This document shows, piece by piece, positions 1-64,000 of a stretch of 64,000 nt of DNA. How positions within the stretch are numbered: position 1 is the first letter of the stretch; every line of letters starts with the position of its first letter. Source of the stretch: a virus (lineage: Duplodnaviria > Caudoviricetes); IMG/VR virus record IMGVR_UViG_3300020577_005688, positions 77,351 through 141,350 of that record; one strand, 5' to 3'. Both the position numbers and the translations under genes were made by a program. The notes under the pieces are model-generated. The model made no database searches, was not told where the DNA came from, and saw only the letters and a list, made by a program, of their open reading frames with translations.

Positions 1-1
1 C

Positions 2-1846
2 AAAGACACCGTCGTTGTTTGGTCTCTCTCAGACGGCAAGGAGCGCATCTGTCTCCCAGCACGGTACCTTCAGATGTACAGGTATCGTCTTCTTGAGAAT
101 CCAAGTGTGACGTTCGACTTGTCGAACTGCAAGTTCGACGCTCACATGTTCGCCAACTCAGGTGTTGAAATCTACAAGTGCAAAGCATGGCGAGATACGA
201 ACGTCATGTCTTGGCTCTTGAATGAGAACAACATCGGCAGACATGGATTGAAAGAGTGTATCGAAGACCACTTCGGTCGGAAGACACCAACGTTCACAGA
301 GGTATTCGGGAAGACGAAGAAGGCAACGAAGAAGGACCCAGTCGAGTTGAAGACTGGAGACTTGATTCGAAATGCCTTCAATGATCCTGTTCGGCGTGAA
401 GTTGCGTGCGACTACGCAAGCCTTGACGCGTACAATTCGACCACCCTTCGAGCGCACTTCGATGTGCTCCTTCAGAAGGCTGGGCTGTACAACCTCTACT
501 ACGACGTTGAAGTCCCGTTCCACAAAGTTCTGTGGCTGATGGAGCGTCGAGGGGTTACGGCAGACTACGGATTCTTGAAGCAGCTCCAAGGTCCGATGGA
601 AGAAGAGATGTTGAAGATTGAGCAAGCCTTTAGCAAAGAGGCTGGGCGTGTCATCAATCTCAACTCCGTGAATGACGTCCGTTGGTTCTTCATCGACCAC
701 CTGCAGAAGAACGTCGTCAAAATGACGAAGGGTGGGAAGACTGGAATCAAGAAAGCGTCTACGGATGAAGAAGTCCTGAAGCACTGGGCCGAAGAGGAAG
801 GAGATGAGTGGGCTCAGGTTCTAATGACCCATCGTGGGATTTCGAAAATCCACGGAACGTACGTCACGGGTCTGCAGGAATGGATTGACGGACACTTTCG
901 AATCCACACGACCCTCAATCAGCACGGAACGGTGTCTGGTCGTCTTTCCTCGAAGGACCCGAACCTCCAGAATATTCCTCGAACGAGTGAAGACGCATTC
1001 ACGATTCGAGAGGCATTCATTGCAGGATTCAAGAAGCGGCTTGTCGTAGCTGACTACGCCCAACTTGAAATGAGGTTGATGGCTCACTTCTCTCGTGACG
1101 AGAAGATGATCAAAGCCATCTGGGACGGTATTGACCTTCACTGTCTTACGGTCTCAGAGATGCATGGGATTCCGTACGAAGAGGTCATCGCTGCAGTCAA
1201 AGCAGAGAAGAAGCACAAGAGAGGCGTTCTTGGAAGAGACCTCACTCCGCGAGAGATTGAGCTCCTCTTCATGCGTCAATCTGCGAAGGCAACAGGCTTC
1301 GGCATCATCTACGGAATCGCAGGGAAGCGTCTCTCTGTCAGTCTGACACAGGCGGCAAAAGCAGCGCACATCGATAAGATTGTCACTGAAGAAGAGGGCT
1401 ACGCACTCATCGATAAGTGGTTCGGCGTTTTCCCTCGGGTCAAGGAGTACATCGACGAGACTCACGACTACATGCTCAAGCATGGATTCGTTCAGACCAT
1501 CACTGGTCGGTACCGTCGATTTGGTGACGTGAAGGGCATGTCGTTCAAGGACAGGAACCGTGCGGAACGCCAAGGAGTGAACTCAATCATTCAGGGAAGT
1601 GCGGCTGACATCGCAAAGGTTGTCATGATTCATGCCGAGAATGATGAAGTACTTCGTAACCTGAACGCAGACCTTCTCCTGCAGGTTCACGACGAACTCA
1701 TCTGGGAATGCCCAGACGATGAAGCAACTCTGGAAGCAGTGAAGACACGTGTGAAGGAGTTGATGGAATCCCCTTTCCAGGAAGCACTCCTCGTGCCGCT
1801 TCCTGCTGAAGTTGGACATGGGTACTCATGGGCAACCGCAAAGTAA
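2..1846 (+). CDS. polA: DNA polymerase family A (Pol I-like), 5'-truncated by window edge
   Basis: Frame open from base 2. Motifs GRLSSKDPNLQNIP, motif A VADYAQLEMR, motif B AKATGFGIIYG, motif C LQVHDEL; 3'-5' exonuclease remnant YASLDA. Confidence 0.96.
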   Translation, partial: KDTVVVWSLSDGKERICLPARYLQMYRYRLLENPSVTFDLSNCKFDAHMFANSGVEIYKCKAWRDTNVMSWLLNENNIGRHGLKECIEDHFGRKTPTFTEVFGKTKKATKKDPVELKTGDLIRNAFNDPVRREVACDYASLDAYNSTTLRAHFDVLLQKAGLYNLYYDVEVPFHKVLWLMERRGVTADYGFLKQLQGPMEEEMLKIEQAFSKEAGRVINLNSVNDVRWFFIDHLQKNVVKMTKGGKTGIKKASTDEEVLKHWAEEEGDEWAQVLMTHRGISKIHGTYVTGLQEWIDGHFRIHTTLNQHGTVSGRLSSKDPNLQNIPRTSEDAFTIREAFIAGFKKRLVVADYAQLEMRLMAHFSRDEKMIKAIWDGIDLHCLTVSEMHGIPYEEVIAAVKAEKKHKRGVLGRDLTPREIELLFMRQSAKATGFGIIYGIAGKRLSVSLTQAAKAAHIDKIVTEEEGYALIDKWFGVFPRVKEYIDETHDYMLKHGFVQTITGRYRRFGDVKGMSFKDRNRAERQGVNSIIQGSAADIAKVVMIHAENDEVLRNLNADLLLQVHDELIWECPDDEATLEAVKTRVKELMESPFQEALLVPLPAEVGHGYSWATAK

Positions 1847-1851
1847 AAGAG

Positions 1852-2157
1852 ATGAGCGTCTACCAAGCTGAAGAAAACTGGCCGGTTGTTACGTACTTCA
1901 AAGAAGAGATGCTTCGAAAGCTCATCAAGAACAACCACAAGGGAGGATGGGAAGATGACAGCATGCATGCGCTCATCTCCCGTCTCAAGGACGAGCTTGG
2001 AGAGCTTGAGAGCGCTCTTGAGGCTTTCGAGAACCTTCCCATCAATCTGAAAGAGCAAGAGAGCATCAAGACGGTCTTCAAAGATGCAATCAGAGCGGAG
2101 GCGGCTGACGTCGGCAATTTCGCCATGATGATTTTCGACAATACGAAGAATCTCTAG
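1852..2157 (+). CDS. MazG-like/all-alpha NTP pyrophosphatase-like protein
   Basis: RLKDELGEL...EAADVGNFAMMI acidic helical pattern; ATG at 1852 after the polA stop. Confidence 0.5.
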   Translation: MSVYQAEENWPVVTYFKEEMLRKLIKNNHKGGWEDDSMHALISRLKDELGELESALEAFENLPINLKEQESIKTVFKDAIRAEAADVGNFAMMIFDNTKNL

Positions 2158-2381
2158 TGCGTTTCCTCAGTGACAACCAACGCCATCTGGTGTGCTATCC
2201 ATACTCTGTGGAGGGCCTCCACCAGATGGCGAAAGAACTGAATATTGGTCGATGGTGGTTCCATGCGGGACGACTTGCGCACTACGACATTCCAAAGAAA
2301 CGAATCGCTGAGATTGCCTCAAAAACGGAAGTCGTCAGTCCAAGGACAATCTTGAAGGTCATCAAAGGAGAGGCTCCGTGA
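2157..2381 (+). CDS. DUF4031-like small phage protein
   Basis: LHQMAKELNIGRWWFH...HYDI pattern; abuts neighbouring genes. Confidence 0.5.
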   Translation: MRFLSDNQRHLVCYPYSVEGLHQMAKELNIGRWWFHAGRLAHYDIPKKRIAEIASKTEVVSPRTILKVIKGEAP

Positions 2382-2686
2382 CCAGAGTCGAGCTTATTGA
2401 GAGGGTCTCAATCTCACTGAAGCTCAACGCCGATGTGGTTGGGCGAACTGTCACCGAGCTTCTCAATGAAATGACCGAAGCATTCAAGCGAGGAGAAGAG
2501 GTAAAGTTCGCAGGATACGGAACGTTCAGGGTCAAGACTCTCAAGCCTCGATCCTACAAGTTCAAGAAGGAAGCACCGGAGAGAACGATTGTTCGACTGT
2601 ATGTGGGAAGGAAGTCCAAATGGAAAAGTACGCAGTTGTCCAAGAAGAGCAACAAAAGCCCGGAGAGAAAGTCGCCTCCCGAGTGA
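2378..2686 (+). CDS. HU/IHF-family DNA-binding protein
   Basis: MTRVELIE...EAFKRGEEVKFAGYGTFRVK matches the HU signature; SD GGAGG upstream. Confidence 0.85.
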   Translation: MTRVELIERVSISLKLNADVVGRTVTELLNEMTEAFKRGEEVKFAGYGTFRVKTLKPRSYKFKKEAPERTIVRLYVGRKSKWKSTQLSKKSNKSPERKSPPE

Positions 2687-2787
2687 CCCACTGCCCACGT
2701 TGTAAGGAGGAGCTTGTAGAGAACAACCAGTTCCTTCTGTGGTGTCCGAACTGCGGAACCGAGCCCTTCGAAAAGAAGAACAAGTAA
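2620..2787 (+). CDS. 55-aa zinc-ribbon protein (below ORF-track cutoff)
   Basis: Manual translation MEKYAVVQEE...HCPRCKEEL...WCPNCGTEPFEKKNK* has two CxxC; fills the gap before recA. Confidence 0.6.
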   Translation: MEKYAVVQEEQQKPGEKVASRVTHCPRCKEELVENNQFLLWCPNCGTEPFEKKNK

Positions 2788-2806
2788 CCACAACTCGTGA
2801 GGCAAA

Positions 2807-4099
2807 ATGGCAGCTAAGAAAAGCTCTGAGGATAAGTCTGTCAAAAAGCAGAAGGAATCACTGCCACGTGATGAACGAGCAGCCCTTCTGATGGAGATGG
2901 TCAACAAGAAGATGAGAGGACGAGCAGTCCTCATGTCAGCGTCAGACTACGTTCTGCCGTGGCAGAGGAAGAGAATTCCAACGGGGATTCTGACCCTTGA
3001 CCTCGAACTGCGTGGAGGCTTCCCGTGTGGAGGCCTGAGTCAGATTGTCGGACGCAGGAACGCTGGAAAGAGCATGATGGCCTGGCACTGCATCCGCCAG
3101 CTTCAGCACTTCATTGGCGACAAGATGATGGTGCTGTTGGCAATGACGGAAGGAACCGCCGACAGAACTCAGGCTCGGAGACTCGGAGTTCGAATCGACC
3201 TCTCAAAGGAAGAGATCGACCATCTCCAACAGAACAGGAAGATTGCGGGCCTTCCTCCGCTCAAGAAAGAAGAGCTCAACACGTTGTTCCCACCACAAGT
3301 GGGAACGATTCACGAGCTCCATGCACTGGCTGTTGAGGACTTCTACGACGTCATCCTCGAAGCGCTCGCCTCCAATACGTACCACCTCATCGTCATCGAC
3401 AGCATCGGCAATGCTCTGTCGAATGCTGAGACAGAGAACGAATCTGTCCACGACAAGACGTACGGAGGAACCTCTGCCCCCAACACTACCTTCTTGAAGA
3501 AGATGACGAATCTTCTGACCATGAAGACTGAATGGGGAGAGGTACGGGATACTGCTCTGATTGGAATCAATCAGGTTCGAGACAACATCAAAGACCCAAA
3601 TGCTCCATACAAGTCTCCTGGAGGGAACGCGTTGGAGCACGCGAAGCTGGTAGACCTCTACGTAGAGAGTGGGAAGGCGCTTGGAGACGAAGTTCCTGTT
3701 TACACGCCTGAAGGTTGGAAGCAGCGCTTTGTCATGACCGGCAAAGAGGTCAACTGGAAGATTGTCAAAGGCAAAGCGGGCATGCACGAAGGGGGACGAG
3801 GTTCTTTCGTCTTCGACCGCTCAACTGACAACGTTGACTTCTACCTCGACTACCTCATGGCAGGAATCACTCATGGTGTGATTGAGACTGCTGGTGCTTG
3901 GCTCGGTGTCCGAGACCCGGAGAATCCAGCAGAGTACATCGGTCGTGCGAACGGACGAGACGCCTTCATCGAACTCATGAAGAAGGATGCCATCGAGAAA
4001 GCACAGGCAGGAGACTCCGCGAGCATCCTCAACCACATCCGAGACCAGTGCTTCAAGAAGCTTGGAATCGATATCAGGTACGAGGACTTGATTTCATGA
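2807..4099 (+). CDS. recA: RecA-like recombinase
   Basis: IPTGILTLDLEL, Walker A GRRNAGKS, Walker B LIVIDSI, INQVRD, SPGGNALEH. Confidence 0.92.
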   Translation: MAAKKSSEDKSVKKQKESLPRDERAALLMEMVNKKMRGRAVLMSASDYVLPWQRKRIPTGILTLDLELRGGFPCGGLSQIVGRRNAGKSMMAWHCIRQLQHFIGDKMMVLLAMTEGTADRTQARRLGVRIDLSKEEIDHLQQNRKIAGLPPLKKEELNTLFPPQVGTIHELHALAVEDFYDVILEALASNTYHLIVIDSIGNALSNAETENESVHDKTYGGTSAPNTTFLKKMTNLLTMKTEWGEVRDTALIGINQVRDNIKDPNAPYKSPGGNALEHAKLVDLYVESGKALGDEVPVYTPEGWKQRFVMTGKEVNWKIVKGKAGMHEGGRGSFVFDRSTDNVDFYLDYLMAGITHGVIETAGAWLGVRDPENPAEYIGRANGRDAFIELMKKDAIEKAQAGDSASILNHIRDQCFKKLGIDIRYEDLIS

Positions 4100-4494
4100 G
4101 ATCGACAAACTTCAAGTCTGCCATCGTCATCACTCCACCTCCAAAAGGGAGTACCATGACGGCTCTGGCGCACAGTGAGTGGTTGCTCCGTCCATTCATG
4201 CTTGGAGCGGGGCTCGCAAAAATCAGTCAGAAGAAAATCAAGATGCTCCTTCAGCACGACTTGAAGCGAGACGTTTTCGCTATCTCCGTCTCCTTCGGGA
4301 AAGAAGAGACAGTCGTCTATCACAAGAATCCCAAGAAGGTCTTTGCTGCTGCGAGTTCTTGGATTGCCCAACAAACAGCGGCAGAGATTGGAGCGGTGAG
4401 AGATGAACCGAAACAAACGAAAGAGCGTCCTTCAGGAGAGACGGGCAGCAGAGGACATCGGAGGAAGAATTCAACCAGGGTCAGGAGCACCTGA
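4096..4494 (+). CDS. hypothetical protein
   Basis: ATGA overlap with the recA stop; overlaps the next gene by about 90 nt. Confidence 0.4.
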   Translation: MRSTNFKSAIVITPPPKGSTMTALAHSEWLLRPFMLGAGLAKISQKKIKMLLQHDLKRDVFAISVSFGKEETVVYHKNPKKVFAAASSWIAQQTAAEIGAVRDEPKQTKERPSGETGSRGHRRKNSTRVRST

Positions 4495-4732
4495 GTTCTA
4501 CAAGGGGGATGTTCGAAAAGCTGGAGAACTTCGAGTAGAGTGCAAGACGACTTCATCAAAGTCATACACTCTCAAGCTCTCTGACTTGGAGAAGATTAAG
4601 GCTGAATCCATCATGGGGAACGACGCGGGGTGGGCGTTCCAGATTGAGTTTCAAGGACCTGTTTCTGGAAGACGGTTCGCCGTCATCGATTGGCAGGAGT
4701 ACCTCGATTTGAAGAAAGGAAGTAGTCAGTGA
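4403..4732 (+). CDS. PD-(D/E)xK Holliday junction resolvase-like nuclease
   Basis: QERRAA...PGSGA...GDV...RVECKTT motif. Confidence 0.7.
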   Translation: MNRNKRKSVLQERRAAEDIGGRIQPGSGAPEFYKGDVRKAGELRVECKTTSSKSYTLKLSDLEKIKAESIMGNDAGWAFQIEFQGPVSGRRFAVIDWQEYLDLKKGSSQ

Positions 4733-5589
4733 CAAAGCCAATCGTCCAGGCGCATACGATCGATCAGTGGATGGAGATTGACCCGGAGATTCGAGGTCTC
4801 ATTCTCAAACAAATCAAACTGAAAGACCGTCTCTTCAAGTTCCTAAAGGATAGGAACGACTCGAAGGGACCAACTCAAAAACTGGGCGATTGGAACCCGT
4901 GTGCGAAGTGTGAGACGAAGGGTTGGGTTCCTGCAGAGCCAAGGCTTCCGGGAATCCACCCTTCTCAGCTCCCACATCCGTGCATGCTGAAGATCTACTT
5001 CGAACTCATCGGAGCTCCGTCATCCGGTTCGTTCGAAGCGAGACTCCAACTGATCTTCGACCTCGGTCACGCCGTTCACGACATGTTCCAGTCGTACGGA
5101 AAGTCCGGTGCATGGGGTCCTATCTATACCCCCGAAGCGACCATCTCTCAGACTCTTCAAGAGAAGAGTGAGCAATTGATGATCGAGGGTCATGCAGACG
5201 CAGAGAACGTGCTCACCGTCGACATTCCAGGTTCCTCTGTTCTGTATGAAGTCGGTGTCATCCACGAATACAAGACGATGAACAATCGCAACTTCGAGAA
5301 GCTGACTCAACCAAAGCCTGAGCACAAAGTACAGGCAATGGTCTACGCAGCATGCTTGAACCGACCCGTGGTTGCGTACTTGTACTTCAACAAGGACAAC
5401 CAGAACCTTGCTGACTTCCCAGTTCAGTTCAACACAGACCTGTGGATTCAGATCGAGGCAAAGGCGTTGATCATTTTGGACGCATTCAAGAAGAAGGAAC
5501 CGCCTCCTGGAAGCACTGGGTTCCACTGTCAGCAGTGTCAGTTCGTTCTGACCTGTCCTGCATACAAGCAATCTCTGAAGAAGGGGTGA
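4729..5589 (+). CDS. Cas4/RecB-like PD-(D/E)xK exonuclease
   Basis: HPSQL..C, G..VH, GHAD, EYKT, QxxxY and C-terminal CxxCxxxxxC. Confidence 0.75.
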   Translation: MTKPIVQAHTIDQWMEIDPEIRGLILKQIKLKDRLFKFLKDRNDSKGPTQKLGDWNPCAKCETKGWVPAEPRLPGIHPSQLPHPCMLKIYFELIGAPSSGSFEARLQLIFDLGHAVHDMFQSYGKSGAWGPIYTPEATISQTLQEKSEQLMIEGHADAENVLTVDIPGSSVLYEVGVIHEYKTMNNRNFEKLTQPKPEHKVQAMVYAACLNRPVVAYLYFNKDNQNLADFPVQFNTDLWIQIEAKALIILDAFKKKEPPPGSTGFHCQQCQFVLTCPAYKQSLKKG

Positions 5590-5592
5590 AGA

Positions 5593-6171
5593 ATGCCATC
5601 TCTCGGTATGGTGAGAATTGCAGAACCGATGGATATGGATACTGGACTCAAGCAACTGGACGTTGCTGAGGACGTTCAGAGAGCAGTTCTGGAGAAAGGG
5701 TATTTGATTCAGAACCGTCCGGGCTCTGGCTTCATCGGAATCTTGCCCGACTCCATTACAACCCTCGACGATGACGAACTCGGCGAACTGCTCAACAAAC
5801 TCAGCGGTTGGGGTGCATACGTTCAATCAGACCTTGTTGCGGCTGAGACCAAGATGCAGGTCGTGAAGGAGCAGTTGGAGTTCATCCAAAGTCAGATTCG
5901 AATTGCTGTGCGAGCTCAAGAAGGAAAGATGACCGCACAGGATAAGACGGACATGATGAACACGCACCCAAAGGTGGTTGAGGCAAAGGCAAGGTACATC
6001 TACTGCTACAGCTACTACGAGTACGTGAAGGCTATCCGAGACAAAGCCCAGAAGGACTGGGAGACCGTGTCACGTCGAATCACTCAACGTGGGCAGGGCA
6101 TCGACCGAGCCAGAAGAGCAGAGAGTGTCGCGAACGTAAGCCCTCAGTTCACAAAAGCGTTCCGGAGATAA
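5593..6171 (+). CDS. coiled-coil protein, possible recombination mediator
   Basis: Helical 192-aa ORF in the recombination operon; function inferred from context only. Confidence 0.45.
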   Translation: MPSLGMVRIAEPMDMDTGLKQLDVAEDVQRAVLEKGYLIQNRPGSGFIGILPDSITTLDDDELGELLNKLSGWGAYVQSDLVAAETKMQVVKEQLEFIQSQIRIAVRAQEGKMTAQDKTDMMNTHPKVVEAKARYIYCYSYYEYVKAIRDKAQKDWETVSRRITQRGQGIDRARRAESVANVSPQFTKAFRR

Positions 6172-6174
6172 CAG

Positions 6175-6813
6175 ATGATCGTCTGTATTGAGGGAATCGA
6201 TGGCTGCGGAAAGTCAACGCAAGCGGCCCTCTTGACCAAGTACCTTGGGGCGAAGTTCTTCAAGTTCCCAAACAAGGATTCACCAACTGGGAAACTCATC
6301 TACGAACACCTCGAACACAGGTGGAACGCAAAGTTCAGTGAAGAGGAAAAGAGAAGTGTCTTTGAGGAGCACAATCTCAATGCACTTATCTTCCAAGCAC
6401 TGCAAGTTGCCAATCGAATGGAGCTCGCAGTTGAGTTGAGCAAACTGAAGAGCAAGAACGTTGTCTTGGACCGGTACTGGCCGAGTGGGTATGCCTACGG
6501 TAAGGCAGATGGACTTGATGGACAGTACCTCATCGACCTTCACGAGTACCTCCCACAGCCTGACTTGTTTCTTCTGCTAGATGTTGACCTCAAGGATAGC
6601 TCTGAGAGGCGGCCGGAAAGGCGGGACCGTTACGAGAAGAATCCGGGTCTCTTGGAGAAGGTCGTAACCAACTATCGAATGCTGTGGCAGACGATGGCTC
6701 AGTCTCAGCCCTCGAAGTGGATGGTCATTGATGCTAGGAAGTCAAAAGAGGAAACGACTTCTGCAATCAACCAAGCCATCGCAGAGTGGCGAATGAGAAA
6801 CTCGGAGACGTAA
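6175..6813 (+). CDS. tmk: thymidylate (dTMP) kinase
   Basis: IEGIDGCGKSTQ P-loop, LDRY..SGYAY, PDLFLLLD. Confidence 0.93.
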   Translation: MIVCIEGIDGCGKSTQAALLTKYLGAKFFKFPNKDSPTGKLIYEHLEHRWNAKFSEEEKRSVFEEHNLNALIFQALQVANRMELAVELSKLKSKNVVLDRYWPSGYAYGKADGLDGQYLIDLHEYLPQPDLFLLLDVDLKDSSERRPERRDRYEKNPGLLEKVVTNYRMLWQTMAQSQPSKWMVIDARKSKEETTSAINQAIAEWRMRNSET

Positions 6814-6816
6814 ACC

Positions 6817-7083
6817 ATGACTCTTCAACCAGACTGGCTCAAGAGATACTACGGAGATTCCTTTGCCGAACTGAATCCTGATGTTGTTACTGAGGGGAAT
6901 CAGTGGGCTATTGTGAAACTCAATCGAGTTGCGGAACGCGGCTACCGAGGAATCGGCTATGTCCTGATTAAGAAGAACGGCTCACATGCTTCTTCGAATT
7001 ACCACATCCTCGGAGAAGGAGTTCAGACGTTCGAGGCAATGCTGAAGATGAAAGAGAAGTTGAACGAGATTGACTCCCAATAG
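6817..7083 (+). CDS. hypothetical protein
   Basis: 88-aa ORF tightly packed in the operon. Confidence 0.65.
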   Translation: MTLQPDWLKRYYGDSFAELNPDVVTEGNQWAIVKLNRVAERGYRGIGYVLIKKNGSHASSNYHILGEGVQTFEAMLKMKEKLNEIDSQ

Positions 7084-7091
7084 GAGAGAAC

Positions 7092-7955
7092 GTGGAAAAA
7101 GGTCATGTGATTGATGTGCTCGACCACGGGTACGTGAAGTACGTAGACTCGATGGGCTCAGATGAGAATGTCATCGAAGCAGCTCGAATGAGCACCGGAA
7201 GAGGCTTCGAAGGCTGGGAAAAAGATGCCGGGCTTCTCGATTTTCTCTGGAGAAAGAAACACTCAACTCCGTTCGAGATGGTGGAACTTGCCTTGGAAAT
7301 TCAGGCACCCATCATGGTCTTCCGAGAGTGGCAACGACACAGAACCCAAAGCTACAATGAGTTCTCTGCTCGTTACTCACAGATGCCGAACCTTCACTAC
7401 CTGCCAGACGCAAGTCGTCTGAAGAAGCAGAGCTCAACCAACAAGCAGGGTACTGGAGACGAAGAGTTCCCCCAAGAGTACATCGACATGACGTTGGAGG
7501 AACTTGAGTACGAGCAGAAGCAGACGTACAGCCACTACGAACAGATGTTGACTGAGGGTGTGGCGAAGGAGATTGCTCGACTCAATACTCCCGTCAGTCG
7601 GTACTCAAAGATGCGGGCCAAGGCCAACCTCAAAAACTGGCTTGGGTTTTTGAACTTGCGTCTTCGACCAAACGCTCAGTTCGAGATTCGAGTGTTTGCT
7701 GAACCTGTTGCTGACATCATCCGGAAGCTCTTCCCAAGGTCATACGACCTTTTCGAAGAGTACGACCTCTACGGCGTTTCCTTCTCAAGAACGGAGATGG
7801 CTGCAATCCGAGATGTCATCAAGACCATCCAGATGTCTCGTCGAGACATGATGGAACCATTCGTCACGAGTGCGAAGAAGCACAACATCGATGGACGGAA
7901 GTTGCAGGAGTTCATCGAGAAACTCGAAAAGGGTGGACTGGAGATTCTGTCGTGA
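7092..7955 (+). CDS. thyX: FAD-dependent thymidylate synthase
   Basis: AARMS, HSTPFE, RHRTQSYNEFSARY ThyX motif, AQFEIR. Confidence 0.95.
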   Translation: MEKGHVIDVLDHGYVKYVDSMGSDENVIEAARMSTGRGFEGWEKDAGLLDFLWRKKHSTPFEMVELALEIQAPIMVFREWQRHRTQSYNEFSARYSQMPNLHYLPDASRLKKQSSTNKQGTGDEEFPQEYIDMTLEELEYEQKQTYSHYEQMLTEGVAKEIARLNTPVSRYSKMRAKANLKNWLGFLNLRLRPNAQFEIRVFAEPVADIIRKLFPRSYDLFEEYDLYGVSFSRTEMAAIRDVIKTIQMSRRDMMEPFVTSAKKHNIDGRKLQEFIEKLEKGGLEILS

Positions 7956-8410
7956 GTGGGGAGAAGAAGTACAGGCAGTACATGAAGATGGTGTACCCAG
8001 TGCTTCCTCCGACCTCGAACAAAATCTACTACCGAGGAACCATCCTCACAGGCGTATCCAGGGAGTACGCAGAATCTTTCGCTGCCTGGGCTGCGAAGAA
8101 CCACCTGCATGAGATCAATGAGCTCAATCCAGATGGACTCTTCGCGCTCCATCTTCGCTTCTTCTTCAACACTCTCGTGAATGAGACCTACCAAAACGAG
8201 AACTTCCCTCCGTCAAAGAGAGCGAAGGAGAGGTATAAGAGGATAGACCTGACGAACAGGATTAAGCTTCTTGAGGACTGCGTTCGAGATGCAATCGATA
8301 TCGATGACTCTCGAACATTCGCAGCATCTCAAGAGAAGCATCAAGACCCAGATAAGGAAAGGGTCGAGATTGAGATTGAGGAGGTCAGCCCAAAGCTGTT
8401 CGGGGTCTAG
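7952..8410 (+). CDS. RusA-like Holliday junction resolvase
   Basis: PPTSNKIY and DLTNRIKLLEDC...IDDS motif. Confidence 0.7.
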   Translation: MSGEKKYRQYMKMVYPVLPPTSNKIYYRGTILTGVSREYAESFAAWAAKNHLHEINELNPDGLFALHLRFFFNTLVNETYQNENFPPSKRAKERYKRIDLTNRIKLLEDCVRDAIDIDDSRTFAASQEKHQDPDKERVEIEIEEVSPKLFGV

Positions 8411-8422
8411 TAAAGGACACCT

Positions 8423-8839
8423 TTGAGCGAAGACAAGAAGGTCATTCTTGGGGAAGTTTCAAAGTACTCGAACTGCCGACCCATCAAAGAAGACCCACAC
8501 ATCATTGAAGCCAAGCACAAGTCCATGTGCCTCATGAGACTCCGTGCTGAGTGCCACACTTGTCCGAACAGTAAGTTCACTCTTCTTTTCGACGTTCCAG
8601 AGAAGCGTTTGGAACAAGTGATGTGCCCTCGTTGGAAAGACGTAAGAGAGTTGTGGCAGGGAAAGAACCCAGAGTCCTACGTTGTAACGGAGCTTGCGAC
8701 CTGCAAAGAGAGACCATTCCCATTCTGCGGCTCGTGTCCATCCGTCGAAGAACTCAACGACCTTGGAATCGACAAGACGAAGGATGGGTGGTTATCGAGA
8801 TGGAAGCGCTTCAGAGATGAAGATGCATTGGAGGAATGA
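8423..8839 (+). CDS. Cys-rich hypothetical protein
   Basis: TTG start with SD AAGGA; several CxxC. Confidence 0.6.
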   Translation: MSEDKKVILGEVSKYSNCRPIKEDPHIIEAKHKSMCLMRLRAECHTCPNSKFTLLFDVPEKRLEQVMCPRWKDVRELWQGKNPESYVVTELATCKERPFPFCGSCPSVEELNDLGIDKTKDGWLSRWKRFRDEDALEE

Positions 8840-9159
8840 TGGACGACTCACTCTTGTGGGAGTGCAACGAGACTGAACTCCTGCATCTTGCTTATGAGCA
8901 GGGCCTCGGACGGTTGAAAGTGGGCCTCCCAAAGGAGACTCTCTTTCAAATCGTCCGTGGTGAAATCAACCCATCACCAGAGCACCTCTCGGAAACGAAG
9001 AACACGAGGGAGTTGCTTGAGAAGTTCATCGAGCGCCACTGGGAGAAGACCCGTAGCCAACTTCCTGGGTGCAATGGAAAATGTACTTCTTATCCTTGCT
9101 CTGATGGACGTCATGGGGCATGTTACGCGCCCAACAAACACCTCGTGAGTCTCGGATGA
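8836..9159 (+). CDS. hypothetical protein with C-terminal Cys cluster
   Basis: SD GGAGG; ATGA coupling. Confidence 0.65.
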   Translation: MMDDSLLWECNETELLHLAYEQGLGRLKVGLPKETLFQIVRGEINPSPEHLSETKNTRELLEKFIERHWEKTRSQLPGCNGKCTSYPCSDGRHGACYAPNKHLVSLG

Positions 9160-9371
9160 GGGGCTACTGTCTTAGCTGTACGCGAATCGCAGACTGTAAT
9201 GAAACAGATGTAGAGAAGGTGAAGTCAGACTACACGTGCCTCAGGTACGAGCCAGTCGAAGAAGCGGTGTTTCGTGCGAGAGAGTTCACCATCGCAAAGT
9301 ACGGAGACTCTCTCGCAATTCAGGCCATGCTGAATCGGCCATTACTCTCCAAAGGAGAAGATGATGAGTGA
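9156..9371 (+). CDS. small Cys-containing hypothetical protein
   Basis: ATGA overlap; YCLSC...C...C. Confidence 0.55.
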   Translation: MRGYCLSCTRIADCNETDVEKVKSDYTCLRYEPVEEAVFRAREFTIAKYGDSLAIQAMLNRPLLSKGEDDE

Positions 9372-10422
9372 GGGCATTAAGCTTCCTCCCGAGACTACGG
9401 GTCAAAAGTACTCGGAAAGGGAGCAAGCGTTCAAGAACTGTACGTTCTTTACGCTTCGAAAAGTTGCAACGGAAGGTCTGAAGATCGACACGGGTCAGAC
9501 CATCTACGTAAACGCGGACGGGAAACCGTTCTGCGACTACAACGACACCATCCGTGACCGCAATCTCGTTCGACAGAGGATCCTCGACTACGAGCTTGCC
9601 CAAGGTTGGATTGTCGATGACCGTGGGGCACAACAAGCTGTTGCTCAAATCGTCCAACCCGTTCCTCAACCCGCTGTTCCTGTGCAGGAGACCATGTCAA
9701 CTGTTCCAACTGTTCCCATCGCTGCTGCAATGATGACCATCAACTCCGCACCGGCTCCTACTCCACAGCCTCAACCGCAGCCACCTCCTGCAAGCGATGC
9801 CGGAGCTCCCACTGGAAAGAAGCGCCCCGGACCTCGTCTTCCTTCTGCAGTTGCCCCTCCGACAACGGCAGTCGCACAACCACAACCGCCTCCAGGAGCA
9901 ATGACGGTTCACGCACCCGTCGTCACTCCCGCCCCTGTTCAGGCAACTGCCACGATGACACCAACCATCATCGTGCCGGAGCAGACCCAAGTGCAGCCGT
10001 TCACTCCTCCCACTGCGATGCCAGCTCCTGTCTCAGTGAGGCCGTTCACTGTTCCTGCCGCCCCAGTTGCACAGGCTCCAGTGGCCGCCCCAGCCGCTCC
10101 TGCGGGTTCCGACAAGAAGCTGGACGCCATCGGAAGTGGTCTCGAAATCATCTCAAGGGATGTCGAGTCACACCGGAAGGACTTCTCCCAGTTCGTCAGC
10201 AACATGTCGGAGCAGGTCAACACCAACAACAAGAGCATCAAGGCACATGATGAGGCCCTGAAGGAAATCCAGAGAAGCCTCGATATTGTGTTGACTGCGA
10301 TTCACCACATCTACCTCACCATTCCTGGACTCCAGGCTGGGGCAGTTGAGGCGAAGGCCAACATCGGAACAGCTCCTGAGTTCCGAGAGTACATCGCGAA
10401 GTTCACTGTTCCGCGCCCTTAA
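9361..10422 (+). CDS. Pro/Ala/Gln-rich protein with C-terminal coiled coil (short frameshift product)
   Basis: 353-aa ORF, SD AAGGAG, low-complexity central linker. Confidence 0.8.
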   Translation: MMSEGIKLPPETTGQKYSEREQAFKNCTFFTLRKVATEGLKIDTGQTIYVNADGKPFCDYNDTIRDRNLVRQRILDYELAQGWIVDDRGAQQAVAQIVQPVPQPAVPVQETMSTVPTVPIAAAMMTINSAPAPTPQPQPQPPPASDAGAPTGKKRPGPRLPSAVAPPTTAVAQPQPPPGAMTVHAPVVTPAPVQATATMTPTIIVPEQTQVQPFTPPTAMPAPVSVRPFTVPAAPVAQAPVAAPAAPAGSDKKLDAIGSGLEIISRDVESHRKDFSQFVSNMSEQVNTNNKSIKAHDEALKEIQRSLDIVLTAIHHIYLTIPGLQAGAVEAKANIGTAPEFREYIAKFTVPRP

Positions 10423-10655
10423 GTGGGACGCAGCAACAGCCTCAGCAGGAGCCAACAGTTCCTGCTGGACTGCGTCCAAACACTCAACAACCAACAACCT
10501 TGTTGGAAGTTGCGGCTGAGGATTTGTGGAAACTGACGAATGCCCAGCTCATCGAGTTTGCTGAGATGGCGCTGGGGATTCTCATCAAGCCAGATGAAGA
10601 GCGTTCCACCATCATGAGGAAGCTCGTGAACGCAGCATCTGGGATTCGAAAGTAG
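10416..10655 (+). other. candidate programmed -1 frameshift extension (78 aa) of 9361..10422
   Basis: C-CCT-TAA can re-pair as CCC-TTA. The -1 frame is open 10380-10655 (LSGTQQQPQQEPTVPAG...AASGIRK*). A strong stem-loop lies at 10426-10477. Confidence 0.65.
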
Positions 10656-10657
10656 AG

Positions 10658-10692
10658 GAAAGGGCCTCGGTTCAATGAGGCCCTTTCTTTTT
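10658..10692 (+). terminator. intrinsic terminator between convergent modules
   Basis: GAAAGGGCCTC-8nt-GAGGCCCTTTC followed by TTTTT. Confidence 0.85.
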
Positions 10693-10948
10693 AGCTTTCA
10701 TCCTCATGACCAAAGAGCCATTTCGGAAGACCGGTGTCGTTGATGCCGCGTACGACAACCTTACGACCAGTGACAGTGTCCTGCAGAAGGATCTCAAGAG
10801 GCGTGATATCGACCACGGTCGTCGTGTGGTTCGATAGAACTGTTCTCTCCATATGCGTCAACAACTGCTGCGAATCCGCCCAGTAGATGACCAACGTGGC
10901 GAGTTTCTCCTGATTCCCAACCCCTAGCAACCGCTCCTTGATTCCCAT
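10691..10948 (-). CDS. hypothetical protein
   Basis: 85-aa ORF, last of the minus-strand operon; SD-like GGAG upstream. Confidence 0.6.
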   Translation of the reverse strand: MGIKERLLGVGNQEKLATLVIYWADSQQLLTHMERTVLSNHTTTVVDITPLEILLQDTVTGRKVVVRGINDTGLPKWLFGHEDES

Positions 10949-10999
10949 AGAAGAACTCCTTCCACAGAGCCAAAGAGCTCTCTGCGATGTCGTACGAGT

Positions 11000-11299
11000 T
11001 TAGTATCCAGAGGGAATTCCACCATCAGAAGGACCACAACGAATCCAGGCCTCCTTCGCATAACGACGAAGTGCTCTTGTGTTTCTTTCAAGAGCACTCC
11101 CGGCACTGGAATCGAGACAGTAAGCGAACTCCAGAGGGCAGTTCGCTTCACTGTCATTTACCGCTTCGAAGCTCGGAGGCGGCTCCGTCAGACAGTTCTC
11201 ACGTGGAGGAAGAATTACTTCCTTCCGACACAGTGAACAGCTTACGAAGACGAGAGCGGACGACAGCAGGATCGCGACATGACTCAAGGTCTTTCTCAA
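11000..11299 (-). CDS. o-spanin (Rz1-like lipoprotein)
   Basis: Signal peptide with lipobox-like LVFVS|C, Pro-rich, extra Cys; overlaps the 3' end of the upstream TM/coiled-coil gene. Confidence 0.7.
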   Translation of the reverse strand: MRKTLSHVAILLSSALVFVSCSLCRKEVILPPRENCLTEPPPSFEAVNDSEANCPLEFAYCLDSSAGSALERNTRALRRYAKEAWIRCGPSDGGIPSGY

Positions 11300-11522
11300 G
11301 GGTTTCGATCTCCTTTTTTAGCTCTGAGATCAAACTCTCGCGTCTTCCAACCTCTCCGTCAAGTTTTGCCTGGATGTCGCCCTTCTCTTTGATGAGCTCT
11401 TTCTTTTCTGTCGTGAGAGAGCCGATCTCAGCCTTCTGAATTTTCACCTTCGAAACCATGGAGGCAGCAATCACACCTGCAATCGCTGCCAACACGGTCA
11501 TGCCAAGAGCGAAGTAGAGCAT
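11199..11522 (-). CDS. i-spanin (Rz-like)
   Basis: N-terminal TM helix, coiled coil, C-terminal Cys; overlapped-spanin arrangement. Confidence 0.7.
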   Translation of the reverse strand: MLYFALGMTVLAAIAGVIAASMVSKVKIQKAEIGSLTTEKKELIKEKGDIQAKLDGEVGRRESLISELKKEIETLEKDLESCRDPAVVRSRLRKLFTVSEGSNSSST

Positions 11523-12133
11523 TAGGACACCGGCTTTGCCTCTTCAGGCTTTGGCTCAGCAGCCTTCTTCTCCTTAGCCGCCTTAATCCAATCATTGATG
11601 TCCTTCACGAGGCCCCAGAGAGCGGCTGCGGTGAGTGACACAGAAAGGATTGGCTTCAGGAGAGCCCACGTAATTTTCTCTCCAGCCAGAAGCGAGAGAC
11701 CAACTCCAGCACCAGTCGAGGTGAGGAAGTTCATCAACCAACCACCCGGCTTAGTATCCAAGAGGAACCAAAGAGGCTTATCGAGAGGACTCGTGTCTGG
11801 GAGGAAGTCGTGGAGACGCTTTCCGAAGACCTTGAGGAGGGCAACAATCAAGACGAGAAGAGCGGCTGCAGCTGCAACCCAGTCACCTGCCTTGACTGCA
11901 TCGACAATCACTTTTACGAATACCATGGGATTGTCGAGAGTAGCTGGATTGATGACAGGAGCAGTTGGAACTCCGGCATCGACAACAACCCCAGCATCCA
12001 CGATGTCATCAAGAACAACGGTCACGACACCGGCGTCAATCACGCCACCAGAGGACTCGATGACAACTCCAGAGTCTTCTGACGCAAAAGAGGCAGTTGA
12101 AATAAATGCACTGATAAAAAGATACCTGAACAT
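11522..12133 (-). CDS. multi-TM membrane protein, holin candidate
   Basis: Signal peptide, three DAG repeats, 2-3 hydrophobic helices, basic C-tail; directly upstream of the spanins. Confidence 0.5.
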   Translation of the reverse strand: MFRYLFISAFISTASFASEDSGVVIESSGGVIDAGVVTVVLDDIVDAGVVVDAGVPTAPVINPATLDNPMVFVKVIVDAVKAGDWVAAAAALLVLIVALLKVFGKRLHDFLPDTSPLDKPLWFLLDTKPGGWLMNFLTSTGAGVGLSLLAGEKITWALLKPILSVSLTAAALWGLVKDINDWIKAAKEKKAAEPKPEEAKPVS

Positions 12134-12145
12134 GACAATCTCCTT

Positions 12146-15100
12146 TTATGGAACGCTGTATGGTGCGGTTGTGGAGGCGATCTTAAAGGATGAGCCTTCG
12201 TAAGGGGAGCTATTTGCCTCCCAAGCCCCCGATGACCTCCTAAGAGTGTTTCCAGACCCCGCAATTTCGAGGGAGGACTCGAATCTCCAGTAGTGGTAAA
12301 AGATATCCTCAACAGGCGGTCCGATGAATGACTTGTTGTTTGGAATGATGCAGTGATTTGAAGAGATCGTAAAGTAGTCGTGATTACCAGAGGCCCCTCT
12401 TACACATGCATATCTGAAAGTCCCTCCAATCGCTGGGGCGCTTGCAAGATCTTTGATCTCAATTCGATTTCCAACAATGTTAGCCCCATTCATGGATCCG
12501 AGAAAGACGATCCCATTTGCCATAGTGGCTACCCCTGAAACAGTGAGGTCTCCGACGAGGATAGCATTATTGCAAATGTGAAATGAGTTTCCGGTGTTAG
12601 ATCCGTAATTGAAGAACTGAATTCCTGGGATGTCACGGGCGGTTCTAATTCGATTACCCTGAATTGAGAACCGCAGAGAGCTAGTATCTCCAGTAAAGTC
12701 GATTCCACCGTCGATGACGTTTCCATCCACAACCGCACGTTGGAGGAATACAAAAGTCAAACGATTTGAGATCCTACAGGAAGACACTTGAGCATTGTTC
12801 GAAGTAATGGAAGTCCCAGAAGAAGAACTCAGAGAACAACCCGAGAGATTGACCTCACCTGCATTCGAGATCGTGAACTGACCTTCGAAGGAACATCCAG
12901 AGATGTTGAGGTAGTTCCCCGCAACTCCGGAAGACCCGAGAAGAGTGGTGCCGTTGACCTTCGACCCATCCATCACAAGTCGTCTATCGTGGATGCCATC
13001 AATCGAGAGGTTACCACCGATGTTGTTTCCAACAAACTGAATGTCTCCTCGAACTGTTGTGAAGGTAGAGTTCCCCCCAACTTGATTATTAGAGAACGTG
13101 AAATTGACGTCAGAGCCAGATGAGCTTGAGACGTTAAAGACACCAGAAGAAAAGTTCGAGTCTACCAAAGAAGGAACAGTGTACTCAGTAACGAGATACG
13201 AAAACGTAGCTCCCTCTGAGTGGTTACCTCTCACGATACCTGGCCCGTAATTCGCGCTCAGAGTCTGGGCTCCTCCCGTCCCGTTCCAGTAGAAGCGGTT
13301 TCCCTCAACACGACCCCAAATACGGTCAATGAGAGAAGCCGCTCCTACCGCTGTCGTAGAGACAAATTCATTTCCAAGCCAAGCCATCCCAGTGCTTGAG
13401 GAGACTCCTCCACCGTTGTGAACCGGCTTTCCGAATGAAGAGATTCGGTTATTCGAAATAGTGCAGTTTGAGTTGTCTCCGAACTGGATGCCCTTCCAAG
13501 ACTTGGTTCCGAAGATGGACCTAAGGTCAACCGTGTTCGAGTTTACGACTGCTCCATTGCAACCGGAAAGGTAGATGCCGGTCATGTCCTGATTGGAGGC
13601 ATCTGTTCCTCCGTCAGTTACAACGAGATTCTCAGAGCAGGTGACAGTGGATGCAGACCCAAGTCGAATACCAAATCCAGAGGTGTTTGCCAGATCTGGA
13701 TTTCCCATGAAGATCTGATTTCCAATGATGGTCAGTTGATCTGTAGTCCCTCCAAGGTCAGGAGTGATCCCATGGTAAGTTCCAAAAACGCCCCCAGAGA
13801 TGCTGATAGCGTTTGAGAGAACCTCCACAAAGGTCGCTCCATCTCCAGTCTGGATGGCCGCGAAGAATCCGCCAGAAGTGTTAGCAGTGGAGTTTGTGAG
13901 GGCCGCAATCTGAATACGGTTGTTGGAGATGACAAGGAACGAAGTTGAGAGGGCGTTTCGAATCCCAACGTAGTACCCACCAGAGAGTGAGTTTCCTTCG
14001 ATTCTACCACTGTCTCCAATTGGACGAATACCAGAGCCGGAGAACCCGGCAGCTGCAATGTCCTGCTGACTCAGAGTACAGCCTCGAACGACATTGGCGG
14101 TAACAGCGTAGTTGTTGAGAGGAGTGGTTGTGGTGAATGTACTGTTCTCAACAACAGAAAGAACACCAAGGCTCAGAGCAACCGGAATGGTTCCAGAGGT
14201 CATGGTGAAATTACTCACCAATGTCCTCGCAGACGGGGCATTGACCAGATAGCAAACATTGGTCGAGGGAGTCGAACCATTCGCCCAAGTCACATCACGG
14301 ATAACGATGTGGGACGAGACGTTGGAAGCGATCAGGAATGAGTGACCTCCAGTCCATGCGGTGCTGCCGCCCCAAGAGCTAAGGAACCTGCAGTTCGACA
14401 TGTAGAAAGTCGAACCGTTCCAGTTGTTAGGGCCAAGAGCACTGTAAACAAATCGAGGTGCAGCAGCTCCGGCACCTGCATAGGAGAAGGTCGAGTTCTC
14501 AACGCGGACCGTTGGGATTCCAGTGCCTGCCCCTCCAGTACAAGAAGACAGTCCTCTTGTGATGAAGGAGCAATCCTCGACAATAAGCTCTGAGACTGGC
14601 GCTTCGAATACGTCGTGAGCAACGACAGTTTCAAAAGAGCCAGTTGTCTGGATGAGGTTCTTGAGCTTGATTCTATCGACGGTGTTCCCAAGACCAGAAG
14701 AGTTGATAAATGACGACAGTCCGATCGGTGCTCCGAGACGGAGGTCTCGAATCTCCAAGAACTTCACGTTGAACTCAAGACCAGTAATCAACGTCCCAAG
14801 GTCAATTGACACCTTTTCGTTGATGCCTCGAATGGTCAACCCAACCGTTGTAAACCTTGCGACTGGGGTGGACCCAGCCCAGGTGTTACTGACGAGGATG
14901 ACCTCGAAGTGTGGGAAAGACCCACTGAGAGTAGTCGTCTCACCTGCATAGTTCGCTGAGATGTTTGAGATGAAGCTGGCGACTGCAGGAAGGTTTGCGA
15001 ACTGACCACCCTCTCCAACAGTCAGAGGGATTGCTTTCTCTGCCCTCATTCGAATGTTTGGAATGACATTCGTGATTGCCCCAGCACTCAAATCAACGAC

Positions 15101-16681
15101 CGCGATTTGGTGTCCCTTGTTGGTTGTTGCAACCGAGTCGAGGACGTTCGCGAATGCGGACACCGATGTTGAGATGGCGTAGTTCGCCGTGGCCTCATCC
15201 CAGTAGAGATAGTTACGAGCATTGTTGGTAAATGCTCCTGGGGTGAACGTTCGAGCTGGGAGAGTGAAAACCTTGCCGTTCCAACGGATCTTGCCTTCCG
15301 TAACAGCCACATCAGCACCGGAAGGAGAGGCAAGGAGACCACTGATGGTCCAGTTCTCTACGAGGTCTTCATCTGAGACAAGTCCCGAAGTGAGAGTCGA
15401 AACAGAAGAAGCAAAGTCCGCAGGCTGTAGGTCGCGGAGAGACTTTGGAACTGCACAAACAGCAGTGTAGGTTCCATTGACCGGCAGTGGAGGATTTACG
15501 ACCAGCTGGACCTGCGAACTAAACAGACCGCTGTAGACAGTAATGTTACCCCACGACTCGACAGGGGACTTTGTGCTGTTGAGCTCGACCAGCGGCTGTA
15601 CCTCAGTCGTTGGAGTCGCTCCAACAGCCGTAACTTGCGCCGCCGTCATTGGACGGAGAACGAGTGTGGTGTTGCTGATGACTTGCTCAACAATCCACTT
15701 GTCACCGTTGTTAGAAGTCGGAGAAGTGTTCGTCGCACCAGTGATCTCTGCAAAGTCTCCTGGAACAACATCAGAGAAGTTGGCAGCAGAGCATTGAACA
15801 ACTCGTCCGTTCTCAATACTGGTGATGACCGCAGATGTAACCTTATCGATGGTCGTGTTCAGAACAGAGCCAGAAGAACCTCCACCAGACCAAGCCGTAG
15901 CCGCTGCAAAAGGAGGAAGACCTGCTGGAGAGCCACGAACAACACCAACAACTCGGCTCTGCGCGAGCTGACCGGAGGAATCGATAATCTGAAAGAACCG
16001 TGCGAGTTCTTCTTTTGTCGGGTTCGCTCCAGAGAAGAAAGCTGGACCTCCAATGAACACTCTCTGAGAAGCGGTCAGCGTCAGGAGTCTTCTATCTGAT
16101 GTCGTAAAGGAGACCGGCTTCAGAACAACGAAGTCCTTCATGTCATCCGCAAACAAGACGTCCGTGTTTGCTGAGACTCTTGCGAGAGCTCTATTGAGCG
16201 TTTCTGTGTTCAGGTTCTCAGAAGGATTTGGGAATGCAACCCCAAAAGGGTTACCAAGACGAGCTTCTGGAGAAGACGGAATGTCTCCACCTGTCGCACG
16301 AAGCGCCCCAAGAGTGACATTGAATCCGAGAGCAGTGGAGGCAGTACCACCTGTCACTTCGACAGAGGATAGAGTGCCGCTCGTTGTGGAACGAATCGCG
16401 ATGACTCCATCTGCATCGAAGGCAGAACCCGCGCTACCGATGGCAGTATTGATGTCACTGATGACCGTATTGATTCCATTCCCTGTCAGAGTGACAACGA
16501 ATGGAGAACCATCAATCGTGACGTTGAGTGTCTGAGCAGCTGCTGCAGCCGAGAAGTACGGAACAGCGCTCACACCATCGGCGTTTGCCCGACGAACAGA
16601 ACCACGAAGAACCGCGTTGGTGGTCTTTGAGATGTTCTTTCCAGCAATCTGCGGCCTACGGAAATAGTCCATTGATGGCAT
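12146..16681 (-). CDS. large tail fibre/tailspike with right-handed beta-helix region
   Basis: 1511 aa, Ser/Gly/Thr/Asn-rich; repeated I.GN.I / ISNNRI beta-helix rungs after TVGEGGQF. Confidence 0.75.
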   Translation of the reverse strand: MPSMDYFRRPQIAGKNISKTTNAVLRGSVRRANADGVSAVPYFSAAAAAQTLNVTIDGSPFVVTLTGNGINTVISDINTAIGSAGSAFDADGVIAIRSTTSGTLSSVEVTGGTASTALGFNVTLGALRATGGDIPSSPEARLGNPFGVAFPNPSENLNTETLNRALARVSANTDVLFADDMKDFVVLKPVSFTTSDRRLLTLTASQRVFIGGPAFFSGANPTKEELARFFQIIDSSGQLAQSRVVGVVRGSPAGLPPFAAATAWSGGGSSGSVLNTTIDKVTSAVITSIENGRVVQCSAANFSDVVPGDFAEITGATNTSPTSNNGDKWIVEQVISNTTLVLRPMTAAQVTAVGATPTTEVQPLVELNSTKSPVESWGNITVYSGLFSSQVQLVVNPPLPVNGTYTAVCAVPKSLRDLQPADFASSVSTLTSGLVSDEDLVENWTISGLLASPSGADVAVTEGKIRWNGKVFTLPARTFTPGAFTNNARNYLYWDEATANYAISTSVSAFANVLDSVATTNKGHQIAVVDLSAGAITNVIPNIRMRAEKAIPLTVGEGGQFANLPAVASFISNISANYAGETTTLSGSFPHFEVILVSNTWAGSTPVARFTTVGLTIRGINEKVSIDLGTLITGLEFNVKFLEIRDLRLGAPIGLSSFINSSGLGNTVDRIKLKNLIQTTGSFETVVAHDVFEAPVSELIVEDCSFITRGLSSCTGGAGTGIPTVRVENSTFSYAGAGAAAPRFVYSALGPNNWNGSTFYMSNCRFLSSWGGSTAWTGGHSFLIASNVSSHIVIRDVTWANGSTPSTNVCYLVNAPSARTLVSNFTMTSGTIPVALSLGVLSVVENSTFTTTTPLNNYAVTANVVRGCTLSQQDIAAAGFSGSGIRPIGDSGRIEGNSLSGGYYVGIRNALSTSFLVISNNRIQIAALTNSTANTSGGFFAAIQTGDGATFVEVLSNAISISGGVFGTYHGITPDLGGTTDQLTIIGNQIFMGNPDLANTSGFGIRLGSASTVTCSENLVVTDGGTDASNQDMTGIYLSGCNGAVVNSNTVDLRSIFGTKSWKGIQFGDNSNCTISNNRISSFGKPVHNGGGVSSSTGMAWLGNEFVSTTAVGAASLIDRIWGRVEGNRFYWNGTGGAQTLSANYGPGIVRGNHSEGATFSYLVTEYTVPSLVDSNFSSGVFNVSSSSGSDVNFTFSNNQVGGNSTFTTVRGDIQFVGNNIGGNLSIDGIHDRRLVMDGSKVNGTTLLGSSGVAGNYLNISGCSFEGQFTISNAGEVNLSGCSLSSSSGTSITSNNAQVSSCRISNRLTFVFLQRAVVDGNVIDGGIDFTGDTSSLRFSIQGNRIRTARDIPGIQFFNYGSNTGNSFHICNNAILVGDLTVSGVATMANGIVFLGSMNGANIVGNRIEIKDLASAPAIGGTFRYACVRGASGNHDYFTISSNHCIIPNNKSFIGPPVEDIFYHYWRFESSLEIAGSGNTLRRSSGAWEANSSPYEGSSFKIASTTAPYSVP

Positions 16682-16691
16682 TTGGATTCCC

Positions 16692-17390
16692 TTAGAAACG
16701 GATTTCCCAGTTCACTTCAAACTCAAGAGAGTCCGTCTTACCGATGGGTTCGAGAGTCTTGTATGCGTTCGGAGATTGCGAACCAGCCGTTGCAATTCCC
16801 GTCTGGCGGGTTCCAGGATTGAAGGCAGGAACTGCTGTTGGAGATCCATTTGTAAACAGACCCATCTCCGTAATGTTCACCTGCGTGCCTGGAGAGAGCG
16901 TGATTTCGTTCTCTGCAAACGTTCTGGAGTATCGAACAGTGGTTCGTGAGGGAGTCAGTGGGAACGTCGGTGGAACGTTCAGAGGTGCCAAGAACTGGCC
17001 GGTCTGGTACTCAATAGGAGTGACCAATCGAAGAACACCGACATCCTCGGTGGTGGCTCCTGTTCCGACACCAATGTAGGCCATTCGGTCGTTTCGAAAA
17101 GCGGTTGTAGGACCGGTCTCAATGCTCATCAACAGAGCAAGAAACTCTCGACCTGTATTGGTCCAGATGTTGAAGCCCTCTCGAACACTTCCAGGAACCA
17201 CCTTTCCACGCTCTCGACAGAACGCGTGGATCCATCCCTTAATCTCAACAACACTCTTCTCGTTGTCCTGAGGACTGACCCAAGAGCTCCCTGCGATGGT
17301 TCTTCCCATTTTGTCGACCAACCTCAGAAAACCCTGGTCAGCGATTCGAACGATATCTTTGAACATCAGCGTCTCCGGGAGATGCGCCAT
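16692..17390 (-). CDS. tail fibre attachment/baseplate-associated protein
   Basis: TNTGRE...YIGVGTG...ITEMGLF...W.IRF pattern seen in fibre-proximal proteins. Confidence 0.6.
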   Translation of the reverse strand: MAHLPETLMFKDIVRIADQGFLRLVDKMGRTIAGSSWVSPQDNEKSVVEIKGWIHAFCRERGKVVPGSVREGFNIWTNTGREFLALLMSIETGPTTAFRNDRMAYIGVGTGATTEDVGVLRLVTPIEYQTGQFLAPLNVPPTFPLTPSRTTVRYSRTFAENEITLSPGTQVNITEMGLFTNGSPTAVPAFNPGTRQTGIATAGSQSPNAYKTLEPIGKTDSLEFEVNWEIRF

Positions 17391-20300
17391 GAGACGCTCT
17401 CAGACGTCCCAAGTGAAACAACGAGTCGAACATCCGAACCGCCAGGAAGAGAGGCGATTGGGTATACCCCAGCCCCGTAGCCTACATCTACAGTGCCGTT
17501 TGTACCACCAAGAATCAACAAGTCACCAGGAAGAACTCCCAAAGTGGTTGGAGAGACTGCGGAGGGACCTGAAGCAGGAGCAACAAGCCTCTGCATTGAA
17601 AGAGAAACCAGGTTTGATCCACTCGTGCAGGTTGCAAGAGCCTGGGTCTCTCTCAACTGAGAGTCTGAGAAGTCAGAAGGATTTGTCCTTCCAAGAACAT
17701 CCCAAGTCAGTCCTGATGGGTTCTTCTTCAAGAGCTTGACGGCATAGGACCCCGCCGCGAGAGCTGGCTGTGTGTACCCATGAATCGGAGAAATGAGTGT
17801 CACACGGGTGAGAGCCGTATTTTGAACTTGGAGTTCATCCCCAATCTCACCGATTGCTTTGATGAGAGGATCCACCGCAGTCAACGTATTCGAACCTGAT
17901 GAAGTGACAGACAAGGTTCCTGATACTGGGAACGGCCTCTCAATCAAAGAGGCTCTATAGACCGACCAAGCAACAGTCGAAGTAGCTGTTGGAGTCGGTG
18001 ATACCCGAACACGGTCCCACGTTGAGATGTTCTGGATGACTTCGAGAATAGAGTACCGGTCTCCCGTCACTGTGTTGATGAGGAAGTCTCCAACCGCGAC
18101 CCCATTCGACCGAAGGCCACCTTGAAGGACGACAATCGGATTCCCGGATACAAATGCTCCAGAGACTCCGCTATGGATGAGGGAGGTCATCTTCCGCTTG
18201 ATGAAGAACCTTGCATTCGAGGAAGTCTCGAATCCAAAAGCAGGAGCATCTGAGAGTGTGATGGTCGTATCTGTTGCGGATGCAACAGTGTACGTCCCTG
18301 AATTGATGCCATTTGGAATGGTCACCAAGTCGCCAGCTCTGGTGAGAGGACCCTCAAAGTCCTCACCAGTTCGAGGATTGAGAACTCCACCGTTTGGAAT
18401 CGTCAGAACTCCGGAACCGTCTGTAGTTGAGAGCGTGGACCCAGACCTTCGAATCCAGAACACTCCCTCATCCCAGACAATCTGTGGAACGGCAGAAGGA
18501 CTCCTTGAGCTGTAGTTCATTGAAGGAGGCATCGCCAGAGACACATTGTCAACGAAGTCTCCGCTCCCTACTCCAATCCGGAAGAACGTGGAGTCACGAA
18601 TCACTACCTCATCAGCAAAGTCAGAGACGGAGGAGATGAAGAAGGCAACGTAGCTCGGAGTAATCTTCTTCAAGAATCCAGATACCAGACCAATCTCATC
18701 CAACGTGAACAGATTGTCATTCACGCGAACCCGAATAGAATGGAACTGCTGCAGCAATCTCGTCAAAGAGAAGTTTGTCGAGGGCAGTGGGTTCGAGACG
18801 TAATCTGATACTTCGACTCCCCTACTGAGAGCTGCAAACCTCTCGACAATGTCTCCTACCTTGTACTCAAGGCCCGTAGATGGATTGATATCCAGCCCGG
18901 CCAAATCTGAAGCTGGGTCAATTGGATATGTGTAGACTCTCAGAGTACCGAGCGCTTCTCCGACATTCGAAACGTCTTCAATGAGGAGTCTTCCGAGGAT
19001 GGGGCTTCCATCGATTCCAAGACGGTAGTCTGTCTCGATTGAACGGATGATTCCTCGATGCTCTGAGAACGGAAGGCCAAGAAGGATTTGAGCCCCAAGA
19101 CGGACCTTCTCCAACGCAGAACCCTTCAAGAACGCGTACATCAAACCCGAAACTGCTTGTCGGTAATTGATGTTCTCTGAAACTGCTTCGATGTCTTCTC
19201 TGGTCAATCCAACCAAGATACCGAAGTTGTTCTCGATGTTCTCGTTGTTATCGAAGAAAGTCACCTCTGCCCAGAAACGACTTGGGGCAGGTTCCTTTGC
19301 AGTAAAGGTTCCTGGAGTGAATCGAATGAAGTTTCCAGACCTCTTCCTCTTGATTCGAACCTTGGCAGTCACGAACCCAGTAGGAGGGTAAGTAGGGATA
19401 GCTCGGGTTAGCTTGAGTCTGGTTGGGCTTAGAACGGCTTGGACGTAGTACGTCCTTGCAAGCGTGATGGGCTCTACAATGACAATCTCATCACCAGGAC
19501 GGATCCCACGGTCAATGAAGTCACCATCATCGACTTCGAACACATCGGACCCAGTCTGGAAGGTCATCTGGCCTTTGAAGGCGAACTGACCATCAACGAT
19601 GTAGTCGATGTTTTCTCGAAGCGTAATGGGAGGAGCCGGGACCTCGTATTCCTTTCCGTTCTTCTGCTGGAAGAACTTCCCATCACGCTCTTGAACACGA
19701 GCTGGGACGATGAAGTTCTGAAGAACAGGAATGCTGCGAACAGTCTCATCAATTGGAATCAGACTGTTTCGTACAATGATGCGTGGCTTGATTCTGAAAG
19801 TCGGGTTTACCTGAATGTCAGAGTCAGGGGTGAGTCGCTGATTCCAGTACTTCCTCTTGAACAGACCAGAATTGATGGTGTCGATGTAGGTAGCGGCATC
19901 TCCAGAAAAGGAGACGGTGCCATCGGCATTCAATTTGACGCCATCGATGCCAAGGTCATTCGCCAGCTTCGTGAAGAAAGAACTTGGAATGGATGGAACT
20001 GTTCCGGGAACGACTGTTTCGTTTGAGAAGACGAAACCGAGACGCCCTCTATCCACTCCAATGACCTGACAAGGCAAGGAGCAGACCTTCTCCCCATCCA
20101 TGACGACATCGAAAACAATCAAGTCACCGGGAGACACTCCCTCAGCTTCAAAGTCTTGAGTCGTAGAAATCAGAGTTGGAGGAGTTCTCCAAGACTGATT
20201 GGTAAGTCCGGACTGAAGAAGTGGCCTGTCGACTGTGATGATGACAGTTGGGACCCTTTGCCGAGAGTCGACAGAGGAGCGAAGGATTGTGTAACACTGG

Positions 20301-21601
20301 CCACCAATCAAAACGACTCTGCCTGGAGCGACTACACTGACATCTGAGGCAGAGTTGAGAGGAATCCCAATTGTGTCGGTCAGGAGCGCATCAGGCTGGT
20401 CGATTGAGAAACGAACTGGACGATAGACGTCTGCAGTGTACGTCGCACTCGTCGTCGCATTCGAGAAGCTTGGGGCGGCCTTCTCAACCGTGACAAACGA
20501 CCCCGTCTTACTGAGGATTCGATAGAATCCTTTGTTGGGTCCCGCCTTGTAGTGGATGACGTCACCAGCTTGAACGTTCAGAATTCCAGCTGAGCCGTTA
20601 CCCATGAAGAGAGGGAGAAGGTAGTCGAGAGGGGAGCCGTACTCAGACATGAGCTGAGCGTAGGGCTTTCCTCTTGCTCCATTCACACTCCACAACGTTG
20701 CGCCGGTTTCAAAGAGGAAGGCAACGTTTGTATCGACGCGGTCTGCAATCGGGCTCGATACACCGTCATTCCTTGCAATCTGGTACCCGTTCTTGTTCGT
20801 GTTCAACCCAGACAACGAGTAGGAGCGGTTGTTTGCTGGGTCGGAGCTCGACAAGAGTCTCAGCGTGTTGCCACCGACGTTCTGAAGAATCGACCCTTCT
20901 ACTAGCACCAGATCATTCGAACCGAGAATGATGACGGAGCCGTTCAGTCCCAGGTTCAGGGTCGTTGCATCTGTTCCAGCGTAGTGAGACCCAAAGTAGA
21001 AATCGGGACCATTGACCAAGATCTCTCGTTCGGGCTCATACGAGAGCCACCTTCTCTGAAAGAAATCTTGAATGTCTCTGATGCTCTTGTTGAAGTCTAC
21101 TTGGTACAACTTCAAAAGCTCTGCACCTGCGATTTGAATGAGTGCAGACCAGAGACTCTCGAAGAGTTCCTTGCCCTCTACTCCCTGCCACACATCTCTG
21201 ATGTAGCTCCAAATCCACTTCCCATCTGGAACAATACCACGAGCATGTGGAACGAGAATCGAACGAATGCTTGAGACCGCCTGAGACTTGTCAGACGTGA
21301 ACACCCCATTTGAAACTGTAAGACCAATCACATACTCGCCGACTACGTCAGGCGAGAATGAGACAACAGAACCATCTGGGTCGACGACCTTGAATCCCTC
21401 TCCAATGACTTTCGAGCCAATGGGGACAGAATCAAAGGACCATGTGTAGGTCAGGAGAGAGCTATCCGGATCCGTGCTCTTACGACCATCAATCTTGACG
21501 ACAGAGCCAATGACACCGACTTCCGGGTCACAGACAGCGACCGCCTTTGGGAGACGAATCTCAGGAACTACTGAGGAGGTCTGAAGAGAGGTCAGGCTCA
21601 T
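17366..21601 (-). CDS. large virion structural (baseplate wedge-like) protein with N-terminal PKD/Ig-like domain
   Basis: IDGRKSTDPD..LTYTWSF...GEYVIGLTVSNG PKD-like segment; structural operon. Confidence 0.65.
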   Translation of the reverse strand: MSLTSLQTSSVVPEIRLPKAVAVCDPEVGVIGSVVKIDGRKSTDPDSSLLTYTWSFDSVPIGSKVIGEGFKVVDPDGSVVSFSPDVVGEYVIGLTVSNGVFTSDKSQAVSSIRSILVPHARGIVPDGKWIWSYIRDVWQGVEGKELFESLWSALIQIAGAELLKLYQVDFNKSIRDIQDFFQRRWLSYEPEREILVNGPDFYFGSHYAGTDATTLNLGLNGSVIILGSNDLVLVEGSILQNVGGNTLRLLSSSDPANNRSYSLSGLNTNKNGYQIARNDGVSSPIADRVDTNVAFLFETGATLWSVNGARGKPYAQLMSEYGSPLDYLLPLFMGNGSAGILNVQAGDVIHYKAGPNKGFYRILSKTGSFVTVEKAAPSFSNATTSATYTADVYRPVRFSIDQPDALLTDTIGIPLNSASDVSVVAPGRVVLIGGQCYTILRSSVDSRQRVPTVIITVDRPLLQSGLTNQSWRTPPTLISTTQDFEAEGVSPGDLIVFDVVMDGEKVCSLPCQVIGVDRGRLGFVFSNETVVPGTVPSIPSSFFTKLANDLGIDGVKLNADGTVSFSGDAATYIDTINSGLFKRKYWNQRLTPDSDIQVNPTFRIKPRIIVRNSLIPIDETVRSIPVLQNFIVPARVQERDGKFFQQKNGKEYEVPAPPITLRENIDYIVDGQFAFKGQMTFQTGSDVFEVDDGDFIDRGIRPGDEIVIVEPITLARTYYVQAVLSPTRLKLTRAIPTYPPTGFVTAKVRIKRKRSGNFIRFTPGTFTAKEPAPSRFWAEVTFFDNNENIENNFGILVGLTREDIEAVSENINYRQAVSGLMYAFLKGSALEKVRLGAQILLGLPFSEHRGIIRSIETDYRLGIDGSPILGRLLIEDVSNVGEALGTLRVYTYPIDPASDLAGLDINPSTGLEYKVGDIVERFAALSRGVEVSDYVSNPLPSTNFSLTRLLQQFHSIRVRVNDNLFTLDEIGLVSGFLKKITPSYVAFFISSVSDFADEVVIRDSTFFRIGVGSGDFVDNVSLAMPPSMNYSSRSPSAVPQIVWDEGVFWIRRSGSTLSTTDGSGVLTIPNGGVLNPRTGEDFEGPLTRAGDLVTIPNGINSGTYTVASATDTTITLSDAPAFGFETSSNARFFIKRKMTSLIHSGVSGAFVSGNPIVVLQGGLRSNGVAVGDFLINTVTGDRYSILEVIQNISTWDRVRVSPTPTATSTVAWSVYRASLIERPFPVSGTLSVTSSGSNTLTAVDPLIKAIGEIGDELQVQNTALTRVTLISPIHGYTQPALAAGSYAVKLLKKNPSGLTWDVLGRTNPSDFSDSQLRETQALATCTSGSNLVSLSMQRLVAPASGPSAVSPTTLGVLPGDLLILGGTNGTVDVGYGAGVYPIASLPGGSDVRLVVSLGTSESVSWRISRRR

Positions 21602-24300
21602 GGCGACTCGTTGAACTCAGAGAGAATGAACGCCTTTCCACCAAAGGCGTAACTAGGTACACCAGAGCTGAATTTCTGCCCAACTGCCACCTCATATCCG
21701 TTCGAGTGGCCCCATCGGAAGAACTTCCACTTTGTAGTACTTGAGCTCGGCAAAGTGAAGTGGTTGAAGTGACCGAAGGCAACCCCAGGCGTAGTTACGT
21801 CAAGGGGGAGGTCAAAGCCATCGGTTGCGTTTCTCCAAGGAATCGTAATCAGCGGCTCTGCCATGAACGACCCAGCCCACACACGAATGCTCTGGAAAGC
21901 TTGAACCACTACTCGGTATTGATTCAAGACAGTCCAATCGACCTCACTTGAGAACTTAATGCCGAGTGGAGTCTGGTTGAGGATGTCAGATTCGGAACCA
22001 GAGCCAGGCACCACTCCGATCTTCCTTCCACCAATTCCACAATCGAAGAAGGCCAAACGAAGTCTCTTGTTCCCAAGGAAGATACAAATTCCGGCGTCTA
22101 CTGAAGTCGAGGGCGCGTTCACTCTTCCAAGGTCGTCGGTGTAGCCAACGACTTGCATCTTGAAGTCGATCTGAGCACTTCCAACATCTGTGAGAGATTG
22201 GTCCTTCTTATAGAATGCCTTGAAGGAGCTGTTGGAGAATTCACCCTTTGTAAGAGTGAACTCAGTTGGAGAGGCGGTCTCAATGTTGAGACCTGTTGTG
22301 TTGTACGTAAATCGAATCGAAGAAGGAAGCGCCACACTGTCTGGCTTGAGTGAGTCTTCAGAGTGCCAAGAAAGGAATCGACTCAGGTAGGTCAATGATG
22401 AAAGATTGAACTTCGATTCGTATGCGAGAGAAGAAGGATGCCCAAACTCGACTCTTCCTGTCGTGGAGCCCGAAAGAGGAAATGATGTCTGGCTTCCGAA
22501 GGAGTTTTGAATAGTCAGTGCCAGTTTCCCTGTTCCGATGGCTGTTGAAGCGAGCACTCCGATTCCAAGGAGGGAGCCTGTCCCAATGGTACGAATGGAG
22601 AAGAAAGAGCCTCTATCGACTGCTTCGATTTGCGATGGCCCCGACCCCGTCCAAACCGCATTCCCATTGAGTGCCGAAACGATTCCGGCGATGTCAGTCG
22701 GAGTTGAAGAGAAAGTATGAGAACGCGGGATCCAGGTAGTCCCACCATCTGTGGACACTTGGGTGTTCAGAGTGGTCCCTGTGAACGAGGTCAAAGGGAA
22801 TGCTTGGGTAGTAGAGGAGATTTGTGCAGGAGCAGAAGTTGGTGCGGATACCACTTCAACGTCATCAATCTCCATCGACACCTTACCGCGTCTTCTATCA
22901 AGGAGCACGCGAAGCAGTTTTGGGCTTCGGAAATCATTCTCAAGAGCAGGAGTGAGGTACCCGGCCGTTGATGTAGCAAGTGCTGTGGAAGTCAGAAGAC
23001 CCCAATTCCGCTCAGTGACCGTCTCAAGAGGAGCCACTTGGTAGAGGTTCAGTCCGTCATTGAAACCAAATCCACCACCAACCAAGTCTCCAATTCGAGA
23101 AATGCTCTCAGCAGAAACGAAAGCCTCCATCATGACCCCATCGGCACGCTCTTCAAGACGCGGCTCAGTTCTCTTGAACGTCATGTCGCCACCCGTGCTC
23201 TTTGAGAGCGAGAGGTGCTGAGGCTTGAGGAATGTCCCTGGTTGGTAGAAGAAACTGGAAGCCATTGGAAGACTTCCGGCCTCGAACCATCTTCCGACCT
23301 TCACATCTGTCGGCGATACAGAGTCCTTCGCACGGAACTGCAAAGGGAGGTCTGGAAGTGTCAGGACTTCTGAATCAGAGGTAGCGAGGCCATTTCTGAT
23401 AGACGAACGAAAGTCTGGGAACAGGCCCCAGTCATCCAATTGAAGAATGTCTCCAGAGCGACCGATGTTTCCAAAGAACAGGGAAGCGGTCTCAGAAGTT
23501 CCCTCCCTTCCATTCGTAAACAACATAGATGGAAACTGACCGAGAGCTCCGACAAGAATAGAACCCTGGAACACCGGGAGCGTACTGGAGGCGATTCGAG
23601 TCCAGAGCTCGGCTCGGAAAGGATTTACGAATGTGTTGAAGCGGATGAAGAGCTCAAGAACAGAGTCGTTCGCAAGACCCATCCATCCTTGAGAACCTCC
23701 AGTAACGGGGTCGAGGTCCTGAGCGATCTCCGTCTGACCAGGTCTTGCTGTACTGTACGACTGAAGAGGGCCTCCAAATACAATCGAGCCACCGGATCCA
23801 TTGTCACGCAGAAATGCGTAAGCAGCCGTATTGAAAGTCCCATGCTCAAGACCGAAATACATCCCAACCATGTTGGTCAGAGAGCACCAATCTGGATTGT
23901 AGGTTGTCCAAGCCGACTTCTTTCGAAACTTGAAGTAGCCAAGAATCGAGGCACCTTGCTGAATCGGAAACTTCAGCCGGTAGATACCCTCCTCAAAGAG
24001 AGAGTTGGTCGTCTTCGTGAGAACGACGCTCCCAGACGAGAGAGACTTCGTCACTGACCCAGAGACAGGAGCACGGTTCTCTGACGTCGAGAAAGATGTC
24101 TCAACACCAATACGCTCTGAAGTGGTATCGTTCTCGGGGAGCACTCCGTGGTTCTGAATGTTGGAGAACCCAGAATCAACTTGTACGGAAGCCAGTTGAA
24201 CGTTTTGAGTTTCGGACTTAAGTCCGAGATGAAACAACTGTCCAGGACGGACAGGCGAGGAAACATCACCAGGAACTGTGTTCACGAGTCTCAGAGCCAC
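21598..24300 (-). CDS. virion structural protein (beta-rich)
   Basis: 900-aa ORF coupled to neighbours in the tail operon. Confidence 0.6.
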   Translation of the reverse strand: MALRLVNTVPGDVSSPVRPGQLFHLGLKSETQNVQLASVQVDSGFSNIQNHGVLPENDTTSERIGVETSFSTSENRAPVSGSVTKSLSSGSVVLTKTTNSLFEEGIYRLKFPIQQGASILGYFKFRKKSAWTTYNPDWCSLTNMVGMYFGLEHGTFNTAAYAFLRDNGSGGSIVFGGPLQSYSTARPGQTEIAQDLDPVTGGSQGWMGLANDSVLELFIRFNTFVNPFRAELWTRIASSTLPVFQGSILVGALGQFPSMLFTNGREGTSETASLFFGNIGRSGDILQLDDWGLFPDFRSSIRNGLATSDSEVLTLPDLPLQFRAKDSVSPTDVKVGRWFEAGSLPMASSFFYQPGTFLKPQHLSLSKSTGGDMTFKRTEPRLEERADGVMMEAFVSAESISRIGDLVGGGFGFNDGLNLYQVAPLETVTERNWGLLTSTALATSTAGYLTPALENDFRSPKLLRVLLDRRRGKVSMEIDDVEVVSAPTSAPAQISSTTQAFPLTSFTGTTLNTQVSTDGGTTWIPRSHTFSSTPTDIAGIVSALNGNAVWTGSGPSQIEAVDRGSFFSIRTIGTGSLLGIGVLASTAIGTGKLALTIQNSFGSQTSFPLSGSTTGRVEFGHPSSLAYESKFNLSSLTYLSRFLSWHSEDSLKPDSVALPSSIRFTYNTTGLNIETASPTEFTLTKGEFSNSSFKAFYKKDQSLTDVGSAQIDFKMQVVGYTDDLGRVNAPSTSVDAGICIFLGNKRLRLAFFDCGIGGRKIGVVPGSGSESDILNQTPLGIKFSSEVDWTVLNQYRVVVQAFQSIRVWAGSFMAEPLITIPWRNATDGFDLPLDVTTPGVAFGHFNHFTLPSSSTTKWKFFRWGHSNGYEVAVGQKFSSGVPSYAFGGKAFILSEFNESP

Positions 24301-24321
24301 GGAATTCCTCAGGAGAGAGCA

Positions 24322-24603
24322 ATGGGTGTTTTCAAGGAAATGAAATCAGAAGATGTTTGGAAGGCAGTTGAGGGTCATGAGGACGTTATCACTCCTGAGC
24401 TCAAAAAGGAGGAGGCCTTCTTTAGGAATCAGGTATGCCCTCTATGTCGAAGCTCCAATCATCAGTCTTTCGTAAATCCGTCGACACCATTTGCCCCTGG
24501 TGCTGTGCTGCCGAGCAAGTTCTTGAGATGTCTTGCTTGCTCGGCAGAGTTCGACCCTTACAGTCGAATGATTACAAAAGCACCTACTGACGAACGAGGT
24601 TGA
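24322..24603 (+). CDS. 93-aa zinc-finger protein oriented against the structural operon
   Basis: SD AGGAG before ATG 24322; CPLC...CLAC; fills the 24300-24584 gap. Confidence 0.7.
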   Translation: MGVFKEMKSEDVWKAVEGHEDVITPELKKEEAFFRNQVCPLCRSSNHQSFVNPSTPFAPGAVLPSKFLRCLACSAEFDPYSRMITKAPTDERG

Positions 24604-27600
24604 TTCGTTCACCAGAAGGAAGAGGGTCCTGGCCAGAGACGTCAGGACCTGGAATAAAGTATGAGACCCGTGCAGTTCCATCGTAAGGAACCTGAGTCTC
24701 AACGCCTCCAAGCTGGTTCGAGCTGAACTCCAACCAGACCCTACGACCCCAATCGTGGAGAACTGTCACGACGCTCGTTGGGGTAATCGGGTTTCCGCCT
24801 CTCTTGGCAATGATGTCTTGAATCTCTGAGACGTCGACGGCAGTCTCGATTGGGAGGTTGTCGAGGTATGTGATGACGTCAGAGGCAACGACACTCGGTG
24901 CGCTCCCTCCAACATAGGTAGCGTCGTATGAGACGTACGTTGGCAAGAAGTGACGAACGAGAATGTTTGCCGAACTAATCCGGTCCTGTCCTGAGTTGGC
25001 AAACTCCTGGATCCTTCGAACCAAGTCAGACTGCTCGTACGTGACTTGAAGAGAGGAGCCGACAAGGTTCAAGAAGTTCTCGGCACTGTCTGTACTTCCA
25101 GTGGGGAGGATCTGAGGAGAGATCTCGATGAAGCCCTCTTCCTTCATCGAGTAGGTCAACGTCCTGTCATCTACCTTGTGACGATATCCGACGCTGGAGA
25201 AGGACTCAGGAGCAATTTCAAGATAGGAACCGTCCGACAAATTCGAAGACTCTTGAGGGTTCAGAGAGACGACTTCTGTATCGAAGAAGACGGTAGGCCC
25301 AAAGGTGTTCTGCTCCATCTCAGATGGAGTAACTCGTCGAACGTCTCTTCTGTAGATGCGGAAAGGCTGCTTCAGTCCCTTCCTCAAGACTGCCCCCAAG
25401 GGGATTGCTGCCCTGGAGATGGAGAGGTCTGTGTACGTGATGGAGGAAAGAGCATGCTCTTTCACAACCGACTCGTACATCCTGAAGGGACGGGCTGCGT
25501 AGTTCTCCGTACCGCTCAGCAAAGCGGTCGGTGCAGTTGCAGGAGCCTCTGTGATGAGGAAGTTCGCATCTGACTCAGTCTTCAGTGTCGGACTTCCAGG
25601 GAAGTTTGACGTTCTAGAGATGACGGCAGTACCAAGGACAGGCGCAGAGGTGATTTGGTACGAGCCTTGGAACGGGTACGGAAGACCGAAGACGGAAATG
25701 TACTTATTGACGTACGGAGTGAAGTCAGTTCCTGTCGAGATGAGTACGTTGTTTGTTCCGTTGTGTCCCCACTGATTCAGGGTTCCCTGGAGAAGAATAG
25801 TCGGAGTGGATTCAGTCATTGCTTGGTCGAGAATCAAGTTTCGACCATCCACATACTTCACAACACGGTAGCTTCCCTTGTCGGTTCCCTCTTCGATGAA
25901 GAAGAGATTCCCAACCATGTCTGCATTGAAGATGTTTCCTGCAGAGGTTGGGGCAGTTACTTGGTTGGACCCAGCGATAGTCTGAACGACAGACTGTCTT
26001 GCGTAGGTGGTTCCGTGGAAGAAAACCTCTTCGTGCGTGGAGAGGATATCACCATCCCGTACTCCAAGACTGAAGATGGACACTCTTCCTGGATCTGTGA
26101 ACGAGACAATGAGACCTTGAGTCAGCGCTCCGGCGACCGTAGCAGAACCTGGAGCTCCGTTATCGTCTGTGATGATTTCACCGACAACGAATTCTCCCTC
26201 AACATTCGCAAGACCGAGCGTACCTGTAAGACCCAGGTCCAGGTCACTGAGAATTGTCGCTGTTGCGCCGCTCGTTGCGCCAGTGAGTTTCCTACCAACA
26301 GTGAAGTTTGCAGTTTGGGTGGAGTAAGTGAGTGCTCCACTCAAATCCAAGTCACGAGGAAGGTCCTTTGGATCCGTGTCGCTGACCAGTCGAGGAGGGA
26401 CGATCTCCTGCTGACGATACCGATTGGGGTCAGGTCGAAACTTCACCAACTCCCCGGACTCTGTCTTGTAGATGAACTCAGTTGACTGACTGTCTCCTGT
26501 TCTCTGCTCAAGAACAGTTGGAGACATCATATATGTTCTGAGAACTCCACGAGCCGGGTCTCCCCACTCATAGTCACAGAATGCCAATGAGTCGATTGCG
26601 GTTTGGAGTGTTGGAGCAGAAGGAACAGCGGTCACTCCCAGAGTGGTAAGAGCAGAGTTGAGCTTCGTACCAAGTGAGTTGTGAAGATTCTGGAAGAACG
26701 ATGGGTAAGAGATGGCTCCCGTGATTGGAAACTCGGTTACCGAGGCACCACCGCCCACGTCGTTCAAGAAGTCGAACAACTGGCCATACACATCAACCGG
26801 GAACTTCCCGTAGATCTTGATGAAGTAGGTCCAGACTGTACGGGTTGGAGAAGCAAGCCTGTGCTTGAACTTCACAACTTCTTTGATGAGGTAACTTCCC
26901 TTGTTTGGGCCATTCTTGATGGTCAGACACTCACCAGGACGTGGATCGATTGGAGGGAAGTTCTCGGCGTCATCTGAGACTTCTGACACAGAGACGAAGT
27001 AGCTGGCCGGGTCAAAGGCATCTCCATTCCCTGCCCCATCTCCACGGAAATCGAGCTCCGAGTAGGTTGCGTCTGGGAACAGCATCGGGAAGTACCAACC
27101 GATTGCTGTGTCGAATCCAAGAGAGTACCTACGGTCTCCGGACGGGGCCGCTACTGGACCAAGTGACAGGTAAGTGGTCAGAGTGGAAGTAAGGCTTGGC
27201 AAAACAAAGCCACTCACCCTCTGAGAACCACCACGAACACGCGCAGAGGTGAAGGCCTTCGTCGGAACAACTCCAACAGGGTCAGCGAGTGGGATTTGAA
27301 TTCCAGTAGACTGACTTGAGGAGTCGAGAAGCAGCAGCTCTTTGATACGAACAAGAGGACGCTCTACAGGTTCGAGAGCAGAGAAGATCTCATACTCAAG
27401 ACCTGTGAGAGAGGCAGAGGCAGGTCTATCGAGCAACAGTCCCTGTCCTCCCAACACAGGATCAAACCCAGTGATGGTGTAGTCTCCAGCAAGGATGCCA
27501 GTCTTGACGCGAAGGATGTCACCGACTGCAGCTCCAAAACCAATCACATCATTCGACAGCAACTGGAAGAGGTTCGAACCGATGACTGTTTGAAGATCAT

Positions 27601-29239
27601 TGGCGAGGATTCCTCCGAAGGGGAACTTCGGAATCTTTGGTTCGAAAGGATCGACTTTGATCTTTCGAATGATCCGATACCTCAAATTGCTCTGGGAGTT
27701 GGCCAGATTTGAAGTGAGATACAGATTGGAGGAAGTGACCTTCATGATGACATACACACCAATGTCATCACCTGTCTCAACGCTGAGAAGGTCTCCGGGC
27801 AGAATTCCAACTGCTTGGAAATCAATCGAAGGAGTTCCAGGGTCTGCAACCTTGTTCTTCTCAGTCGTAAGCCCGAACGTCTGAAGAGTCAGACGTTCAA
27901 CAAAAGACCCTGAATCTGACAATCCCTCAAAGACAGAAGTCGAAGCAGGCTGGAGGATTGGGCGAATGTAGAAGTCAGTGTGGCCAAAAACGTGAACCTC
28001 TCCAGACGGAACAGAGAAGTTCGATTGACCAATCGAGGGCAGAGAGGAGATCTGAACGGTCCCAGGACGTGTGAACCCACCCTCGAACCCGTACCCATCG
28101 GCTACAACAACTCCTGAAGGGAACTCTCCAGAGAATCGAACCAAGTACGTCATCTGAAAGGTAGTTCCGCTCGGAACAGGGCCGACGAGAACTTCCTCAA
28201 CAGTCAGCCGAACGAGCCGAGTTGTCTGAAGAAGAGCTGGGTAGGTTGCAGTGTCGAGATACAAGTACAGAACATCTCCAGCTTTAGGAGCTTCCGCCTC
28301 TGGTCCCTCAATCGTTCTTGCCTGAACGAGGGCCAGCTTCTTCCAGATCGTCACACGTCCCGTAATCCACTGGTGTCCAGGAGATGATGCGACGAGAATG
28401 TCTCGCTGCATTTCCGGGTCTTCAGAACCGATGACTTGAACCGCTCGAAGCTCTGTTTGGAACACATCGTTCAAACGAGCGGTTGCTCCTCTTCTTGTGT
28501 TGAGGGACCTCTCGTTGAGAGCCTGTCGTGCCTGAGCAACGAAGGTCGTTGTGTCGACTCTTGCAGAACCATTCCTGAACTTCTGAAGGTTCCCAACTCG
28601 AATCACACCAAACAGACCATCAACCCCTGTGAGTTGGTTGACGTCAATGTTGTAGTCGACTCCCTCGCTCTCTGCCTTCAAAGCAACATCAAAGAAGTAC
28701 TGAGACCCAGAACGATTGAAGGCCATCTCCTCAGCAGTGATGGAGACTGGATTTGTTGGGAAGAAGCCGAGCCCAGAGGCAGTGAAGAAACGGGTCGTAA
28801 TCTCAACCTGAATATTGGTTGGGTTAGAAAAGTACAAACGACCGGTTCCCGTCGAGAATGAGCCTGCGTCTCTCTCATCGAAGACGTTTGCAACCAATGC
28901 ATCAGCGTCATCATCAGAAAGAACAGAGGGGTCTTTGAGTGATTGATTCCTCTTGATGGACTGCGTCTCTCTCTGGAACGGAGTGAGGAGCAGGATGAGA
29001 GGCTTGACGAACGTGTCTCGAATGACGCCTGGATCAGTCGCAATGAGGTCTGGAAACTCCTGAGCAAACCGGTCGGTGATGAAACTATCGATATCCGTCT
29101 CGAACGGATCCGTCCCGAGGTACGTCATCACTGGCTCGATGAATTGAATCTGAGCCGGTGACCCGGAATCCAAGTCAATCGTTGGATCGAGGGCGCGGAG
29201 ACGGTCCTCAAGGAAGGTCTTCAAATCGGTAGTGGCCAT
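24584..29239 (-). CDS. giant baseplate J (gp6/wedge)-like protein
   Basis: N-terminus LDALVANVF..R..GS.STG..RLYF, FDV...AESEG.DYNI, V.N...F.NG is baseplate-J-like; follows a gp25-like gene. Confidence 0.75.
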   Translation of the reverse strand: MATTDLKTFLEDRLRALDPTIDLDSGSPAQIQFIEPVMTYLGTDPFETDIDSFITDRFAQEFPDLIATDPGVIRDTFVKPLILLLTPFQRETQSIKRNQSLKDPSVLSDDDADALVANVFDERDAGSFSTGTGRLYFSNPTNIQVEITTRFFTASGLGFFPTNPVSITAEEMAFNRSGSQYFFDVALKAESEGVDYNIDVNQLTGVDGLFGVIRVGNLQKFRNGSARVDTTTFVAQARQALNERSLNTRRGATARLNDVFQTELRAVQVIGSEDPEMQRDILVASSPGHQWITGRVTIWKKLALVQARTIEGPEAEAPKAGDVLYLYLDTATYPALLQTTRLVRLTVEEVLVGPVPSGTTFQMTYLVRFSGEFPSGVVVADGYGFEGGFTRPGTVQISSLPSIGQSNFSVPSGEVHVFGHTDFYIRPILQPASTSVFEGLSDSGSFVERLTLQTFGLTTEKNKVADPGTPSIDFQAVGILPGDLLSVETGDDIGVYVIMKVTSSNLYLTSNLANSQSNLRYRIIRKIKVDPFEPKIPKFPFGGILANDLQTVIGSNLFQLLSNDVIGFGAAVGDILRVKTGILAGDYTITGFDPVLGGQGLLLDRPASASLTGLEYEIFSALEPVERPLVRIKELLLLDSSSQSTGIQIPLADPVGVVPTKAFTSARVRGGSQRVSGFVLPSLTSTLTTYLSLGPVAAPSGDRRYSLGFDTAIGWYFPMLFPDATYSELDFRGDGAGNGDAFDPASYFVSVSEVSDDAENFPPIDPRPGECLTIKNGPNKGSYLIKEVVKFKHRLASPTRTVWTYFIKIYGKFPVDVYGQLFDFLNDVGGGASVTEFPITGAISYPSFFQNLHNSLGTKLNSALTTLGVTAVPSAPTLQTAIDSLAFCDYEWGDPARGVLRTYMMSPTVLEQRTGDSQSTEFIYKTESGELVKFRPDPNRYRQQEIVPPRLVSDTDPKDLPRDLDLSGALTYSTQTANFTVGRKLTGATSGATATILSDLDLGLTGTLGLANVEGEFVVGEIITDDNGAPGSATVAGALTQGLIVSFTDPGRVSIFSLGVRDGDILSTHEEVFFHGTTYARQSVVQTIAGSNQVTAPTSAGNIFNADMVGNLFFIEEGTDKGSYRVVKYVDGRNLILDQAMTESTPTILLQGTLNQWGHNGTNNVLISTGTDFTPYVNKYISVFGLPYPFQGSYQITSAPVLGTAVISRTSNFPGSPTLKTESDANFLITEAPATAPTALLSGTENYAARPFRMYESVVKEHALSSITYTDLSISRAAIPLGAVLRKGLKQPFRIYRRDVRRVTPSEMEQNTFGPTVFFDTEVVSLNPQESSNLSDGSYLEIAPESFSSVGYRHKVDDRTLTYSMKEEGFIEISPQILPTGSTDSAENFLNLVGSSLQVTYEQSDLVRRIQEFANSGQDRISSANILVRHFLPTYVSYDATYVGGSAPSVVASDVITYLDNLPIETAVDVSEIQDIIAKRGGNPITPTSVVTVLHDWGRRVWLEFSSNQLGGVETQVPYDGTARVSYFIPGPDVSGQDPLPSGERINLVRQ

Positions 29240-29241
29240 GG

Positions 29242-29889
29242 TTAGCTCAAGGAGACTTCTGCAGACTGATTGATGAGATTCTTCAGACGCACTGTGGCAG
29301 ACAGAGTACCAGTTGCGTCATCAAAAGAAAGAGATTCAAGGTCAGAGGAAAGGAGCTTCTCCTCTGGCGGGATGTTCTTCCTAGAAGCCTGCAATCGAAG
29401 AATCTCCGTCTCAGTTCTCTCGATTGCAACAGTGAGGTCAGCAGCTGCTGATGAGTGTCTTCTGTCTGTCCTGGAGCCAATGATAGCTGCAGCCCCACCA
29501 CCGCTCGACGGAGTGAAGACGTCAGAACCTGGAGTGGTCAAGAACACCATCATCCAAGCCTGAACAAGTCTATCGATTCCCGAGACGGGTTTGAGCGGTT
29601 TCATGAGCTCAAGAACGACAGCCGCGCTCTTGTTCAGGATGGAAACCCCGGCGTACGCCTTGAAGTCAATCAGGTCCTTCCCGACCTGACTCGAAGGAAT
29701 TCGAACTACCAATCGAGAGTCAGACGAAACAAAGAACTCATTCGCCGTAACGCCGTTGTAGAGAATCTCAGATACAGAGTTCAGCTTTGAACCGACGACG
29801 ACAATCGAAGGAGGGTTGAACCCACGGATGGGTGCAATGGAGTAGATATCCAAGAGAGTCTTCGCCTGTACGATTCGAAAGTCTTTCAT
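29242..29889 (-). CDS. baseplate wedge gp25-like protein with N-terminal IPT/Ig-like domain
   Basis: VSGIDRLVQ...LTTPGSD.F.P..G pattern. Confidence 0.65.
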   Translation of the reverse strand: MKDFRIVQAKTLLDIYSIAPIRGFNPPSIVVVGSKLNSVSEILYNGVTANEFFVSSDSRLVVRIPSSQVGKDLIDFKAYAGVSILNKSAAVVLELMKPLKPVSGIDRLVQAWMMVFLTTPGSDVFTPSSGGGAAAIIGSRTDRRHSSAAADLTVAIERTETEILRLQASRKNIPPEEKLLSSDLESLSFDDATGTLSATVRLKNLINQSAEVSLS

Positions 29890-30203
29890 GTCGATGTACC
29901 CGAAGAATCCGTCTCAAAGATGCCAAGCTTCTGAAGCTTCGCTGGGTCTGTCCCAGCATCTTTCACAGCCTTTACTACGTCCGTGACTTCCTTCTCCAGG
30001 GCGTCCAAGGAGTCAATGAAGGAGATACGACTCCCAACACTGCTTCCCTTTGAATCAAGGAGAGCTCGCTCCTCCCCTTTCTTCAATCGAGCCACCTGCT
30101 CCTGAATCATGTGGTCGAGGGTCAAGGAGGCAGAGGCTTTGTTTACCTCAACACTTCGAATGAGGCTATAGGCCGAATGAAGAACTCGTCTCAAGTCGCT
30201 CAT
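29886..30203 (-). CDS. hypothetical protein
   Basis: ATGA-coupled 105-aa ORF. Confidence 0.6.
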   Translation of the reverse strand: MSDLRRVLHSAYSLIRSVEVNKASASLTLDHMIQEQVARLKKGEERALLDSKGSSVGSRISFIDSLDALEKEVTDVVKAVKDAGTDPAKLQKLGIFETDSSGTST

Positions 30204-32353
30204 AGGCCTGTATTCTCCTGTGATGAGGTTCCTTCGACTTCTTCATCCAGAGCTCGGTTCGGGACCTTGATATCAGACTGAGCGAAGGTAGACGAGGCTT
30301 TCAGGAATGAGCCGCCATATGAGGCCGTCTCAAAATCAGAATCCAGAGCCTCTTGAATCTGACACCTCAAAAACAGATCGAGTGCTTTGTCGAACTTACG
30401 CTCCTCCAAGGAAGCAACAATTCCAGAAACAACCTCCCTTTCTGAAGTTGCCGAGCGAGGGTCGAGAACTGGAACAGCATCGATGAGAGCTAGAAGCGAC
30501 TGAAGAGAGGTCTCAAGGGATTCGAGAAAACTTAGAGAAACATCTCTCTGTGACTGAGGAGCGCCTGCTCGAAGGCTTGAGATTGATGAATCCAAGGAAT
30601 CGAGGTTCACCGCGAAAGGTTGCCGCGCGAACGAGGTTACGAACCCACCCAGCGCGGCGCTGAAGTTTTGGAAAAGCAGATAAAGCGCACTCTGGATGGT
30701 AATCGCGCCTCGCGCGGTTTCGAGAGGGATAGATACCTGGATGCGGTCGTTGGTAATAGAAACGACGGTAGCCTGGCTATTCGAGAATTCTACCCTATCT
30801 CCGATATCGACAATCCCGATCGGATTGATTGGGTCGGTAGAAACTCCAAACACTGTCCCAAACAATCTCAAACTATCTGACGCAGCCCTTGAAGTCCCAG
30901 TCAGTCCAAGGACTGCAGGAGCTCCAACGGTCAAGAAAGTTCCGACCGAGGTAGAGAGAGTCGTAAGCGTTACACCCGTCTCAGTGGTCTTTGCAGAGAT
31001 GAGAGAAGGGAACTGCAATGCAAATCCATCTCGAACCATCTGGGCACTCGTTGACCCAGAACGACCGACACCACTCAGACCGAGTACAGAGATAGGAACT
31101 CTGATTTCGTAGTTTGCAGGAGGTGGTGATGGGTTCGTTACGAGAGTACTTGTTGCCTCGGAGACCGTCAGAATCGATGCAGTCGGATGACTGATCATGA
31201 TCCTGTTGGACGCAGAAGAAATGTAGAAGTCTGCCCTCAGTGTCGAGGCAGGAGCGGGAGCAGCCGCCGCAAGCGAGTTGAAGTTCGAGATGACAGAGGC
31301 AAGGGTTACAAAGCCAGATGTAAGAGGACCAATCTTGAACTCAGTCCCATCAATCTGACCAACGATGTAGTAGTTTGCAGGAACCGAGAGACCCAGCATG
31401 TCGATCGGACTGACAACTGCAGCTCGATTCAAGAAGTCGAAGTTTGACTGTGGGAAGAATGTCGCCGTCTGTGTGGTGCCGTTTACGTTAACGGAGACGA
31501 CCGGTGAAGCGCTGAAAACGAACGGACCGCTTACAGATGTTCGAGAAGCAGCAGCCGGGTCAGACTCAGCTTGAATAGAGTAGCCGGTTGGTGAGTTCGC
31601 GCTGACGACAGGAGTTGAGAGGGATGGCAGGTCTCCAATAACCTTGAGAGCTGACCTATTCGTAATCAGACGAACAGCCATGTCTCTTGAGGCTGGAAGC
31701 GAACCAGCTGCCTCAATGTCAGAGATGAGTGACTCGATATCAGCTCGTGCTCTTGCGGCGGTTGTAAGACCGATGATGGTCGAGAGAGGGGACTCCAGGA
31801 AGTTCTCTACGCCAACTGCCAATGCGTAGAGACGATTGATGAGCTCAGTATGGACCTCTTTCAGAGATGCAAAGGAGGTCACAATGTCAGAAGCAGCTTC
31901 CGTTCCCGGACGTGTGAGCTCTGTCGCTCTCGGCCGCCTCAGGCTCTTTCCGAGACTCTTCGACAAGAACTCAGAGATGGATGAGTCAAATTTCTTGAAC
32001 TGATTGCTGCTTACGGAGACTTTGCTAAGTTGCTCGATTTGAAGAAGAGCTTGGCGTGCTTGGCTCAGTGATGTCGTGTCTTTGACACTGAATACAACGT
32101 TACTGAGGTCCCGGATGGCTGTCCGGAGCTCAGAGATGTTTGAGAGCTCTGTCTGGACTGACTGCCTGAGACCGTTCTTTGCCAGGAGGGCAAACAGAAG
32201 AACGGCTCTTGGCTGAAGCATCAAGTTGAGTGCAATGCTTTCGAAGAGCGCAATAGCTTCTTCTTCAGGAGAAAGAGCTCCTTGTCGACGAGCCTCTGCC
32301 ACTCTTCTCGATAGAAGAGATGTTGCTTGCTCGGTTGTCGACTTCATCGTCAT
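30200..32353 (-). CDS. putative virion structural protein
   Basis: 717-aa coupled ORF with helical ends and a beta-rich middle. Confidence 0.6.
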   Translation of the reverse strand: MTMKSTTEQATSLLSRRVAEARRQGALSPEEEAIALFESIALNLMLQPRAVLLFALLAKNGLRQSVQTELSNISELRTAIRDLSNVVFSVKDTTSLSQARQALLQIEQLSKVSVSSNQFKKFDSSISEFLSKSLGKSLRRPRATELTRPGTEAASDIVTSFASLKEVHTELINRLYALAVGVENFLESPLSTIIGLTTAARARADIESLISDIEAAGSLPASRDMAVRLITNRSALKVIGDLPSLSTPVVSANSPTGYSIQAESDPAAASRTSVSGPFVFSASPVVSVNVNGTTQTATFFPQSNFDFLNRAAVVSPIDMLGLSVPANYYIVGQIDGTEFKIGPLTSGFVTLASVISNFNSLAAAAPAPASTLRADFYISSASNRIMISHPTASILTVSEATSTLVTNPSPPPANYEIRVPISVLGLSGVGRSGSTSAQMVRDGFALQFPSLISAKTTETGVTLTTLSTSVGTFLTVGAPAVLGLTGTSRAASDSLRLFGTVFGVSTDPINPIGIVDIGDRVEFSNSQATVVSITNDRIQVSIPLETARGAITIQSALYLLFQNFSAALGGFVTSFARQPFAVNLDSLDSSISSLRAGAPQSQRDVSLSFLESLETSLQSLLALIDAVPVLDPRSATSEREVVSGIVASLEERKFDKALDLFLRCQIQEALDSDFETASYGGSFLKASSTFAQSDIKVPNRALDEEVEGTSSQENTGL

Positions 32354-32820
32354 TAGAAGTCCTCATCAAAGTCCGTCGGAATCATCCCACGCCTCTTCCC
32401 GATTCTATCTTGCTCATCTCCGAGAGGTCGTCGATCGAGATGCTCCATCTTCATCACATCTTCTTTGGTCAGACCTGAAGCCCAATCCCTGATTGGGTCT
32501 GGATTCAAACCAAGCATTGCACAAATGTTCTCGAAAGAATTGAAGAGAAAGCTCTTTTCGAAGAGCCATTTGTGAGCATTGTCCGCATACTTACGGAGCG
32601 CGAGCCGATTGTCGTTTTTGTATGAGGCAAGGTCAAAGGCCGCTCGAACAATGACACGCATCCAGAGCGCTTTCGGACCGGAGTACCTGTCATCAACTCT
32701 GGCGTCTCCCCTGACTTTAGGGGAAAGGCACGACTGAGCTGAAAGCCACTCAACGAAGGCATCTTCGACAAAGACCTCTGCCCTGGTAAGGGCTTTCAAC
32801 TCTCTCATGATTCCCCTCAA
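32353..32820 (-). CDS. conserved-type hypothetical protein
   Basis: ALW..VI.RA..D...A.KWLF...SFENIC..LGL.PD.IR pattern, recalled from phage/deltaproteobacterial hypotheticals. Confidence 0.55.
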   Translation of the reverse strand: MRGIMRELKALTRAEVFVEDAFVEWLSAQSCLSPKVRGDARVDDRYSGPKALWMRVIVRAAFDLASYKNDNRLALRKYADNAHKWLFEKSFLFNSFENICAMLGLNPDPIRDWASGLTKEDVMKMEHLDRRPLGDEQDRIGKRRGMIPTDFDEDF

Positions 32821-33809
32821 GAAACGGTGACAACCAAAGGAACAAACGTAATGGAGTACGCAGGAACTCGTGCTGGGGTCATGTTCGGTCGAACAGAGAC
32901 GGTCACTTCCAGGGTCCCTGCCTGCTTACCGGTGATGACGACGTTTCCATTTGCAGAATCGTAGGACACATCTCCAACATCGGAGTCTGAGTTCGTGAAT
33001 TCGATGATATGCCCGAGCTCTTTTGAGTAGCCGTAGAAGTTTGAAAAGAGCAGTTCAAAGCTCACGTTTGCAGTGGCCCCAACAGTCAAGGCAACCGCAT
33101 TGTACGGAGCATCGACACTATCCCACGTTAGTGTCACGGGCTGAGGATGGATGAGGTCGATCAAGTTTACGGAGGACCTGTCTGGGACTGATACGCACCA
33201 GGGGACATCCTCCTCACCAGCAAAGGAGATGTAGAACTGACCGAGGCGAATCAGGTCAACACTGATGCGGCCGTTTTGGTCTGTCTTCGCTTCAATCGTT
33301 TGAGACGCCACCATCTTCCCGTCCAGGACTTTCGGAACTTGAAATCCAGAGAGGAGAGTCGGGGGAGTTGGTGAGTACGATGAAGCAGGAGTGAGAGAGC
33401 CTACGTCTTGAATGGCTGTGATTCTGAGAAGATTGCCAACAAGAGGCAGTCCTCTGAAATCGACGAACTGCCCAGTACATCGACAGAGACGTGGGTCAGT
33501 AGCAACTGGAAGGGTTGTCAGAGTCCCTGAGACGTCGAATACATTTGATTGGGGAGGCGTGATGGGTTCGATGACTGCGATTCTCTGCGGGTTCGAGAAC
33601 AAGACTCCAGCCTTGAAGAATCGAACTTCGTAATTTGTCCCAGGAGACACACTCCCAGGAAGAAGGAAGGCAGCCTGTCCGAGAGCGTCAGTAGTCCCAC
33701 TTGCGACCAAAACAAGAGTCGTCGCATCATAAACATTGACGACGACACCCTCGATAGGACGTGAGGGCGCTTGGGTGTCCTTGACGAAGATGTCAACACT
33801 GATGGCCAT
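32817..33809 (-). CDS. Ig-like/beta-sandwich virion protein
   Basis: PIEGVVVNVYD...GTTDALG prealbumin-like repeats; C-terminal Big-like domain. Confidence 0.6.
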   Translation of the reverse strand: MAISVDIFVKDTQAPSRPIEGVVVNVYDATTLVLVASGTTDALGQAAFLLPGSVSPGTNYEVRFFKAGVLFSNPQRIAVIEPITPPQSNVFDVSGTLTTLPVATDPRLCRCTGQFVDFRGLPLVGNLLRITAIQDVGSLTPASSYSPTPPTLLSGFQVPKVLDGKMVASQTIEAKTDQNGRISVDLIRLGQFYISFAGEEDVPWCVSVPDRSSVNLIDLIHPQPVTLTWDSVDAPYNAVALTVGATANVSFELLFSNFYGYSKELGHIIEFTNSDSDVGDVSYDSANGNVVITGKQAGTLEVTVSVRPNMTPARVPAYSITFVPLVVTVS

Positions 33810-34738
33810 TAGATGTTCCTTCTAATCAAGTAGGGAGGAACTGACTGGACGGTGAACGGGTCAGAGGCCACCGACAGAACCGACAAAAGGTCGAAGCTCG
33901 CAGTGTTCGGAACGATAAACTCTCTCACGAAGGAGGTTCCTTCGATTGCCACTCGAACCTTCGCGCCCCGAACCAGGGTAAACTGAATGAATCCGTCCAC
34001 CCCACTCTCAAAGATGAGAGGTTGGTGATTTGTGACAGCGTATCCGCTGAGAGCTGAGGGTGGTTGGTCGGCAACTACAATGACCTTGGTCTTGACCGGC
34101 TGACCGTTCAAACCGATGAAGGTCGTTGAGCAGACAGAGACCTGTCCAGAGCCAACGAGAGGAACCTCAGAACCGAAGACATAAGAAGAGAACTCGGAGA
34201 GAGGGTCTACTCCGTTGGCTGAGAACCTCCACCTGTATCGAGCAGAGGTGAGTCCTGATACATCCGAGTACAGGTAGGAAAGAGTGGAAGGAGTCAGAGT
34301 GATTCTTGGGTCCTTTCCAAACACCTTCACAACGGGGAACCCAAGGTCTGCCCCATCCGAGTAGGTAACCTCAACGCTCGAAGCACGACCCGTGGAGGAG
34401 GAAGAGAGACGAACCTTGTTTGAGACGAGAGTCGCAACGCCAGGAGCGACTTCATTGATTCGGTCTACGACCTGCTGCGCAGTCCAGTAATCGACAAGAG
34501 GGCTAAACGAGACAGATACCTCTGACCCGCCGTTGATGATGAACTTGAGGAGCTTCCCGCCCTGTCTAAACGTCGTTTGAGCGGCGAATGACTCCAGGTA
34601 GGCCGCCTGAGCAGAAGAGGCCGTGAGTTCCTGGTAAGTGTCCCCACTGTCAATCGACTGCCACACCTCGATTCGGGTGTAGCCCAAGCCGATGAGGCTA
34701 TCGTTATTGGCGACCAGAATCGAGAGTTGAACAGTCAT
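33809..34738 (-). CDS. putative virion structural protein
   Basis: TAQQVVDRIN...RLSS..TG..SSVEV..G...LGF module is also present in the 12146..16681 N-terminus. Confidence 0.6.
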   Translation of the reverse strand: MTVQLSILVANNDSLIGLGYTRIEVWQSIDSGDTYQELTASSAQAAYLESFAAQTTFRQGGKLLKFIINGGSEVSVSFSPLVDYWTAQQVVDRINEVAPGVATLVSNKVRLSSSSTGRASSVEVTYSDGADLGFPVVKVFGKDPRITLTPSTLSYLYSDVSGLTSARYRWRFSANGVDPLSEFSSYVFGSEVPLVGSGQVSVCSTTFIGLNGQPVKTKVIVVADQPPSALSGYAVTNHQPLIFESGVDGFIQFTLVRGAKVRVAIEGTSFVREFIVPNTASFDLLSVLSVASDPFTVQSVPPYLIRRNI

Positions 34739-34745
34739 CGTTTTC

Positions 34746-34940
34746 TCACTTCTTCAGTTTCGTTGGAGGAACGCTGTCCTTCAACTTCTTTGAAGTTGAA
34801 GAGTAGGTCTCATGTACTTCTTTGTTCTTCTCGATCTCTTGGTCGAGTTGCTCCATGCAGATCTTGAATTCGCCTGTCGATGACCTCTTCTCTTTGGGCT
34901 CCTCAACAACAGGCGTTTCCTTCTTTTTGAAGAAAAACAT
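34746..34940 (-). CDS. hypothetical protein
   Basis: 64-aa ORF with SD AAGGA. Confidence 0.55.
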   Translation of the reverse strand: MFFFKKKETPVVEEPKEKRSSTGEFKICMEQLDQEIEKNKEVHETYSSTSKKLKDSVPPTKLKK

Positions 34941-34942
34941 AG

Positions 34943-35254
34943 CTATCCTTTCTTCGACTGCTGGGTGGACGACAGGTACGACCCAAGTCGTTCAAGAAGG
35001 ATGTTGGTCTCTGCTGTTGTTGAGGTATTCGTCGAGATGACCTTCACGAGCCGCTCGGAGATCTCCTTCAGGTCATTCACTCGCTTCTCATTGACCTGAT
35101 TCAGACTCTCTTGCATCTTCGCTCTCTCGGTGTCGGCTGCAGCTTGAATCTTGTGGCTGTGACGCCAAACGTAGACAATCCCAACAAGAGGGCTCAGCAT
35201 GATGAGTCCGACCACGCCGTACGACTTCACAATGAGTTGAACGAGCTCTTCCAT
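34943..35254 (-). CDS. small membrane protein (TM plus coiled coil; holin-like candidate)
   Basis: YGVVGLIMLSPLVGIVYVW TM helix. Confidence 0.55.
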   Translation of the reverse strand: MEELVQLIVKSYGVVGLIMLSPLVGIVYVWRHSHKIQAAADTERAKMQESLNQVNEKRVNDLKEISERLVKVISTNTSTTAETNILLERLGSYLSSTQQSKKG

Positions 35255-35460
35255 TATGAATCCCTCAGGTAAGAAGCCAAATCTGCGTTTGCTACAGAGG
35301 CAACGACCTTGACCCCAATCTTCTGAATACCCGCTCCGCCAGTTCTTCCACTCAGAACAGCTTCAAGGACCTTCACTTCATTCTCTGCTCTCTTCCTCTC
35401 AGCAGAGATGTAGTCCTTGGCTGTCTGCTCAAGGTCAGCAAGACGGCTTTGACGAGACAT
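35254..35460 (-). CDS. hypothetical protein
   Basis: 68-aa coupled ORF. Confidence 0.55.
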   Translation of the reverse strand: MSRQSRLADLEQTAKDYISAERKRAENEVKVLEAVLSGRTGGAGIQKIGVKVVASVANADLASYLRDS

Positions 35461-35463
35461 GGC

Positions 35464-36306
35464 TTACTCCAAATGAGGTTTCATCTTCCGAAAGATGGAA
35501 GACTTGAGCTTTGAAACTTTGGAGCTGTCCATCTTGAGCTGCTTTGCAATCTCCCCAGGCTTCAGAGAAGGCTTTCCAAAGAGGCCAAAGGTGTACTCGT
35601 GAACAGCCCTCTCCTCTGGAGTGAGCTGGTGATAGATGAGATGAATCACTTCCTGGTCTCTTGAGGATAGGAAGGCAGCCGGAGAGGCATCCATAGAGCC
35701 AGAGGCAATCAAGCCCTTTCTCTGGTCCTTGGAGAGGCGCTTAATCTCCTTCATCGAGAACCCTGTGTGTTCTGCCAGGGTGTGTGCGTCTGGTTCGAAG
35801 CCAAGCCTCTCGGTGAGCTCCGCTTTGGCGGAATTGAACTTACCAATCTTGGCAGCAATCGGTTCTGTAATTCGAGCTACATTCTGATGTGTCTGGATGA
35901 ACCGATTGGCCTTCTTCAGGTAGTTCTGAACCCAAGTTCCGAGCTGAGTACCCTTGTCAGGGTCGTACCTGTGGAGAGCCTCTACCGCTAGTCTCTTGTG
36001 TTCAAAGTCGATGGCCGCGTTTGGGATCTCAACATTGTTCTTGTAGATGCGAGCTCTGTTCTCAATCAGAGGCTGCATCGACTTCAACAACGGCTCAAGA
36101 TGCTCAGGCTTCTTACCGCCTGTATTCCATGTCTTCCAGAGTTCGAGCTCGGTGTGCTTCTTCGCACCGAGTTCCTTCTTCTTCTCGTCCTTCGTCTTCT
36201 CGAACTTGAAGACAGGAATAGGCTTCGGGCTGGGCACACGATTCGCCGCCGAGATCTTCTCAAGGACCCACTGAATGGCCTCTGAATTTTCGGTGGCAGA
36301 GTTCAT
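35464..36306 (-). CDS. phage RNA polymerase sigma-70-family factor
   Basis: Region 2 ALHRYDPDKGTQLGTWV, region 3 LTERLGFEP..LAE, region 4 LTPEER.V...FGL...EIAKQL HTH. Confidence 0.85.
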   Translation of the reverse strand: MNSATENSEAIQWVLEKISAANRVPSPKPIPVFKFEKTKDEKKKELGAKKHTELELWKTWNTGGKKPEHLEPLLKSMQPLIENRARIYKNNVEIPNAAIDFEHKRLAVEALHRYDPDKGTQLGTWVQNYLKKANRFIQTHQNVARITEPIAAKIGKFNSAKAELTERLGFEPDAHTLAEHTGFSMKEIKRLSKDQRKGLIASGSMDASPAAFLSSRDQEVIHLIYHQLTPEERAVHEYTFGLFGKPSLKPGEIAKQLKMDSSKVSKLKSSIFRKMKPHLE

Positions 36307-36310
36307 GTGA

Positions 36311-36766
36311 TTACTTTGAAGCTCCTGAGAGGATGTTGCTATCTCCAGAAGGACCTGAGGTGGGTGCTGTCGTTGGCTTCTTCAATGAGATAGCCGGACG
36401 AGCCACACTTCCAGACCTTCCGGCTACCTTCAGCAACTCTGGAAATCTCCTCTGAGCCTCTGTGAGGTGAGCGCCCGACTCGAAGAAGTGGTGAACGTTG
36501 TAGGCGATTTTGATTTTCTCAAAACGCTCAAACTCCTGCTCACTGGCGGACGCCATCTTCAACAAGTTATCGGCCATCGTCTGAGCACCGGGTGCTTGGA
36601 CAAAGAGCTTGTTCATCAAGTCCTGGTCACGCTTACGGCTTTGAGGAACGTTCTCAAACAGCGCATTCGTATCCCTTCGAGTGTCCTCTCGGGTCAAACG
36701 AACGTACTTCATGAAGTTCAGTTCTTCTTCGCCGAGGTTACCGACTGCTTCTTTGTTCTTACTCAT
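36311..36766 (-). CDS. hypothetical (possible internal virion) protein
   Basis: 151 aa with LLKMA, KIA and LLKVA motifs. Confidence 0.6.
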   Translation of the reverse strand: MSKNKEAVGNLGEEELNFMKYVRLTREDTRRDTNALFENVPQSRKRDQDLMNKLFVQAPGAQTMADNLLKMASASEQEFERFEKIKIAYNVHHFFESGAHLTEAQRRFPELLKVAGRSGSVARPAISLKKPTTAPTSGPSGDSNILSGASK

Positions 36767-37152
36767 TTTGGGCCCACCTTTGGGAGAAGCCCCTTTCGAC
36801 CAATCTTGGGGGCAAGTTGATGAATGCTCTTTGACTTGCTGGCCATCCCCAAGAACTGAGATGGGGTCTTTCCAACCAAGGCCGCTGTCTTCTTCAATGA
36901 CTCTCGATATGCCTTGCGTCTCTTTTCCTTCTCAGTCTGTGCTTTGTGCCAGCCAAAGCCACCAAGCGCACCTACGAGGGTTCCGACAGTCTTTCTACGA
37001 GGGGAGGCTCCCTGAGACGTAGACAGGGAAAGGTCCGCCAGCGTCCTACCAACGACAGAGCCCGTCAACATCGGAGCCCCGACATCGACTGCCTTCTCGC
37101 TGAGCGGCTTCTTCCTCTCAGCTGTCTTGAAGAAGATGGAAAGGGATTCCAT
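36763..37152 (-). CDS. hypothetical basic (possible internal virion) protein
   Basis: FFKTA, KKTAA; glycine-rich hydrophobic stretch. Confidence 0.6.
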   Translation of the reverse strand: MESLSIFFKTAERKKPLSEKAVDVGAPMLTGSVVGRTLADLSLSTSQGASPRRKTVGTLVGALGGFGWHKAQTEKEKRRKAYRESLKKTAALVGKTPSQFLGMASKSKSIHQLAPKIGRKGLLPKVGPK

Positions 37153-37154
37153 GA

Positions 37155-37481
37155 TTACATCCCCTGCTGACGACGGACCTCTCGGCCCATTCTCCAGTCA
37201 TCCTTGGCCTTCTTGAGCTGGTCTCCGGCAAGAGCGCCAGTCGCAAGGAGTGCCAGAGCCTTACCCTTGCCCTTGAGCAAGGACTTGCTCTCCCCAGAGC
37301 TCATCTTTGACATCGTCGCCTTCTTCACCAACTTCTTCTTGGCCAACAGTGTGGAAGCCTTGAAGGGGCGAACGCCGCTTCGAGAGAATCCAGCAATCTT
37401 CTCCAGCTCATCATTGAAACCACGACGAAGTGCGGTCAGCTCAGTATCTGTCATGTTCATGGGGGTCCTCACGGGTGTCAT
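37155..37481 (-). CDS. hypothetical basic (possible internal virion) protein
   Basis: GFNDELEKIAG motif. Confidence 0.6.
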   Translation of the reverse strand: MTPVRTPMNMTDTELTALRRGFNDELEKIAGFSRSGVRPFKASTLLAKKKLVKKATMSKMSSGESKSLLKGKGKALALLATGALAGDQLKKAKDDWRMGREVRRQQGM

Positions 37482-37519
37482 CCGAATCTACAAGGTCAAA
37501 CTTCCAGTGCCAATGGAGC

Positions 37520-40500
37520 TTAGCCCCTCAAACCTGGACCTCCTGAAAGGGCTTCGACGTATGCTCGGACTTGATCCAATTTCTCTTTCCGAACGTCGTA
37601 TCCAGGAGGGATTGGGGACTTGTCTCCTGTGTTGTTGATTCTTGGGAGCAATTTATCCGGTTCTTGGAGAAGTCCTGCGAGCTTACCCTGATCGATAGCC
37701 TTTTCGTCAATTGCAAGACTATGGAATCCGGGCTTTCCTTTCGTAACCGTCGGAACTCCCTTTCCATCGTACGAGATGTCGAGGTCGGAGGTTCCAAAGA
37801 TGTCTGCCATCGTTGCAATCGGTCGGTAGGTGAACGACCTCACAAACTGATCGATGTCTTTTCCTTGAGACCTCACCATCCCGTAAAAGTAGGCGACAAC
37901 ATTCACAGCACGTTCAATCGACAGCTTGGAGATGTTGTCCTGCCTGGTCGCGAGGGTTGCTTGAATTTCTTCGAACTTTGTCTTTGCATCGAACACATCC
38001 CCTTCAGGAGATTCGGAAGCTGAGACGATTTGTTCAGCCAACCCAGAGAAGGCGAGCTCATCAATGATTGAGGTTGTCCCGAAGAAAGGACGATAGATTT
38101 CTTCCCCAATCTTTGCGTTTGCATACTTTGGAGAGAACCAAGTCGGACGAATGACTTCTTCAACAGGCACTTGCTGAGTCACAGTAATATTGACGTCCTC
38201 GTGTACGATGACAGAGCGAAACACCTGCTTCCCTGCATACGTACCAGTCTTCACTGTCACAAGGTCTGGTGATACGACCTCGATGCCGACGATGGTCCCA
38301 GAGGCACCGAACAGGGCCTTTGACCCGGTCGTGATTGTGATGCCAGGTCCTTTTGGAATCGAGACAGTCCTCTGAACTCCAGCGATTCGACCATTTGGGT
38401 CGACTAGATTGTTATCTTGGGATTCAGTTGTCTGTGAAGTCTGAGGAATCTCTTTTGTCAAAGTTGTGGAAGGAACTGACGGATTGGCGGAGTTCCTTCG
38501 GTACGATGCCTTCGCAGTCGTCTTCTGTGACTTCACTTTAGAGGTCTTCGCTGTCTTGACCTGTGGGGTCATTCCAACGAGAGCGGCCAACAGGCTGTCT
38601 CTGGACGAAGCATTGGCCTGTGCGAGTGCTGAATCAGATGTGATAGCAACTCGAATTCGACGAGTCTTCTTTCCAGTGTTCTCGGAGAAGATTCCTACGA
38701 ACTCATCATCCGACCCAAGGTGACGTCGAGCATGGTGCATCTCGACAGTGGTTGTTCCACCATTCTGGTCGATGGTGTGACTGACAGCCCCAATCATTCC
38801 CAACAACTGGTACGGCGCTCCAAGTAGGCTCTTATCCGTTCCATTCCTTTGAACCAGGTCGAGGACCTTCTTGTCTGTGGAGTCAATCGTATCCGATTCT
38901 TGAACCTGTAGGGCGGTGCGAAGAACAGATTCCTTCGGCATGAACGGCTTGAGAATGACAACGCCTGGGAATCCGCACACGATGAACGGATTCAACTTCC
39001 CGGCAATGGCTACTTTCCTTGGACCGAATCGGTACTTGAAGAAGTGGAACAGAGCGGCTCGATTGAGCCAGCTAAGGCGAGCGCCTCTGACTTTATCTCC
39101 CTCTGCTCCGGTCTTCTTGTCTACGGTTGCTGTATTTGCAAGCCACTCTGTTCTTGGAATAATCCCAGTATGCCTCTCATGAGGCATGAGGACTCTATAG
39201 CCACCAACTCCGGCTTGTTTTTGGATCTTCTCCATGTCTAGGCCGATGCTCGGGGCCATCACTACGCCACGACCAAACTGGTCCCTTCCGGTAAGAGTGT
39301 CATATGCTTGAGTGAGTGACCTGGTCACCTCACTCAAATACATTCTGTCAAAAGATACCTGAGTAAAGTGCTCAGGGAAGATGACGTTGCAACGTGGAGC
39401 TGGCGCGAAGAAACAGTCCGGGCGGATGATTTGAGAGCGGAGCCTGGCCGATGAGGAAGTCGACTGAACACCAGTCTTGAACGTTACCTTTGGCTGATCT
39501 GGGGATGCGATTGCATTGAGTGCTTTTTGGATGGAGATGATAGAGTCGTTCACGGACCTCGTGAAGTTGTTTACAGAAGGATTTTGGTAGGAGAGATCAG
39601 CCGCTAGGTTTTGCAGAACATACTTGGCCTGCTCAACAAAAGACGAGATTGTCTTTGCGATAGAACCCACGGCGTTCAACTTCAGAACAACTCCGCCAAG
39701 CTCATCAGACGTCTGCGTTGCAAATCGAATGATTGGAGTCTTGTTAGAGAAGTCAAAGTCCAACGCACTCAGGCACCTATTCTTGATGGTTGAGAGAGTG
39801 GCCGCTGCGGCTTTAACATTCGGATTTTGAGAGAGCTCTGTAGTTGCGTATGTCCCCGTCTCGGTTCCCTCGATTGTTGCGTCGTACTTGGCTGCGGGGT
39901 TCGGAACAACATCATAGTAAATATACTTACAGAGCAAGTTCAACATGTCTCTGAAGGTTACTTGTTGACCGATGTTCTGAAGACCATTTCGAAGCCACTC
40001 GTTGAATACCGTCCCTGAGAACAGTCTCGATGCGGAGCTGTCGTTCTCTTCGGCTACAATTTGAGAGAGGAGTCGAGTTCTGAGTTCTGCAACGGTAAAG
40101 AAATCATTGACTCCTTTATGATGTGTTGGAACTCCTCCCATTGCTTCCAACATGACGATAATGCCACCAGCGAGACCAGACACATTTTGAAGCCCAGGTG
40201 TTTTTGGTGTCTGATTCAGCCACTTGGTGATGACATTACCCTGCTGATTGACAATGTCATCGAAGAGAGAGGCGTTCGAACCGTAGACTGCTGACTGGTT
40301 GTAGAACGCGTTTCCGTTCGGGCCGTACTCAATTGCAGTAGCGTGACAGGCGTCCCAATAACTGGAGAAATCGAGACATTGCAGAACGAGGCTTCTCTGA
40401 CTCGAACTCTGTCCAAACGCAAATCCAATGACTTCTCCACAGAAGAGGAGATGGTACTTCAGTCTATCTTCTGTCTCAGGAATTCCCCGTTGCTTAGCGA

Positions 40501-40717
40501 GTGCAGCTTCTTCTGGAAGGAGAGAGGTCTGGTCCAAGAAGAAGAGATGAACCATCGTCCTAGGCTTCAGGTCCATACCTTCATCAAGAGGGATGACTTG
40601 AATCGAAGCTGTAGCTGGTGAGTTCGGGGTGATGTTGACGGACGCAGAGATTACGGGAACCTCCTGTCCCTCCAAAAACAGTCGAAGCTTGAGCGGCCTT
40701 CCAATCCCTTCAGGCAT
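37520..40717 (-). CDS. baseplate hub/tail protein
   Basis: LRLFLEG.EVPV.S...A.I...VHLFF...LF.GEV...L.C.D hub-like N-terminus; two genes downstream of the TMP-adjacent small ORF. Confidence 0.6.
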   Translation of the reverse strand: MPEGIGRPLKLRLFLEGQEVPVISASVNITPNSPATASIQVIPLDEGMDLKPRTMVHLFFLDQTSLLPEEAALAKQRGIPETEDRLKYHLLFCGEVIGFAFGQSSSQRSLVLQCLDFSSYWDACHATAIEYGPNGNAFYNQSAVYGSNASLFDDIVNQQGNVITKWLNQTPKTPGLQNVSGLAGGIIVMLEAMGGVPTHHKGVNDFFTVAELRTRLLSQIVAEENDSSASRLFSGTVFNEWLRNGLQNIGQQVTFRDMLNLLCKYIYYDVVPNPAAKYDATIEGTETGTYATTELSQNPNVKAAAATLSTIKNRCLSALDFDFSNKTPIIRFATQTSDELGGVVLKLNAVGSIAKTISSFVEQAKYVLQNLAADLSYQNPSVNNFTRSVNDSIISIQKALNAIASPDQPKVTFKTGVQSTSSSARLRSQIIRPDCFFAPAPRCNVIFPEHFTQVSFDRMYLSEVTRSLTQAYDTLTGRDQFGRGVVMAPSIGLDMEKIQKQAGVGGYRVLMPHERHTGIIPRTEWLANTATVDKKTGAEGDKVRGARLSWLNRAALFHFFKYRFGPRKVAIAGKLNPFIVCGFPGVVILKPFMPKESVLRTALQVQESDTIDSTDKKVLDLVQRNGTDKSLLGAPYQLLGMIGAVSHTIDQNGGTTTVEMHHARRHLGSDDEFVGIFSENTGKKTRRIRVAITSDSALAQANASSRDSLLAALVGMTPQVKTAKTSKVKSQKTTAKASYRRNSANPSVPSTTLTKEIPQTSQTTESQDNNLVDPNGRIAGVQRTVSIPKGPGITITTGSKALFGASGTIVGIEVVSPDLVTVKTGTYAGKQVFRSVIVHEDVNITVTQQVPVEEVIRPTWFSPKYANAKIGEEIYRPFFGTTSIIDELAFSGLAEQIVSASESPEGDVFDAKTKFEEIQATLATRQDNISKLSIERAVNVVAYFYGMVRSQGKDIDQFVRSFTYRPIATMADIFGTSDLDISYDGKGVPTVTKGKPGFHSLAIDEKAIDQGKLAGLLQEPDKLLPRINNTGDKSPIPPGYDVRKEKLDQVRAYVEALSGGPGLRG

Positions 40718-40727
40718 CTATTACTCC

Positions 40728-42041
40728 TTAACCAACGACTGGAACTGGGGATACAGCTCTGATTGCCTCAAGAGGGGAGGTGTTCACGACACTGAGAGTT
40801 GTGTTTGCTGCTTGAGCCGTTTGCCAGACGGCAGAGCTTCCAACTGGAATGAGGCCAACTCCGTTTCGAATGATGAAACTCGAAACAAGAGCTTCGCTCT
40901 CTGAAGGAATGCTAAATCCTGCACGAGCCCAGGAGACCCGAGCCTGGTTAACCAAGTCTTGGTTTCTCTTTTGAGTGAGAGTTGGGTCCTCGTAGAGAAC
41001 GTTCGAAACGAATGATGAGCCGTACTGAGAAGACGAGCCAACGAACTCATCTACGTTTTGATTGAACTCAGAATAACGAAGAACTCCATACCATGCTTGA
41101 GGAGTTTGTTTTGAGCGCACAACATCTGCTGCATCGTAAGCGAATGCACCAGCAAATCCAACCGGCACTCGAAGAATGTCCCCACGAGCAAGATTCGAGA
41201 GAGTCTGAGCGGCTGAGTTGGCGATGTCTTGAGCTCTCTGCCAGGTTTGCTGTACAGCTTGAAGACCCGCAGTCAGTCCGTCAAAGAGAGAGGGCGGGTT
41301 TCTGATCTGTTCCGGGGTCTTCGTGTCTCCAGTTGAGGTGAGAGTCGGAGTCTGGACAATCTCTCCGATCGCATCCAACTGCTGCCTATCTCCACGTGTG
41401 ATGTATCTGTCTTCAATTGACGTCCCATCGCCGAGATTGGAGAACGATGAGTAACCAGTAAGGAACATCGTAAATTGAAAATTGACGAAGTTCTTATCGT
41501 TTGAATTCTTCGATGCAGAACTCGCGATGATGTACCCACTGACAAGGGTTTGATCGAAAGCGATGTATACCCGAGCCTCATTCTCGACACACTTCGTTCC
41601 TCGGAGATAGTTCTCATAGTTATCCCACCACTCGGCTTCCCAGTTGAAGTCGAAGGTGTTGAGGAGAACTCCTCCAAACGTCACCATTCTAGGACGCTCG
41701 CCGAAGAGGAAGATGTAAGGCTCTCCGAAGGTCTCTAGAATCTGTTGCTTCTCCATTCTCTCTTCAGAAACCTGTTGAAGTAGGAAATTGGAGTACACGT
41801 CTGTCTGGCGAGCCGTTCGAGATCCCTGAGAACCTGCGGCGTCTGTGAGCAAGATTGTACGACCATCTCCACGAACTACTCTCATGGTTGCGTAGGTGTC
41901 TTCTTTGATGGTAATTCCACGAGTCGGACGTCGGACGCTCTTCGACGTAAGTCCCGCTCCAGGAGACTTTGCAGTCGAGAGTTGAGAGTCGAATTGCTGA
42001 CGCTGTCGGTCTGGGATGACTTGAAGGGTTACGAGACTCAC
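40728..42041 (-). CDS. tail tube initiator/baseplate-associated protein
   Basis: FLLQQVSEERMEK.QI.ETFG..YIFLFGERP motif; downstream of the TMP. Confidence 0.55.
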   Translation of the reverse strand: MSLVTLQVIPDRQRQQFDSQLSTAKSPGAGLTSKSVRRPTRGITIKEDTYATMRVVRGDGRTILLTDAAGSQGSRTARQTDVYSNFLLQQVSEERMEKQQILETFGEPYIFLFGERPRMVTFGGVLLNTFDFNWEAEWWDNYENYLRGTKCVENEARVYIAFDQTLVSGYIIASSASKNSNDKNFVNFQFTMFLTGYSSFSNLGDGTSIEDRYITRGDRQQLDAIGEIVQTPTLTSTGDTKTPEQIRNPPSLFDGLTAGLQAVQQTWQRAQDIANSAAQTLSNLARGDILRVPVGFAGAFAYDAADVVRSKQTPQAWYGVLRYSEFNQNVDEFVGSSSQYGSSFVSNVLYEDPTLTQKRNQDLVNQARVSWARAGFSIPSESEALVSSFIIRNGVGLIPVGSSAVWQTAQAANTTLSVVNTSPLEAIRAVSPVPVVG

Positions 42042-42247
42042 AGTTCAATCCCCAATCGAATGAGATAATCCCTCAGAGACCTCTGAACTCGTCTGTCTGT
42101 CAATTCTTTACCAGATTCAATCGACGAAGCTTGGACTCTTGCTTCTGTATTGATGACATCATCAATTGTTGGGTTGTTGATGAGTTTGATGATGACAGGC
42201 TTTCCTTCGACATTGAAGCGACTCTCGATTTCATCTCGAACACTCAT
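42038..42247 (-). CDS. hypothetical protein
   Basis: Coupled 69-aa ORF after the TMP. Confidence 0.55.
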   Translation of the reverse strand: MSVRDEIESRFNVEGKPVIIKLINNPTIDDVINTEARVQASSIESGKELTDRRVQRSLRDYLIRLGIEL

Positions 42248-45200
42248 GTCTTTGTCTCCCCTGGGAGTGCTGTCTGTCCTCCCTTACCTGCACTGTCACT
42301 CTCTCCAGAACCGCCCCACGGAAACCAACCTTTTTTCTCCGTTGCAAGTTTAGTATCCAGACTGCGGAGAATCTTATTTTGCTCTGTAAGAGTATCGATG
42401 AGCGTGTCATCTTTGCTCTTTGCCTTAGAACCGGAAGCTCCTGCTTGCGTTGTAGACAGGGCCTTACTTGCACCGGTCTGTTTAGAGAGTTTCTCAATCG
42501 CAGACTCAGATAGTTTGCCCCCAGCTTTGAAGTCTGTAGAGAAGACATCATTGGTGCTGACGCCGAATTCTTTTGCAACCTCTTCCGCAGAAGAGAAGCT
42601 CTTAGAGGATAGTCTCTTTCTACGTTCATCCTCTGCAGCCGCCGCGATTGCTGTATCCCCACCCGCTTCGATAGCTGCTTCCCTATCTTTCTTACTGAGA
42701 CCTCTAAAAGACTTAGAGTACTTAGAAAATGCGCCTGAGAATTTCTCAATAACTTCGTCTCTCTTTTTCACATCTGAGCCGGCCGCCACTAGTTCAGACC
42801 TATAATCTGCCATGGCCTTACCGAATTCTCTCTGAGCATCCCCATTCGGACCTTCTGCTGCGTTGTCGATCAAGGTCTGGCCTTGAGACGTCACGTTCTT
42901 GAAAAATTCATCTGCAGCAGCCGAGTTAGCATCAGAGGTGTAATTCTCAATTGCTTTTTGGGCTGCTGCGACCTTCTTCTCATTACTTGGATCAAATCCT
43001 TTTGTCGCTTCAGCCAGACTCTTGACCTCACTCTCTGATAGTTTCTCACCTGGCTTTAGCTTCGAGTTAATGAGCTTTCTTGCTCCAGAGTAATCTCCGG
43101 TCTCAATGGCATCTCTTAGAGCCACAGCGATGCTTGAGTCTTTGATTACCTCTCCAAACGCTTTGGCATGCTTTGAGGAAGACTTAACAAAAGAAGACGC
43201 TCCCTCTCCAAGAACAGTACCAAGCTCTTCAGTTGATGCTTTGAGAGATTTCTGAATTTCTACGCTCGACCTAGATCCGGCAACCGAACCAATGAGATTA
43301 CCGGCCCCAGAAGCAGCCGCCATCTGAGCAAAGACATTCTTACCTGTTGGATCGTTCGACGCGTCTTGATAAGACCGTAGGAGATCCTTCTCACTATCAG
43401 AGAGGTTGTTCGCGCTCATCTGGCCTTCGAGAGTTTCCCTACTGATGTTCTTGATTCTTGTTGGGTCTCTGAATCCACTCTTCTCTGCCGCAGATTGGAC
43501 TTTCTTCTCCATTCCTCTTGAGATGATGTCTACCTTTTGAGCTGCACTCTTTCCTGTCATATCTGACCCGGATAGGACAGATGCGAGAGCTGCCTCTGCG
43601 CCCTTTCCTGCTACATTCCCAGATCTGAGTTTTGCGGCCATCGCAGCTTGCCCAGAAGCGGAGTCAGTTCCGTAGAGGCGAGATGCGAACTCTGCCTCCT
43701 GACCCTCAGTCATTCCCCCAGTGAGGCCAGTCGTAAACCTTGCAAGAGCAGAATCCGAACCTCCAAACTCACGAACAAAAGAACGAGCGCCACTAAGAAG
43801 TCCAGCACCTCCAAAGAGAGTGTCTTTACCAACTCTGAGAAGCCTATCTCCAGTAGATGCTGAGGAGCGGGAAGAGGTCTTCATCAGACCGGCGATGAGT
43901 TCCTTCGACTGAGCAGAATTTGAACCTGAGAATGCCTTTGAGATTGCAGAAGCTCGTTCTTCTGTAAGAGTCGAGACCTCTCTCCCAACCAAGTCGTCAA
44001 AGAATGAATCTACACTCTTTGCGATTGAGTTTTGAATCTCCGCGCCTGCTTGTTCTAGTTTTCCAATCGTTGCGCCGTGGAGCCGTGTCTTGATCTTCTG
44101 CATGATTGCAGATGGATCTGTCCGTTCACGCTGGGAGGCCTGCCTCTGCCTCATCTTGGCAAAAGACGCAGCTTCCGAACCTCCTAGATTTCCTTGCATT
44201 CCCTCAGCAATATCAATCTCACCAGCGCTCATATTGGTCAATCGTTGCATGACCAAATTCGTGCCGTCATTATCTCCTCGAAGACCGAGAGCGCCCTTCA
44301 TCATTGTGAAGGCACCACCAGGCCCAATCTGACCAGCGAGGGATGCAACGAGGTCAGATTGGCGAGCAGTGAATGATTTCTTCTGGGCATCCGTAAGTTG
44401 AGAAGCCTTTGCTTTCAGTTCATCGATGCTCAGCTCGCCTGCGTTGAATCTCTTGGAAAGAGACTCGTCAACACCAATTGCACGACCAGACTCGTCGTAC
44501 TTCATCATTCCTGCCATCGCGAGACGACCGGCCGAGGTCTGACCAAACCTCATCATGCCGCCAAACATCTTCTGGGCCAGCGCCATTTGCGCGTCTGCAC
44601 CTTGAAGGCCTGTTACATCTTCAACTGCCCCTTCACGGAGCCTCCCAGACATCTGAGCCAGGCCGATGCTTTGTGCAATGTTGGTAACTGCTGTTGCACC
44701 GAGACCACGGCGAGCCCCAAATGACATTGCCATGTCTGCGCCTGCTTGCTGCAGACCGGCAACTTGCCCAACCGACGCACCAGTTACTGAGGAAGTAAAC
44801 TGAGCACTGACCGCGTTCTTGAGCTGGGCTCCTCTGTTGTAGAACCCAGAGCTCCGACTTGCTGAGAAGAACTGTTCTGCCTCTTCCATCGTCGTGCCGA
44901 GAACCTTCGACATGTCTTTGATGGTAGTGAGGGCCTCCCTGAATCGAGACTGGAACTCAGAGGCATTCTTTACTCCCTGCATTACTCCAGAGCTCTTCAT
45001 CCTCGACATTACGCCCTGAAGCTCTTCAAACGACGTCATCAGCTCCGGAATGTGCGAGAGAGAACGCGTCATGTCTCCGATTGACTTTGCATCGTCTCTA
45101 GAGAATCCAGCCCCAGTTCGAGACGACATGTTGGCAAAGTTGTACTGAGACCCGAGCATCGTATTCATGGAGGCTTGCTGATGAGCGCCCCCCATGACTG

Positions 45201-45570
45201 CACCAATGCTCGCCTGTCCGAGCATTGCACCAGCCGCGATTGGGAGTCCAAATCCGGACCCCGCAAGAGCCATCATCCCAAGGCCGCCGCCAATTCCCAA
45301 ACCTGCATGCATCGCGGCACCACCGGCAGACATGATACCACCAGCAATGGCATTCCCAGCTCCGTAGCCCATCATTCCAGAGGGGGCGTAGTTGAAGCCG
45401 CCGCCACTTCCTCTTGGAGGTCCTCCCATTCCGTACCCTCCCAGACCACCAGGAGTCGTCGTCATCGACGGTGGAACTGGAACTCCGATGGATTGGGAAA
45501 ATTGGGCCTGCCCCAAGAACATCTGGTTCTGTTGGGCAAACATTGAAGCGATTTCGTAGCTCGTTGGCAT
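42244..45570 (-). CDS. tail tape measure protein
   Basis: 1108 aa, Ala/Gly/Ser/Met-rich helical protein with a Gly-rich hydrophobic segment; heads the baseplate operon. Confidence 0.75.
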   Translation of the reverse strand: MPTSYEIASMFAQQNQMFLGQAQFSQSIGVPVPPSMTTTPGGLGGYGMGGPPRGSGGGFNYAPSGMMGYGAGNAIAGGIMSAGGAAMHAGLGIGGGLGMMALAGSGFGLPIAAGAMLGQASIGAVMGGAHQQASMNTMLGSQYNFANMSSRTGAGFSRDDAKSIGDMTRSLSHIPELMTSFEELQGVMSRMKSSGVMQGVKNASEFQSRFREALTTIKDMSKVLGTTMEEAEQFFSASRSSGFYNRGAQLKNAVSAQFTSSVTGASVGQVAGLQQAGADMAMSFGARRGLGATAVTNIAQSIGLAQMSGRLREGAVEDVTGLQGADAQMALAQKMFGGMMRFGQTSAGRLAMAGMMKYDESGRAIGVDESLSKRFNAGELSIDELKAKASQLTDAQKKSFTARQSDLVASLAGQIGPGGAFTMMKGALGLRGDNDGTNLVMQRLTNMSAGEIDIAEGMQGNLGGSEAASFAKMRQRQASQRERTDPSAIMQKIKTRLHGATIGKLEQAGAEIQNSIAKSVDSFFDDLVGREVSTLTEERASAISKAFSGSNSAQSKELIAGLMKTSSRSSASTGDRLLRVGKDTLFGGAGLLSGARSFVREFGGSDSALARFTTGLTGGMTEGQEAEFASRLYGTDSASGQAAMAAKLRSGNVAGKGAEAALASVLSGSDMTGKSAAQKVDIISRGMEKKVQSAAEKSGFRDPTRIKNISRETLEGQMSANNLSDSEKDLLRSYQDASNDPTGKNVFAQMAAASGAGNLIGSVAGSRSSVEIQKSLKASTEELGTVLGEGASSFVKSSSKHAKAFGEVIKDSSIAVALRDAIETGDYSGARKLINSKLKPGEKLSESEVKSLAEATKGFDPSNEKKVAAAQKAIENYTSDANSAAADEFFKNVTSQGQTLIDNAAEGPNGDAQREFGKAMADYRSELVAAGSDVKKRDEVIEKFSGAFSKYSKSFRGLSKKDREAAIEAGGDTAIAAAAEDERRKRLSSKSFSSAEEVAKEFGVSTNDVFSTDFKAGGKLSESAIEKLSKQTGASKALSTTQAGASGSKAKSKDDTLIDTLTEQNKILRSLDTKLATEKKGWFPWGGSGESDSAGKGGQTALPGETKT

Positions 45571-45639
45571 TCACGAAACCTTGGAAAGGGGTCGAGGGAA
45601 CAGTATCACCTGGACGGTAGCAACTCCAGGGATGGGGAG

Positions 45640-45647
45640 GGCATAAG
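45640..45647 (+). promoter_or_regulatory. GGNATAAG candidate phage promoter element (also 8232, 48482, 50907, 62347)
   Basis: Same 8-mer in four intergenic regions about 45-65 nt upstream of + strand starts. Confidence 0.45.
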
Positions 45648-45685
45648 ACTATAGTGCAATCTACCTGTTTCCATAGGGGTTTTTC

Positions 45686-46120
45686 ATGGTTTCTTTGCTC
45701 GGTGCCCTAGGCATTGTCTACGGGTCGACTTGGTTCATCAGACAGACTCCCAAGCTCCTTACAATGACGACGGGATTCCTCTTGGTGAGAGAGAAGGAGA
45801 AAACGAAGCATTACGAAAGAATGGCAAGACTCGGGTTCGACATCATCAGAGACAGGTCCGTCCTCTCCAACCAAGAAGATGAAGTCGAATTCAAGGTGAT
45901 TGATTTCAGGGCTGGGTCGCTCCACCGCCGACTTCGTTTCTTGGAGAAAGAAGTGCTGTTTCTCAAAGAAGATGAAATCTTCATCCTCGACAAGGCAATG
46001 CGTGAGATAGAGCAAGGAGGAGTCATCCCTGGAGATGAATTCACGAGGCTTATCTCCATCAGTAAAGAACGCCTTGCCGATGAGGAGTTCATGAAAAGCT
46101 TCGAACCAAAACGAAGCTGA
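45686..46120 (+). CDS. hypothetical protein with N-terminal TM segment
   Basis: 144-aa ORF followed by a terminator. Confidence 0.65.
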   Translation: MVSLLGALGIVYGSTWFIRQTPKLLTMTTGFLLVREKEKTKHYERMARLGFDIIRDRSVLSNQEDEVEFKVIDFRAGSLHRRLRFLEKEVLFLKEDEIFILDKAMREIEQGGVIPGDEFTRLISISKERLADEEFMKSFEPKRS

Positions 46121-46172
46121 GTTTCGGTACAAGTGAAGCTACCAGGCCTCACTTGTATCTTTGATGAACGAG

Positions 46173-46194
46173 GAGCGGCAGCCCCGCTCTTTTT
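46173..46194 (+). terminator. intrinsic terminator
   Basis: GAGCGG-loop-CCGCTC followed by TTTTT. Confidence 0.7.
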
Positions 46195-46229
46195 ACATCG
46201 CAGACTTACGAGCCTGCAGCAGTAGAAAG

Positions 46230-46258
46230 TTGTCACGGGTCGACCGCAGCCCTATAAC
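46230..46258 (+). promoter_or_regulatory. sigma70-type promoter of nrdJ
   Basis: TTGTCA-17 nt-TATAAC. Confidence 0.6.
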
Positions 46259-46434
46259 GCTTGGACGGCCACGCCCTGCAAGGCGTGACTGGTGACTAGG
46301 GACATTCATCGTGCCGACACCGCAGCCCAATCAATCAAAGGGCAGAAGTACAAACCAACACCCACAGTAAAACCTCAGTAAACGTGTGTCCCGACACGTT
46401 TAAGGGGGTTTTGTCGTCTCAAGGAGCTGGGAAT

Positions 46435-48474
46435 ATGAGCAAGAGCCTCTCACCAGAAACAATCTCGAAGTACGCAGTAAAGTGGGGTCCTATCGGGGAA
46501 CCCGTCTACAAACGGTCATACAGCAGAGTGAAGGAGGACGGCTCAAAGGAAACCTACCCTGAGACTGTCGTCCGAGCAGTTGATGGAAATATCGGACTCG
46601 TCGATAAGAAGTTCATCGAAGAAGGAGAGCGAGAGAAGCTCATCGAACTTCTCTTGGAGTTCGCAGCAATCCCAGCAGGCCGTCATCTTTACGCTTCAGG
46701 GGTAAAGGGCCGACAGTTCCTGTTCAACTGTCATGCGGCTGGATGGGATGCAAAGGCTCCCTGGGACCACTTTGGGTTCCTCTTCGACGAACTCATGCAG
46801 GGCGGTGGAGTCGGTTCAAATTACTCAAATCGATACATGCAATCATTGCCATCGATTGAGAGGTCTGTAGACTTGCACGTCGTCTGCCGCCCGGACCACC
46901 CCAACATTGAGGAGTTCCAGGATCTCCTTTGCCGAGTGACGCAGGGTGACGTCAACGCACACTCAAACGTGTTCAAGGTCCCGGACACTAGGGAGGGATG
47001 GGTCGAGGCCGTCGAGCACATCCTCCGTGCTGCGTGGGGTGAGCACAAGAACGGAGAAGCGAGACTCGTCATTGACGTCTCTGACATCCGTCCTCGTGGG
47101 GAGTTGCTCAAGACTTCTGGTGGCATCGCGTGCGGTCCGGGTCCACTGGTCTCGATGCTCCATGACTTCACGAAACACCTCAACGGCTGCATTGGTCGTA
47201 CTCTCACATCACTCGATGCGATGGTTCTGGACCATGCTCTTGCTTCGTGCGTGATTGCAGGAGGGAAGCGCCGCTCAAGCCGGATGTCAGTGAAGAACTG
47301 GAAGGACAGTGACATCTTCGAGTTCATCAACTGCAAGAGGCAAGACGGAGCGCACTGGAGCACGAACATCTCTGTTGAGGTCGATGACGATTTCATCATT
47401 GCGTACAACATGGGAGATGAGCACGCGAAGTCGGTCATGCGTGCAGTCATTCTCGGAAAACGCAGCAACGGAGAGCCAGGTCTCTGGAACCGCAGCTTGG
47501 CGATGAAGGATGAGCGCGACCCAGAGTTGATGTTCTGCCCAAACCCATGCGGAGAGATTGGGCTTCAGATGTGGGAGAACTGCAACCTCGGCCACATCAA
47601 CCTGCAGTACTACGCCTCGAAGCCAAATCGCGAAGCTGCAGAGGCTTTCCGTCTCATGACTCGTTGGTTGATTCGCGCCACGTTCGGGGACATCCCACAA
47701 CCTCGCCAACGTGAAGTCGTGGACCGCAATCGTCGTATTGGCGTCGGCTTCTTCGGATACCACGGATGGTTGGCTATTCGTGGTCTGAAGTACTCTGAGG
47801 CGTATAAGGACGCTTCTGTTCAGAACGCACTCAACCTGTTCAGGACGACTGTTCAGAACGAAGCTCGTGAGTACTCAGCTGCTCAGGGAATTCCTTGTCC
47901 AGTGAAGAACACGACACTCGCACCGACGGGGACGATTGTGCTGATGCCTGGCGTGTCCGCAAGTGGACAGGCGGTCATTTACAGACACTTCAAGAGGCTG
48001 GTCCGCTACGCAGACACGGACCCCGAACTCGAAGTGAAGAGGAAAGAGGGATACAAAATCTTCAAGGATGATGATGCTCGCAATACTCAGATTGTCGAGT
48101 ATTGGTGCGAGGATCCACTTGTCTCCATCCTGAAGGCGAAGGGCCTGGATGCTGATGACCTTGTTGAGTGCCAGGACGAGTTGAAGTTGGAGGACTCTCT
48201 TGGGACGCAGAAGATGATTCAGTCTTGCTACGCAGACAATGCCATCTCCTTTACCATCAACATGGGAGAGGACAAGATGCCGACAGAGGATGCAATGGAG
48301 AAGGCCTTCTTCGAGGCTCTCCCATTCATCAAAGGAACGACATTCTTCCCAGAAAAGAGCAGGAAGAACGCCCCATACCAGAAGCTCTCTCGTGCAGAGT
48401 GGGACGCGTACACTGGCCGAAAGGAAACCATCCAGGTCGAAGACGAGTGCAAGACGGGATGCCCAGTGCGTTGA
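46435..48474 (+). CDS. nrdJ: class II (adenosylcobalamin-dependent) ribonucleotide reductase
   Basis: PAGRHL, FNC, GGGVG, GG.RRS, NPCGEI..C..NLGH, APTGT, C-terminal CKTGCP; SD AAGGAG; no NrdB partner nearby. Confidence 0.92.
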   Translation: MSKSLSPETISKYAVKWGPIGEPVYKRSYSRVKEDGSKETYPETVVRAVDGNIGLVDKKFIEEGEREKLIELLLEFAAIPAGRHLYASGVKGRQFLFNCHAAGWDAKAPWDHFGFLFDELMQGGGVGSNYSNRYMQSLPSIERSVDLHVVCRPDHPNIEEFQDLLCRVTQGDVNAHSNVFKVPDTREGWVEAVEHILRAAWGEHKNGEARLVIDVSDIRPRGELLKTSGGIACGPGPLVSMLHDFTKHLNGCIGRTLTSLDAMVLDHALASCVIAGGKRRSSRMSVKNWKDSDIFEFINCKRQDGAHWSTNISVEVDDDFIIAYNMGDEHAKSVMRAVILGKRSNGEPGLWNRSLAMKDERDPELMFCPNPCGEIGLQMWENCNLGHINLQYYASKPNREAAEAFRLMTRWLIRATFGDIPQPRQREVVDRNRRIGVGFFGYHGWLAIRGLKYSEAYKDASVQNALNLFRTTVQNEAREYSAAQGIPCPVKNTTLAPTGTIVLMPGVSASGQAVIYRHFKRLVRYADTDPELEVKRKEGYKIFKDDDARNTQIVEYWCEDPLVSILKAKGLDADDLVECQDELKLEDSLGTQKMIQSCYADNAISFTINMGEDKMPTEDAMEKAFFEALPFIKGTTFFPEKSRKNAPYQKLSRAEWDAYTGRKETIQVEDECKTGCPVR

Positions 48475-48545
48475 AATTTGTGGGATAAGAATTTAGACAC
48501 GATGCCAAGGCGCAACTTGCCTTGGCATTTGTGTTTGGAGACTCG

Positions 48546-48803
48546 ATGGCCGCTTCTCAAAATGACATTGAAGGATGGGTTCGAAGCGCTCTCAAGAAAG
48601 GATGTACTCACCTTCTCGTCGTGTGTGACGACTTCGACTACGAGGATTACCCAGTCGAGGTAATGGAAGGGGAGGACATCAGAACCAAAATGGAGGAGTA
48701 CAACTTCAAAAACATGCAACGAATCATGGAGGTGTACTCCATGAAAATGCCAATCGATCTCCAGCTTCTGGAGAGAAAAGCATGGCACCCCGATCACAAG
48801 TGA
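48546..48803 (+). CDS. hypothetical protein
   Basis: SD GGAG; THLLVVCDDFDYEDYPV phage-type motif. Confidence 0.65.
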   Translation: MAASQNDIEGWVRSALKKGCTHLLVVCDDFDYEDYPVEVMEGEDIRTKMEEYNFKNMQRIMEVYSMKMPIDLQLLERKAWHPDHK

Positions 48804-48811
48804 GGACTGAA

Positions 48812-49069
48812 ATGGAACTGATGAGTTCTGAACAGCAGACATTCCGAGGCGAGATCGCCGTCATGGACGGAACCGGTGACTCGAAGTTCATGTGGGACCC
48901 GAAGAACCCTGACGAGGTCGCGGCTGCGAAGGCACAGTTCGATGCGCTGAAGAAGAAGGGATACATCGCATTCACCGTCGACAAGAAGGGAGATAAGGGG
49001 GAGATCATCCGTGAGTTCGATCCAGAGCTCGAAAAGATCATCATGACTCCTCCGATTGCCGGAGGGTGA
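48812..49069 (+). CDS. hypothetical protein ending in IAGG
   Basis: SD GAGG; D.TGD.K..WD...EV..A...F...KGY.AF...FDP...PPIAGG. Confidence 0.7.
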   Translation: MELMSSEQQTFRGEIAVMDGTGDSKFMWDPKNPDEVAAAKAQFDALKKKGYIAFTVDKKGDKGEIIREFDPELEKIIMTPPIAGG

Positions 49070-49070
49070 C

Positions 49071-49979
49071 ATGAGAAGCTCAGGTGCGGAGAGGTTCAAA
49101 CCTTCCATCGGAGAGAGGCTCAGACAGTCCTCAGAAGACAAGAAGTTGAGAGGATCCAGGAGGCCCAAGAAGGAAAAGCCAGAACCACAACCTCCTCAAC
49201 CTGCGCCAATCGGCCCAACTCTCGTCTCAATCACAACCAACAATCCCGACGGATTCTTCAGGCCTGGGGGTGGTATCATCCGAATCAGAACTGCAACAAC
49301 AGACTGTAACAACACCGTCTGGTATCAGTGGACGCAGACTGGTTGCACTGGAGATACGTGGGACCAGTGGCAGTCACTTCCCATCACCCTCACCACAACA
49401 AGCGCTTCTACTGTGTGGGAGTCTTGGGTCGATACAGGCACTGGACGCGGGAATCGGCTTCTCAGACCAGATCCACGACCGATTACACGAGCGGCTCCCA
49501 GACCCGCAATCGAAGTCATCGAAACTGAAGAGGAGAGAAGGAGACGGAACGAGCAGTTCGAGCGCTTCCGCCGTGAGGAAGAAGAGAAGAATCGCAAAAT
49601 CCGTGAGGCGTACGGACGAGCGATGGATCTCCTGAAGAGTTGCTTGAACAATGAACAGCGGGACTCTTTGGAGAAATCGAAGTTCTTCTACGTCACTGCA
49701 CCGTCTGGTCGTAAGTACAGAATCGATGAAGGGACGCACGGAAATCTCAAGGTTGTGAACAAAGAAGGAAGAGTCATCGAAAGACTCTGCGTTCAGCCGA
49801 ATGATGTGCCAGCGGGAGACGCAATGCTGGTACAGAAACTCATGATCGAAACTGCAGAAGACGCTCTCCGGAGACATGCCAACATCACGTTGGAGAATGG
49901 GCAGATGTTGTACGGAGATCGAGCTCTTCTCGACAACCAGAAGCTCGCAGACATCATCCCCATCAGGAGAGCAGGGTGA
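49071..49979 (+). CDS. hypothetical protein
   Basis: SD GGAGG; C-terminal globular domain (F.V...SGR.YRI...LC.QP...P.GD..L.QKL). Confidence 0.7.
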   Translation: MRSSGAERFKPSIGERLRQSSEDKKLRGSRRPKKEKPEPQPPQPAPIGPTLVSITTNNPDGFFRPGGGIIRIRTATTDCNNTVWYQWTQTGCTGDTWDQWQSLPITLTTTSASTVWESWVDTGTGRGNRLLRPDPRPITRAAPRPAIEVIETEEERRRRNEQFERFRREEEEKNRKIREAYGRAMDLLKSCLNNEQRDSLEKSKFFYVTAPSGRKYRIDEGTHGNLKVVNKEGRVIERLCVQPNDVPAGDAMLVQKLMIETAEDALRRHANITLENGQMLYGDRALLDNQKLADIIPIRRAG

Positions 49980-50191
49980 AGACGTTCGGGATGAAGAAAG
50001 CAATCGAAGGAGTCGACAGCGTCGATGTTCCTGTCGGTGAGCAGTGCTTCAACTGTGAGAAGACGCTCACAGTTGAAGACTGTGGCTTCATTCTCCCGTA
50101 CCACTTCGTCGAAAATGACGAACACCTGGTACGGGAGGTTTCGTATCACCGAGCATGTCTCATGAAGAATCTGTTCGGTGAAGATGGGTAG
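49976..50191 (+). CDS. small Zn-binding hypothetical protein
   Basis: CFNC...HRAC; GTGA coupling. Confidence 0.55.
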   Translation: MKTFGMKKAIEGVDSVDVPVGEQCFNCEKTLTVEDCGFILPYHFVENDEHLVREVSYHRACLMKNLFGEDG

Positions 50192-50245
50192 GGGCTCATG
50201 GTAAGCCGCGCAATCTACCTATCTCCACAAATTACATAGACGAAC

Positions 50246-50280
50246 AAAAAGAGCGTCAGGGGCTGCAACCCCTGACGCTC
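50246..50280 (-). terminator. intrinsic terminator (minus strand)
   Basis: 12-bp perfect stem GAGCGTCAGGGG/CCCCTGACGCTC with AAAAA on the + strand left side. Confidence 0.85.
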
Positions 50281-50318
50281 AAGCCCTTTCCGACGGGGAC
50301 GCGTTGGAAGGGTAGCGC

Positions 50319-50621
50319 TTACTTCTTCATTCCAGCATGAGGCTTTGGAGGGCTGAAGTCTGGTGCTGCAGTGACTGGAGGAGCCTCGTTGGCCTGAATT
50401 TTAGGCCCCAGAAGAGAGTTCAATTCTCGTTCCCATTCTTTGACTCGTCCAAGATTGGCCTTCACAGTTTCAAGACATCGGGCGCAGAGGTCAAAGTACG
50501 ACAACTCGTCGCCCAAGAACTTTGAGGTAAAGTCGGGTTCGGACTTCTCTCCGACAGCAGGCTTTAGTTCCTCTCGCCCGCACCTATCACACTTAATCAT
50601 CACGACTTGTTGTCGAGCCAC
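50319..50621 (-). CDS. Zn-ribbon protein resembling an Lsr2-type dimerisation domain
   Basis: GTG start at 50621 with SD AAGGAG; MARQQVVMIKCDRCG...SYFDLCARC. Confidence 0.55.
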   Translation of the reverse strand: MARQQVVMIKCDRCGREELKPAVGEKSEPDFTSKFLGDELSYFDLCARCLETVKANLGRVKEWERELNSLLGPKIQANEAPPVTAAPDFSPPKPHAGMKK

Positions 50622-50622
50622 T

Positions 50623-50844
50623 TCATGTCTCCTTGTCGAGCTTTCCGTTAAGCTTGTGGACCAAGTAGGTCTTGATGAGAGTACGTTCAGGGGCGGACAG
50701 AGGGCCCGCTGCCTTCCAGTCTCCAATGGTTGCCATGAAGTTCGAGAATCGATCGATCTCAGCATCGAGAATCTTTGAGACCTCTTCTTTGGACTTCAGT
50801 GCATGCCAGTCACCGAGGATCACATTTACGTCTTTCATTCTCAT
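50623..50844 (-). CDS. hypothetical protein
   Basis: 73-aa ORF upstream of the previous gene. Confidence 0.6.
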   Translation of the reverse strand: MRMKDVNVILGDWHALKSKEEVSKILDAEIDRFSNFMATIGDWKAAGPLSAPERTLIKTYLVHKLNGKLDKET

Positions 50845-50952
50845 CCTGATTGCCTTTCGAGGTTCTGCAACATACTGATGAGGCGGTCAAGTAGTACCCG
50901 TAGGTAGGTATAAGGGTACTGTACACGGAAAAGTCTACATCTGAGAGGCATC

Positions 50953-52305
50953 ATGACATTCGAAGACAGAAACCTCAACTGGAACGGGAACACACGGGAG
51001 TTTCGTCAAATCAACTCCAGGTCAACCGCTCCACGAGTTTGGCGTGTAACTGTCGTAAACAACATCATTACGACTGTTTGGGGGCAACTTGGGGGTGCGG
51101 AGCAAGTCGCCCAAGAAGTGTCAGAAGCCATCAACAAAGGCAAGTCGAATGAGAAGACTCCAGATGTAGCAGCTCTGGAGAAGGCCAAGAGAATGGCTCT
51201 TCTGAAGTACCGCGAGGGCTACCGAGAATACGTGAATGGAACCGCTCTCGACGTAGCCGAGTCGACAATCGACTTCGACGACCTCCCCAACAATCTGTGT
51301 TTCTACAAACCAGATAACTCGATGGGAGCGGGGATCACAAAGAAAGCAGAAGCTGGGAACGTTCTGTACTCACGAAAAAGGAACGGACTCGCTTTTGTTA
51401 TTACGCGTGGGAAGCGGCACCCTCTCATCTACTCGCGTCGGATGATGCGTCAGCATGATGATGAGGTCGGAACCTCCCTCACGTGGAACGATCGATTTCC
51501 TCAAATCGTTGAGGCGGCTGCGAAGGTCATGCCTCAGAACTCAATCATGCTGGGGGAGCTTGTTGTCGATAGAAAGGGCTACGACGACTTTGCAGCCATT
51601 CAGAGCCTCACAAAGTCTCTCACCCTGGAGAGTCTCACACGTCAGAAGCAAGACAAACCAGCAAGCTTCTACATCTGGGACATCGCTTTCTGGGATGGTC
51701 AGGACTTGGTCACCAAGAGTCCAGTCATGTCGAGGTACTCCCTCATCCACGAATTGGAGTTCAGCGACGAGTCTCTCATCCCAGTTCAATTCTTCGACTC
51801 CTCCATCTTCCCAGTCCCACAGGCGGCACTCACCATCGCCAAGCACAACAAGTGGGAGGGTTTTGTCGTCATTGACCCTGAAGGTGTCTATGGAGACAAA
51901 GGATACAACTTCAAAGGCAAGCCAGATAGACCTGCTGCGTTCTGCGCAAAGCTGAAGCCATCTTTTGAGGATGACTTCATCGCAATCTGGGACCCGGAGG
52001 CCGGGCACGGTGAGAGAAGTACAAAGAAGAGCAACGACCGTGGCATCAAGAGCGTAGCGCTCTATCAAAGAGACTCAGAAGGAGAGCTCGTCTACATCTG
52101 CAACGTCTCTTCAGGTCTCTCGAAAGAGCAGATTCGAGAATGGTCAGACCCCAAGAAATTCCCGATGGTCTGGAAGGTCGAGTACACCGAGCGGTTCTTC
52201 AAGAGCCAAGGGGATGATACAAACGCTCTCATCTTCCCTCGCTTCGTCGAGGTGCGAACTGACAAGAAGGTCGAGGAATGTATCCTCCAAGAACCCGCGT
52301 CGTAA
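50953..52305 (+). CDS. lig: ATP-dependent DNA ligase with N-terminal WGR-like domain
   Basis: Motif I RKRNG, YSR, motif III GEL, IIIa FYIWDI, IV WEGFV, V KLKP, OB-fold FPRF..R.DK. Confidence 0.88.
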   Translation: MTFEDRNLNWNGNTREFRQINSRSTAPRVWRVTVVNNIITTVWGQLGGAEQVAQEVSEAINKGKSNEKTPDVAALEKAKRMALLKYREGYREYVNGTALDVAESTIDFDDLPNNLCFYKPDNSMGAGITKKAEAGNVLYSRKRNGLAFVITRGKRHPLIYSRRMMRQHDDEVGTSLTWNDRFPQIVEAAAKVMPQNSIMLGELVVDRKGYDDFAAIQSLTKSLTLESLTRQKQDKPASFYIWDIAFWDGQDLVTKSPVMSRYSLIHELEFSDESLIPVQFFDSSIFPVPQAALTIAKHNKWEGFVVIDPEGVYGDKGYNFKGKPDRPAAFCAKLKPSFEDDFIAIWDPEAGHGERSTKKSNDRGIKSVALYQRDSEGELVYICNVSSGLSKEQIREWSDPKKFPMVWKVEYTERFFKSQGDDTNALIFPRFVEVRTDKKVEECILQEPAS

Positions 52306-52577
52306 ATCTCCAGGCCTCCCCTTACGACGTGTACATCGGTAGGGCTGGAAGAGGGCAGGATGGATACTTTGGGAATCCGTTCAAGCTCTACGACGAGTCG
52401 AGAAGATTGGAAGTTGCCCTGAGCTACGAAGAGTGGTTCAGGTTTCGACTTCTTATCGACCCAACCTTCAAACAGAGAGTACACGCTCTCAAAGGAAAGA
52501 CTCTGGGATGTTTCTGCAAGCCGCATATCTGCCATGGAGACGTGATTGCGGACTACCTGAATTGGGAAGTTCCATGA
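52278..52577 (+). CDS. DUF4326-family protein
   Basis: YDVYIGR...FGNPF...LKGKTLGCFCKP..CHGDV. Confidence 0.85.
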   Translation: MYPPRTRVVNLQASPYDVYIGRAGRGQDGYFGNPFKLYDESRRLEVALSYEEWFRFRLLIDPTFKQRVHALKGKTLGCFCKPHICHGDVIADYLNWEVP

Positions 52578-52900
52578 CCGACAAAGAGCTGTTTGACGTT
52601 ATCTTCGCTGGCATCCATACGTACAAGACTCGGCACTACGAAGACATGGATAAGAAGGGAGAAGATAGGCATCCGTACCACTTCCCTTTTGAGGCTTACG
52701 TTGAGCTTGCCAAAGACATTACAAATGGGAATGGAGAATCCTTTCAAGCAGGGACGAAGTTTCGAGTTCGACTCGCTTCGAACATGGGGGACCTCTGTCT
52801 CAGCCGTAACTTCAAAGACGAGAATGGATACGAATTGAGGATCCGTCCTGGAGAGGGGCTCCTCACAAATTGCCACATCGTGAGCATGGGGAAAATCTAA
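52574..52900 (+). CDS. hypothetical protein
   Basis: ATGA-coupled 108-aa ORF. Confidence 0.6.
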   Translation: MTDKELFDVIFAGIHTYKTRHYEDMDKKGEDRHPYHFPFEAYVELAKDITNGNGESFQAGTKFRVRLASNMGDLCLSRNFKDENGYELRIRPGEGLLTNCHIVSMGKI

Positions 52901-53383
52901 ATGGCGATTGAACGAGAGAGAAAGTTCCTGGTGATTGCTTCCAAGCTCCCACCGTTGGATCCTGAGCAGGCCCACGTCATCGAGGCTGGGTACTTCACGC
53001 AGACTCCACCAGCGATTCGAGTCACCGTTCGAGATCACGGTCGACCTGGGAAGGAACCTCGATACAAGGTCTGCTTCAAGGGACCTGGTACCGACGTTCG
53101 AGCTGAGTACGAGTACTCGGTACCAGCTCAAGACGCTCTGGAGCTTCTCGCACTGAGCCCGACTTACATCAAGAAGCAACGCTTCTTCATCGATGGGTGG
53201 GAAGTGGACCGATTTGACTTCCCCGGCCACGACACTCTATGGACTGCAGAGTGGGAGGAAGATGAAGAAAAGGGCACCTTGCCTGCAGTTCTTCCTGAGT
53301 GGGTTGGTGGGGAGTTGACCGACAACTTCTTGTTCACCAACATGCGACTCGCCTGGGCACACGGAAAACGTCTGGGGCGATGA
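52901..53383 (+). CDS. CYTH-domain protein (triphosphate tunnel metalloenzyme)
   Basis: E.ERKFLV, RV..R, K, EYEY, IKK.R, WEVD.F, AE.E, PEW.G.E.T. Confidence 0.88.
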   Translation: MAIERERKFLVIASKLPPLDPEQAHVIEAGYFTQTPPAIRVTVRDHGRPGKEPRYKVCFKGPGTDVRAEYEYSVPAQDALELLALSPTYIKKQRFFIDGWEVDRFDFPGHDTLWTAEWEEDEEKGTLPAVLPEWVGGELTDNFLFTNMRLAWAHGKRLGR

Positions 53384-54264
53384 AGAAGGGCGACATGATT
53401 GTCTCAATCACTGGCCACCGACCCAACAAGCTCGGTGGATACAAAGTCCCAAACCTTCTGTACAACTCGGTCATCAACGGCCTGAATCAGACATTCGACA
53501 TTCTGAACCCGGACTTTGTGATTTCTGGGATGGCTCTCGGAGTCGACCAGTGGGCAGCTGAGTTGTGTGTGAAGAGGGGAATCAAATTCATTGCGGCTAT
53601 CCCTTTCCAAGGGCAAGAGTCGCAGTGGCCTTCTCACGCACAGGTCAGGTACGAGCAGTTGGTGAAGAAGTCTCATGCAGCATACATCATCACTCCTGGC
53701 CCTTACGCTGCTCACAAGATGCACTTGAGGAATCAGTGGATGGTGAACTCATGTGACGTTCTTGCTGCTGTCTGGGATGGAACTCCTGGAGGAACTGCTT
53801 CCTGTATCGAGTTTGCGCAGGCTCGGAAGAAGAAGATTTTCTGGGTTCCGTTCGACAACGCCAGCAAGGTTCCAAAAGTAGAGCCAACTCCTGTGATGCA
53901 GCACATTCCTCTCCCGAAGGTGGTCGTCCAGGCACCCTACAAGAAGGATGAGGCCTCGAAGTTCTTGGAGAGCGTAAAAGCCAAAGCCAAGGAACAAGCT
54001 GAGGAATTCAAGAAGACCATCGAGGTTCTGAAGAAGCAGCAGGCGAAAGAGAACGAAGAGAAGGAAGCTGCTCAGAAGTCCAAGAACAAAAAGTCGAAAC
54101 CTCTCTACGAGGTGGTGAACACTCTCTCAGAAGAACAGTTGCTCGAACTGAAAGAGCTCCTGATGGAGAAGGGTGTTGTCGGCGAAGGAGATTCGAAGAA
54201 GGAGTCAAAGGGGAAGGGTACGACTCCGAAGCACATCTATGGGCGTATCATCGATATCGACTAG
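53380..54264 (+). CDS. YspA/DUF1273 SLOG-family protein with charged C-terminal tail
   Basis: ITGHRP.KL, ISGMALGVDQWAA, RNQWMV..CD...AVWDG..GGT. Confidence 0.85.
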   Translation: MKKGDMIVSITGHRPNKLGGYKVPNLLYNSVINGLNQTFDILNPDFVISGMALGVDQWAAELCVKRGIKFIAAIPFQGQESQWPSHAQVRYEQLVKKSHAAYIITPGPYAAHKMHLRNQWMVNSCDVLAAVWDGTPGGTASCIEFAQARKKKIFWVPFDNASKVPKVEPTPVMQHIPLPKVVVQAPYKKDEASKFLESVKAKAKEQAEEFKKTIEVLKKQQAKENEEKEAAQKSKNKKSKPLYEVVNTLSEEQLLELKELLMEKGVVGEGDSKKESKGKGTTPKHIYGRIIDID

Positions 54265-54281
54265 GAACGTCAGAATAGTTC

Positions 54282-54310
54282 TTGACGTCTCGTCGCCTGC
54301 TCGCTACCCT
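54282..54310 (+). promoter_or_regulatory. sigma70-type promoter for the tRNA island
   Basis: TTGACG-17 nt-TACCCT. Confidence 0.5.
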
Positions 54311-54314
54311 TCGC

Positions 54315-54510
54315 TGAGTTGTCGGACCTGGAGACGCGGATTCAATGTTCGCCGAAACCTCACTCTGGCAGAAGCATGGGATCGCAAAATCCCAAGCAGG
54401 CTTTTGCCTTGAGTGCGGTTACCAGCTCAATCCAGCCACAATTGCTTCAGGGTCATCCAGGAACTAATCAGAGGTCGTCAAAAACCTCGCCTGGATGACC
54501 CGAAGAATCC
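54315..54510 (+). ncRNA. structured RNA/leader before the first tRNA
   Basis: Long hairpins at 54356-54420 and 54445-54505 (12-bp GGGTCATCCAGG/CCTGGATGACCC). Confidence 0.5.
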
Positions 54511-54523
54511 TGAGTCAAAATTT

Positions 54524-54597
54524 ACGGCAGAAGCCCCACTGGTAAGGGTACGGGCCTCCAAAACCCGCCGCTACAGGTTCGAATCCTGTCTGCCGTG
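54524..54597 (+). tRNA. tRNA-Trp(CCA)
   Basis: Acceptor ACGGCAG/CTGCCGT, loop CT-CCA-AA, T-loop TTCGAAT; no encoded CCA end. Confidence 0.88.
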
Positions 54598-54598
54598 C

Positions 54599-54898
54599 AT
54601 GGAATCTCTAGAATGCGCTCTCACTTACAATCCCCAAGGATGGGGAATCTCAGACATTGAGTCTGTGGCACTTGCAATCGACAACTCACACGAGAAGGAT
54701 GAACCAGACTACACCTGGATTCTCGGAATGAAGTCTGGAGAGTGGTACGCTGTACGTGGGTGGCACGATTACACCGGATGGGATTGTCAGTCTGGTTTGA
54801 GCACGGAGAAATACAAAACAAGAGAAGAAGCGTTCGCAACTCTTGTTGACTGGGAACGAGACATCGTAGAGAAGAACGCGGTCGTAGCTCAGAGGTAG
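54599..54898 (+). CDS. hypothetical protein (starts 2 nt after tRNA-Trp, stop inside tRNA-Gly)
   Basis: 99 aa; W....MKSG.W....GWHDYTGWDCQ motif. Confidence 0.65.
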   Translation: MESLECALTYNPQGWGISDIESVALAIDNSHEKDEPDYTWILGMKSGEWYAVRGWHDYTGWDCQSGLSTEKYKTREEAFATLVDWERDIVEKNAVVAQR

Positions 54899-54949
54899 AG
54901 CGTCTGCTTGCCATGCAGAAGGACGAGGGTTCAATTCCCTCCGGCCGCT
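54878..54949 (+). tRNA. tRNA-Gly(GCC)
   Basis: GCGGTCG/CGGCCGC, TCTGC-TTGCCAT-GCAGA. Confidence 0.92.
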
Positions 54950-54955
54950 TCATAT

Positions 54956-55038
54956 GGGGATGTTGAGAGTAAGGTCACTCGGTTAGACTGTAAATCTGAC
55001 GTCTTCGGAACAACTCGGTTCGAGTCCGAGCATCCCCA
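54956..55038 (+). tRNA. tRNA-Tyr(GTA)
   Basis: GGGGATG/CATCCCC, CT-GTA-AA, long variable arm. Confidence 0.88.
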
Positions 55039-55141
55039 ACGCGAACTCTCAGACGGAAATCTGAGAGAGTTCATTGAAATTCGAATAGTAGTGGCATTGT
55101 CTTCTGGATTGGTTCTGTCCTCTCCAGTCTGGAAGACATTT

Positions 55142-55214
55142 GCGTCCATAGCTCAATCGGTAGAGCAAGCGCCTCTTAAGCGCGAGGTTGTGGGTTCAAT
55201 TCCCTCTGGACGCA
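55142..55214 (+). tRNA. tRNA-Lys(CTT)
   Basis: GCGTCCA/TGGACGC, CT-CTT-AA. Confidence 0.92.
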
Positions 55215-55215
55215 C

Positions 55216-55404
55216 ATGAGTGATGAAAAGAAGGAAGGCTGGGGTGTCTTGAATCTCGTGACAAAGAAGTACGAGCAGGCCAAGAAGACGAAGAAGGAGG
55301 CGATGGAAGTCGTTGACGACTTGAACTCAGTAAGCACCGCCTTGAAGTCGGAGACAAGGTACGCAGTCATTCCTGGCAAATTCAGCGAGGATCTCTTCAA
55401 GTGA
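55216..55404 (+). CDS. hypothetical protein
   Basis: ATG 2 nt after tRNA-Lys; coupled to the next gene. Confidence 0.6.
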   Translation: MSDEKKEGWGVLNLVTKKYEQAKKTKKEAMEVVDDLNSVSTALKSETRYAVIPGKFSEDLFK

Positions 55405-55652
55405 AATACGAGATTGTCAGTACCGAAGTGTTCATCTACCCACTTGGATTCGACATTCATTGGGTCGCAAAGAACTGGGCAGCCCTTCCTGGGAGCCCAC
55501 TCAGGGATATGCCGGTGTCCGGCATTTTGTCGTTTCAAAAGACTCGCGACGGTTTCACGAAAGTCAATACTGAGACCATGGGCGAGGAGTTTTGTACTGC
55601 GGTCCTTACTCAGTTTCTTCGAGACTCTCTGAAAGAGAGCGAGGAAAAGTGA
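55401..55652 (+). CDS. hypothetical protein
   Basis: GTGA coupling. Confidence 0.55.
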   Translation: MKYEIVSTEVFIYPLGFDIHWVAKNWAALPGSPLRDMPVSGILSFQKTRDGFTKVNTETMGEEFCTAVLTQFLRDSLKESEEK

Positions 55653-55891
55653 AGAAACTTCTAAGTGATAAGAAGAAGGTGGAGTTCATTCGCATCTGGA
55701 GTGACTGGTTCTACGACCACTCTTCTTCTTACCGAGGAGCACTCGGAGTTCAATTGGCCTATCTTTGGCCCGCAATAATCAGAGAACACCAAATCGAAGT
55801 CTCAGAAAGGAGCGCCATCGTGAAATTGCTTCGTAAACAGAAGGTAGCTCCAGACTCCGACATTTGGGGCTACCTAGACATCGTCGGATAA
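55649..55891 (+). CDS. hypothetical protein
   Basis: GTG with SD GAGG; stop 2 nt before tRNA-Lys(TTT). Confidence 0.55.
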   Translation: MKKLLSDKKKVEFIRIWSDWFYDHSSSYRGALGVQLAYLWPAIIREHQIEVSERSAIVKLLRKQKVAPDSDIWGYLDIVG

Positions 55892-55892
55892 G

Positions 55893-55965
55893 GGATCCAT
55901 AGCTCAGTAGGTAGAGCAGCGGACTTTTAATCCGAGGGTCGTGGGTTCGAGCCCCACTGGATCCA
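55893..55965 (+). tRNA. tRNA-Lys(TTT)
   Basis: GGATCCA/TGGATCC, CT-TTT-AA. Confidence 0.93.
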
Positions 55966-55966
55966 T

Positions 55967-56694
55967 TCTCACATTGTTGGAGGACCAATGGCTTGAGATA
56001 ACCTTTTAAACGTGGCGCATCCGAAACGCTCTGGCTTGGTGTAAGCGAGCTGAAGTGGTCAGCCCTCTCAAATCAAACCATGTACCGGTGTCGATATCGA
56101 GAGACGCACAAACTCTGCAGTACTCGTCAAGGCGTGGCTGAGCGGACCGTCGACTTATCAATCGATAGGCGGGATGGCACCTGCCGAAAATCCAGGGCAA
56201 AAATTCTAAGACGAGAGAGTTGAGGAGAGAACTCGCGATTCTCAGTAGGCGAGTTGGATGTTGGCCAGCATATAATTTGACTGAAACCTTTGAGATAGAT
56301 TGACTCCAATGATCATTACACAATGCGAGGCGCTCGGGACTGTGGTGTAAGCGAGCCGTGTTGACCCACGCGGTGGGCCGACGACATACGGACAACGGGG
56401 AAGGAACAGTCGAGACTACATGTTGACCGGGATCCGCCCCTCCTCCAAAGGAGACAGGCGTGAAGGTCGGGGTGAGAGCAATCACTGCGGATAGTTTCTC
56501 CGTTTACGCACAGGGCCGACAGTCCGGGTATTTACCGGAAGTTGGCTTGGGGATGCAGAGGTCGCGTTCTGCACTGGAACGAGCATAGCAGCTCCCAACA
56601 TGAGTGGAGCTAAAGAAGTGAACATCTTTCCCTCATATCTCAGCCTATTGTACATCCATGCGTGTACACTATGTTACTGGGATATTGAGGCATC
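55967..56694 (+). ncRNA. large (~730 nt) structured non-coding RNA candidate (GOLLD/ROOL-like context)
   Basis: No + strand ORF of 60 aa or more; many helices with G-U pairs; 14-nt direct repeat TGGTGTAAGCGAGC; bounded by tRNAs. Confidence 0.6.
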
Positions 56695-56695
56695 T

Positions 56696-56766
56696 GCGGG
56701 TGTAGCTCAATGGTAGAGCCACAGCCTTCCAAGCTGAGGACGAGGGTTCGATTCCCTCTACCCGCT
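56696..56766 (+). tRNA. tRNA-Gly(TCC)
   Basis: GCGGGTG/TACCCGC, CT-TCC-AA. Confidence 0.92.
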
Positions 56767-56780
56767 CTCTCTCAAGACAC

Positions 56781-56852
56781 AATTGATTCGTCTAGTGGTT
56801 AGGATACTGCCCCTTGAAGGCAGTGACGTTGGTTCGAATCCAACATCGAGAG
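56781..56852 (+). pseudogene. degenerate tRNA-Gln(TTG)
   Basis: Intact D, anticodon and T arms, but C33 (loop CC-TTG-AA) and unpaired acceptor positions 1-2. Confidence 0.65.
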
Positions 56853-56854
56853 TG

Positions 56855-57003
56855 AGGCGAGAATTCTGCATCGTGAGGTGCAGACAAAGAGTACCGCATT
56901 ACTGAAGCGTGAAACCTTCTGGAAGTGCGGAGGCAAGGGGGCCATGAGTACACGAACATCTTCGTGTATTGAATCCCCTAGGTCTCCAAGGTACTCTTTG
57001 CCT
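56855..57003 (+). ncRNA. ~150-nt multi-stem structured RNA candidate
   Basis: Perfect 11-bp CAAAGAGTACC/GGTACTCTTTG enclosing two hairpins; GTGA-capped hairpin 5' of it. Confidence 0.5.
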
Positions 57004-57065
57004 ACGGGACTTAGTGGTAAGACAAGAATCGAGAGGTATTCGGTTCTCACAAGAAGAGTCGACAA

Positions 57066-57329
57066 ATGGGCGTTCGTGCGAAGATGCGTTGTGTCGAAGT
57101 GTCAGAGAGAACCAGCGTGACTGGGGCCGGTCTTGTCGAAGCGAAGTACATCCGTCTCCAAGCTGTGTACGGTGGAGACGACGACAAGGAGAACAGGGAC
57201 TGGTCGAAGTGGACACCCTCAGGAGAGTTGGCAATGACAGTCACCAACCCTGACGCCTTCAATCAGTTCAAGATCGGCAAGTGCTACTTCATCGACATGA
57301 ATGAAGTCATCGTCGAGCCAGTCAAGTAG
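57066..57329 (+). CDS. conserved-type phage hypothetical protein
   Basis: VRAK.RC...L.AVY...EN..WSKWTPSG.L.M...NP.A...F..GK.Y..D. Confidence 0.75.
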   Translation: MGVRAKMRCVEVSERTSVTGAGLVEAKYIRLQAVYGGDDDKENRDWSKWTPSGELAMTVTNPDAFNQFKIGKCYFIDMNEVIVEPVK

Positions 57330-57437
57330 TTCAGATCGTCAGCAAACCCGTGCCCTGCGAAGAGCGATTGGCCTTGGTGATTCCACAAGAGTCTCTACGG
57401 GAATGTCGCGAGCCCCGGCGAAACTGGGGTGTAGTTT

Positions 57438-57510
57438 TGGAGAGTGGCGCAATTGGTAGCGCAGTGGATTCTGACTCCAAAGGTTGAAGGTTCAAGTCCT
57501 TCCTCTCCAG
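57438..57510 (+). tRNA. tRNA-Gln(CTG)
   Basis: TGGAGAG/CTCTCCA, TT-CTG-AC. Confidence 0.88.
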
Positions 57511-57511
57511 C

Positions 57512-57916
57512 ATGACCATTCAATACAAGAAGGACGCTTTTGTTTTTGTGTTTGGAAGTAACCTTGCCGGTGTACATGGGGCTGGGGCTGCTCTCTTTGC
57601 GAGAAGGCATAGAGGTGCAGTACCTGGGCAAGGAGTGGGGCCACAAGGAGAGTCGTACGCCATCCCAACCAAAGACGAGAGAATCGAGACTCTCCCTTTG
57701 GAACTCATCAAACCTCACATCGAAGACTTCTTTCGATACGCGGCGGCCAACCCGACAGTCTTGTTTCAAGTGACTCGAATCGGATGCGGTCTCGCCGGAT
57801 TTACAGACGAGCAAATTGCTCCGTTGTTCAAGACTGCACCCAAGAACTGCATCATGCCACTTGAGTGGCTTCCATTCGTTGGAGACTTCAAAACGTGGGG
57901 TTCATTTGACGCTTGA
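57512..57916 (+). CDS. A1S_2505-type phage protein (macrodomain-like)
   Basis: VFVFGSNLAGVHGAGAA...SYAIPTK...FQVTRIGCGLAGF..EQIAPLF. Confidence 0.8.
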   Translation: MTIQYKKDAFVFVFGSNLAGVHGAGAALFARRHRGAVPGQGVGPQGESYAIPTKDERIETLPLELIKPHIEDFFRYAAANPTVLFQVTRIGCGLAGFTDEQIAPLFKTAPKNCIMPLEWLPFVGDFKTWGSFDA

Positions 57917-58205
57917 AAGCATCCCGACCGACGTTCCTCAGATTTGCCCAAAGTGTGACTACGTGTTCGATCACGTCACTGCCGCCGACTCGGAGATGGG
58001 GAAACCGTCACCAGGAGACTTCTCCATCTGCCTCAACTGTGGGGTCGTTCTTCAGTTCAGTGAGAACATGACACAAGTAGATGCGTCCCCAGAAGACTTC
58101 GAGAAGCTCGAAGAAGGCGACAAGACTCTCATCTTGCGGATTGTCCACGCAGTGAAGAGTAGTCCGAGCTTCGGAAAACTCGTCCGAAGAGACAAGATTC
58201 AGTGA
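57906..58205 (+). CDS. small zinc-finger protein
   Basis: CPKC...PGDFSICLNCG; start uncertain (TTG 57906). Confidence 0.6.
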   Translation: MTLESIPTDVPQICPKCDYVFDHVTAADSEMGKPSPGDFSICLNCGVVLQFSENMTQVDASPEDFEKLEEGDKTLILRIVHAVKSSPSFGKLVRRDKIQ

Positions 58206-58212
58206 GCAGTAT

Positions 58213-58285
58213 TGGGGTGTAGCTCAATTGGTAGAGCGGCGGACTTTGAATCCGTAGGTTCTAGGTTCAAGCCCTAGCACCCCAG
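58213..58285 (+). tRNA. tRNA-Gln(TTG)
   Basis: TGGGGTG/CACCCCA, CT-TTG-AA. Confidence 0.92.
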
Positions 58286-58289
58286 TAGA

Positions 58290-58361
58290 GCCGACGTAGC
58301 ACAACGGTAGTGCATCTGATTTGTAATCAGGAGGTTGTCGGTTCAAATCCGACCGTCGGCA
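58290..58361 (+). tRNA. tRNA-Thr(TGT)
   Basis: GCCGACG/CGTCGGC, TT-TGT-AA. Confidence 0.92.
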
Positions 58362-58375
58362 TAGGCGTAGTGATG

Positions 58376-58384
58376 TGGTATAGT
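58376..58384 (+). promoter_or_regulatory. extended -10 promoter (leaderless geometry)
   Basis: TG-G-TATAGT ends 6 nt before ATG 58391; no SD. Confidence 0.5.
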
Positions 58385-58390
58385 AGCGGT

Positions 58391-58756
58391 ATGTCCAAGA
58401 AAATCCTCATCGTCGAAGACGACGAATCAGTTCAGATTCTACTCAAGCTCTTCTTGATTCGATTGAGCCACAACATCATCGAAGCAAAGAACGGACTTGA
58501 GGGAATCGGGATGGCGAGACAGTTCAAACCGGACGTCATCATTGCGGACTTGAACATGCCTATCTTGGATGGGATTGAGATGTTGAAGGTCTTGAAGGCA
58601 GACCCATCAACTTCCCATATTCCAGTTGTAATCTTCACTGGGTCTTCAGGCGAGCAGCAGCAGAGAGCATCTGAGGCAGGAGCCGTCACTGTTCTCTCAA
58701 AGCCCATCTCAAGACAAGACCTCATTCAGGTCATCGACTCAGTTCTTCAGAAGTAA
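58391..58756 (+). CDS. single-domain response regulator (CheY-like receiver)
   Basis: ILIVEDD, phospho-Asp in IADLNMP..DG, IFT, SKP. Confidence 0.9.
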   Translation: MSKKILIVEDDESVQILLKLFLIRLSHNIIEAKNGLEGIGMARQFKPDVIIADLNMPILDGIEMLKVLKADPSTSHIPVVIFTGSSGEQQQRASEAGAVTVLSKPISRQDLIQVIDSVLQK

Positions 58757-58831
58757 GTATCTCAAGCTAATCTGGTGAAAGCGACAGGCTGTTAACCTGT
58801 GTCAAGCAGGGTTCGATCCCCTGGAGATACG
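58757..58831 (+). tRNA. tRNA-Asn(GTT)
   Basis: GTATCTC/GAGATAC, ACAGG-CTGTTAA-CCTGT; A at position 8. Confidence 0.85.
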
Positions 58832-58834
58832 CAC

Positions 58835-58866
58835 GGCGTGGTTGCCAAGTGGGAAGGCGTCGGTCT
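58835..58866 (+). pseudogene. 5' half of a tRNA (Cys-like), broken at the anticodon loop
   Basis: GGCGTGG-TT-GCC-AAGTGGGAA-GGC-G-TCGGT-CT, then unrelated sequence; no 3' half found. Confidence 0.6.
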
Positions 58867-58879
58867 AGGATCCTGTCCT

Positions 58880-59374
58880 ATGACCAGAACCATTAAAAGA
58901 CCAGGAGTCGCGAAGGCAAACGTTGCCCGTCGTGAAGCGACGGATTCTAGTACAAGGATGAACGCACTCTACGAGTGGGAGAAATGGAAGCAGAATCCAC
59001 ATTTCACACTCGGGCTTGGTCTGTACATAGGAGAAGGGACTAAGACTCACCGAGAGTTAGTGTTCACAAACGCAGACCCTAACGTCATGCGTCTCTGGCA
59101 AGCGTGGTGCTCCGTATTCCTTCCAGAAGTGCCAATGAGTCTCTCCATCCAGATACCAACGGACGTGGATCCTTCAGAAGCTAAGAGGTTCTGGAAGAGA
59201 AGGCTTGGAATGGTACCTAGAATCTACCAAAGCAAAGGTGGGACAAAAGGGGTCGGGAAATTTAAGCATCGAAAGCTACCATTCGGAACAGCTCGTCTGA
59301 GAGCCGGAGTCGGTGGAACAGACGCGTTCGTGAAAATGGAATACTGGATCTCTCTTTGCCTTATGACCACATAG
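58880..59374 (+). CDS. LAGLIDADG-like homing endonuclease
   Basis: LGLGLYIGEGTK helix followed by LVFTNADP, as in single-motif LAGLIDADG-like proteins. Confidence 0.6.
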   Translation: MTRTIKRPGVAKANVARREATDSSTRMNALYEWEKWKQNPHFTLGLGLYIGEGTKTHRELVFTNADPNVMRLWQAWCSVFLPEVPMSLSIQIPTDVDPSEAKRFWKRRLGMVPRIYQSKGGTKGVGKFKHRKLPFGTARLRAGVGGTDAFVKMEYWISLCLMTT

Positions 59375-59395
59375 CGTGCTTCCGAGTGAGACCTC

Positions 59396-59626
59396 ATGGA
59401 CATCCTGAAGCTCGTTGTCTTGATACAGAGGTACAAATCCCTGTATGGGAAAGTTCAAGTAGTAACCATAGACAAAAGAGTTCCTGCTGGGAGCGGCGTA
59501 GCCTTCGTAGATACCAACAGCCTATTTACTCTTGCAGTGGATTCTGAAGAAAGTCGCCTCGTAGCCATAGACCTTCTTGAAGAGAAAAACCTCGTTGAAC
59601 TCAAAGGAGAGACCGCCATGACATAA
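59396..59626 (+). CDS. hypothetical protein
   Basis: 76-aa ORF. Confidence 0.45.
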   Translation: MDILKLVVLIQRYKSLYGKVQVVTIDKRVPAGSGVAFVDTNSLFTLAVDSEESRLVAIDLLEEKNLVELKGETAMT

Positions 59627-59644
59627 CCCTAACAAGAGGTTGTC

Positions 59645-59818
59645 ATGAAGAGAGGTCAGCAGTTCGGAACCTTCATCCGTGGTAAGGCTCGACTTCGAAA
59701 GAACAAGAAGAAAGAACTCAGTCGAGCAGAGAGGACTGAAGCGAAGAGGCAGTTGAAGAAAAACCCAGAAGAGGTAGAGACGAAACCTCGAAGGCGATAC
59801 TGGGGGTATGACGACTAA
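59645..59818 (+). CDS. 57-aa basic protein (below ORF-track cutoff)
   Basis: SD GAGG; MKRGQQFG...RRRYWGYDD*. Confidence 0.55.
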   Translation: MKRGQQFGTFIRGKARLRKNKKKELSRAERTEAKRQLKKNPEEVETKPRRRYWGYDD

Positions 59819-59824
59819 GAAGTA

Positions 59825-59897
59825 GGCCCCATCTTCTAATGGCTAGGATGCTAGATTCTCAATCTGGCGATCGAGGGTTCAAATCCCCGTGGGGTCA
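59825..59897 (+). tRNA. tRNA-Glu(CTC)
   Basis: GGCCCCA/TGGGGTC, TT-CTC-AA. Confidence 0.9.
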
Positions 59898-59899
59898 AC

Positions 59900-60250
59900 A
59901 TGAAATCCGGCATACACAGGAGCACACGAGCGAAGAGGCTCGCAGAGGTCCGAGCAGTCCATAAAGAAATAAACGACAGAACGGGCCTTATCGATTTTGA
60001 GGGAGCGGGGTATATCCCAGAGTCAGCGCATTCGTTCTTTCCTGGAGTAGATCGGATTGCCACGTACCCGGTCACTGACATGTGGAGTGCTATCCACTCA
60101 CTTCAGGTACTGGATGAACTTGATGAGTTCGAGCAGAGTGCATTGAGTGATTCGCATCGATTCGATGCAGGAGTGGCGAGCTTGATGCGTCGATATGACG
60201 AAGTGAGAGAACCCGAAACTGGTCATTGGTTTATCGGCCCTATCGACTAA
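59900..60250 (+). CDS. hypothetical protein (starts 3 nt after tRNA-Glu(CTC), stop inside tRNA-Glu(TTC))
   Basis: 116-aa ORF filling the space between two tRNAs. Confidence 0.55.
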   Translation: MKSGIHRSTRAKRLAEVRAVHKEINDRTGLIDFEGAGYIPESAHSFFPGVDRIATYPVTDMWSAIHSLQVLDELDEFEQSALSDSHRFDAGVASLMRRYDEVREPETGHWFIGPID

Positions 60251-60307
60251 AGGTTAGGTCGCCACCCTTTCAAGGTGTGAATCCGGGTTCGAATCCCGGT
60301 AGGGTCA
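60236..60307 (+). tRNA. tRNA-Glu(TTC)
   Basis: GGCCCTA/TAGGGTC, CT-TTC-AA. Confidence 0.9.
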
Positions 60308-60321
60308 TCTGAACGAAGTAT

Positions 60322-60395
60322 CTGGGTATAGCTCAGTTTGGTAGAGCGCTTGCCTTGGGCGCAAGAGGCCGCTGGTTCGAATCCAGCTACCCAGA
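60322..60395 (+). tRNA. tRNA-Pro(TGG)
   Basis: CTGGGTA/TACCCAG, CT-TGG-GC. Confidence 0.92.
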
Positions 60396-60396
60396 C

Positions 60397-60630
60397 ATGA
60401 AGACAGCAGAGAAGGAAGCAATTTGGGTGTGGCGTTTTGAGGATGCTCCAGAAGAGTATCAAGCTCTCTCAAACAATGGAGGAGATGAGGACTGGCTTGC
60501 AGTTGTGCCTTCCTCCTTCAAGGGAGTTTGGATTCCGTGGCTCGAAGGTGGGTCACCTTTCGGAGTCTGCGACGTCCAGATTTACACTCTGGAGAGTGGG
60601 CACCAAGTCTACATCGGGTCTCATTCATGA
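60397..60630 (+). CDS. hypothetical protein
   Basis: ATG 2 nt after tRNA-Pro; W.F.DAPE.YQ.LS.NGGDEDWLA motif. Confidence 0.65.
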   Translation: MKTAEKEAIWVWRFEDAPEEYQALSNNGGDEDWLAVVPSSFKGVWIPWLEGGSPFGVCDVQIYTLESGHQVYIGSHS

Positions 60631-60830
60631 AGTACGTACACACGAAGACCGGCAACATCTACGAAGTCCTCTCAAAAGAAGCTAAACACACGGAGACTCT
60701 CGAAGAGCTCGTTGTGTATAGGAGCCTCAAAGATGGCCGAGTTTGGGTGCGGCCACATGTGATGTTCTTCGGCTCCGTGAAAATCAATGGGGAGGAAGTT
60801 CCTCGGTTCCAGCCCATGTTCGAGGAGTGA
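60627..60830 (+). CDS. DUF1653-family protein
   Basis: Y.H.K.G..Y.V...A.HTET.EELVVY......WVRP..MF. Confidence 0.85.
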   Translation: MKYVHTKTGNIYEVLSKEAKHTETLEELVVYRSLKDGRVWVRPHVMFFGSVKINGEEVPRFQPMFEE

Positions 60831-60832
60831 AG

Positions 60833-61183
60833 ATGGCAAAAAGAAAACTGGGACTCTACTTCGACAAGAACGGAGTCGAGATCTCAATGCAGGAGATGGC
60901 GGCTCTAAGAGCCAACGAAGAGTACTCAACGATTCGGAGAACGGTCCTTCCGAATGGTTCTCTAGTCTCCACCGTGTGGCTTGGAATCGACCATGGATAC
61001 CAGTCGCCGGTACCCATCGTGTTCGAGACCATGAGCTTCAAGAGGGGCGAGAGTGGGGAGATCGATTGGGGTGGGGTCCACTCAAATCGTTACGCTACAG
61101 AGGAAGAGGCAATCAAAGGCCACGAAGAAATCGTGAAGCTGATGATGGAAGAAATCCCGCCACGTTCGATCGATCTGACATGA
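60833..61183 (+). CDS. conserved-type phage hypothetical protein
   Basis: SD GAGGAG; VSTVWLG.DH...P..FETM.F...RY.T.EEA..GH. Confidence 0.75.
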   Translation: MAKRKLGLYFDKNGVEISMQEMAALRANEEYSTIRRTVLPNGSLVSTVWLGIDHGYQSPVPIVFETMSFKRGESGEIDWGGVHSNRYATEEEAIKGHEEIVKLMMEEIPPRSIDLT

Positions 61184-61461
61184 CCAAAAAGCTCCGACCA
61201 ACAGACCTTCCGAAGTTCAGGCCAGGAGACAAGGTCATCCTCCAGCACGCAGATAAGGATGACCCCGAAGCTGCAGAGTTCGGAATCATGACGGGGAGGG
61301 AGTACGGAGTCATCGTTGCTACTTGGTGGGATGACTTCCTTGGAGCATATGACTGTTGGATTGCGTTCTACGGAAAAAGAGGCTTTCCGAAAGACCCTAG
61401 CAAGACAAAACCGTACATCTTGAAGTACTTCGAGACGAGCCTCACTGCGTGGAAGAAATGA
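61180..61461 (+). CDS. hypothetical protein (SH3/KOW-like)
   Basis: PKFRPGDKV; ATGA coupling. Confidence 0.6.
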   Translation: MTKKLRPTDLPKFRPGDKVILQHADKDDPEAAEFGIMTGREYGVIVATWWDDFLGAYDCWIAFYGKRGFPKDPSKTKPYILKYFETSLTAWKK

Positions 61462-61667
61462 GACTGAGCCTACGGTTCTTCAAATCAAGTGACGGGAAGT
61501 TCGGGTACAACTCAATCTTCGTTGGAGAGTTCAAGGAGAGGGAGCTGTGGTTTCAAACTCTGCCAATGAGTGAGTGGTACATCGGTCCTCGGCAGGTGTG
61601 GTACGACGGACCCATCAAGCTCTTTGGATTCGGGTTCTGCGAGTTTCTATGGCACTACCCAATGTGA
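61458..61667 (+). CDS. hypothetical protein
   Basis: ATGA coupling; aromatic-rich 69 aa. Confidence 0.5.
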   Translation: MRLSLRFFKSSDGKFGYNSIFVGEFKERELWFQTLPMSEWYIGPRQVWYDGPIKLFGFGFCEFLWHYPM

Positions 61668-61861
61668 AACGAAATCAACCCCAAGAACCTATCAAGCTCA
61701 GTGATGGGGTTGAGCCATGCGGAAAGCTCGGATGTGCCAGTCTTGCAGTGTTTGGCTACAGACTTTGTAGACCTCACATTGAAGAATGGAGAAAGAGCAA
61801 AGAGGCGTCAGAGAAAGTCTACGACCTCAGACCGCTCTTCGAGCAATGGCGGAAGAGATGA
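61664..61861 (+). CDS. small Cys/His protein
   Basis: GTGA coupling; C...GC......LC..H. Confidence 0.45.
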   Translation: MKRNQPQEPIKLSDGVEPCGKLGCASLAVFGYRLCRPHIEEWRKSKEASEKVYDLRPLFEQWRKR

Positions 61862-61866
61862 AGGAT

Positions 61867-61937
61867 GCGCCCGTAGTACAATGGTAGTACAATCGCCTGA
61901 TAAGCGATAAACGAAAGTTCGATTCTTTCCGGGCGCA
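61867..61937 (+). tRNA. tRNA-Ile(GAT)
   Basis: GCGCCCG/CGGGCGC, ATCGC-CTGATAA-GCGAT. Confidence 0.9.
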
Positions 61938-62018
61938 CTGTGGTCTCCTGAACTCGACATACGGAGGTGCTGGGAGCGTAAGCAGGGATGGCTGTCCCGG
62001 CCACACCAATGTATAAAT

Positions 62019-62091
62019 GGCGTTGTTCGTCTAATGGCTAGGACACGAGATTGTGGATCTCGTTATACGGGTTCGACTCCCGTACATCGCC
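62019..62091 (+). tRNA. tRNA-His(GTG)
   Basis: G-1:C73 identity pair, CGAGA-TTGTGGA-TCTCG. Confidence 0.9.
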
Positions 62092-62092
62092 C

Positions 62093-62233
62093 TGATTTAC
62101 CCGGCCGAAGAGTCCCTACACGCAAACTATCTAGGTTCGAGTCCTAGTTCTCGCGAAAGCGAAAATAGCCTAAGGGTAAGGCATCTGACTCTTAATCAGA
62201 CCAAACTTGTGGATTCCTCACTCGGGTGAATCA
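62093..62233 (+). ncRNA. Y-RNA (YrlA)-like RNA containing a circularly permuted tRNA-Lys(CTT) module
   Basis: Outer stem TGATTTACCCG/CGGGTGAATCA with GCCGAAG; inside, in order: T arm, acceptor stem capped by GAAA, D arm, anticodon arm; T-run after. Confidence 0.7.
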
Positions 62234-62249
62234 ATTTTTAAGTCGCAGA

Positions 62250-62321
62250 GGTTCGTTACGCATCTGGTGAGGCGACCGCCCTGTCACGGCGATGAGATGG
62301 GTTCAATTCCCATACGAACCG
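62250..62321 (+). tRNA. tRNA-Asp(GTC)
   Basis: GGTTCGT/ACGAACC, CT-GTC-AC. Confidence 0.88.
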
Positions 62322-62403
62322 TTCGAGCTAAATGTCAGACCACCTCGGTATAAGGAGGTTGGCGAGCATATCGTTCGCCTTCAACCAACACGAGGGGAAG
62401 TTC

Positions 62404-63276
62404 ATGTCCAAGAAGAAGATCCCGACGAAGACGGAGACGTTCAACAAGGAGAAGGCCGAGCAGACGGTGAAGGCTGCCTCCAACGTGACGATCGAAGGTG
62501 CTGTCAAGAAGATCACCGAGGTGAACCTCACCATCGGCAAGACGTTGAACGATGTCAGCCAGCAGCTCACGCAGCAGGTCAACGAGTTCACCAACATCTC
62601 GACGGCGGTCGAACTCAAGAAGACGGAGCTCGAACAGCTGCACGAGAAGGAGCTCGTTCTCCAGGACATCGAAGACCTCAAGGCACAGAAGGCCGAAGAA
62701 GAAGCGGCATACGAGACCCGTCGCATCGAGCTCGCCAACGAGCACGCGCGAGAGAAGAAGCAGTGGGAGTACGACTTCAGCATCGAAACCCGCAACAGGA
62801 ATGACGAGCTGAACGAGCAGATTCGCCTCAAGAAGCTCGAAGAGCGGAATCGCCAGGACGACCTCGAACGTGAGTGGAAGCGTCGTGGTGAAGAGCTGAC
62901 GGCCAGGGAGACCGAGTTCATGAACCTGAAGGCTCAGGTCGCCACCTTCCCCGAGAAGCTCGAAGCGGAGAAGAAGGAAGCCTCCAACGCTGCTGCCGCT
63001 GCGGTCAGGCGCGACTACGACCACAAGCTCGCCCTCCTGGAGAAGGACCGTGCCACGGAAAACCAGATCAACCTGTCGAAGATCGCGCAGCTCACCGACA
63101 CCAACAACAAGCTGGCTGCTCAGCTTTCTGCTGCCGAGGCTCGCATCGCCGAGAGCGAGCGGAACGTGAAGTCGATCGCCGAGAAGGCGCTGGAGAGCTC
63201 GGGTTCTCAGAAGACCCTGTCGGAGCTCCAGCTCATGCAGAACTCGCCGAACGGCTCCAACCGCAAGACGGTGTAA
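62404..63276 (+). CDS. long coiled-coil protein
   Basis: SD GAGGGG before ATG 62404; E/K/R-rich heptads; strongly G/C-ending codons. Confidence 0.8.
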   Translation: MSKKKIPTKTETFNKEKAEQTVKAASNVTIEGAVKKITEVNLTIGKTLNDVSQQLTQQVNEFTNISTAVELKKTELEQLHEKELVLQDIEDLKAQKAEEEAAYETRRIELANEHAREKKQWEYDFSIETRNRNDELNEQIRLKKLEERNRQDDLEREWKRRGEELTARETEFMNLKAQVATFPEKLEAEKKEASNAAAAAVRRDYDHKLALLEKDRATENQINLSKIAQLTDTNNKLAAQLSAAEARIAESERNVKSIAEKALESSGSQKTLSELQLMQNSPNGSNRKTV

Positions 63277-63283
63277 GAAGCAC

Positions 63284-63311
63284 AACCTGGAGGTCACTCC
63301 TCCAGGTTTTT
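63284..63311 (+). terminator. intrinsic terminator
   Basis: AACCTGGAGG-TCACT-CCTCCAGGTT followed by TTT. Confidence 0.8.
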
Positions 63312-63312
63312 A

Positions 63313-63385
63313 GCCAGTATCGCGTAGGTGGTCCGCGCGTCTGCCTGAAGAGCAGAAGGAGACTGTTCGATTCAGTCTACTGGCA
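63313..63385 (+). tRNA. tRNA-Phe(GAA)
   Basis: GCCAGTA/TACTGGC, TCTGC-CTGAAGA-GCAGA. Confidence 0.88.
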
Positions 63386-63386
63386 C

Positions 63387-63785
63387 ATGAGATCGTGTAG
63401 GCTATGTAAGAAGGACTTTCCATGGACGAGAGAGTTCTTTAATGGCTCTTCGAACATTCTCTCAACAACGTGCAAGCAGTGTCACAATGAACGGATGAAG
63501 AGAGTTGCGAGAGAAGTCAAATTACAAGCCACTCTCTACTACTCCAACGGCACAGGCGAATGTGAGTGCTGTGGAGAGTCTCATCTAGAGTTCCTAACTC
63601 TAGACCATACCGAGGGTGGAGGTTCTCTCCAAAGACGGTCCCTAAAGAGTGCCAGAAATACTGCTTACTGGGTGAGGAAGCACGGATACCCAAAAGGATA
63701 CAGAGTTCTCTGCATGAACTGTAATTTCGCAATTGGAAAGTTTGGGAAATGCCCTCACAATGACCGACCAAGTACCAGAAGTTGA
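63387..63785 (+). CDS. HNH-type endonuclease with N-terminal Zn finger
   Basis: CRLC...CKQC; CECCGE...LTLDH...YRVLCMNCN. Confidence 0.8.
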   Translation: MRSCRLCKKDFPWTREFFNGSSNILSTTCKQCHNERMKRVAREVKLQATLYYSNGTGECECCGESHLEFLTLDHTEGGGSLQRRSLKSARNTAYWVRKHGYPKGYRVLCMNCNFAIGKFGKCPHNDRPSTRS

Positions 63786-63963
63786 ACTTCCGAAGCTGTG
63801 TCCGAAGTGTGGAACAAAGACCATCTTCGGGTTCGGTCTGGCAGGAGGTGGAATGGGTCCTTATGTGGTGTGCGATGGGCCTCTGGGACAAGGTGAGTGC
63901 GACTTCTTCTTGAAGAAAACATCTCAAAAGAAAGACAACCGTGAAGATTCTCGTTCTCGATGA
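63760..63963 (+). CDS. small zinc-ribbon protein
   Basis: CPKCG...GFGLAGGG.G.Y..C....C. Confidence 0.55.
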   Translation: MTDQVPEVELPKLCPKCGTKTIFGFGLAGGGMGPYVVCDGPLGQGECDFFLKKTSQKKDNREDSRSR

Positions 63964-64000
63964 CGATCAAAAGAGACACGAAGCGTTCAAGTTCCATCTC
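63941..64000 (+). CDS. N-terminus of a receiver-like protein (truncated)
   Basis: GTG start; MKILVLDDDQKRHEAF resembles cyclic-phosphate-processing receiver domains. Confidence 0.4.
   Translation, partial: MKILVLDDDQKRHEAFKFHL

Follow-up and report, generated by a model that had tools for sequence, protein, structure and literature searches.

The locus analysed here raises the question of how a reading frame that overlaps the end of a phage gene, and that lacks a start of its own, comes to be translated. The gene is a plus-strand ORF at positions 9361-10422 which encodes a protein of 353 amino acids behind the Shine-Dalgarno (SD) sequence AAGGAG and ends with CGC CCT TAA (CCT 10417-10419, stop codon TAA 10420-10422). 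In the -1 frame a TGA at 10377-10379 precedes an open stretch that extends from 10380 to the stop codon TAG at 10653-10655. After the shared proline it would add 78 residues (LSGTQQQ...GIRK), giving predicted products of 353 and 431 amino acids. A first-pass annotation had proposed that tRNA-Pro slips here from CCT to CCC ahead of a hairpin; when the sequence was re-read, the end of the ORF, the limits of the -1 frame, the 78 amino acids, the 6-nt spacer and the stem coordinates all proved to be exactly as given there. The proposed slip is supported by a conserved C_CCY motif, a covarying hairpin and coding constraint on the -1 frame in relatives, and we consider a programmed, tetramer-type -1 ribosomal frameshift at the end of ORF 9361-10422 highly probable.

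Genomic context and relatives of the gene

The window, by which we mean the whole stretch of DNA analysed, is the final 64 kb of a 141-kb IMG/VR record that is estimated to be ~75% complete. The contig of one relative measures 196.8 kb, and we describe the source as an uncultured phage of ~190 kb; the lineage with the 353-aa protein consists of large uncultured phages from freshwater and wastewater. The plus-strand operon encodes a family-A DNA polymerase (PolA), a RecA-like ATPase, a PD-(D/E)XK nuclease, kinases, a thymidylate kinase (Tmk), ThyX and RusA. ORF 9361-10422 is the last gene of this replication and nucleotide-metabolism operon (PolA...ThyX-RusA), in agreement with the earlier remark that it does not occupy the position of a tail-chaperone gene. 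Right after the -1 stop the operon is closed by an intrinsic terminator, listed without strand assignment at 10658-10692, which consists of the hairpin GAAAGGGCCTC / GAGGCCCTTTC (stem 10658-10687) and T5 on the plus strand. It sits between convergent operons, with a minus-strand module opposite, and the same arrangement is found in the related loci L002, L003 and L006. The phage also encodes a tRNA-Pro(UGG), at 60322-60396.

A word-indexed search led to seven homologs of the 353-aa protein, with 99% to ~47% identity, and their contigs provided loci L002-L012. With the 77-aa extension as query, HMMER was run exhaustively against 1.84 billion representatives and gave 12 matches at E<=1e-3, which are 50-105 aa long except for one unrelated 332-aa repeat protein among them; DNA from two of these matches is L013 and L014. 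Pattern scans of IMG/VR and of a metagenome collection added L015, L016, L017, L019/L020 and L023. This brings the number of further assemblies to 19, which together with the window represent 13 distinct junction sequences, and across the twenty assemblies the identity of the upstream protein falls from 99% down to ~30%. Recurrence of the arrangement in 19 independent assemblies is more than chance would produce. Homologs in which both frames form a single fused ORF had been named beforehand as evidence against frameshifting; all seven homologs measure 341-353 aa, which shows that the place of the stop is conserved, and none of the 12 HMMER matches among the 1.84 billion representatives is a fusion of ~430 aa. 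Neither part of the protein was found by blastn and tblastn in 50,697 GenBank phage records, scans of IMG/VR with single proteins (the two of the window, P0011 and P0013) gave no match, and a scan of GTDB genomes gave no relative.

The -1 frame and its probable translation

The extension (10419-10655, plus strand, 78 codons and TAG) is composed of a Gln/Pro-rich linker that includes LSGTQQQPQQEPTVPAGLR, an RPNT motif at 10473-10484 and a three-helix domain at about 10515-10640. Alignment showed that the motif ahead of the helical domain, RRPNT, is nearly invariant across the family. There is no stop codon in the -1 frame of any of the 13 distinct junctions, and the Pro codon and the P of RRPNT lie 59, 62, 65, 68 or 83 nt apart, values that all equal 2 modulo 3. 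Such distances, combined with an open frame, are expected of continuous -1 translation and not of a non-coding gap. When the window is compared with L002 or L003, dN/dS of the helical domain is about 0.05-0.06, with 20-21 changes at third codon positions and 3-4 at each of positions 1 and 2. As judged from these substitutions, the extension is under strong purifying selection as a protein.

If the frame is translated, the ribosomes could in principle arrive by frameshifting or start within it. The latter possibility, in which the downstream frame would be a separate small gene of 51-79 aa with its own initiation or with termination-reinitiation (for example from TTG 10500/10503 or from some non-canonical start) and the hairpin would gate initiation, survives best of the alternatives, even though we consider it quite improbable. 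Gene callers do annotate small ORFs at these loci (79 aa from a TTG in L002, 50 aa in L006), the representative library contains family proteins of 65-105 aa that start a few residues before RRPNT, and stand-alone proteins of 65-71 aa are called in further metagenomes, again as gene-caller predictions. In-frame start-like codons also exist in distant relatives, namely a GTG in the hairpin loop of L016 and an ATG directly before GRRPNT in L019 and L023. In the window, however, the first canonical start of the -1 frame is TTG 10500 (of the pair 10500/10503), which lies downstream of RRPNT. Since this motif is nearly invariant and precedes the domain, translation must begin upstream of it. Furthermore, seven of the first 11 distinct junctions, that of the window included, lack ATG, GTG and TTG in the stretch from the upstream -1 stop to RRPNT, which, as far as sequence allows, argues against the independent start that the first-pass annotation had listed among the findings to look for in homologs; in L006 a near-cognate start is absent upstream of RRPNT as well. 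Start codons that are present occupy non-homologous positions, in or beside stems, and have no usable SD. The same annotation had noted that no SD-led start exists in the -1 frame of the window, and this is correct: TTG 10500/10503 is preceded by a G-free tract of A and C only, without SD, and the other starts of the operon carry SDs of the GGAG/AGGA type. A separate gene would moreover leave unexplained why C_CCY is invariant and stands at a fixed 5-6 nt from the hairpin. Independent expression of the tail module may nevertheless occur in some lineage.

In the AF2 model of the extension (mean pLDDT 74), a disordered linker is followed by helices H34-38, H42-53 and H63-75, in the layout helix - helix - extended loop - helix. 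For the linker, conservation of the peptide is inseparable from constraint at the RNA level. Foldseek results for the extension are dominated by alignments to FAN1, DEK and the Rho N-terminal region, with an rmsd of 1.2-2.3 A over 38-47 columns and non-significant E-values (>4). Neither SAP, HeH nor Rho_N of Pfam matched any of the 15 members of the extension family at E<=1, and a profile search of the PDB with this family returned nothing. The model thus has a weak resemblance to a SAP/Rho-N-like fold, and gives a hint that the tail domain might bind nucleic acid.

Proposed slip site and downstream hairpin

The proposed slip tetramer C_CCU is found at 10416-10419 on the plus strand, with CCU 10417-10419 as the 0-frame codon and CCC 10416-10418 as the -1 codon. 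Among the 13 distinct junctions (20 assemblies, window included) the tetramer is C_CCU in nine and C_CCC in four, whereas C_CCA and C_CCG are absent from all 13, and it is always located at the 0-frame stop or one codon ahead of it. The 0-frame ends with CGC CCT and then TAA, TGA or TAG in the clade of the window, with ..C CCT CAG TAG in L013 and L016, with CCC CCC AAG TAG in L014, and with GGA AAC CCC (AAG, CAG or TCG) TAG in L015, L019 and L023. In the last three, which are high-GC relatives, the site is a canonical heptamer, A_AAC_CCC, on which both tRNAs are able to re-pair. In the window the P-site tRNA-Arg (CGC to GCG) cannot re-pair, and the shift there would therefore be of the single-tRNA (tetramer) type. 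The earlier description of the site as not being a canonical heptamer thus holds for the window, but the site belongs to the recognised Z_ZZN class (PMC4066793), and the description does not extend to L015, L019 and L023. The position of the slip is further restricted by the L006-L009 clade, where CCC is preceded at a distance of only four codons by a stop in the -1 frame. Any shift is thereby confined to the last six 0-frame codons, in which C_CCU is the sole site for re-pairing. In L013-L016, L019 and L023 a sense codon stands between the Pro codon and the stop, from which it follows that a stop codon in the A site is not required. Conservation of CCCTTA plus the hairpin had been suggested as a check, and was found in part: C_CCY and the hairpin occur in all 13 junctions, but the adjacent stop is not kept in distant clades.

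All 16 Z_ZZN tetramers were tested in E. coli with a downstream pseudoknot by Sharma et al. in 2014, which gave the order A_AAG >> U_UUC > U_UUU > C_CCU = C_CCC > A_AAA (PMC4066793). Six tetramers, C_CCU and C_CCC included, reach at least four times background when a structure follows; these six shifted at 0.26% to 5.6%, values which apply to E. coli with a pseudoknot and may not be those of the host, and on C_CCU and C_CCC the shifting was modest even though the E. coli constructs carried a strong pseudoknot (PMC4066793). The motifs of the present family match exactly the two efficient C-type tetramers of this hierarchy. In the IS survey A_AAG, U_UUU/C and A_AAA are named as common (PMC4066793), and as no C_CCY is named, natural use of C_CCY appears to be uncommon.

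The tetramer is followed by the spacer TAAGTG (10420-10425, plus strand), which has 6 nt including the 0-frame stop and is 5-6 nt long in all relatives, and then by a predicted two-tier stimulatory hairpin (10426-10477, plus strand) that is supported by folds, a consensus structure, covariation and a synonymous-codon control. In the outer stem GGACGCAG (10426-10433) pairs with CTGCGTCC (10470-10477), and in the inner stem CAGCAGGAGC (10443-10452) pairs with GTTCCTGCTG (10458-10467), including one G-U pair; an asymmetric internal loop of 8-9 nt is located on the 5' side. For the window hairpin an MFE of -32.6 kcal/mol was calculated, and 0 of 200 dinucleotide shuffles were as stable (z = -4.0); the two-tier hairpins of all 13 junctions have values between about -30 and -50 kcal/mol. 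In every sequence 5-6 nt separate the Pro codon from the hairpin, whether the stop is adjacent or one codon later. Because this spacing is constant whatever the position of the stop, the conserved geometry is that of motif to structure, not of stop to structure.

The inner stems are wholly different between clades (CAGCAGGAGC, AACCAGAGG, AGGGGCCGUC, CUGGGGGAGCC, GGGAGACGGC), each having a matching partner, and L010, L013, L014 and L015 possess entirely different inner stems in an unchanged architecture. The outer stem covaries as well, GGACGCAG/CUGCGUCC of the window being replaced by GGGC.CCGAC/GUCGG.GUCC in L006. When ten sequences were aligned on a covariance model, pairing was found in 96.8% of the cells as compared to 88.2 +/- 1.5% in shuffles (0/500), six pairs were altered on both sides as compared to 2.8 in shuffles (0/500), and pairing dropped to 21-45% when partners were slid by 1-3 columns, figures that come from an alignment fitted to the model and hence biased towards structure. 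Synonymous recoding of the linker peptide provides a control that is independent of this alignment: the natural hairpin was the more stable one in 11 of 11 sequences tested, with z-values of -3.1 to -5.6 and 0/300 recodings reaching it. A covariance model built from the clade of the window retrieved L016 at an E-value of 1.5e-11, and also L013 and L015, weakly but at the correct place. A pseudoknot between CAACA in the 5' internal loop and a downstream TGTTG was considered and set aside, since by eye its conservation looked weak.

A hairpin of this kind could have another role in the RNA, for example as an RNase III or other processing site, as a determinant of mRNA stability or as a protein-binding operator, in which case its relation to the frames would be incidental. 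With about 19 bp in two tiers it is unusually long for a bacterial stimulator, and Rfam contains nothing relevant for it at E<=1. Such a role would, however, explain neither the expression of a start-less ORF under strong purifying selection nor the invariance of C_CCY and its constant distance of 5-6 nt from the base of the stem, and we rate it as very improbable, slightly below a separate gene. Bypassing as in T4 gene 60 seems a little less probable still. Here peptidyl-tRNA-Pro would leave CCU, skip 56 nt and land on CCA 10476-10478 of the RPNT motif, which would suit the matching Pro codons on both sides of the hairpin in all relatives, the stop directly after the take-off codon in the clade of the window, and the start of a stable hairpin at the take-off site. 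A bypassed gap is expected to be free of coding constraint, yet the five gap lengths are all 2 modulo 3 and none of the 13 sequences has a -1 stop. The sense codon between the Pro codon and the stop in the six distant loci mentioned above is also at odds with bypassing, and no nascent-peptide signal is known at the site. That one 431-aa gene was split artificially, by an indel in sequencing or assembly, or by decay, through a frameshift mutation of recent date, can practically be dismissed. A one-base omission would suffice to join the two frames, and the contig was assembled from a metagenome; the first-pass annotation had advised a check of raw reads for an indel. Yet the same frame change occurs in all twenty assemblies, which stem from different samples and pipelines, over the whole range of upstream identity, with TAA, TAG and TGA all in use as 0-frame stop and with no in-frame fused homolog found.

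Three further candidates were rejected. Stop-codon read-through would add a 0-frame tail whose length ranges between 4 and 54 codons and which lacks conservation. Recoding of TGA by a tRNA with a tca anticodon does not apply to a TAA stop, and TGA ends 13 of 32 long ORFs. Transcriptional slippage was rejected since the site lacks a homopolymer run.

Proposed mechanism, related systems and possible function

The preferred reading remains a programmed -1 frameshift, for which the locus offers a slippery motif that allows re-pairing, a start-less -1 ORF, a conserved structure 5-6 nt downstream (about 5-9 nt in this class) and purifying selection on the extension. According to this proposal, ribosomes translating the 353-aa gene would decode CCU 10417-10419 with tRNA-Pro while the stable two-tier hairpin 6 nt downstream resists unwinding. 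In a fraction of the ribosomes the tRNA-Pro would re-pair on the overlapping CCC 10416-10418, after which the ribosomes concerned would read on in the new frame, from UUA AGU GGG ... across the hairpin and as far as TAG 10653-10655, producing a 431-aa isoform with the junction ...VPRP-LSGTQQQ.... The remaining ribosomes, probably most of them, would terminate at UAA and release the 353-aa form. The tail would contribute a flexible linker, the RRPNT-type motif and a small three-helix domain. Slippage itself we infer from sequence; by the same kind of evidence, the site is a new and well-conserved member of the known tetramer-type class of -1 signals, located in an uncharacterised gene that closes a replication operon.

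The closest parallel in terms of mechanism is found in the Z_ZZN signals of IS3-family transposases, where one tRNA re-pairs on a four-base motif, an RNA structure follows a few nt downstream and the product is a C-terminally extended fusion (PMC4066793). The present signal differs in that it belongs to an uncharacterised phage gene and has a two-tier hairpin and no upstream SD-like stimulator, whereas the IS3 signals serve a transposase and involve a pseudoknot. With E. coli dnaX, which encodes tau and gamma, it shares a -1 shift in a replication-related operon, a downstream stem-loop and two isoforms that differ at the C-terminus. However, dnaX uses A_AAA_AAG and an upstream SD, its shift shortens the protein whereas the shift proposed here would lengthen it, and there is no homology.

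Phage lambda G/GT uses the heptamer G_GGA_AAG and is not known to have a strong hairpin. The G/GT frameshift of the tail assembly chaperone occurs in lambda and many tailed phages (PMC5009743), and resembles the case proposed here in that a conserved -1 shift, located close to the 3' end of the phage gene, yields a short and an extended isoform with a common N-terminal part, presumably at a fixed ratio. The G/GT pair is positioned between the genes for the major tail (tube) and tape-measure proteins, unlike the gene described here, which closes the replication operon; moreover, neither Pfam nor PHROG gave a match of the 353-aa protein to a chaperone family at a meaningful E-value. For Listeria phage PSA, +1 frameshifts at CCC_UGA in capsid and tail genes are cited in PMC5009743. 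PSA is similar in that tRNA-Pro slips at the last sense codon before the stop, leading to a C-terminally extended phage protein, and different in that the shift is +1, from CCC to CCU, and in structural genes, as compared to -1 and CCU to CCC here; also, the adjacent stop is dispensable in distant clades of the present family. There are few phage frameshifts outside tail-chaperone genes with comparative support as complete, and the C_CCY tetramers, a class mostly studied in reporter constructs, appear to be in natural use here.

What the two isoforms might do can be approached through the 353-aa form. Its AF2 model, based on the family alignment, has a confidently predicted N-terminal domain (residues ~4-92, pLDDT ~90), a disordered linker rich in Pro, Ala and Gln (93-249) and a C-terminal helix of 70 residues (250-320) followed by short helices. 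Searches of Pfam and PHROGs with this protein returned sub-threshold matches only, and the ESM Atlas gave no usable match. With the model, VIA-align found only generic coiled coils, on the long helix, at a Z of about 6, and BFVD gave no match with E<0.5. The two isoforms may act together, for example in mixed oligomers formed via the long helix, and the added domain may bind nucleic acid. One step further, and rather doubtful, is the idea that the signal serves to fix a ratio of isoforms in a process other than virion assembly. Most copies of this replication-module protein, which is largely disordered and has a coiled coil, would then lack the tail, while a low set fraction would carry it as a nucleic-acid-binding helix-extension-helix module, so that mixed oligomers would make contacts with DNA or RNA in a defined number, and the ratio would perhaps be tuned during infection by the phage tRNA-Pro(UGG). 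If true, this would carry the stoichiometry logic of G/GT to genome replication or organisation in uncultured phages of ~190 kb.

For genome annotation it is relevant that gene callers miss the extension or replace it by spurious ORFs of 50-105 aa, while the true products are predicted to be about 353 and 431 aa. These two predicted isoforms form a starting point for the study of a conserved protein without assigned function, in which the family alignment also reveals a conserved GKKRPGPR motif within the disordered stretch of the 353-aa form.

Start-like codons and the junction hairpin

Ahead of GRRPNT, which contains the near-invariant RRPNT motif of the -1-frame extension, start-like codons are found in several related loci from other assemblies. 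An in-frame ATG lies shortly 5' of the motif in L019 (1500-1530) and L023 (1495-1525), and L016 has an in-frame GTG at 2492, likewise shortly 5' of the motif and inside the hairpin loop; none of these is preceded by an SD sequence. Start-like codons near GRRPNT are probably the origin of the 'stand-alone' gene calls of 65-71 aa in the extension family.

Every hairpin carries an asymmetric internal loop of 7-9 nt on its 5' side only (10434-10442 in the window, with equivalents in the relatives). The CAACA of the window loop and a TGTTG at about 10501-10505 form a candidate for a possible pseudoknot, the conservation of which is weak by eye.

Flanking features of the operon end

A terminator hairpin at 10658-10692, detected by pattern scan with a minus-strand score and followed on the plus strand by a T5 run, is common to the convergent replication (+) and lysis/structural (-) modules. 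In L002, L003 and L006 a hairpin with T-run is likewise placed after the -1 stop.

The 353-aa protein contains a basic motif, GKKRPGPR (residues ~152-159, window ~9814-9837), which is kept in almost all homologs and resembles an AT-hook or short linear motif; the surrounding disordered Pro-rich linker is otherwise variable. The start of its gene is overlapped by a small Cys-containing ORF (..CLSCTRIADC.., 9120-9371), for which no family match was found; its synteny extends to all relatives, with conservation seen in L015 and L016.

tRNA genes

Seventeen tRNA genes are clustered at 54524-63386. Among these, a 72-nt tRNA with anticodon TCA (60236-60307), labelled 'SeC' by ARAGORN, looks like an opal suppressor; its immediate neighbour is tRNA-Pro(UGG) (60322-60396). 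Wholesale TGA recoding is absent, since 13 of 32 long ORFs still end in TGA.

Follow-up and report, generated by a model that had tools for sequence, protein, structure and literature searches.

Start codons directly behind CCA-less tRNAs in a phage tRNA cluster, and a possible route to leaderless mRNAs by tRNA excision

The region studied here belongs to an uncultured phage, whose complete relative (G001) is about 197 kb. It lies near the end of the window (the whole stretch of 64,000 nucleotides that was analysed). All features of the stretch are on the + strand, and few promoter or terminator matches are present. According to the ends given by ARAGORN and the Rfam tRNA model, the discriminators of tRNA-Trp, tRNA-Lys(CTT), tRNA-Gln(CTG), tRNA-Glu(CTC), tRNA-Pro and tRNA-Phe are at 54597, 55214, 57510, 59897, 60395 and 63385; the ARAGORN ends take in the C after the discriminator. 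The junction letters are, in this order, G-C-ATG, A-C-ATG, G-C-ATG, A-AC-ATG, A-C-ATG and A-C-ATG. The initial annotation had placed an ORF at discriminator+C+ATG behind five of these tRNAs and at discriminator+AC+ATG behind tRNA-Glu(CTC), and both patterns are read directly in the sequence.

The CCA-less tRNA-Trp (CCA anticodon, 54524–54597) is followed by a single C at 54598 and by a 99-aa ORF of a conserved family (54599–54898), whose TAG stop lies 21 nt inside tRNA-Gly(GCC) (54878–54949). After tRNA-Tyr (54955–55040), tRNA-Lys(CTT) (55142–55214, spacer C at 55215) runs into a block at 55216–55891, in which a 62-aa junction ORF (55216–55404) is joined by GTGA overlaps to 55401–55652 and 55649–55891. 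The final stop of this block is 1 nt before tRNA-Lys(TTT) (55893–55965). Behind tRNA-Gln(CTG) (57438–57510, spacer C at 57511) the block at 57512–58205 holds an A1S_2505-family gene (57512–57916) and an overlapping zinc-ribbon gene (57906–58205). tRNA-Gln(TTG) and tRNA-Thr(TGT) occupy 58213–58361, and a response-regulator receiver gene with an upstream motif (58376–58756, ATG at 58391) has its stop adjoining tRNA-Asn(GTT) (58757–58831).

tRNA-Glu(CTC) (59825–59897, spacer AC at 59898–59899) precedes a 116-aa ORF of another conserved family (59900–60250), which ends 15 nt inside the next tRNA (60236–60307). ARAGORN calls this tRNA SeC(TCA); its anticodon register is ambiguous, because the ortholog in G001 reads Glu(TTC). 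tRNA-Pro(TGG) (60322–60395, spacer C at 60396) opens into six genes at 60397–61861 (60397–60630, 60627–60830, 60833–61183, 61180–61461, 61458–61667 and 61664–61861), the first abutting the tRNA and the others joined by ATGA/ATGTGA overlaps or an SD. tRNA-Ile, tRNA-His and tRNA-Asp, with tRNA-like debris between them, are located at 61867–62321. A separate unit (62347–63312) consists of the GGTATAAG motif at 62347, an SD-led coiled-coil gene (62404–63276) and a terminator-like hairpin (63284–63308), the T run of which stops 1 nt before tRNA-Phe. This tRNA-Phe(GAA) (63313–63385, spacer C at 63386), a variant linked to the HNH gene, is followed at 63387–63963 by the putative HNH endonuclease gene (63387–63785) and an overlapping gene (63760–63963).

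Thus, the window contains six junction spacers of 1–2 nt, and stops lie 0–6 nt before, or inside, the next tRNA; several real ORFs end 10–22 nt inside it. The other structural features of the initial annotation were also recovered. CCA is encoded after 0 of the 17 tRNAs of the window; the 18 nt before each of the six junction ATGs contain no GGAG, GAGG or AGGA core; the ATGA, GTGA and ATGTGA overlaps within gene blocks are present, as are the stops adjoining the next tRNA (55891/55893, 58756/58757). Of the + strand positions of the region, 0.56% are an ATG that opens a frame of 40 codons or more, and therefore the chance that at least 5 of 17 tRNAs have one at one given offset is P = 3e-8. In this phage an SD core is present at 46% of first start codons, compared with 12% of decoys. 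The tRNAs score 42–76 bits with the Rfam model against a cut-off of 29 bits, and they are apparently functional. Each junction ATG is preceded by 20 nt of T arm and acceptor strand, so that a ribosome cannot load there on the folded precursor.

The junction ORFs had been taken for real genes, and the comparison of homologs agrees. Their dN/dS values are 0.03–0.36, and the A1S_2505 domain and the HNH zinc motif start within 4–11 residues of the ATG. The 57512–57916 gene matches the A1S_2505 family of phage non-structural proteins (NF049995) with 152.1 bits against a cut-off of 45, residues 11–119 covering profile positions 1–109 of 109, and it matches phrog_2072 with E = 1.7e-46. The 63387–63785 gene matches phrog_2255 (HNH endonuclease) over residues 1–113 with E = 5.5e-14 and has CxxC at residues 4–7; no match to it was found in Pfam or NCBIfam. 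This gene is present, absent or a remnant among the relatives, and the pattern fits a mobile endonuclease gene. Starts further downstream were also looked for. Conserved residues or domain boundaries begin 4–13 residues past each junction ATG, and none of the six junction ORFs has an in-frame downstream start with an SD ahead of its conserved parts. Several database homologs are extended by 20–35 residues through the tRNA, automatic gene callers having run them upstream (P0002, P0004, P0024), and the Trp and Pro ORFs of the window are formally open into their tRNA. However, the tRNA read-through falls in different frames in different relatives; between the window and L091 the frame differs because the spacer is 1 nt in one and 3 nt in the other.

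The initial annotation had named a lack of enrichment of the tRNA-to-ATG spacing in relatives as a ground for refutation; the spacing is strongly enriched among them. An ATG-ORF abuts at 0–3 nt in 6 of the 14 eligible tRNAs of the window and in 8 of the 21 of G001. Over this phage and those related to it, the start of an SD-less protein gene directly follows about four in ten of the free-standing tRNA genes, and almost no gene begins 10–30 nt past a tRNA. The unbiased samples from the tRNA clusters of other phages differ: 4 of 159 eligible tRNAs abut a gene there, and 25 genes begin at 10–30 nt (Fisher p about 1e-5; detailed comparisons p = 2e-5, 3e-6 and 2e-6). The lineage, with relatives diverged to a dS of about 1–2, contains 16 distinct tRNA–gene pairs, some of which are different genes behind different tRNA variants, and in 16 of 16 the start is ATG, 0–3 nt after the tRNA. 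The junctions persist through synonymous saturation (dS 0.5–2, dN/dS 0.03–0.36), and they are re-created where tRNA and gene are both swapped (the Pro and Phe modules of G001; PDDEXK_5 and HNH insertions). The layout is a trait of the lineage. In L223, the counterpart of 63760–63963, the gene after HNH, itself abuts tRNA-Phe. In L221 the HNH gene is deleted and the ATG next to the tRNA remains; it opens an ORF of 8 codons, whose end forms an ATGA with the start of the next gene. L221 also carries a gene, g5, behind a tRNA remnant of 27 nt only, with an SD-less leader of about 36 nt; this arrangement counts against mRNA formation by tRNA excision. Nearly all tRNAs of the lineage have a pyrimidine at position 74; of 38 without an abutting gene, 36 have C or T there. 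Pyrimidine-74 is therefore a property of all the tRNAs and not of the mRNAs, and it accounts for the ATG at +2 rather than +1.

The region had been described as one tRNA-punctuated operon. A single operon is not obvious, because promoter- and terminator-like signals lie inside the region. These are a conserved extended −10 at 58376–58384 (promoter-like span 58356–58384), the motif at 62347 and the strong hairpin directly before tRNA-Phe. The response-regulator gene shows a conserved TGgTAWRGT-N6-ATG; in four relatives TGgTAWRGT is located exactly 6 nt before the ATG, and the 6 nt themselves vary. This gene is a candidate for a promoter-made leaderless mRNA, and the kept spacing suggests that the host translates leaderless mRNA. 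At their 5' ends the junction mRNAs are predicted to be at least as structured as other genes. This ordinary structure, like the hairpin before tRNA-Phe, counts against the excision mechanism.

From the arrangement of the sequence, we consider it fairly probable that tRNA excision yields translated leaderless mRNA 5' ends, as in mitochondria. The tRNA cluster would be transcribed as long tRNA–mRNA precursors, and a host tRNA 3'-processing endonuclease would cut at the 3' edge of each CCA-less tRNA. Candidates for this role are an enzyme of the RNase Z/BN type and the activity that cleaves actinomycete precursors between C74 and C75. The RNA released on the downstream side would carry a 5' monophosphate and begin with AUG (cut after Y74) or Y-AUG (cut after N73), and 70S ribosomes would translate it by the AUG-dependent leaderless pathway. 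Later genes of a block would be reached through ATGA/GTGA coupling or their own SD, and the host CCA-adding enzyme would complete the tRNA. The phage itself encodes neither an RNase Z-like nor a CCA-adding enzyme, so the host enzymes would be needed.

Krishnan et al. reportedly found in 2010 that in E. coli even short 5' extensions reduce leaderless translation; a cut after N73 would thus be suboptimal. By analogy with actinomycetes, C74 and not the discriminator may be the last nucleotide before the cut: dRNA-seq of P. acnes and S. coelicolor detected endonucleolytic cuts between C74 and C75 (PMC3848588, PMC4681348). The same cut here would leave an exact 5'-AUG. Where a stop lies inside the next tRNA, RNase P cleavage would give non-stop mRNAs. 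Therefore, processing must be incomplete or slow at some junctions, and these stops conflict with complete punctuation.

Other explanations of the layout were weighed. It may reflect compaction and cassette traffic, in which the tRNA borders of a squeezed genome are the sites where homing-endonuclease genes and tRNA+ORF modules enter or recombine. Translation would then be SD-independent and would not need the tRNA cut, the RNA being unprocessed or processed in some other way. The joint swapping of tRNA and abutting gene (Pro, Phe and Glu-CTC modules), the repeated occupation of the junction by HNH and PDDEXK_5 genes, the extreme packing seen in stop/tRNA and gene/gene overlaps, the absence of an SD core from about half of the phage genes anyway, and the persistence of L221 g5 without a complete tRNA are all consistent with this. 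However, packing by itself should leave varied small offsets and start codons of any kind, not ATG at 0–3 nt in 16 of 16 pairs, and it does not predict the nearly empty zone beyond 3 nt (to 30 nt) past the tRNAs. A start codon against a stable helix blocks 30S loading, the junction ATG was retained after the HNH deletion in L221, and non-mobile genes (A1S_2505, small conserved ORFs) abut tRNAs too. We regard compaction without a tRNA cut as rather unlikely.

Transcription could instead begin at the A of the junction ATG, driven by promoter elements in the 3' half of the tRNA gene; the pyrimidine before the ATG would then be the usual Y(−1)R(+1) start-site context. The spacer is indeed C or T in nearly all cases, but pyrimidine-74 is equally general in tRNAs without a following gene. 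The conserved extended −10 of the response-regulator gene, which sets +1 at the A of its ATG, is a precedent. At the junctions, however, the 7–12 nt upstream of the ATG are acceptor strands that differ between tRNAs and have no TANNNT, and no systematic −10 at leaderless spacing emerged from a search of the whole genome; such promoters are improbable. Mis-called starts or non-genes (a start downstream, read-through from upstream, or no expression) would agree with the upstream extensions by gene callers and with the Trp and Pro ORFs open into their tRNA. Against this stand the purifying selection on the ORFs, the A1S_2505 domain from residue 11, the HNH CxxC from residue 4 and other conserved residues from 4–13, the different frames of the tRNA in the window and L091, and the lack of an in-frame, SD-led downstream start before the conserved parts, and we find this explanation hardly credible.

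Literature searches found no published description of the tRNA-abutting gene layout in phages. With somewhat less than even confidence, we suggest a wider reading, in which tRNA excision would be a regular, so far undescribed phage route to leaderless mRNAs. A cut after pyrimidine-74 would give an exact 5'-pAUG, and tRNA plus gene would form portable cassettes, promoter-free and SD-free, exploited by homing endonucleases and tying accessory-gene output to tRNA maturation; the layout would mark hosts with efficient leaderless translation. If true, prokaryotic systems would have a third way to make leaderless mRNA, after promoters and toxin nucleases, and bacterial viruses would have an equivalent of mitochondrial tRNA punctuation. 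This would account for the expression of dozens of small accessory genes of phage tRNA arrays without promoters and ribosome-binding sites, for the joint travel of tRNA and gene, and for the settling of homing endonucleases exactly at tRNA borders. Gene callers mis-place the starts of tRNA-abutting genes, the trait may help to infer the translation biology of a host, and tRNA-Y-AUG junctions could be used as compact parts for RNA processing and insulation.

tRNA punctuation of animal mitochondrial transcripts was reportedly described by Ojala, Montoya and Attardi in 1981. As in those mitochondria, CCA-less tRNAs flank the ORFs (0–3 nt on the 5' side, 0–6 nt on the 3' side), no ribosome-binding site is present, and cuts by RNase P and RNase Z would give leaderless or nearly leaderless mRNAs. 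Unlike mitochondria, the phage is a dsDNA virus of a bacterium; its blocks are polycistronic, only the first gene abutting the tRNA and the rest being coupled or SD-led; its stops are complete, sometimes inside the next tRNA, whereas mitochondrial stops are completed by polyadenylation; and its region has internal promoter- and terminator-like signals. The CCA-less tRNAs of phage T4 need host RNase BN/Z and the CCA-adding enzyme. The clusters of T4 and T5 (NC_005859) resemble this one in their long co-oriented tRNA arrays, small ORFs, HNH homing endonucleases and stable RNAs. In T5, however, all tRNAs encode CCA, no gene of the tRNA region abuts a tRNA, and downstream genes start 16–37 nt past the discriminator; SDs can be seen there, and many promoters are annotated.

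Bacterial leaderless mRNAs include lambda cI and a large share of actinobacterial genes. They arise by transcription initiation, with a 5' triphosphate, or, controversially, by MazF. The junction genes are likewise SD-free with an AUG start, and initiation on leaderless mRNAs depends on the 5'-terminal AUG. In plant mitochondrial t-elements and MALAT1–mascRNA, a tRNA-like fold defines the end of a neighbouring RNA. Those folds are usually non-functional tRNA mimics, whereas the phage tRNAs are good-scoring and apparently functional. A t-element is also used as a processing signal in Haloferax (PMC4946936), and the papers on C74/C75 cuts draw no link to downstream genes (PMC3848588, PMC4681348).

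Unrelated phages show the same layout, with recognisable genes behind the tRNAs, and so does NootNoot, a Streptomyces phage of cluster BE1 (MF347636) cultured on S. griseus. Its junctions read N73-C-ATG or N73-C-GTG and lie behind tRNA-Glu(CTC), Lys(TTT), Phe, Leu(GAG) and Leu(CAA), and C74 is present in 40 of its 41 tRNAs. Its genome announcement does not mention the layout; in the deposited annotation, four of these junctions already have a CDS that starts at the base after the tRNA feature. NootNoot differs from the present phage in being unrelated, in its high-GC actinomycete host, in its use of GTG besides ATG, and in the smaller share of its tRNAs that abut genes.

Seventeen tRNA genes were found by ARAGORN at 54524-63386, all on the + strand, in the window, which is the final 64 kb of a 141-kb virus contig with a CheckV completeness of 75%. 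The same 17 tRNAs were recovered by the Rfam tRNA model, and the discriminator positions (N73) were taken from the ends of the Rfam hits. Five of them (Trp, Lys-CTT, Gln-CTG, Pro and Phe) are followed by a single C and then by an ATG that opens an ORF of 62-134 codons, and AC and then ATG are located directly 3' of tRNA-Glu(CTC). An encoded CCA is absent after all 17 tRNAs. The T arm and the 3' acceptor strand occupy the 20 nt before each of the six junction ATGs, a stretch in which no Shine-Dalgarno (SD) core (GGAG, GAGG or AGGA) is present. Successive genes of a block overlap through GTGA, ATGA or ATGTGA, and several stop codons are located 0-6 nt 5' of the following tRNA. The initial annotation had described the C-ATG and AC-ATG spacing, the CCA-less tRNAs, the lack of SD sequences, the ATGA/GTGA coupling and the stops abutting the next tRNA. 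The spacing agrees with the sequence and the Rfam tRNA ends, and the other features were likewise found as described. An ATG with at least 40 open codons occurs at 0.56% of the + strand positions in the region, and the chance that at least five of 17 tRNAs share one given offset is P = 3e-8.

The abutting ORFs have the features of real genes starting at the junctions. The Gln-CTG gene belongs to the A1S_2505 family (score 152 bits, cut-off 45; the domain begins at residue 11) and also matches phrog_2072. For the Phe gene, the match is to an HNH endonuclease PHROG and starts at residue 1; the CxxC corresponds to residues 4-7. Eighteen homologs of the Trp ORF share invariant residues from position 4 onward, the Glu ORF has five homologs of 65-87% identity, and among the homologs of the Pro ORF in other phages one is aligned from residue 1. 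Comparison of the window, G001 (a complete relative) and a third relative gave dN/dS values of 0.03-0.36 at dS of 0.5-2 for the Trp, Lys and Gln ORFs. Thus, true starts further downstream were looked for and not found; conserved residues and domains begin close to the junction ATGs. In the homologs P0002, P0004 and P0024 of the Trp and Glu ORFs, the database calls run 20-35 residues upstream by translating the tRNA. These extensions are artefacts because the tRNA is read in different frames between relatives (the frame changes with the spacer, which is 1 nt in some and 3 nt in others), and as judged from these sequences they are a systematic annotation error at such junctions. In more distant homologs of the Trp ORF, which come from phages that have an integrase but no tRNA cluster, the N terminus is extended by a domain of about 40 residues containing CxxC; this domain is absent from the tRNA-abutting version in the lineage of the window.

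The layout is conserved in relatives and is also re-created there with other partners. G001 (IMG/VR 3300017774_005745) is a complete genome of 196.8 kb with terminal repeats, and its proteins are about 80-89% identical to those of the window. The corresponding region contains 28 tRNAs, eight of which abut an ATG-ORF at 0-1 nt, and three of these eight tRNA-gene pairs are orthologous to pairs of the window. At tRNA-Pro and tRNA-Phe of G001, neither the tRNA sequence nor the gene is that of the window, and the ATG is again located one base (T) past the discriminator. Further relatives were obtained by protein look-ups (L091/L223, L092/93, L094, L221/L222 and L226); a metagenome scan added only two short contigs, and homologs of the gene g5 in other phages were not found in tRNA clusters. 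In total, the lineage has 16 distinct tRNA-gene pairs, and all 16 have the ATG 0-3 nt past the tRNA, mostly as Y-ATG. The spacing is therefore enriched among relatives, also where the genes are different.

Several of these junctions show gene replacement. In L223, tRNA-Phe abuts the gene that is located behind the HNH gene in the window, where the HNH gene occupies the abutting slot. The predicted HNH gene is found in three states: absent beside another tRNA-Phe variant (L223:4413-4530), present (window 63313-63963), and reduced by deletion to an 8-codon ORF (L221:13807-13950). In the last case, the tRNA-abutting ATG is kept and the ATGA end overlaps the start of the next gene. The HNH gene and its own tRNA-Phe variant appear to travel together, as expected of a homing endonuclease with co-conversion of flanking markers. 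In L221 (10921-11030) and L226 (1540-1650), most of the old tRNA-Pro is replaced by a different tRNA-Pro. The remnant in L221 is the last 27 nt (T arm and acceptor strand), with the C and the ATG still in place, and the remnant junction in L226 leads into a different Cys-rich gene (MKFCRSCDCELS). PDDEXK_5 genes are located directly 3' of tRNA-Gly(GCC) and tRNA-Asn in relatives (L091:8066-8444; L226:215-622; L221:10001-10435 and 14846-15226). A deletion in L221 has fused the first 28 codons of one PDDEXK_5 gene to the Glu-ORF homolog, and tRNA-Glu(CTC) is lost. L221 is a 52-kb contig (NCBI SSEG01000002.1) deposited under a Spirochaetes MAG. It belongs to the phage lineage of the window, with which it shares the DNA ligase, a YpsA/DprA-like gene, the tRNA cluster and a rIIB-like gene; its placement in that MAG is probably a binning artefact.

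Two samples of other IMG/VR phage loci, the neighbours of A1S_2505 homologs and loci with a common D-arm word, were used for comparison. Neither was picked by what follows the tRNA; CCA-less tRNAs were eligible, and ORFs of at least 50 codons were counted. Only 4 of 159 eligible tRNAs abut an ATG-ORF at 0-3 nt; for 25, such an ORF starts at 10-30 nt. The corresponding numbers of abutting tRNAs are 6 of 14 in the window and 8 of 21 in G001, where hardly any ORF starts at 10-30 nt (Fisher p = 2e-5, 3e-6 and 2e-6). Therefore, the abutment is a lineage trait and not a general property of phage tRNA arrays. Phage-wide enrichment is not claimed, as a 0-3 nt peak came from a lineage-biased sample picked via one offset-1 ATG, against 4/159 in the unbiased sets. 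A control with ORFs diverging from tRNA 5' ends was dropped; its apparent enrichment consisted of antisense readings of neighbouring tRNAs across CAT spacers. In dense tRNA arrays of several IMG/VR loci (e.g. L113), the spacer after the discriminator is often exactly CAT or CATA, and thus antisense 'ORFs' seem to begin at the 5' end of the next tRNA.

Other elements of the cluster were also compared. The Rfam model gave a weaker tRNA-like element at 56783-56849 (45 bits), which was missed by ARAGORN and has an anticodon loop without U33. Its slot is occupied by a His(GTG)-like tRNA in L091/L221 and by a Gln(TTG)-like tRNA in G001. The tRNA at 60236-60307 is called SeC(TCA) by ARAGORN, likewise in L221-L223 and L226, and in G001 the ortholog is read as Glu(TTC). 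The window copy is compatible with either of two anticodon-stem registers to the same degree and may be tRNA-Glu(UUC) or an opal suppressor. Between tRNA-Lys(TTT) and tRNA-Gly(TCC), a 730-nt stretch (55966-56695) is free of ORFs. Coding regions have reached synonymous saturation, yet this stretch still shows 70-77% identity in L221, L091 and, in part, G001. Rfam gave no match to it, and it does not resemble T5 RNAX, a 719-nt stable RNA beside tRNA-Arg. As for the host, the DNA polymerase is at most 33% identical to those of known phages, with no close isolate, and a WhiB gene was looked for and not found. The ribonucleotide reductase shares 58% identity with that of a Bacteriovoracaceae MAG, and this is no phage relative; the nearest named Atlas cluster of the enzyme is mostly Actinomycetota, and no host is deduced from these comparisons.

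An SD core is present at 46% of the first start codons of this phage versus 12% of internal decoys. The junction start codons are located against a stable helix without an SD. Thus, other means of exposing the AUG are needed. The initial annotation proposed a tRNA-punctuated operon with near-leaderless mRNAs. With amendments, exposure of the junction AUG by tRNA 3' cleavage is the best reading, and we regard it as somewhat probable. Endonucleolytic cleavage precisely at the 3' border of the tRNA would be the only processing route giving both a usable tRNA and an intact ORF. G000 and G001 gave no PolyA_pol/CCA-adding or Lactamase_B_2 (RNase Z-like) match; the phage therefore encodes neither type of enzyme, and those of the host would be needed. 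Among 38 lineage tRNAs without a following gene, 36 have C or T at position 74. The spacer pyrimidine is therefore a tRNA-side requirement, which accounts for the ATG at +2 and not +1. In P. acnes and S. coelicolor, dRNA-seq mapped cuts between C74 and C75, and repair by the CCA-adding enzyme was proposed (PMC3848588, PMC4681348). A cut of this type at the present junctions would leave an exact 5'-monophosphate AUG.

Leaderless mRNAs may also be made by promoters. The response-regulator receiver gene (ATG 58391; region 58356-58393) is preceded by an extended -10, TGgTATAGT, the end of which is 6 nt upstream of the ATG, and by a -35-like hexamer within the 3' end of tRNA-Thr. TGgTAWRGT-N6-ATG is kept in four relatives (G001, L091, L221/L222) with the six intervening bases varying. 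This gene is a candidate for a promoter-made leaderless mRNA, and the conservation independently suggests that the host reads leaderless mRNA. That promoters inside the tRNA genes likewise make the junction mRNAs is quite improbable. The acceptor strands contain no -10-like hexamer, pyrimidine-74 is general among the lineage tRNAs whether or not a gene follows, and TANNNT or GGTANNN[GT], when searched for at leaderless spacing, turned up at the response-regulator gene alone. Mis-called starts, excluded for all six ORFs, are a still more distant prospect.

Compaction together with module and homing-endonuclease traffic is unlikely but the most serious rival to tRNA cleavage. It accounts for the tRNA and the gene moving together, but not for an ATG-only rule at 0-3 nt with an almost empty zone at 4-30 nt. 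Other observations fit poorly with cleavage. In L221, the gene g5, with an SD-less leader of about 36 nt, persists though only the tRNA remnant is located upstream. The folding energy of the first 40 nt is the same for junction genes and other genes, so the junction 5' ends are not less structured. Several real ORFs, among them those behind tRNA-Trp and tRNA-Glu in the window, have their stops 10-22 nt into the following tRNA, also in relatives where the downstream tRNA differs. RNase P cleavage would leave non-stop messages there, and processing would thus be incomplete, ordered or wasteful. A terminator-like hairpin ends 1 nt 5' of tRNA-Phe, and the preceding coiled-coil gene has its own GGTATAAG motif and SD. 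Therefore, the stretch is not one simple operon, and the single operon of the initial annotation is doubtful. Judged from sequence comparison, the anatomy of the junctions and their status as a selected trait are well supported, and the mechanism is unproven.

Mitochondrial tRNA punctuation, promoter-made leaderless mRNAs and the C74/C75 cut are already known, and no report of tRNA excision making leaderless mRNAs in phages or bacteria was found in the literature. The abutment of tRNA and ATG recurs in some other phage lineages. In an unrelated locus of 29% GC (L115:7795-9926; IMGVR_UViG_3300035698_009625), five of seven tRNAs are followed by C/CC/CT-ATG ORFs, one of which matches a phosphatase/polynucleotide-kinase-like PHROG from residue 5. 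Abutting ORFs of the loci L007, L080, L115 and L173 have PHROG matches from residues 1-5. The cultured Streptomyces phage NootNoot (MF347636) has C-ATG or C-GTG after five tRNAs, namely Glu(CTC), Lys(TTT), Phe, Leu(GAG) and Leu(CAA), and four of the five junction genes are already annotated as CDS starting on the base after the tRNA feature; the abutment passes without comment in the genome announcement. Among isolates, Xanthomonas phage X1 has the best A1S_2505 match, and its layout is different. Phage T5 differs as well. Unlike the CCA-less tRNAs of the window, every tRNA of T5 encodes CCA, and the downstream genes begin 16-37 nt past the discriminator with SDs and annotated promoters.

Follow-up and report, generated by a model that had tools for sequence, protein, structure and literature searches.

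The window, by which we mean the whole 64,000-nucleotide stretch of DNA that was analysed, constitutes the last 64 kb of a linear, 141-kb IMG/VR phage contig which is ~75% complete and whose phage gene content comprises a DNA polymerase, a UvsX-like recombinase, a ribonucleotide reductase and a DNA ligase. A tRNA array begins at 54.5 kb, continues until the window ends and consists of 17 tRNA genes, all on the + strand (18 when one degenerate tRNA detected by Rfam alone is counted), interleaved with small + strand open reading frames (ORFs). Within this array, the genes for tRNA-Lys(UUU) (55893..55965, + strand; identified with ARAGORN and scoring 72.6 bits with the Rfam tRNA model) and tRNA-Gly(UCC) (56696..56767, + strand; ARAGORN and Rfam), neither of which encodes its CCA, are separated by an ORF-free spacer (55966..56695). 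As the first-pass annotation had indicated, this spacer exactly fills the gap between the two tRNAs, and its sequence, ORF masking and comparison with syntenic spacers make it a candidate for a + strand non-coding RNA (ncRNA) of ~725 nt. The discriminator base of tRNA-Lys(UUU) is the last base ahead of the spacer RNA. When coding-strand ORFs of at least 60 aa and tRNAs are masked across the window, the spacer is also, as had been claimed, the largest non-coding stretch (730 nt uncovered), the runner-up being 564 nt in length (10423-10986). The remaining tRNA neighbours in the array are 3-100 nt apart or have genes between them.

Searches with the neighbouring genes recovered the same tRNA array in a few related uncultured phage contigs, and the gap between tRNA-Lys(UUU) and tRNA-Gly(UCC) is represented by three diverged alleles. 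Allele A is that of the window and is base-for-base identical in contigs L055, L083, L084 and L085, allele B is found in a 197-kb lake phage contig (L002; gap of 717 nt) and allele C in contigs L051 (711 nt), L050 and L086. Syntenic spacers of similar length (711-730 nt) occur in L002, L051 and L055, and the same slot is observed in L083-85. The gaps of L050 and L086 measure 1082-1085 nt, with an inserted gene for a 115-aa HNH endonuclease separating the end of the RNA from tRNA-Gly. The alleles share ~59-70% identity over the aligned gap, ranging from 70-77% in the 3' domain (56324..56631) to 48-69% in the 5' half (55966-56323), where L002 is just 48% identical. Between the window and L002, the flanking genes agree at 58% of their third codon positions, and the 70-77% identity of the 3' domain thus points to purifying selection on this domain. 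Runs of invariant bases, as long as 23 around 56336-56358, are separated by segments that are variable in both sequence and length; the conserved blocks are interspersed with length-variable hairpins and the indels are located at the hairpin tips. Judging from these sequences, this alternation is typical of a structured RNA. The order of the parts is identical across the alleles, with no shuffling of parts between relatives.

Gene callers annotate a 159-aa minus-strand ORF (56006..56485) in the window and in the contigs with the identical allele A, and an HNH gene has landed beside the RNA in L050 and L086. Both observations could be taken to mean that the spacer is a decayed or unrecognised protein gene, or a DNA element, for example an origin, a packaging site or the target of a homing endonuclease. 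The minus-strand ORF, peptide evidence for which the first-pass annotation had named as an argument against an RNA, is however interrupted in the other alleles, whose longest frames run to 53-80 codons at other places, and it is neither conserved nor matched by any Pfam family. The longest stop-free stretches comprise 165 codons in the window (- strand), 80 in L002 and 77 in L051 and fall in different places and frames; no ORF with a start codon exceeds 53 aa in the L002 gap, and comparison of the three alleles revealed no common ORF on either strand. Moreover, base pairs in the spacer are kept through G-U pairing on the + strand only, a feature relevant to RNA but not to duplex DNA. A protein gene or DNA element is consequently hardly credible as an explanation for the locus.

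The spacer had been described as highly structured in the first-pass annotation, and its folding energy does not bear this out. Relative to dinucleotide shuffles, the z-score of the minimum free energy (MFE) is -0.16 for the whole stretch on the + strand and -0.55 and +0.52 for its two 300-nt halves, none of which sets the spacer apart from the shuffled controls, while the - strand of the whole stretch scores -1.04. With an ordinary single-sequence folding energy, the case for structure therefore rests on comparison and covariation. The first-pass annotation had specified folding no better than shuffled sequence, combined with an absence of covariation, as the finding that would speak against a structured RNA; the first part of this was observed, but covariation is present. 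Compensatory base pairs are found in the 3' domain and the terminal hairpin, and more weakly in the 5' half. The claim that G-U pairs favour the + strand holds, with 52 of the 344 paired cells (15%) being G-U, and the consensus fold has an energy of -83 kcal/mol on the + strand versus -58 on the - strand. The G-U share and the consensus energies of the two strands suggest that the RNA is read in the direction of the tRNAs, an orientation it would share with all 17-18 of them. It is on the compensatory pairs in the 3' domain and on this strand bias in G-U pairing and energy that the proposal of a conserved, structured + strand ncRNA can be upheld.

The 3' domain is the best supported part of the RNA. 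Its RNAalifold consensus comprises 91 pairs in 13-14 helices with several multi-helix junctions, and 95.4% of the cells are paired when scored on five sequences, which are the same sequences from which the fold was derived. Changes on both sides are observed in 20 of the 91 pairs, where each instance of covariation represents one or two events among three independent alleles. Sliding the partners by 1-3 columns leaves only 2-5 double-changed pairs, while shuffling gives 7.9 +/- 1.9 such pairs and none of 500 shuffles reaches 20. Most of the 3' helices are also predicted from pair probabilities when each allele is folded alone, without a joint alignment, and they are visible in the single-sequence MFE structure of the window. 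The domain is predicted to be closed by helices pairing 56327-56336 with 56580-56584 and 56625-56629. Its best helices are that at 56360-56382 and the three hairpins described next. A hairpin with an invariant 7-nt loop, GUAUUUA (56514..56547, + strand; helix 11), has compensated changes in six of its 12 pairs and a pair probability of 0.76-0.95 in each allele folded alone. This is followed by the hairpin TGCAGAG-GUCGCG-UUCUGCA (56551..56575, + strand; helix 12), which carries the second of two loops with the sequence UCGCG and in which three of the nine pairs are compensated, with a pair probability of 0.71-0.83 per allele alone, and by the hairpin AGCTCC/GGAGCT (56591..56612, + strand; helix 13), which in four alleles has four different sequences, each forming a hairpin. 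An extension hairpin (56419..56474, + strand; helices 8-10) is variable, being absent from allele B (L002) and of a different sequence in allele C. The stems CCCAC/GTGGG, GCCGAC..GTTGGC, TGCAGA/TCTGCA and AGCTCC/GGAGCT had been listed in the first-pass annotation and are recovered here both in the sequence and as consensus helices; in all, every stem listed there can be located in the sequence and most of them recur in the comparative consensus. A terminal hairpin (56631..56690, + strand) ends five nucleotides ahead of tRNA-Gly. It too had been predicted, and it folds in every allele, each time from a different sequence: CCUCAUAUCUCAG.. in the window, CCCUCUACUCAU.. in L050 and CCCGA.. in L002. 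For the 300 nt at the 3' end and the terminal hairpin, the comparative evidence for the predicted fold is solid.

The fold of the 5' half is provisional. Its consensus comprises 70 pairs, of which 92.5% are paired across the cells and 13 are compensated, as opposed to 1-4 in slid controls. Most of the consensus helices, however, have a near-zero pair probability in the alleles folded alone, and the MFE folds of this half differ between alleles. As L002 is just under half identical here, alignment error is possible. Two hairpins (56168-56185 and 56227-56243) and five conserved blocks appear sound, the blocks being 55975-55991, 56034-56052, 56165-56190, 56211-56245 and 56284-56305. The first block (55975..55991, + strand) contains a small putative hairpin, UUGG-AGGA-CCAA (55977-55988), and is nearly invariant across the alleles, so that it offers no covariation by which this hairpin can be tested. 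A long-range stem formed by ACTCTG..CTCGTC with GACGAG..AGAGTT (56111..56222, + strand), which had already been pointed out at 56111-56221, encloses two inner hairpins and is present both in the sequence and in the 5' consensus, where it corresponds to helices 9 and 10 (56111-56131/56211-56222) with four compensated pairs. Single-sequence folding does not recover it, and on the comparative evidence the stem is probable. The first of the two sound hairpins, GGCGGG-AUGGCA-CCUGCC (56168..56185, + strand), reads GAAGGG/CCUUUC in L002, with two compensatory pairs, and has a pair probability of 0.08-1.0 in the separate alleles. The second, GAGAA-CUCGCGA-UUCUC (56227..56243, + strand), presents the self-complementary sequence UCGCG(A) in its loop and is GAGAG-GUCGCGU-CUCUC in L002, where the closing A-U pair is replaced by G-C; it competes with other local pairings. 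The block AACCUUUGAGAUAGAUUGAC (56284..56305, + strand) is a linker conserved in the alleles, which may pair with the bases immediately following tRNA-Lys and so close the 5' half. The duplex in question would comprise 5-7 bp in each allele, and is beyond chance only for the 7-bp version in L002.

A 14-nt repeat noted at 56037 and 56343 is indeed present, and each of the three diverged alleles retains both copies. The repeated motif is TGGTGTAAGCGAG(C). Copy 1 (56037..56050, + strand) is conserved in every allele and has no further occurrence in the 141-kb record at 0-1 mismatch, while copy 2 (56343..56356, + strand) is situated inside the run of 23 invariant bases, where its first part forms the 5' strand of a predicted helix (56340-56349/56505-56513) while AGCGAG is placed in a junction. 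The motif was also considered as the complement of a tRNA 3' end or of some other site, and no complementary copy occurs in the 141-kb record. Each half of the spacer contains one copy of TGGTGTAAGCGAG and one UCGCG hairpin loop, arranged in the same order at a distance of 190-215 nt. Internal duplication of the halves was rejected: a covariance model built from the trimmed alignment of the 3' domain (R1) has no match in the 5' half, and local alignment returns just the repeated motif. Because neither the loop palindromes nor the repeated motif vary, their pairing partners cannot be tested by covariation. An exhaustive search for column pairs that are complementary in all alleles identified a candidate pseudoknot helix pairing 56046..56051 with 56544..56549 (+ strand). 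This is the sole non-local match with two compensated pairs, and its six pairs are kept in all alleles, reading CGAGCU/GGCUUG in alleles A and C versus CGAGUG/CACUUG in allele B; such a match arises in one of 200 column shuffles. The 5' strand of the helix is the 3' end of motif copy 1. The helix crosses those that close the 3' domain and would thus form a pseudoknot. Its compensated changes come from a single lineage, and we tentatively suggest that it ties the two halves together.

These features bear on whether the spacer gives rise to one RNA or to a string of separate small modules (a 5' module, a 300-nt 3' module and the terminal hairpin) that are cut apart after transcription and act independently. 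Separate modules would be compatible with the fact that the 3' domain has closing helices of its own, with the possible closure of the 5' half through pairing between its first bases and 56291-56295, and with the large difference in conservation between the halves. Every allele nevertheless has the same parts in an unchanged order, and none of them is found alone elsewhere: searched with R1, the window and ~1.2 Mb of other loci contain no additional copy. The spacer itself lacks tRNA-like elements and known small motifs, and neither ARAGORN nor the Rfam tRNA model (E<=10) detects a tRNA-like fold in 55966-56695. The covarying helix bridges the halves, and each of these carries one copy of the same motif and a UCGCG loop. 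Independent modules are fairly unlikely on this comparison, and one RNA is clearly favoured over them.

The conserved sequence begins within a few bases of the tRNA-Lys discriminator. A simple signal scan of the spacer was negative for sigma-70-like promoters and returned a single weak terminator-like site (56253-56269), and promoter- or terminator-like sites are not commoner in the region than in shuffled sequence. As no such site stands out in the spacer, the RNA would be made as part of the tRNA precursor, co-transcribed with the array. Its 5' end would be generated by a cut of the RNase Z type after 55965, past the discriminator of the CCA-less tRNA-Lys, and its 3' end by RNase P cleavage at tRNA-Gly, before 56696. 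The RNA is probably released by tRNA processing in this manner, to judge by its placement, and the hairpins at its ends (55977-55988 and 56631-56690) may then serve as exonuclease blocks. The tRNA cluster of phage T4 encodes stable RNAs which are not tRNAs, the species 1 and 2 RNAs (rnaC and rnaD). These are freed from a common precursor by tRNA-processing enzymes. The T4 RNAs, likened here by description, are ~120-140 nt in length as opposed to ~725 nt for the spacer RNA.

Given that the spacer lies flush with both tRNAs and has an ordinary folding energy, it could alternatively be a transcribed spacer only, with hairpins that act in cis on the processing or timing of the flanking tRNAs or on the end of transcription, and with no role as a free RNA. 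In L002 the terminal hairpin precedes a run of five U, as in a terminator; this U run is, however, absent from the other alleles, and in L050 and L086 the HNH gene comes after the hairpin. The short distances or intervening genes between the other tRNAs of the array further imply that 730 nt are unneeded for processing, and a 300-nt multi-junction domain with invariant runs of as many as 23 bases and many compensated pairs far exceeds what a processing signal would require. The probability that the spacer acts purely in cis is accordingly slim, and a released RNA remains the preferred reading.

With regard to known RNA families, the Rfam cmscan suggested in the first-pass annotation was performed and yielded no family match in the spacer. 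Scanning of the whole window at gathering scores (150 bits for GOLLD, RF02032, and 99.1 bits for ROOL, RF03087) detected neither GOLLD nor ROOL and left the spacer without a family. When the spacers of the three alleles were compared with Rfam 15 at E<=10, nothing was returned but one chance match of 14 bits to the model of a 45-nt mycobacterial sRNA; RNase P, tmRNA, group I and II introns, OLE, HEARO, raiA, drum, skipping-rope, 6S and SRP RNAs were all without a match at this threshold, and the group II intron fragment model RF01998 likewise has no match. Neither the GOLLD nor the ROOL model has a match in the whole 141-kb record; for ROOL the control genomes were without this RNA, and cmscan is the stronger test. 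A resemblance to RNase P or SRP RNA noticed by eye receives no support from the models.

The first-pass annotation had proposed either a divergent member of a GOLLD- or ROOL-type class or a new class, and it is the latter part which stands, the lack of any Rfam match speaking against the former. A very divergent GOLLD, ROOL, RNase P RNA, group I or II intron or tmRNA, evolved past recognition by covariance models, would be in keeping with the setting, the size and the pattern of a better conserved 3' and a variable 5' region, as described for GOLLD. Set against this are the search at E<=10 on three alleles, with only the chance sRNA match, the negative results for GOLLD and ROOL across the 141-kb record and, for an intron, the absence of the split gene that would be needed on either side of the spacer. 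We attach only a very small probability to an unrecognised member of these families, and continue with an uncatalogued class.

The distribution of the RNA was explored through its sequence motifs and its neighbouring genes. BLASTN against 50,697 phage records, representing cultured phages, matches only the flanking tRNAs. Exact-motif scans of viral contigs recovered the allele B contig alone, those of metagenome contigs gave 27 matches of which 26 are due to chance, and those of genome contigs gave 0 and 9 matches, all of them chance. A search with the YpsA-like neighbour gene identified 46 loci, with the RNA only in L002, while one with the upstream 80-aa gene produced five clusters, from which alleles A, B and C were obtained. 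The family of the downstream 87-aa gene occurs in other contexts, where the RNA is absent. The RNA thus appears in these searches to be restricted to one narrow lineage, a distribution that represents a lower bound because exact patterns miss diverged relatives.

Taken together, the comparative data suggest, with a probability of about 0.78, that the spacer encodes a structured ncRNA of ~725 nt which belongs to an uncatalogued class, is read from the + strand and forms part of the tRNA operon. Elaborately folded bacterial and phage RNAs of more than ~500 nt are very rare, and comprise the rRNAs, group II introns, GOLLD, ROOL and OLE. The large RNAs studied so far have proved unusual in what they do, for instance in assembling into RNA-only cages and dimers. 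More speculatively, the spacer RNA may be a stable trans-acting scaffold, its conserved loops may engage in loop-loop contacts within a molecule or between copies, as do the kissing loops of GOLLD, ROOL and OLE, and it may act on translation or the tRNA machinery during infection. A further class in the same niche with an unrelated sequence would support the repeated evolution of large tRNA-linked phage RNAs, and would provide both a new subject for structural work and a means of addressing the roles of large RNAs in infection. At present its value is limited by its derivation from three alleles of one narrow, uncultured lineage.

Among the known large RNAs, GOLLD, reportedly the subject of Weinberg et al. 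in 2009 and studied by cryo-EM (bioRxiv 10.1101/2024.12.08.627333), offers a set of close parallels. The spacer lies in phage DNA near tRNA genes, which matches the location of GOLLD, and the claim that its genomic setting is that typical of GOLLD and ROOL is borne out. Both of these RNAs are found near phage tRNA islands (bioRxiv 10.1101/2024.12.08.627333; PMC5737381), and the spacer RNA resembles GOLLD in being a large phage ncRNA beside or inside such an island. GOLLD has a 3' region whose conservation is universal and a 5' region that is conserved less (bioRxiv 10.1101/2024.12.08.627333); the better conserved 3' and variable 5' parts observed here parallel this by analogy and not by homology. 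The many junctions and variable hairpins represent a further likeness. GOLLD differs in that its covariance model finds no match at E<=10 and that many of its members exceed 800 nt, the spacer RNA being shorter, and also in that the latter is known only from three alleles in one uncultured freshwater phage lineage. ROOL (Weinberg et al. 2017, PMC5737381) is of similar size, averaging 581 nt, and shares the phage and tRNA neighbourhood, but there is no match to its model, and the spacer RNA has a different predicted architecture and longer invariant runs than those described for ROOL.

In GOLLD, ROOL and OLE, the subunits are connected through symmetric kissing loops whose sequences are palindromic (bioRxiv 10.1101/2024.12.08.627333). 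In GOLLD, self-complementary loops form the intermolecular kissing bridges, and the two conserved UCGCG loops of the spacer RNA are just a lead in this direction. That they and the 13-nt motif act as the symmetric bridges of a dimer or cage, making this a third, unrelated self-assembling giant phage RNA architecture, is an analogy that we regard as distinctly unlikely to hold. If true, RNA-only quaternary assemblies would have arisen repeatedly beside phage tRNA genes. Standing outside the GOLLD, ROOL and OLE families, the spacer RNA would at most work like them.

The region around the candidate structured RNA, which occupies the spacer between tRNA-Lys(UUU) and tRNA-Gly(UCC), is mosaic in a comparison of window positions 55649-55965 with L055:475-788 and L086:456-772. 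The upstream protein in contig L055 is 74% identical to that of the window and its 730-nt spacer is identical to that of the window (allele A), while L086 encodes an identical upstream protein next to a spacer of allele C. These mismatched combinations place the recombination breakpoints near tRNA-Lys. Downstream of tRNA-Gly, the window contains a degenerate tRNA (56783-56849; Rfam, 45 bits, model positions 3-68) with UUG in the anticodon loop, at which ARAGORN called no tRNA. This slot is occupied by an intact tRNA-Gln(UUG) in L002, the 197-kb lake phage contig carrying allele B, and by tRNA-His(GUG) in L050 and L051.

Within the RNA, a possible second long-range pairing joins 56287-56291 with 56400-56404 (CCUUU/GAAGG). 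In L002 the two strands read CCUUA/UAAGG, so that a change disrupting the nested helix 56394-56403/56495-56504 in that contig is compensated in the long-range pairing. This pairing could represent an alternative conformer, or could have arisen by chance. The terminal hairpin of allele B is followed by five U and then directly by tRNA-Gly (L002:5897-5931). The U run is missing from the other alleles, and hairpin and run together resemble an intrinsic terminator within the tRNA operon.

The second-largest stretch of the window lacking a coding-strand ORF of at least 60 aa spans 564 nt (10423-10986). Two further ORF-free structured stretches, 56855-57003 and 62093-62233, share the tRNA operon of the RNA; neither matched Rfam at the gathering score, and the inverted repeat 56882-56895/56990-57003 was confirmed within the former.

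Two allele C contigs, L050 (6040-6387) and L086 (1528-1875), carry an inserted 115-aa HNH-type endonuclease gene between the terminal hairpin and tRNA-Gly. The gene has no counterpart in the window and is absent from L051, even though this contig also carries allele C. Its product resembles a free-standing homing endonuclease, which perhaps drives the recombination near tRNA-Lys.
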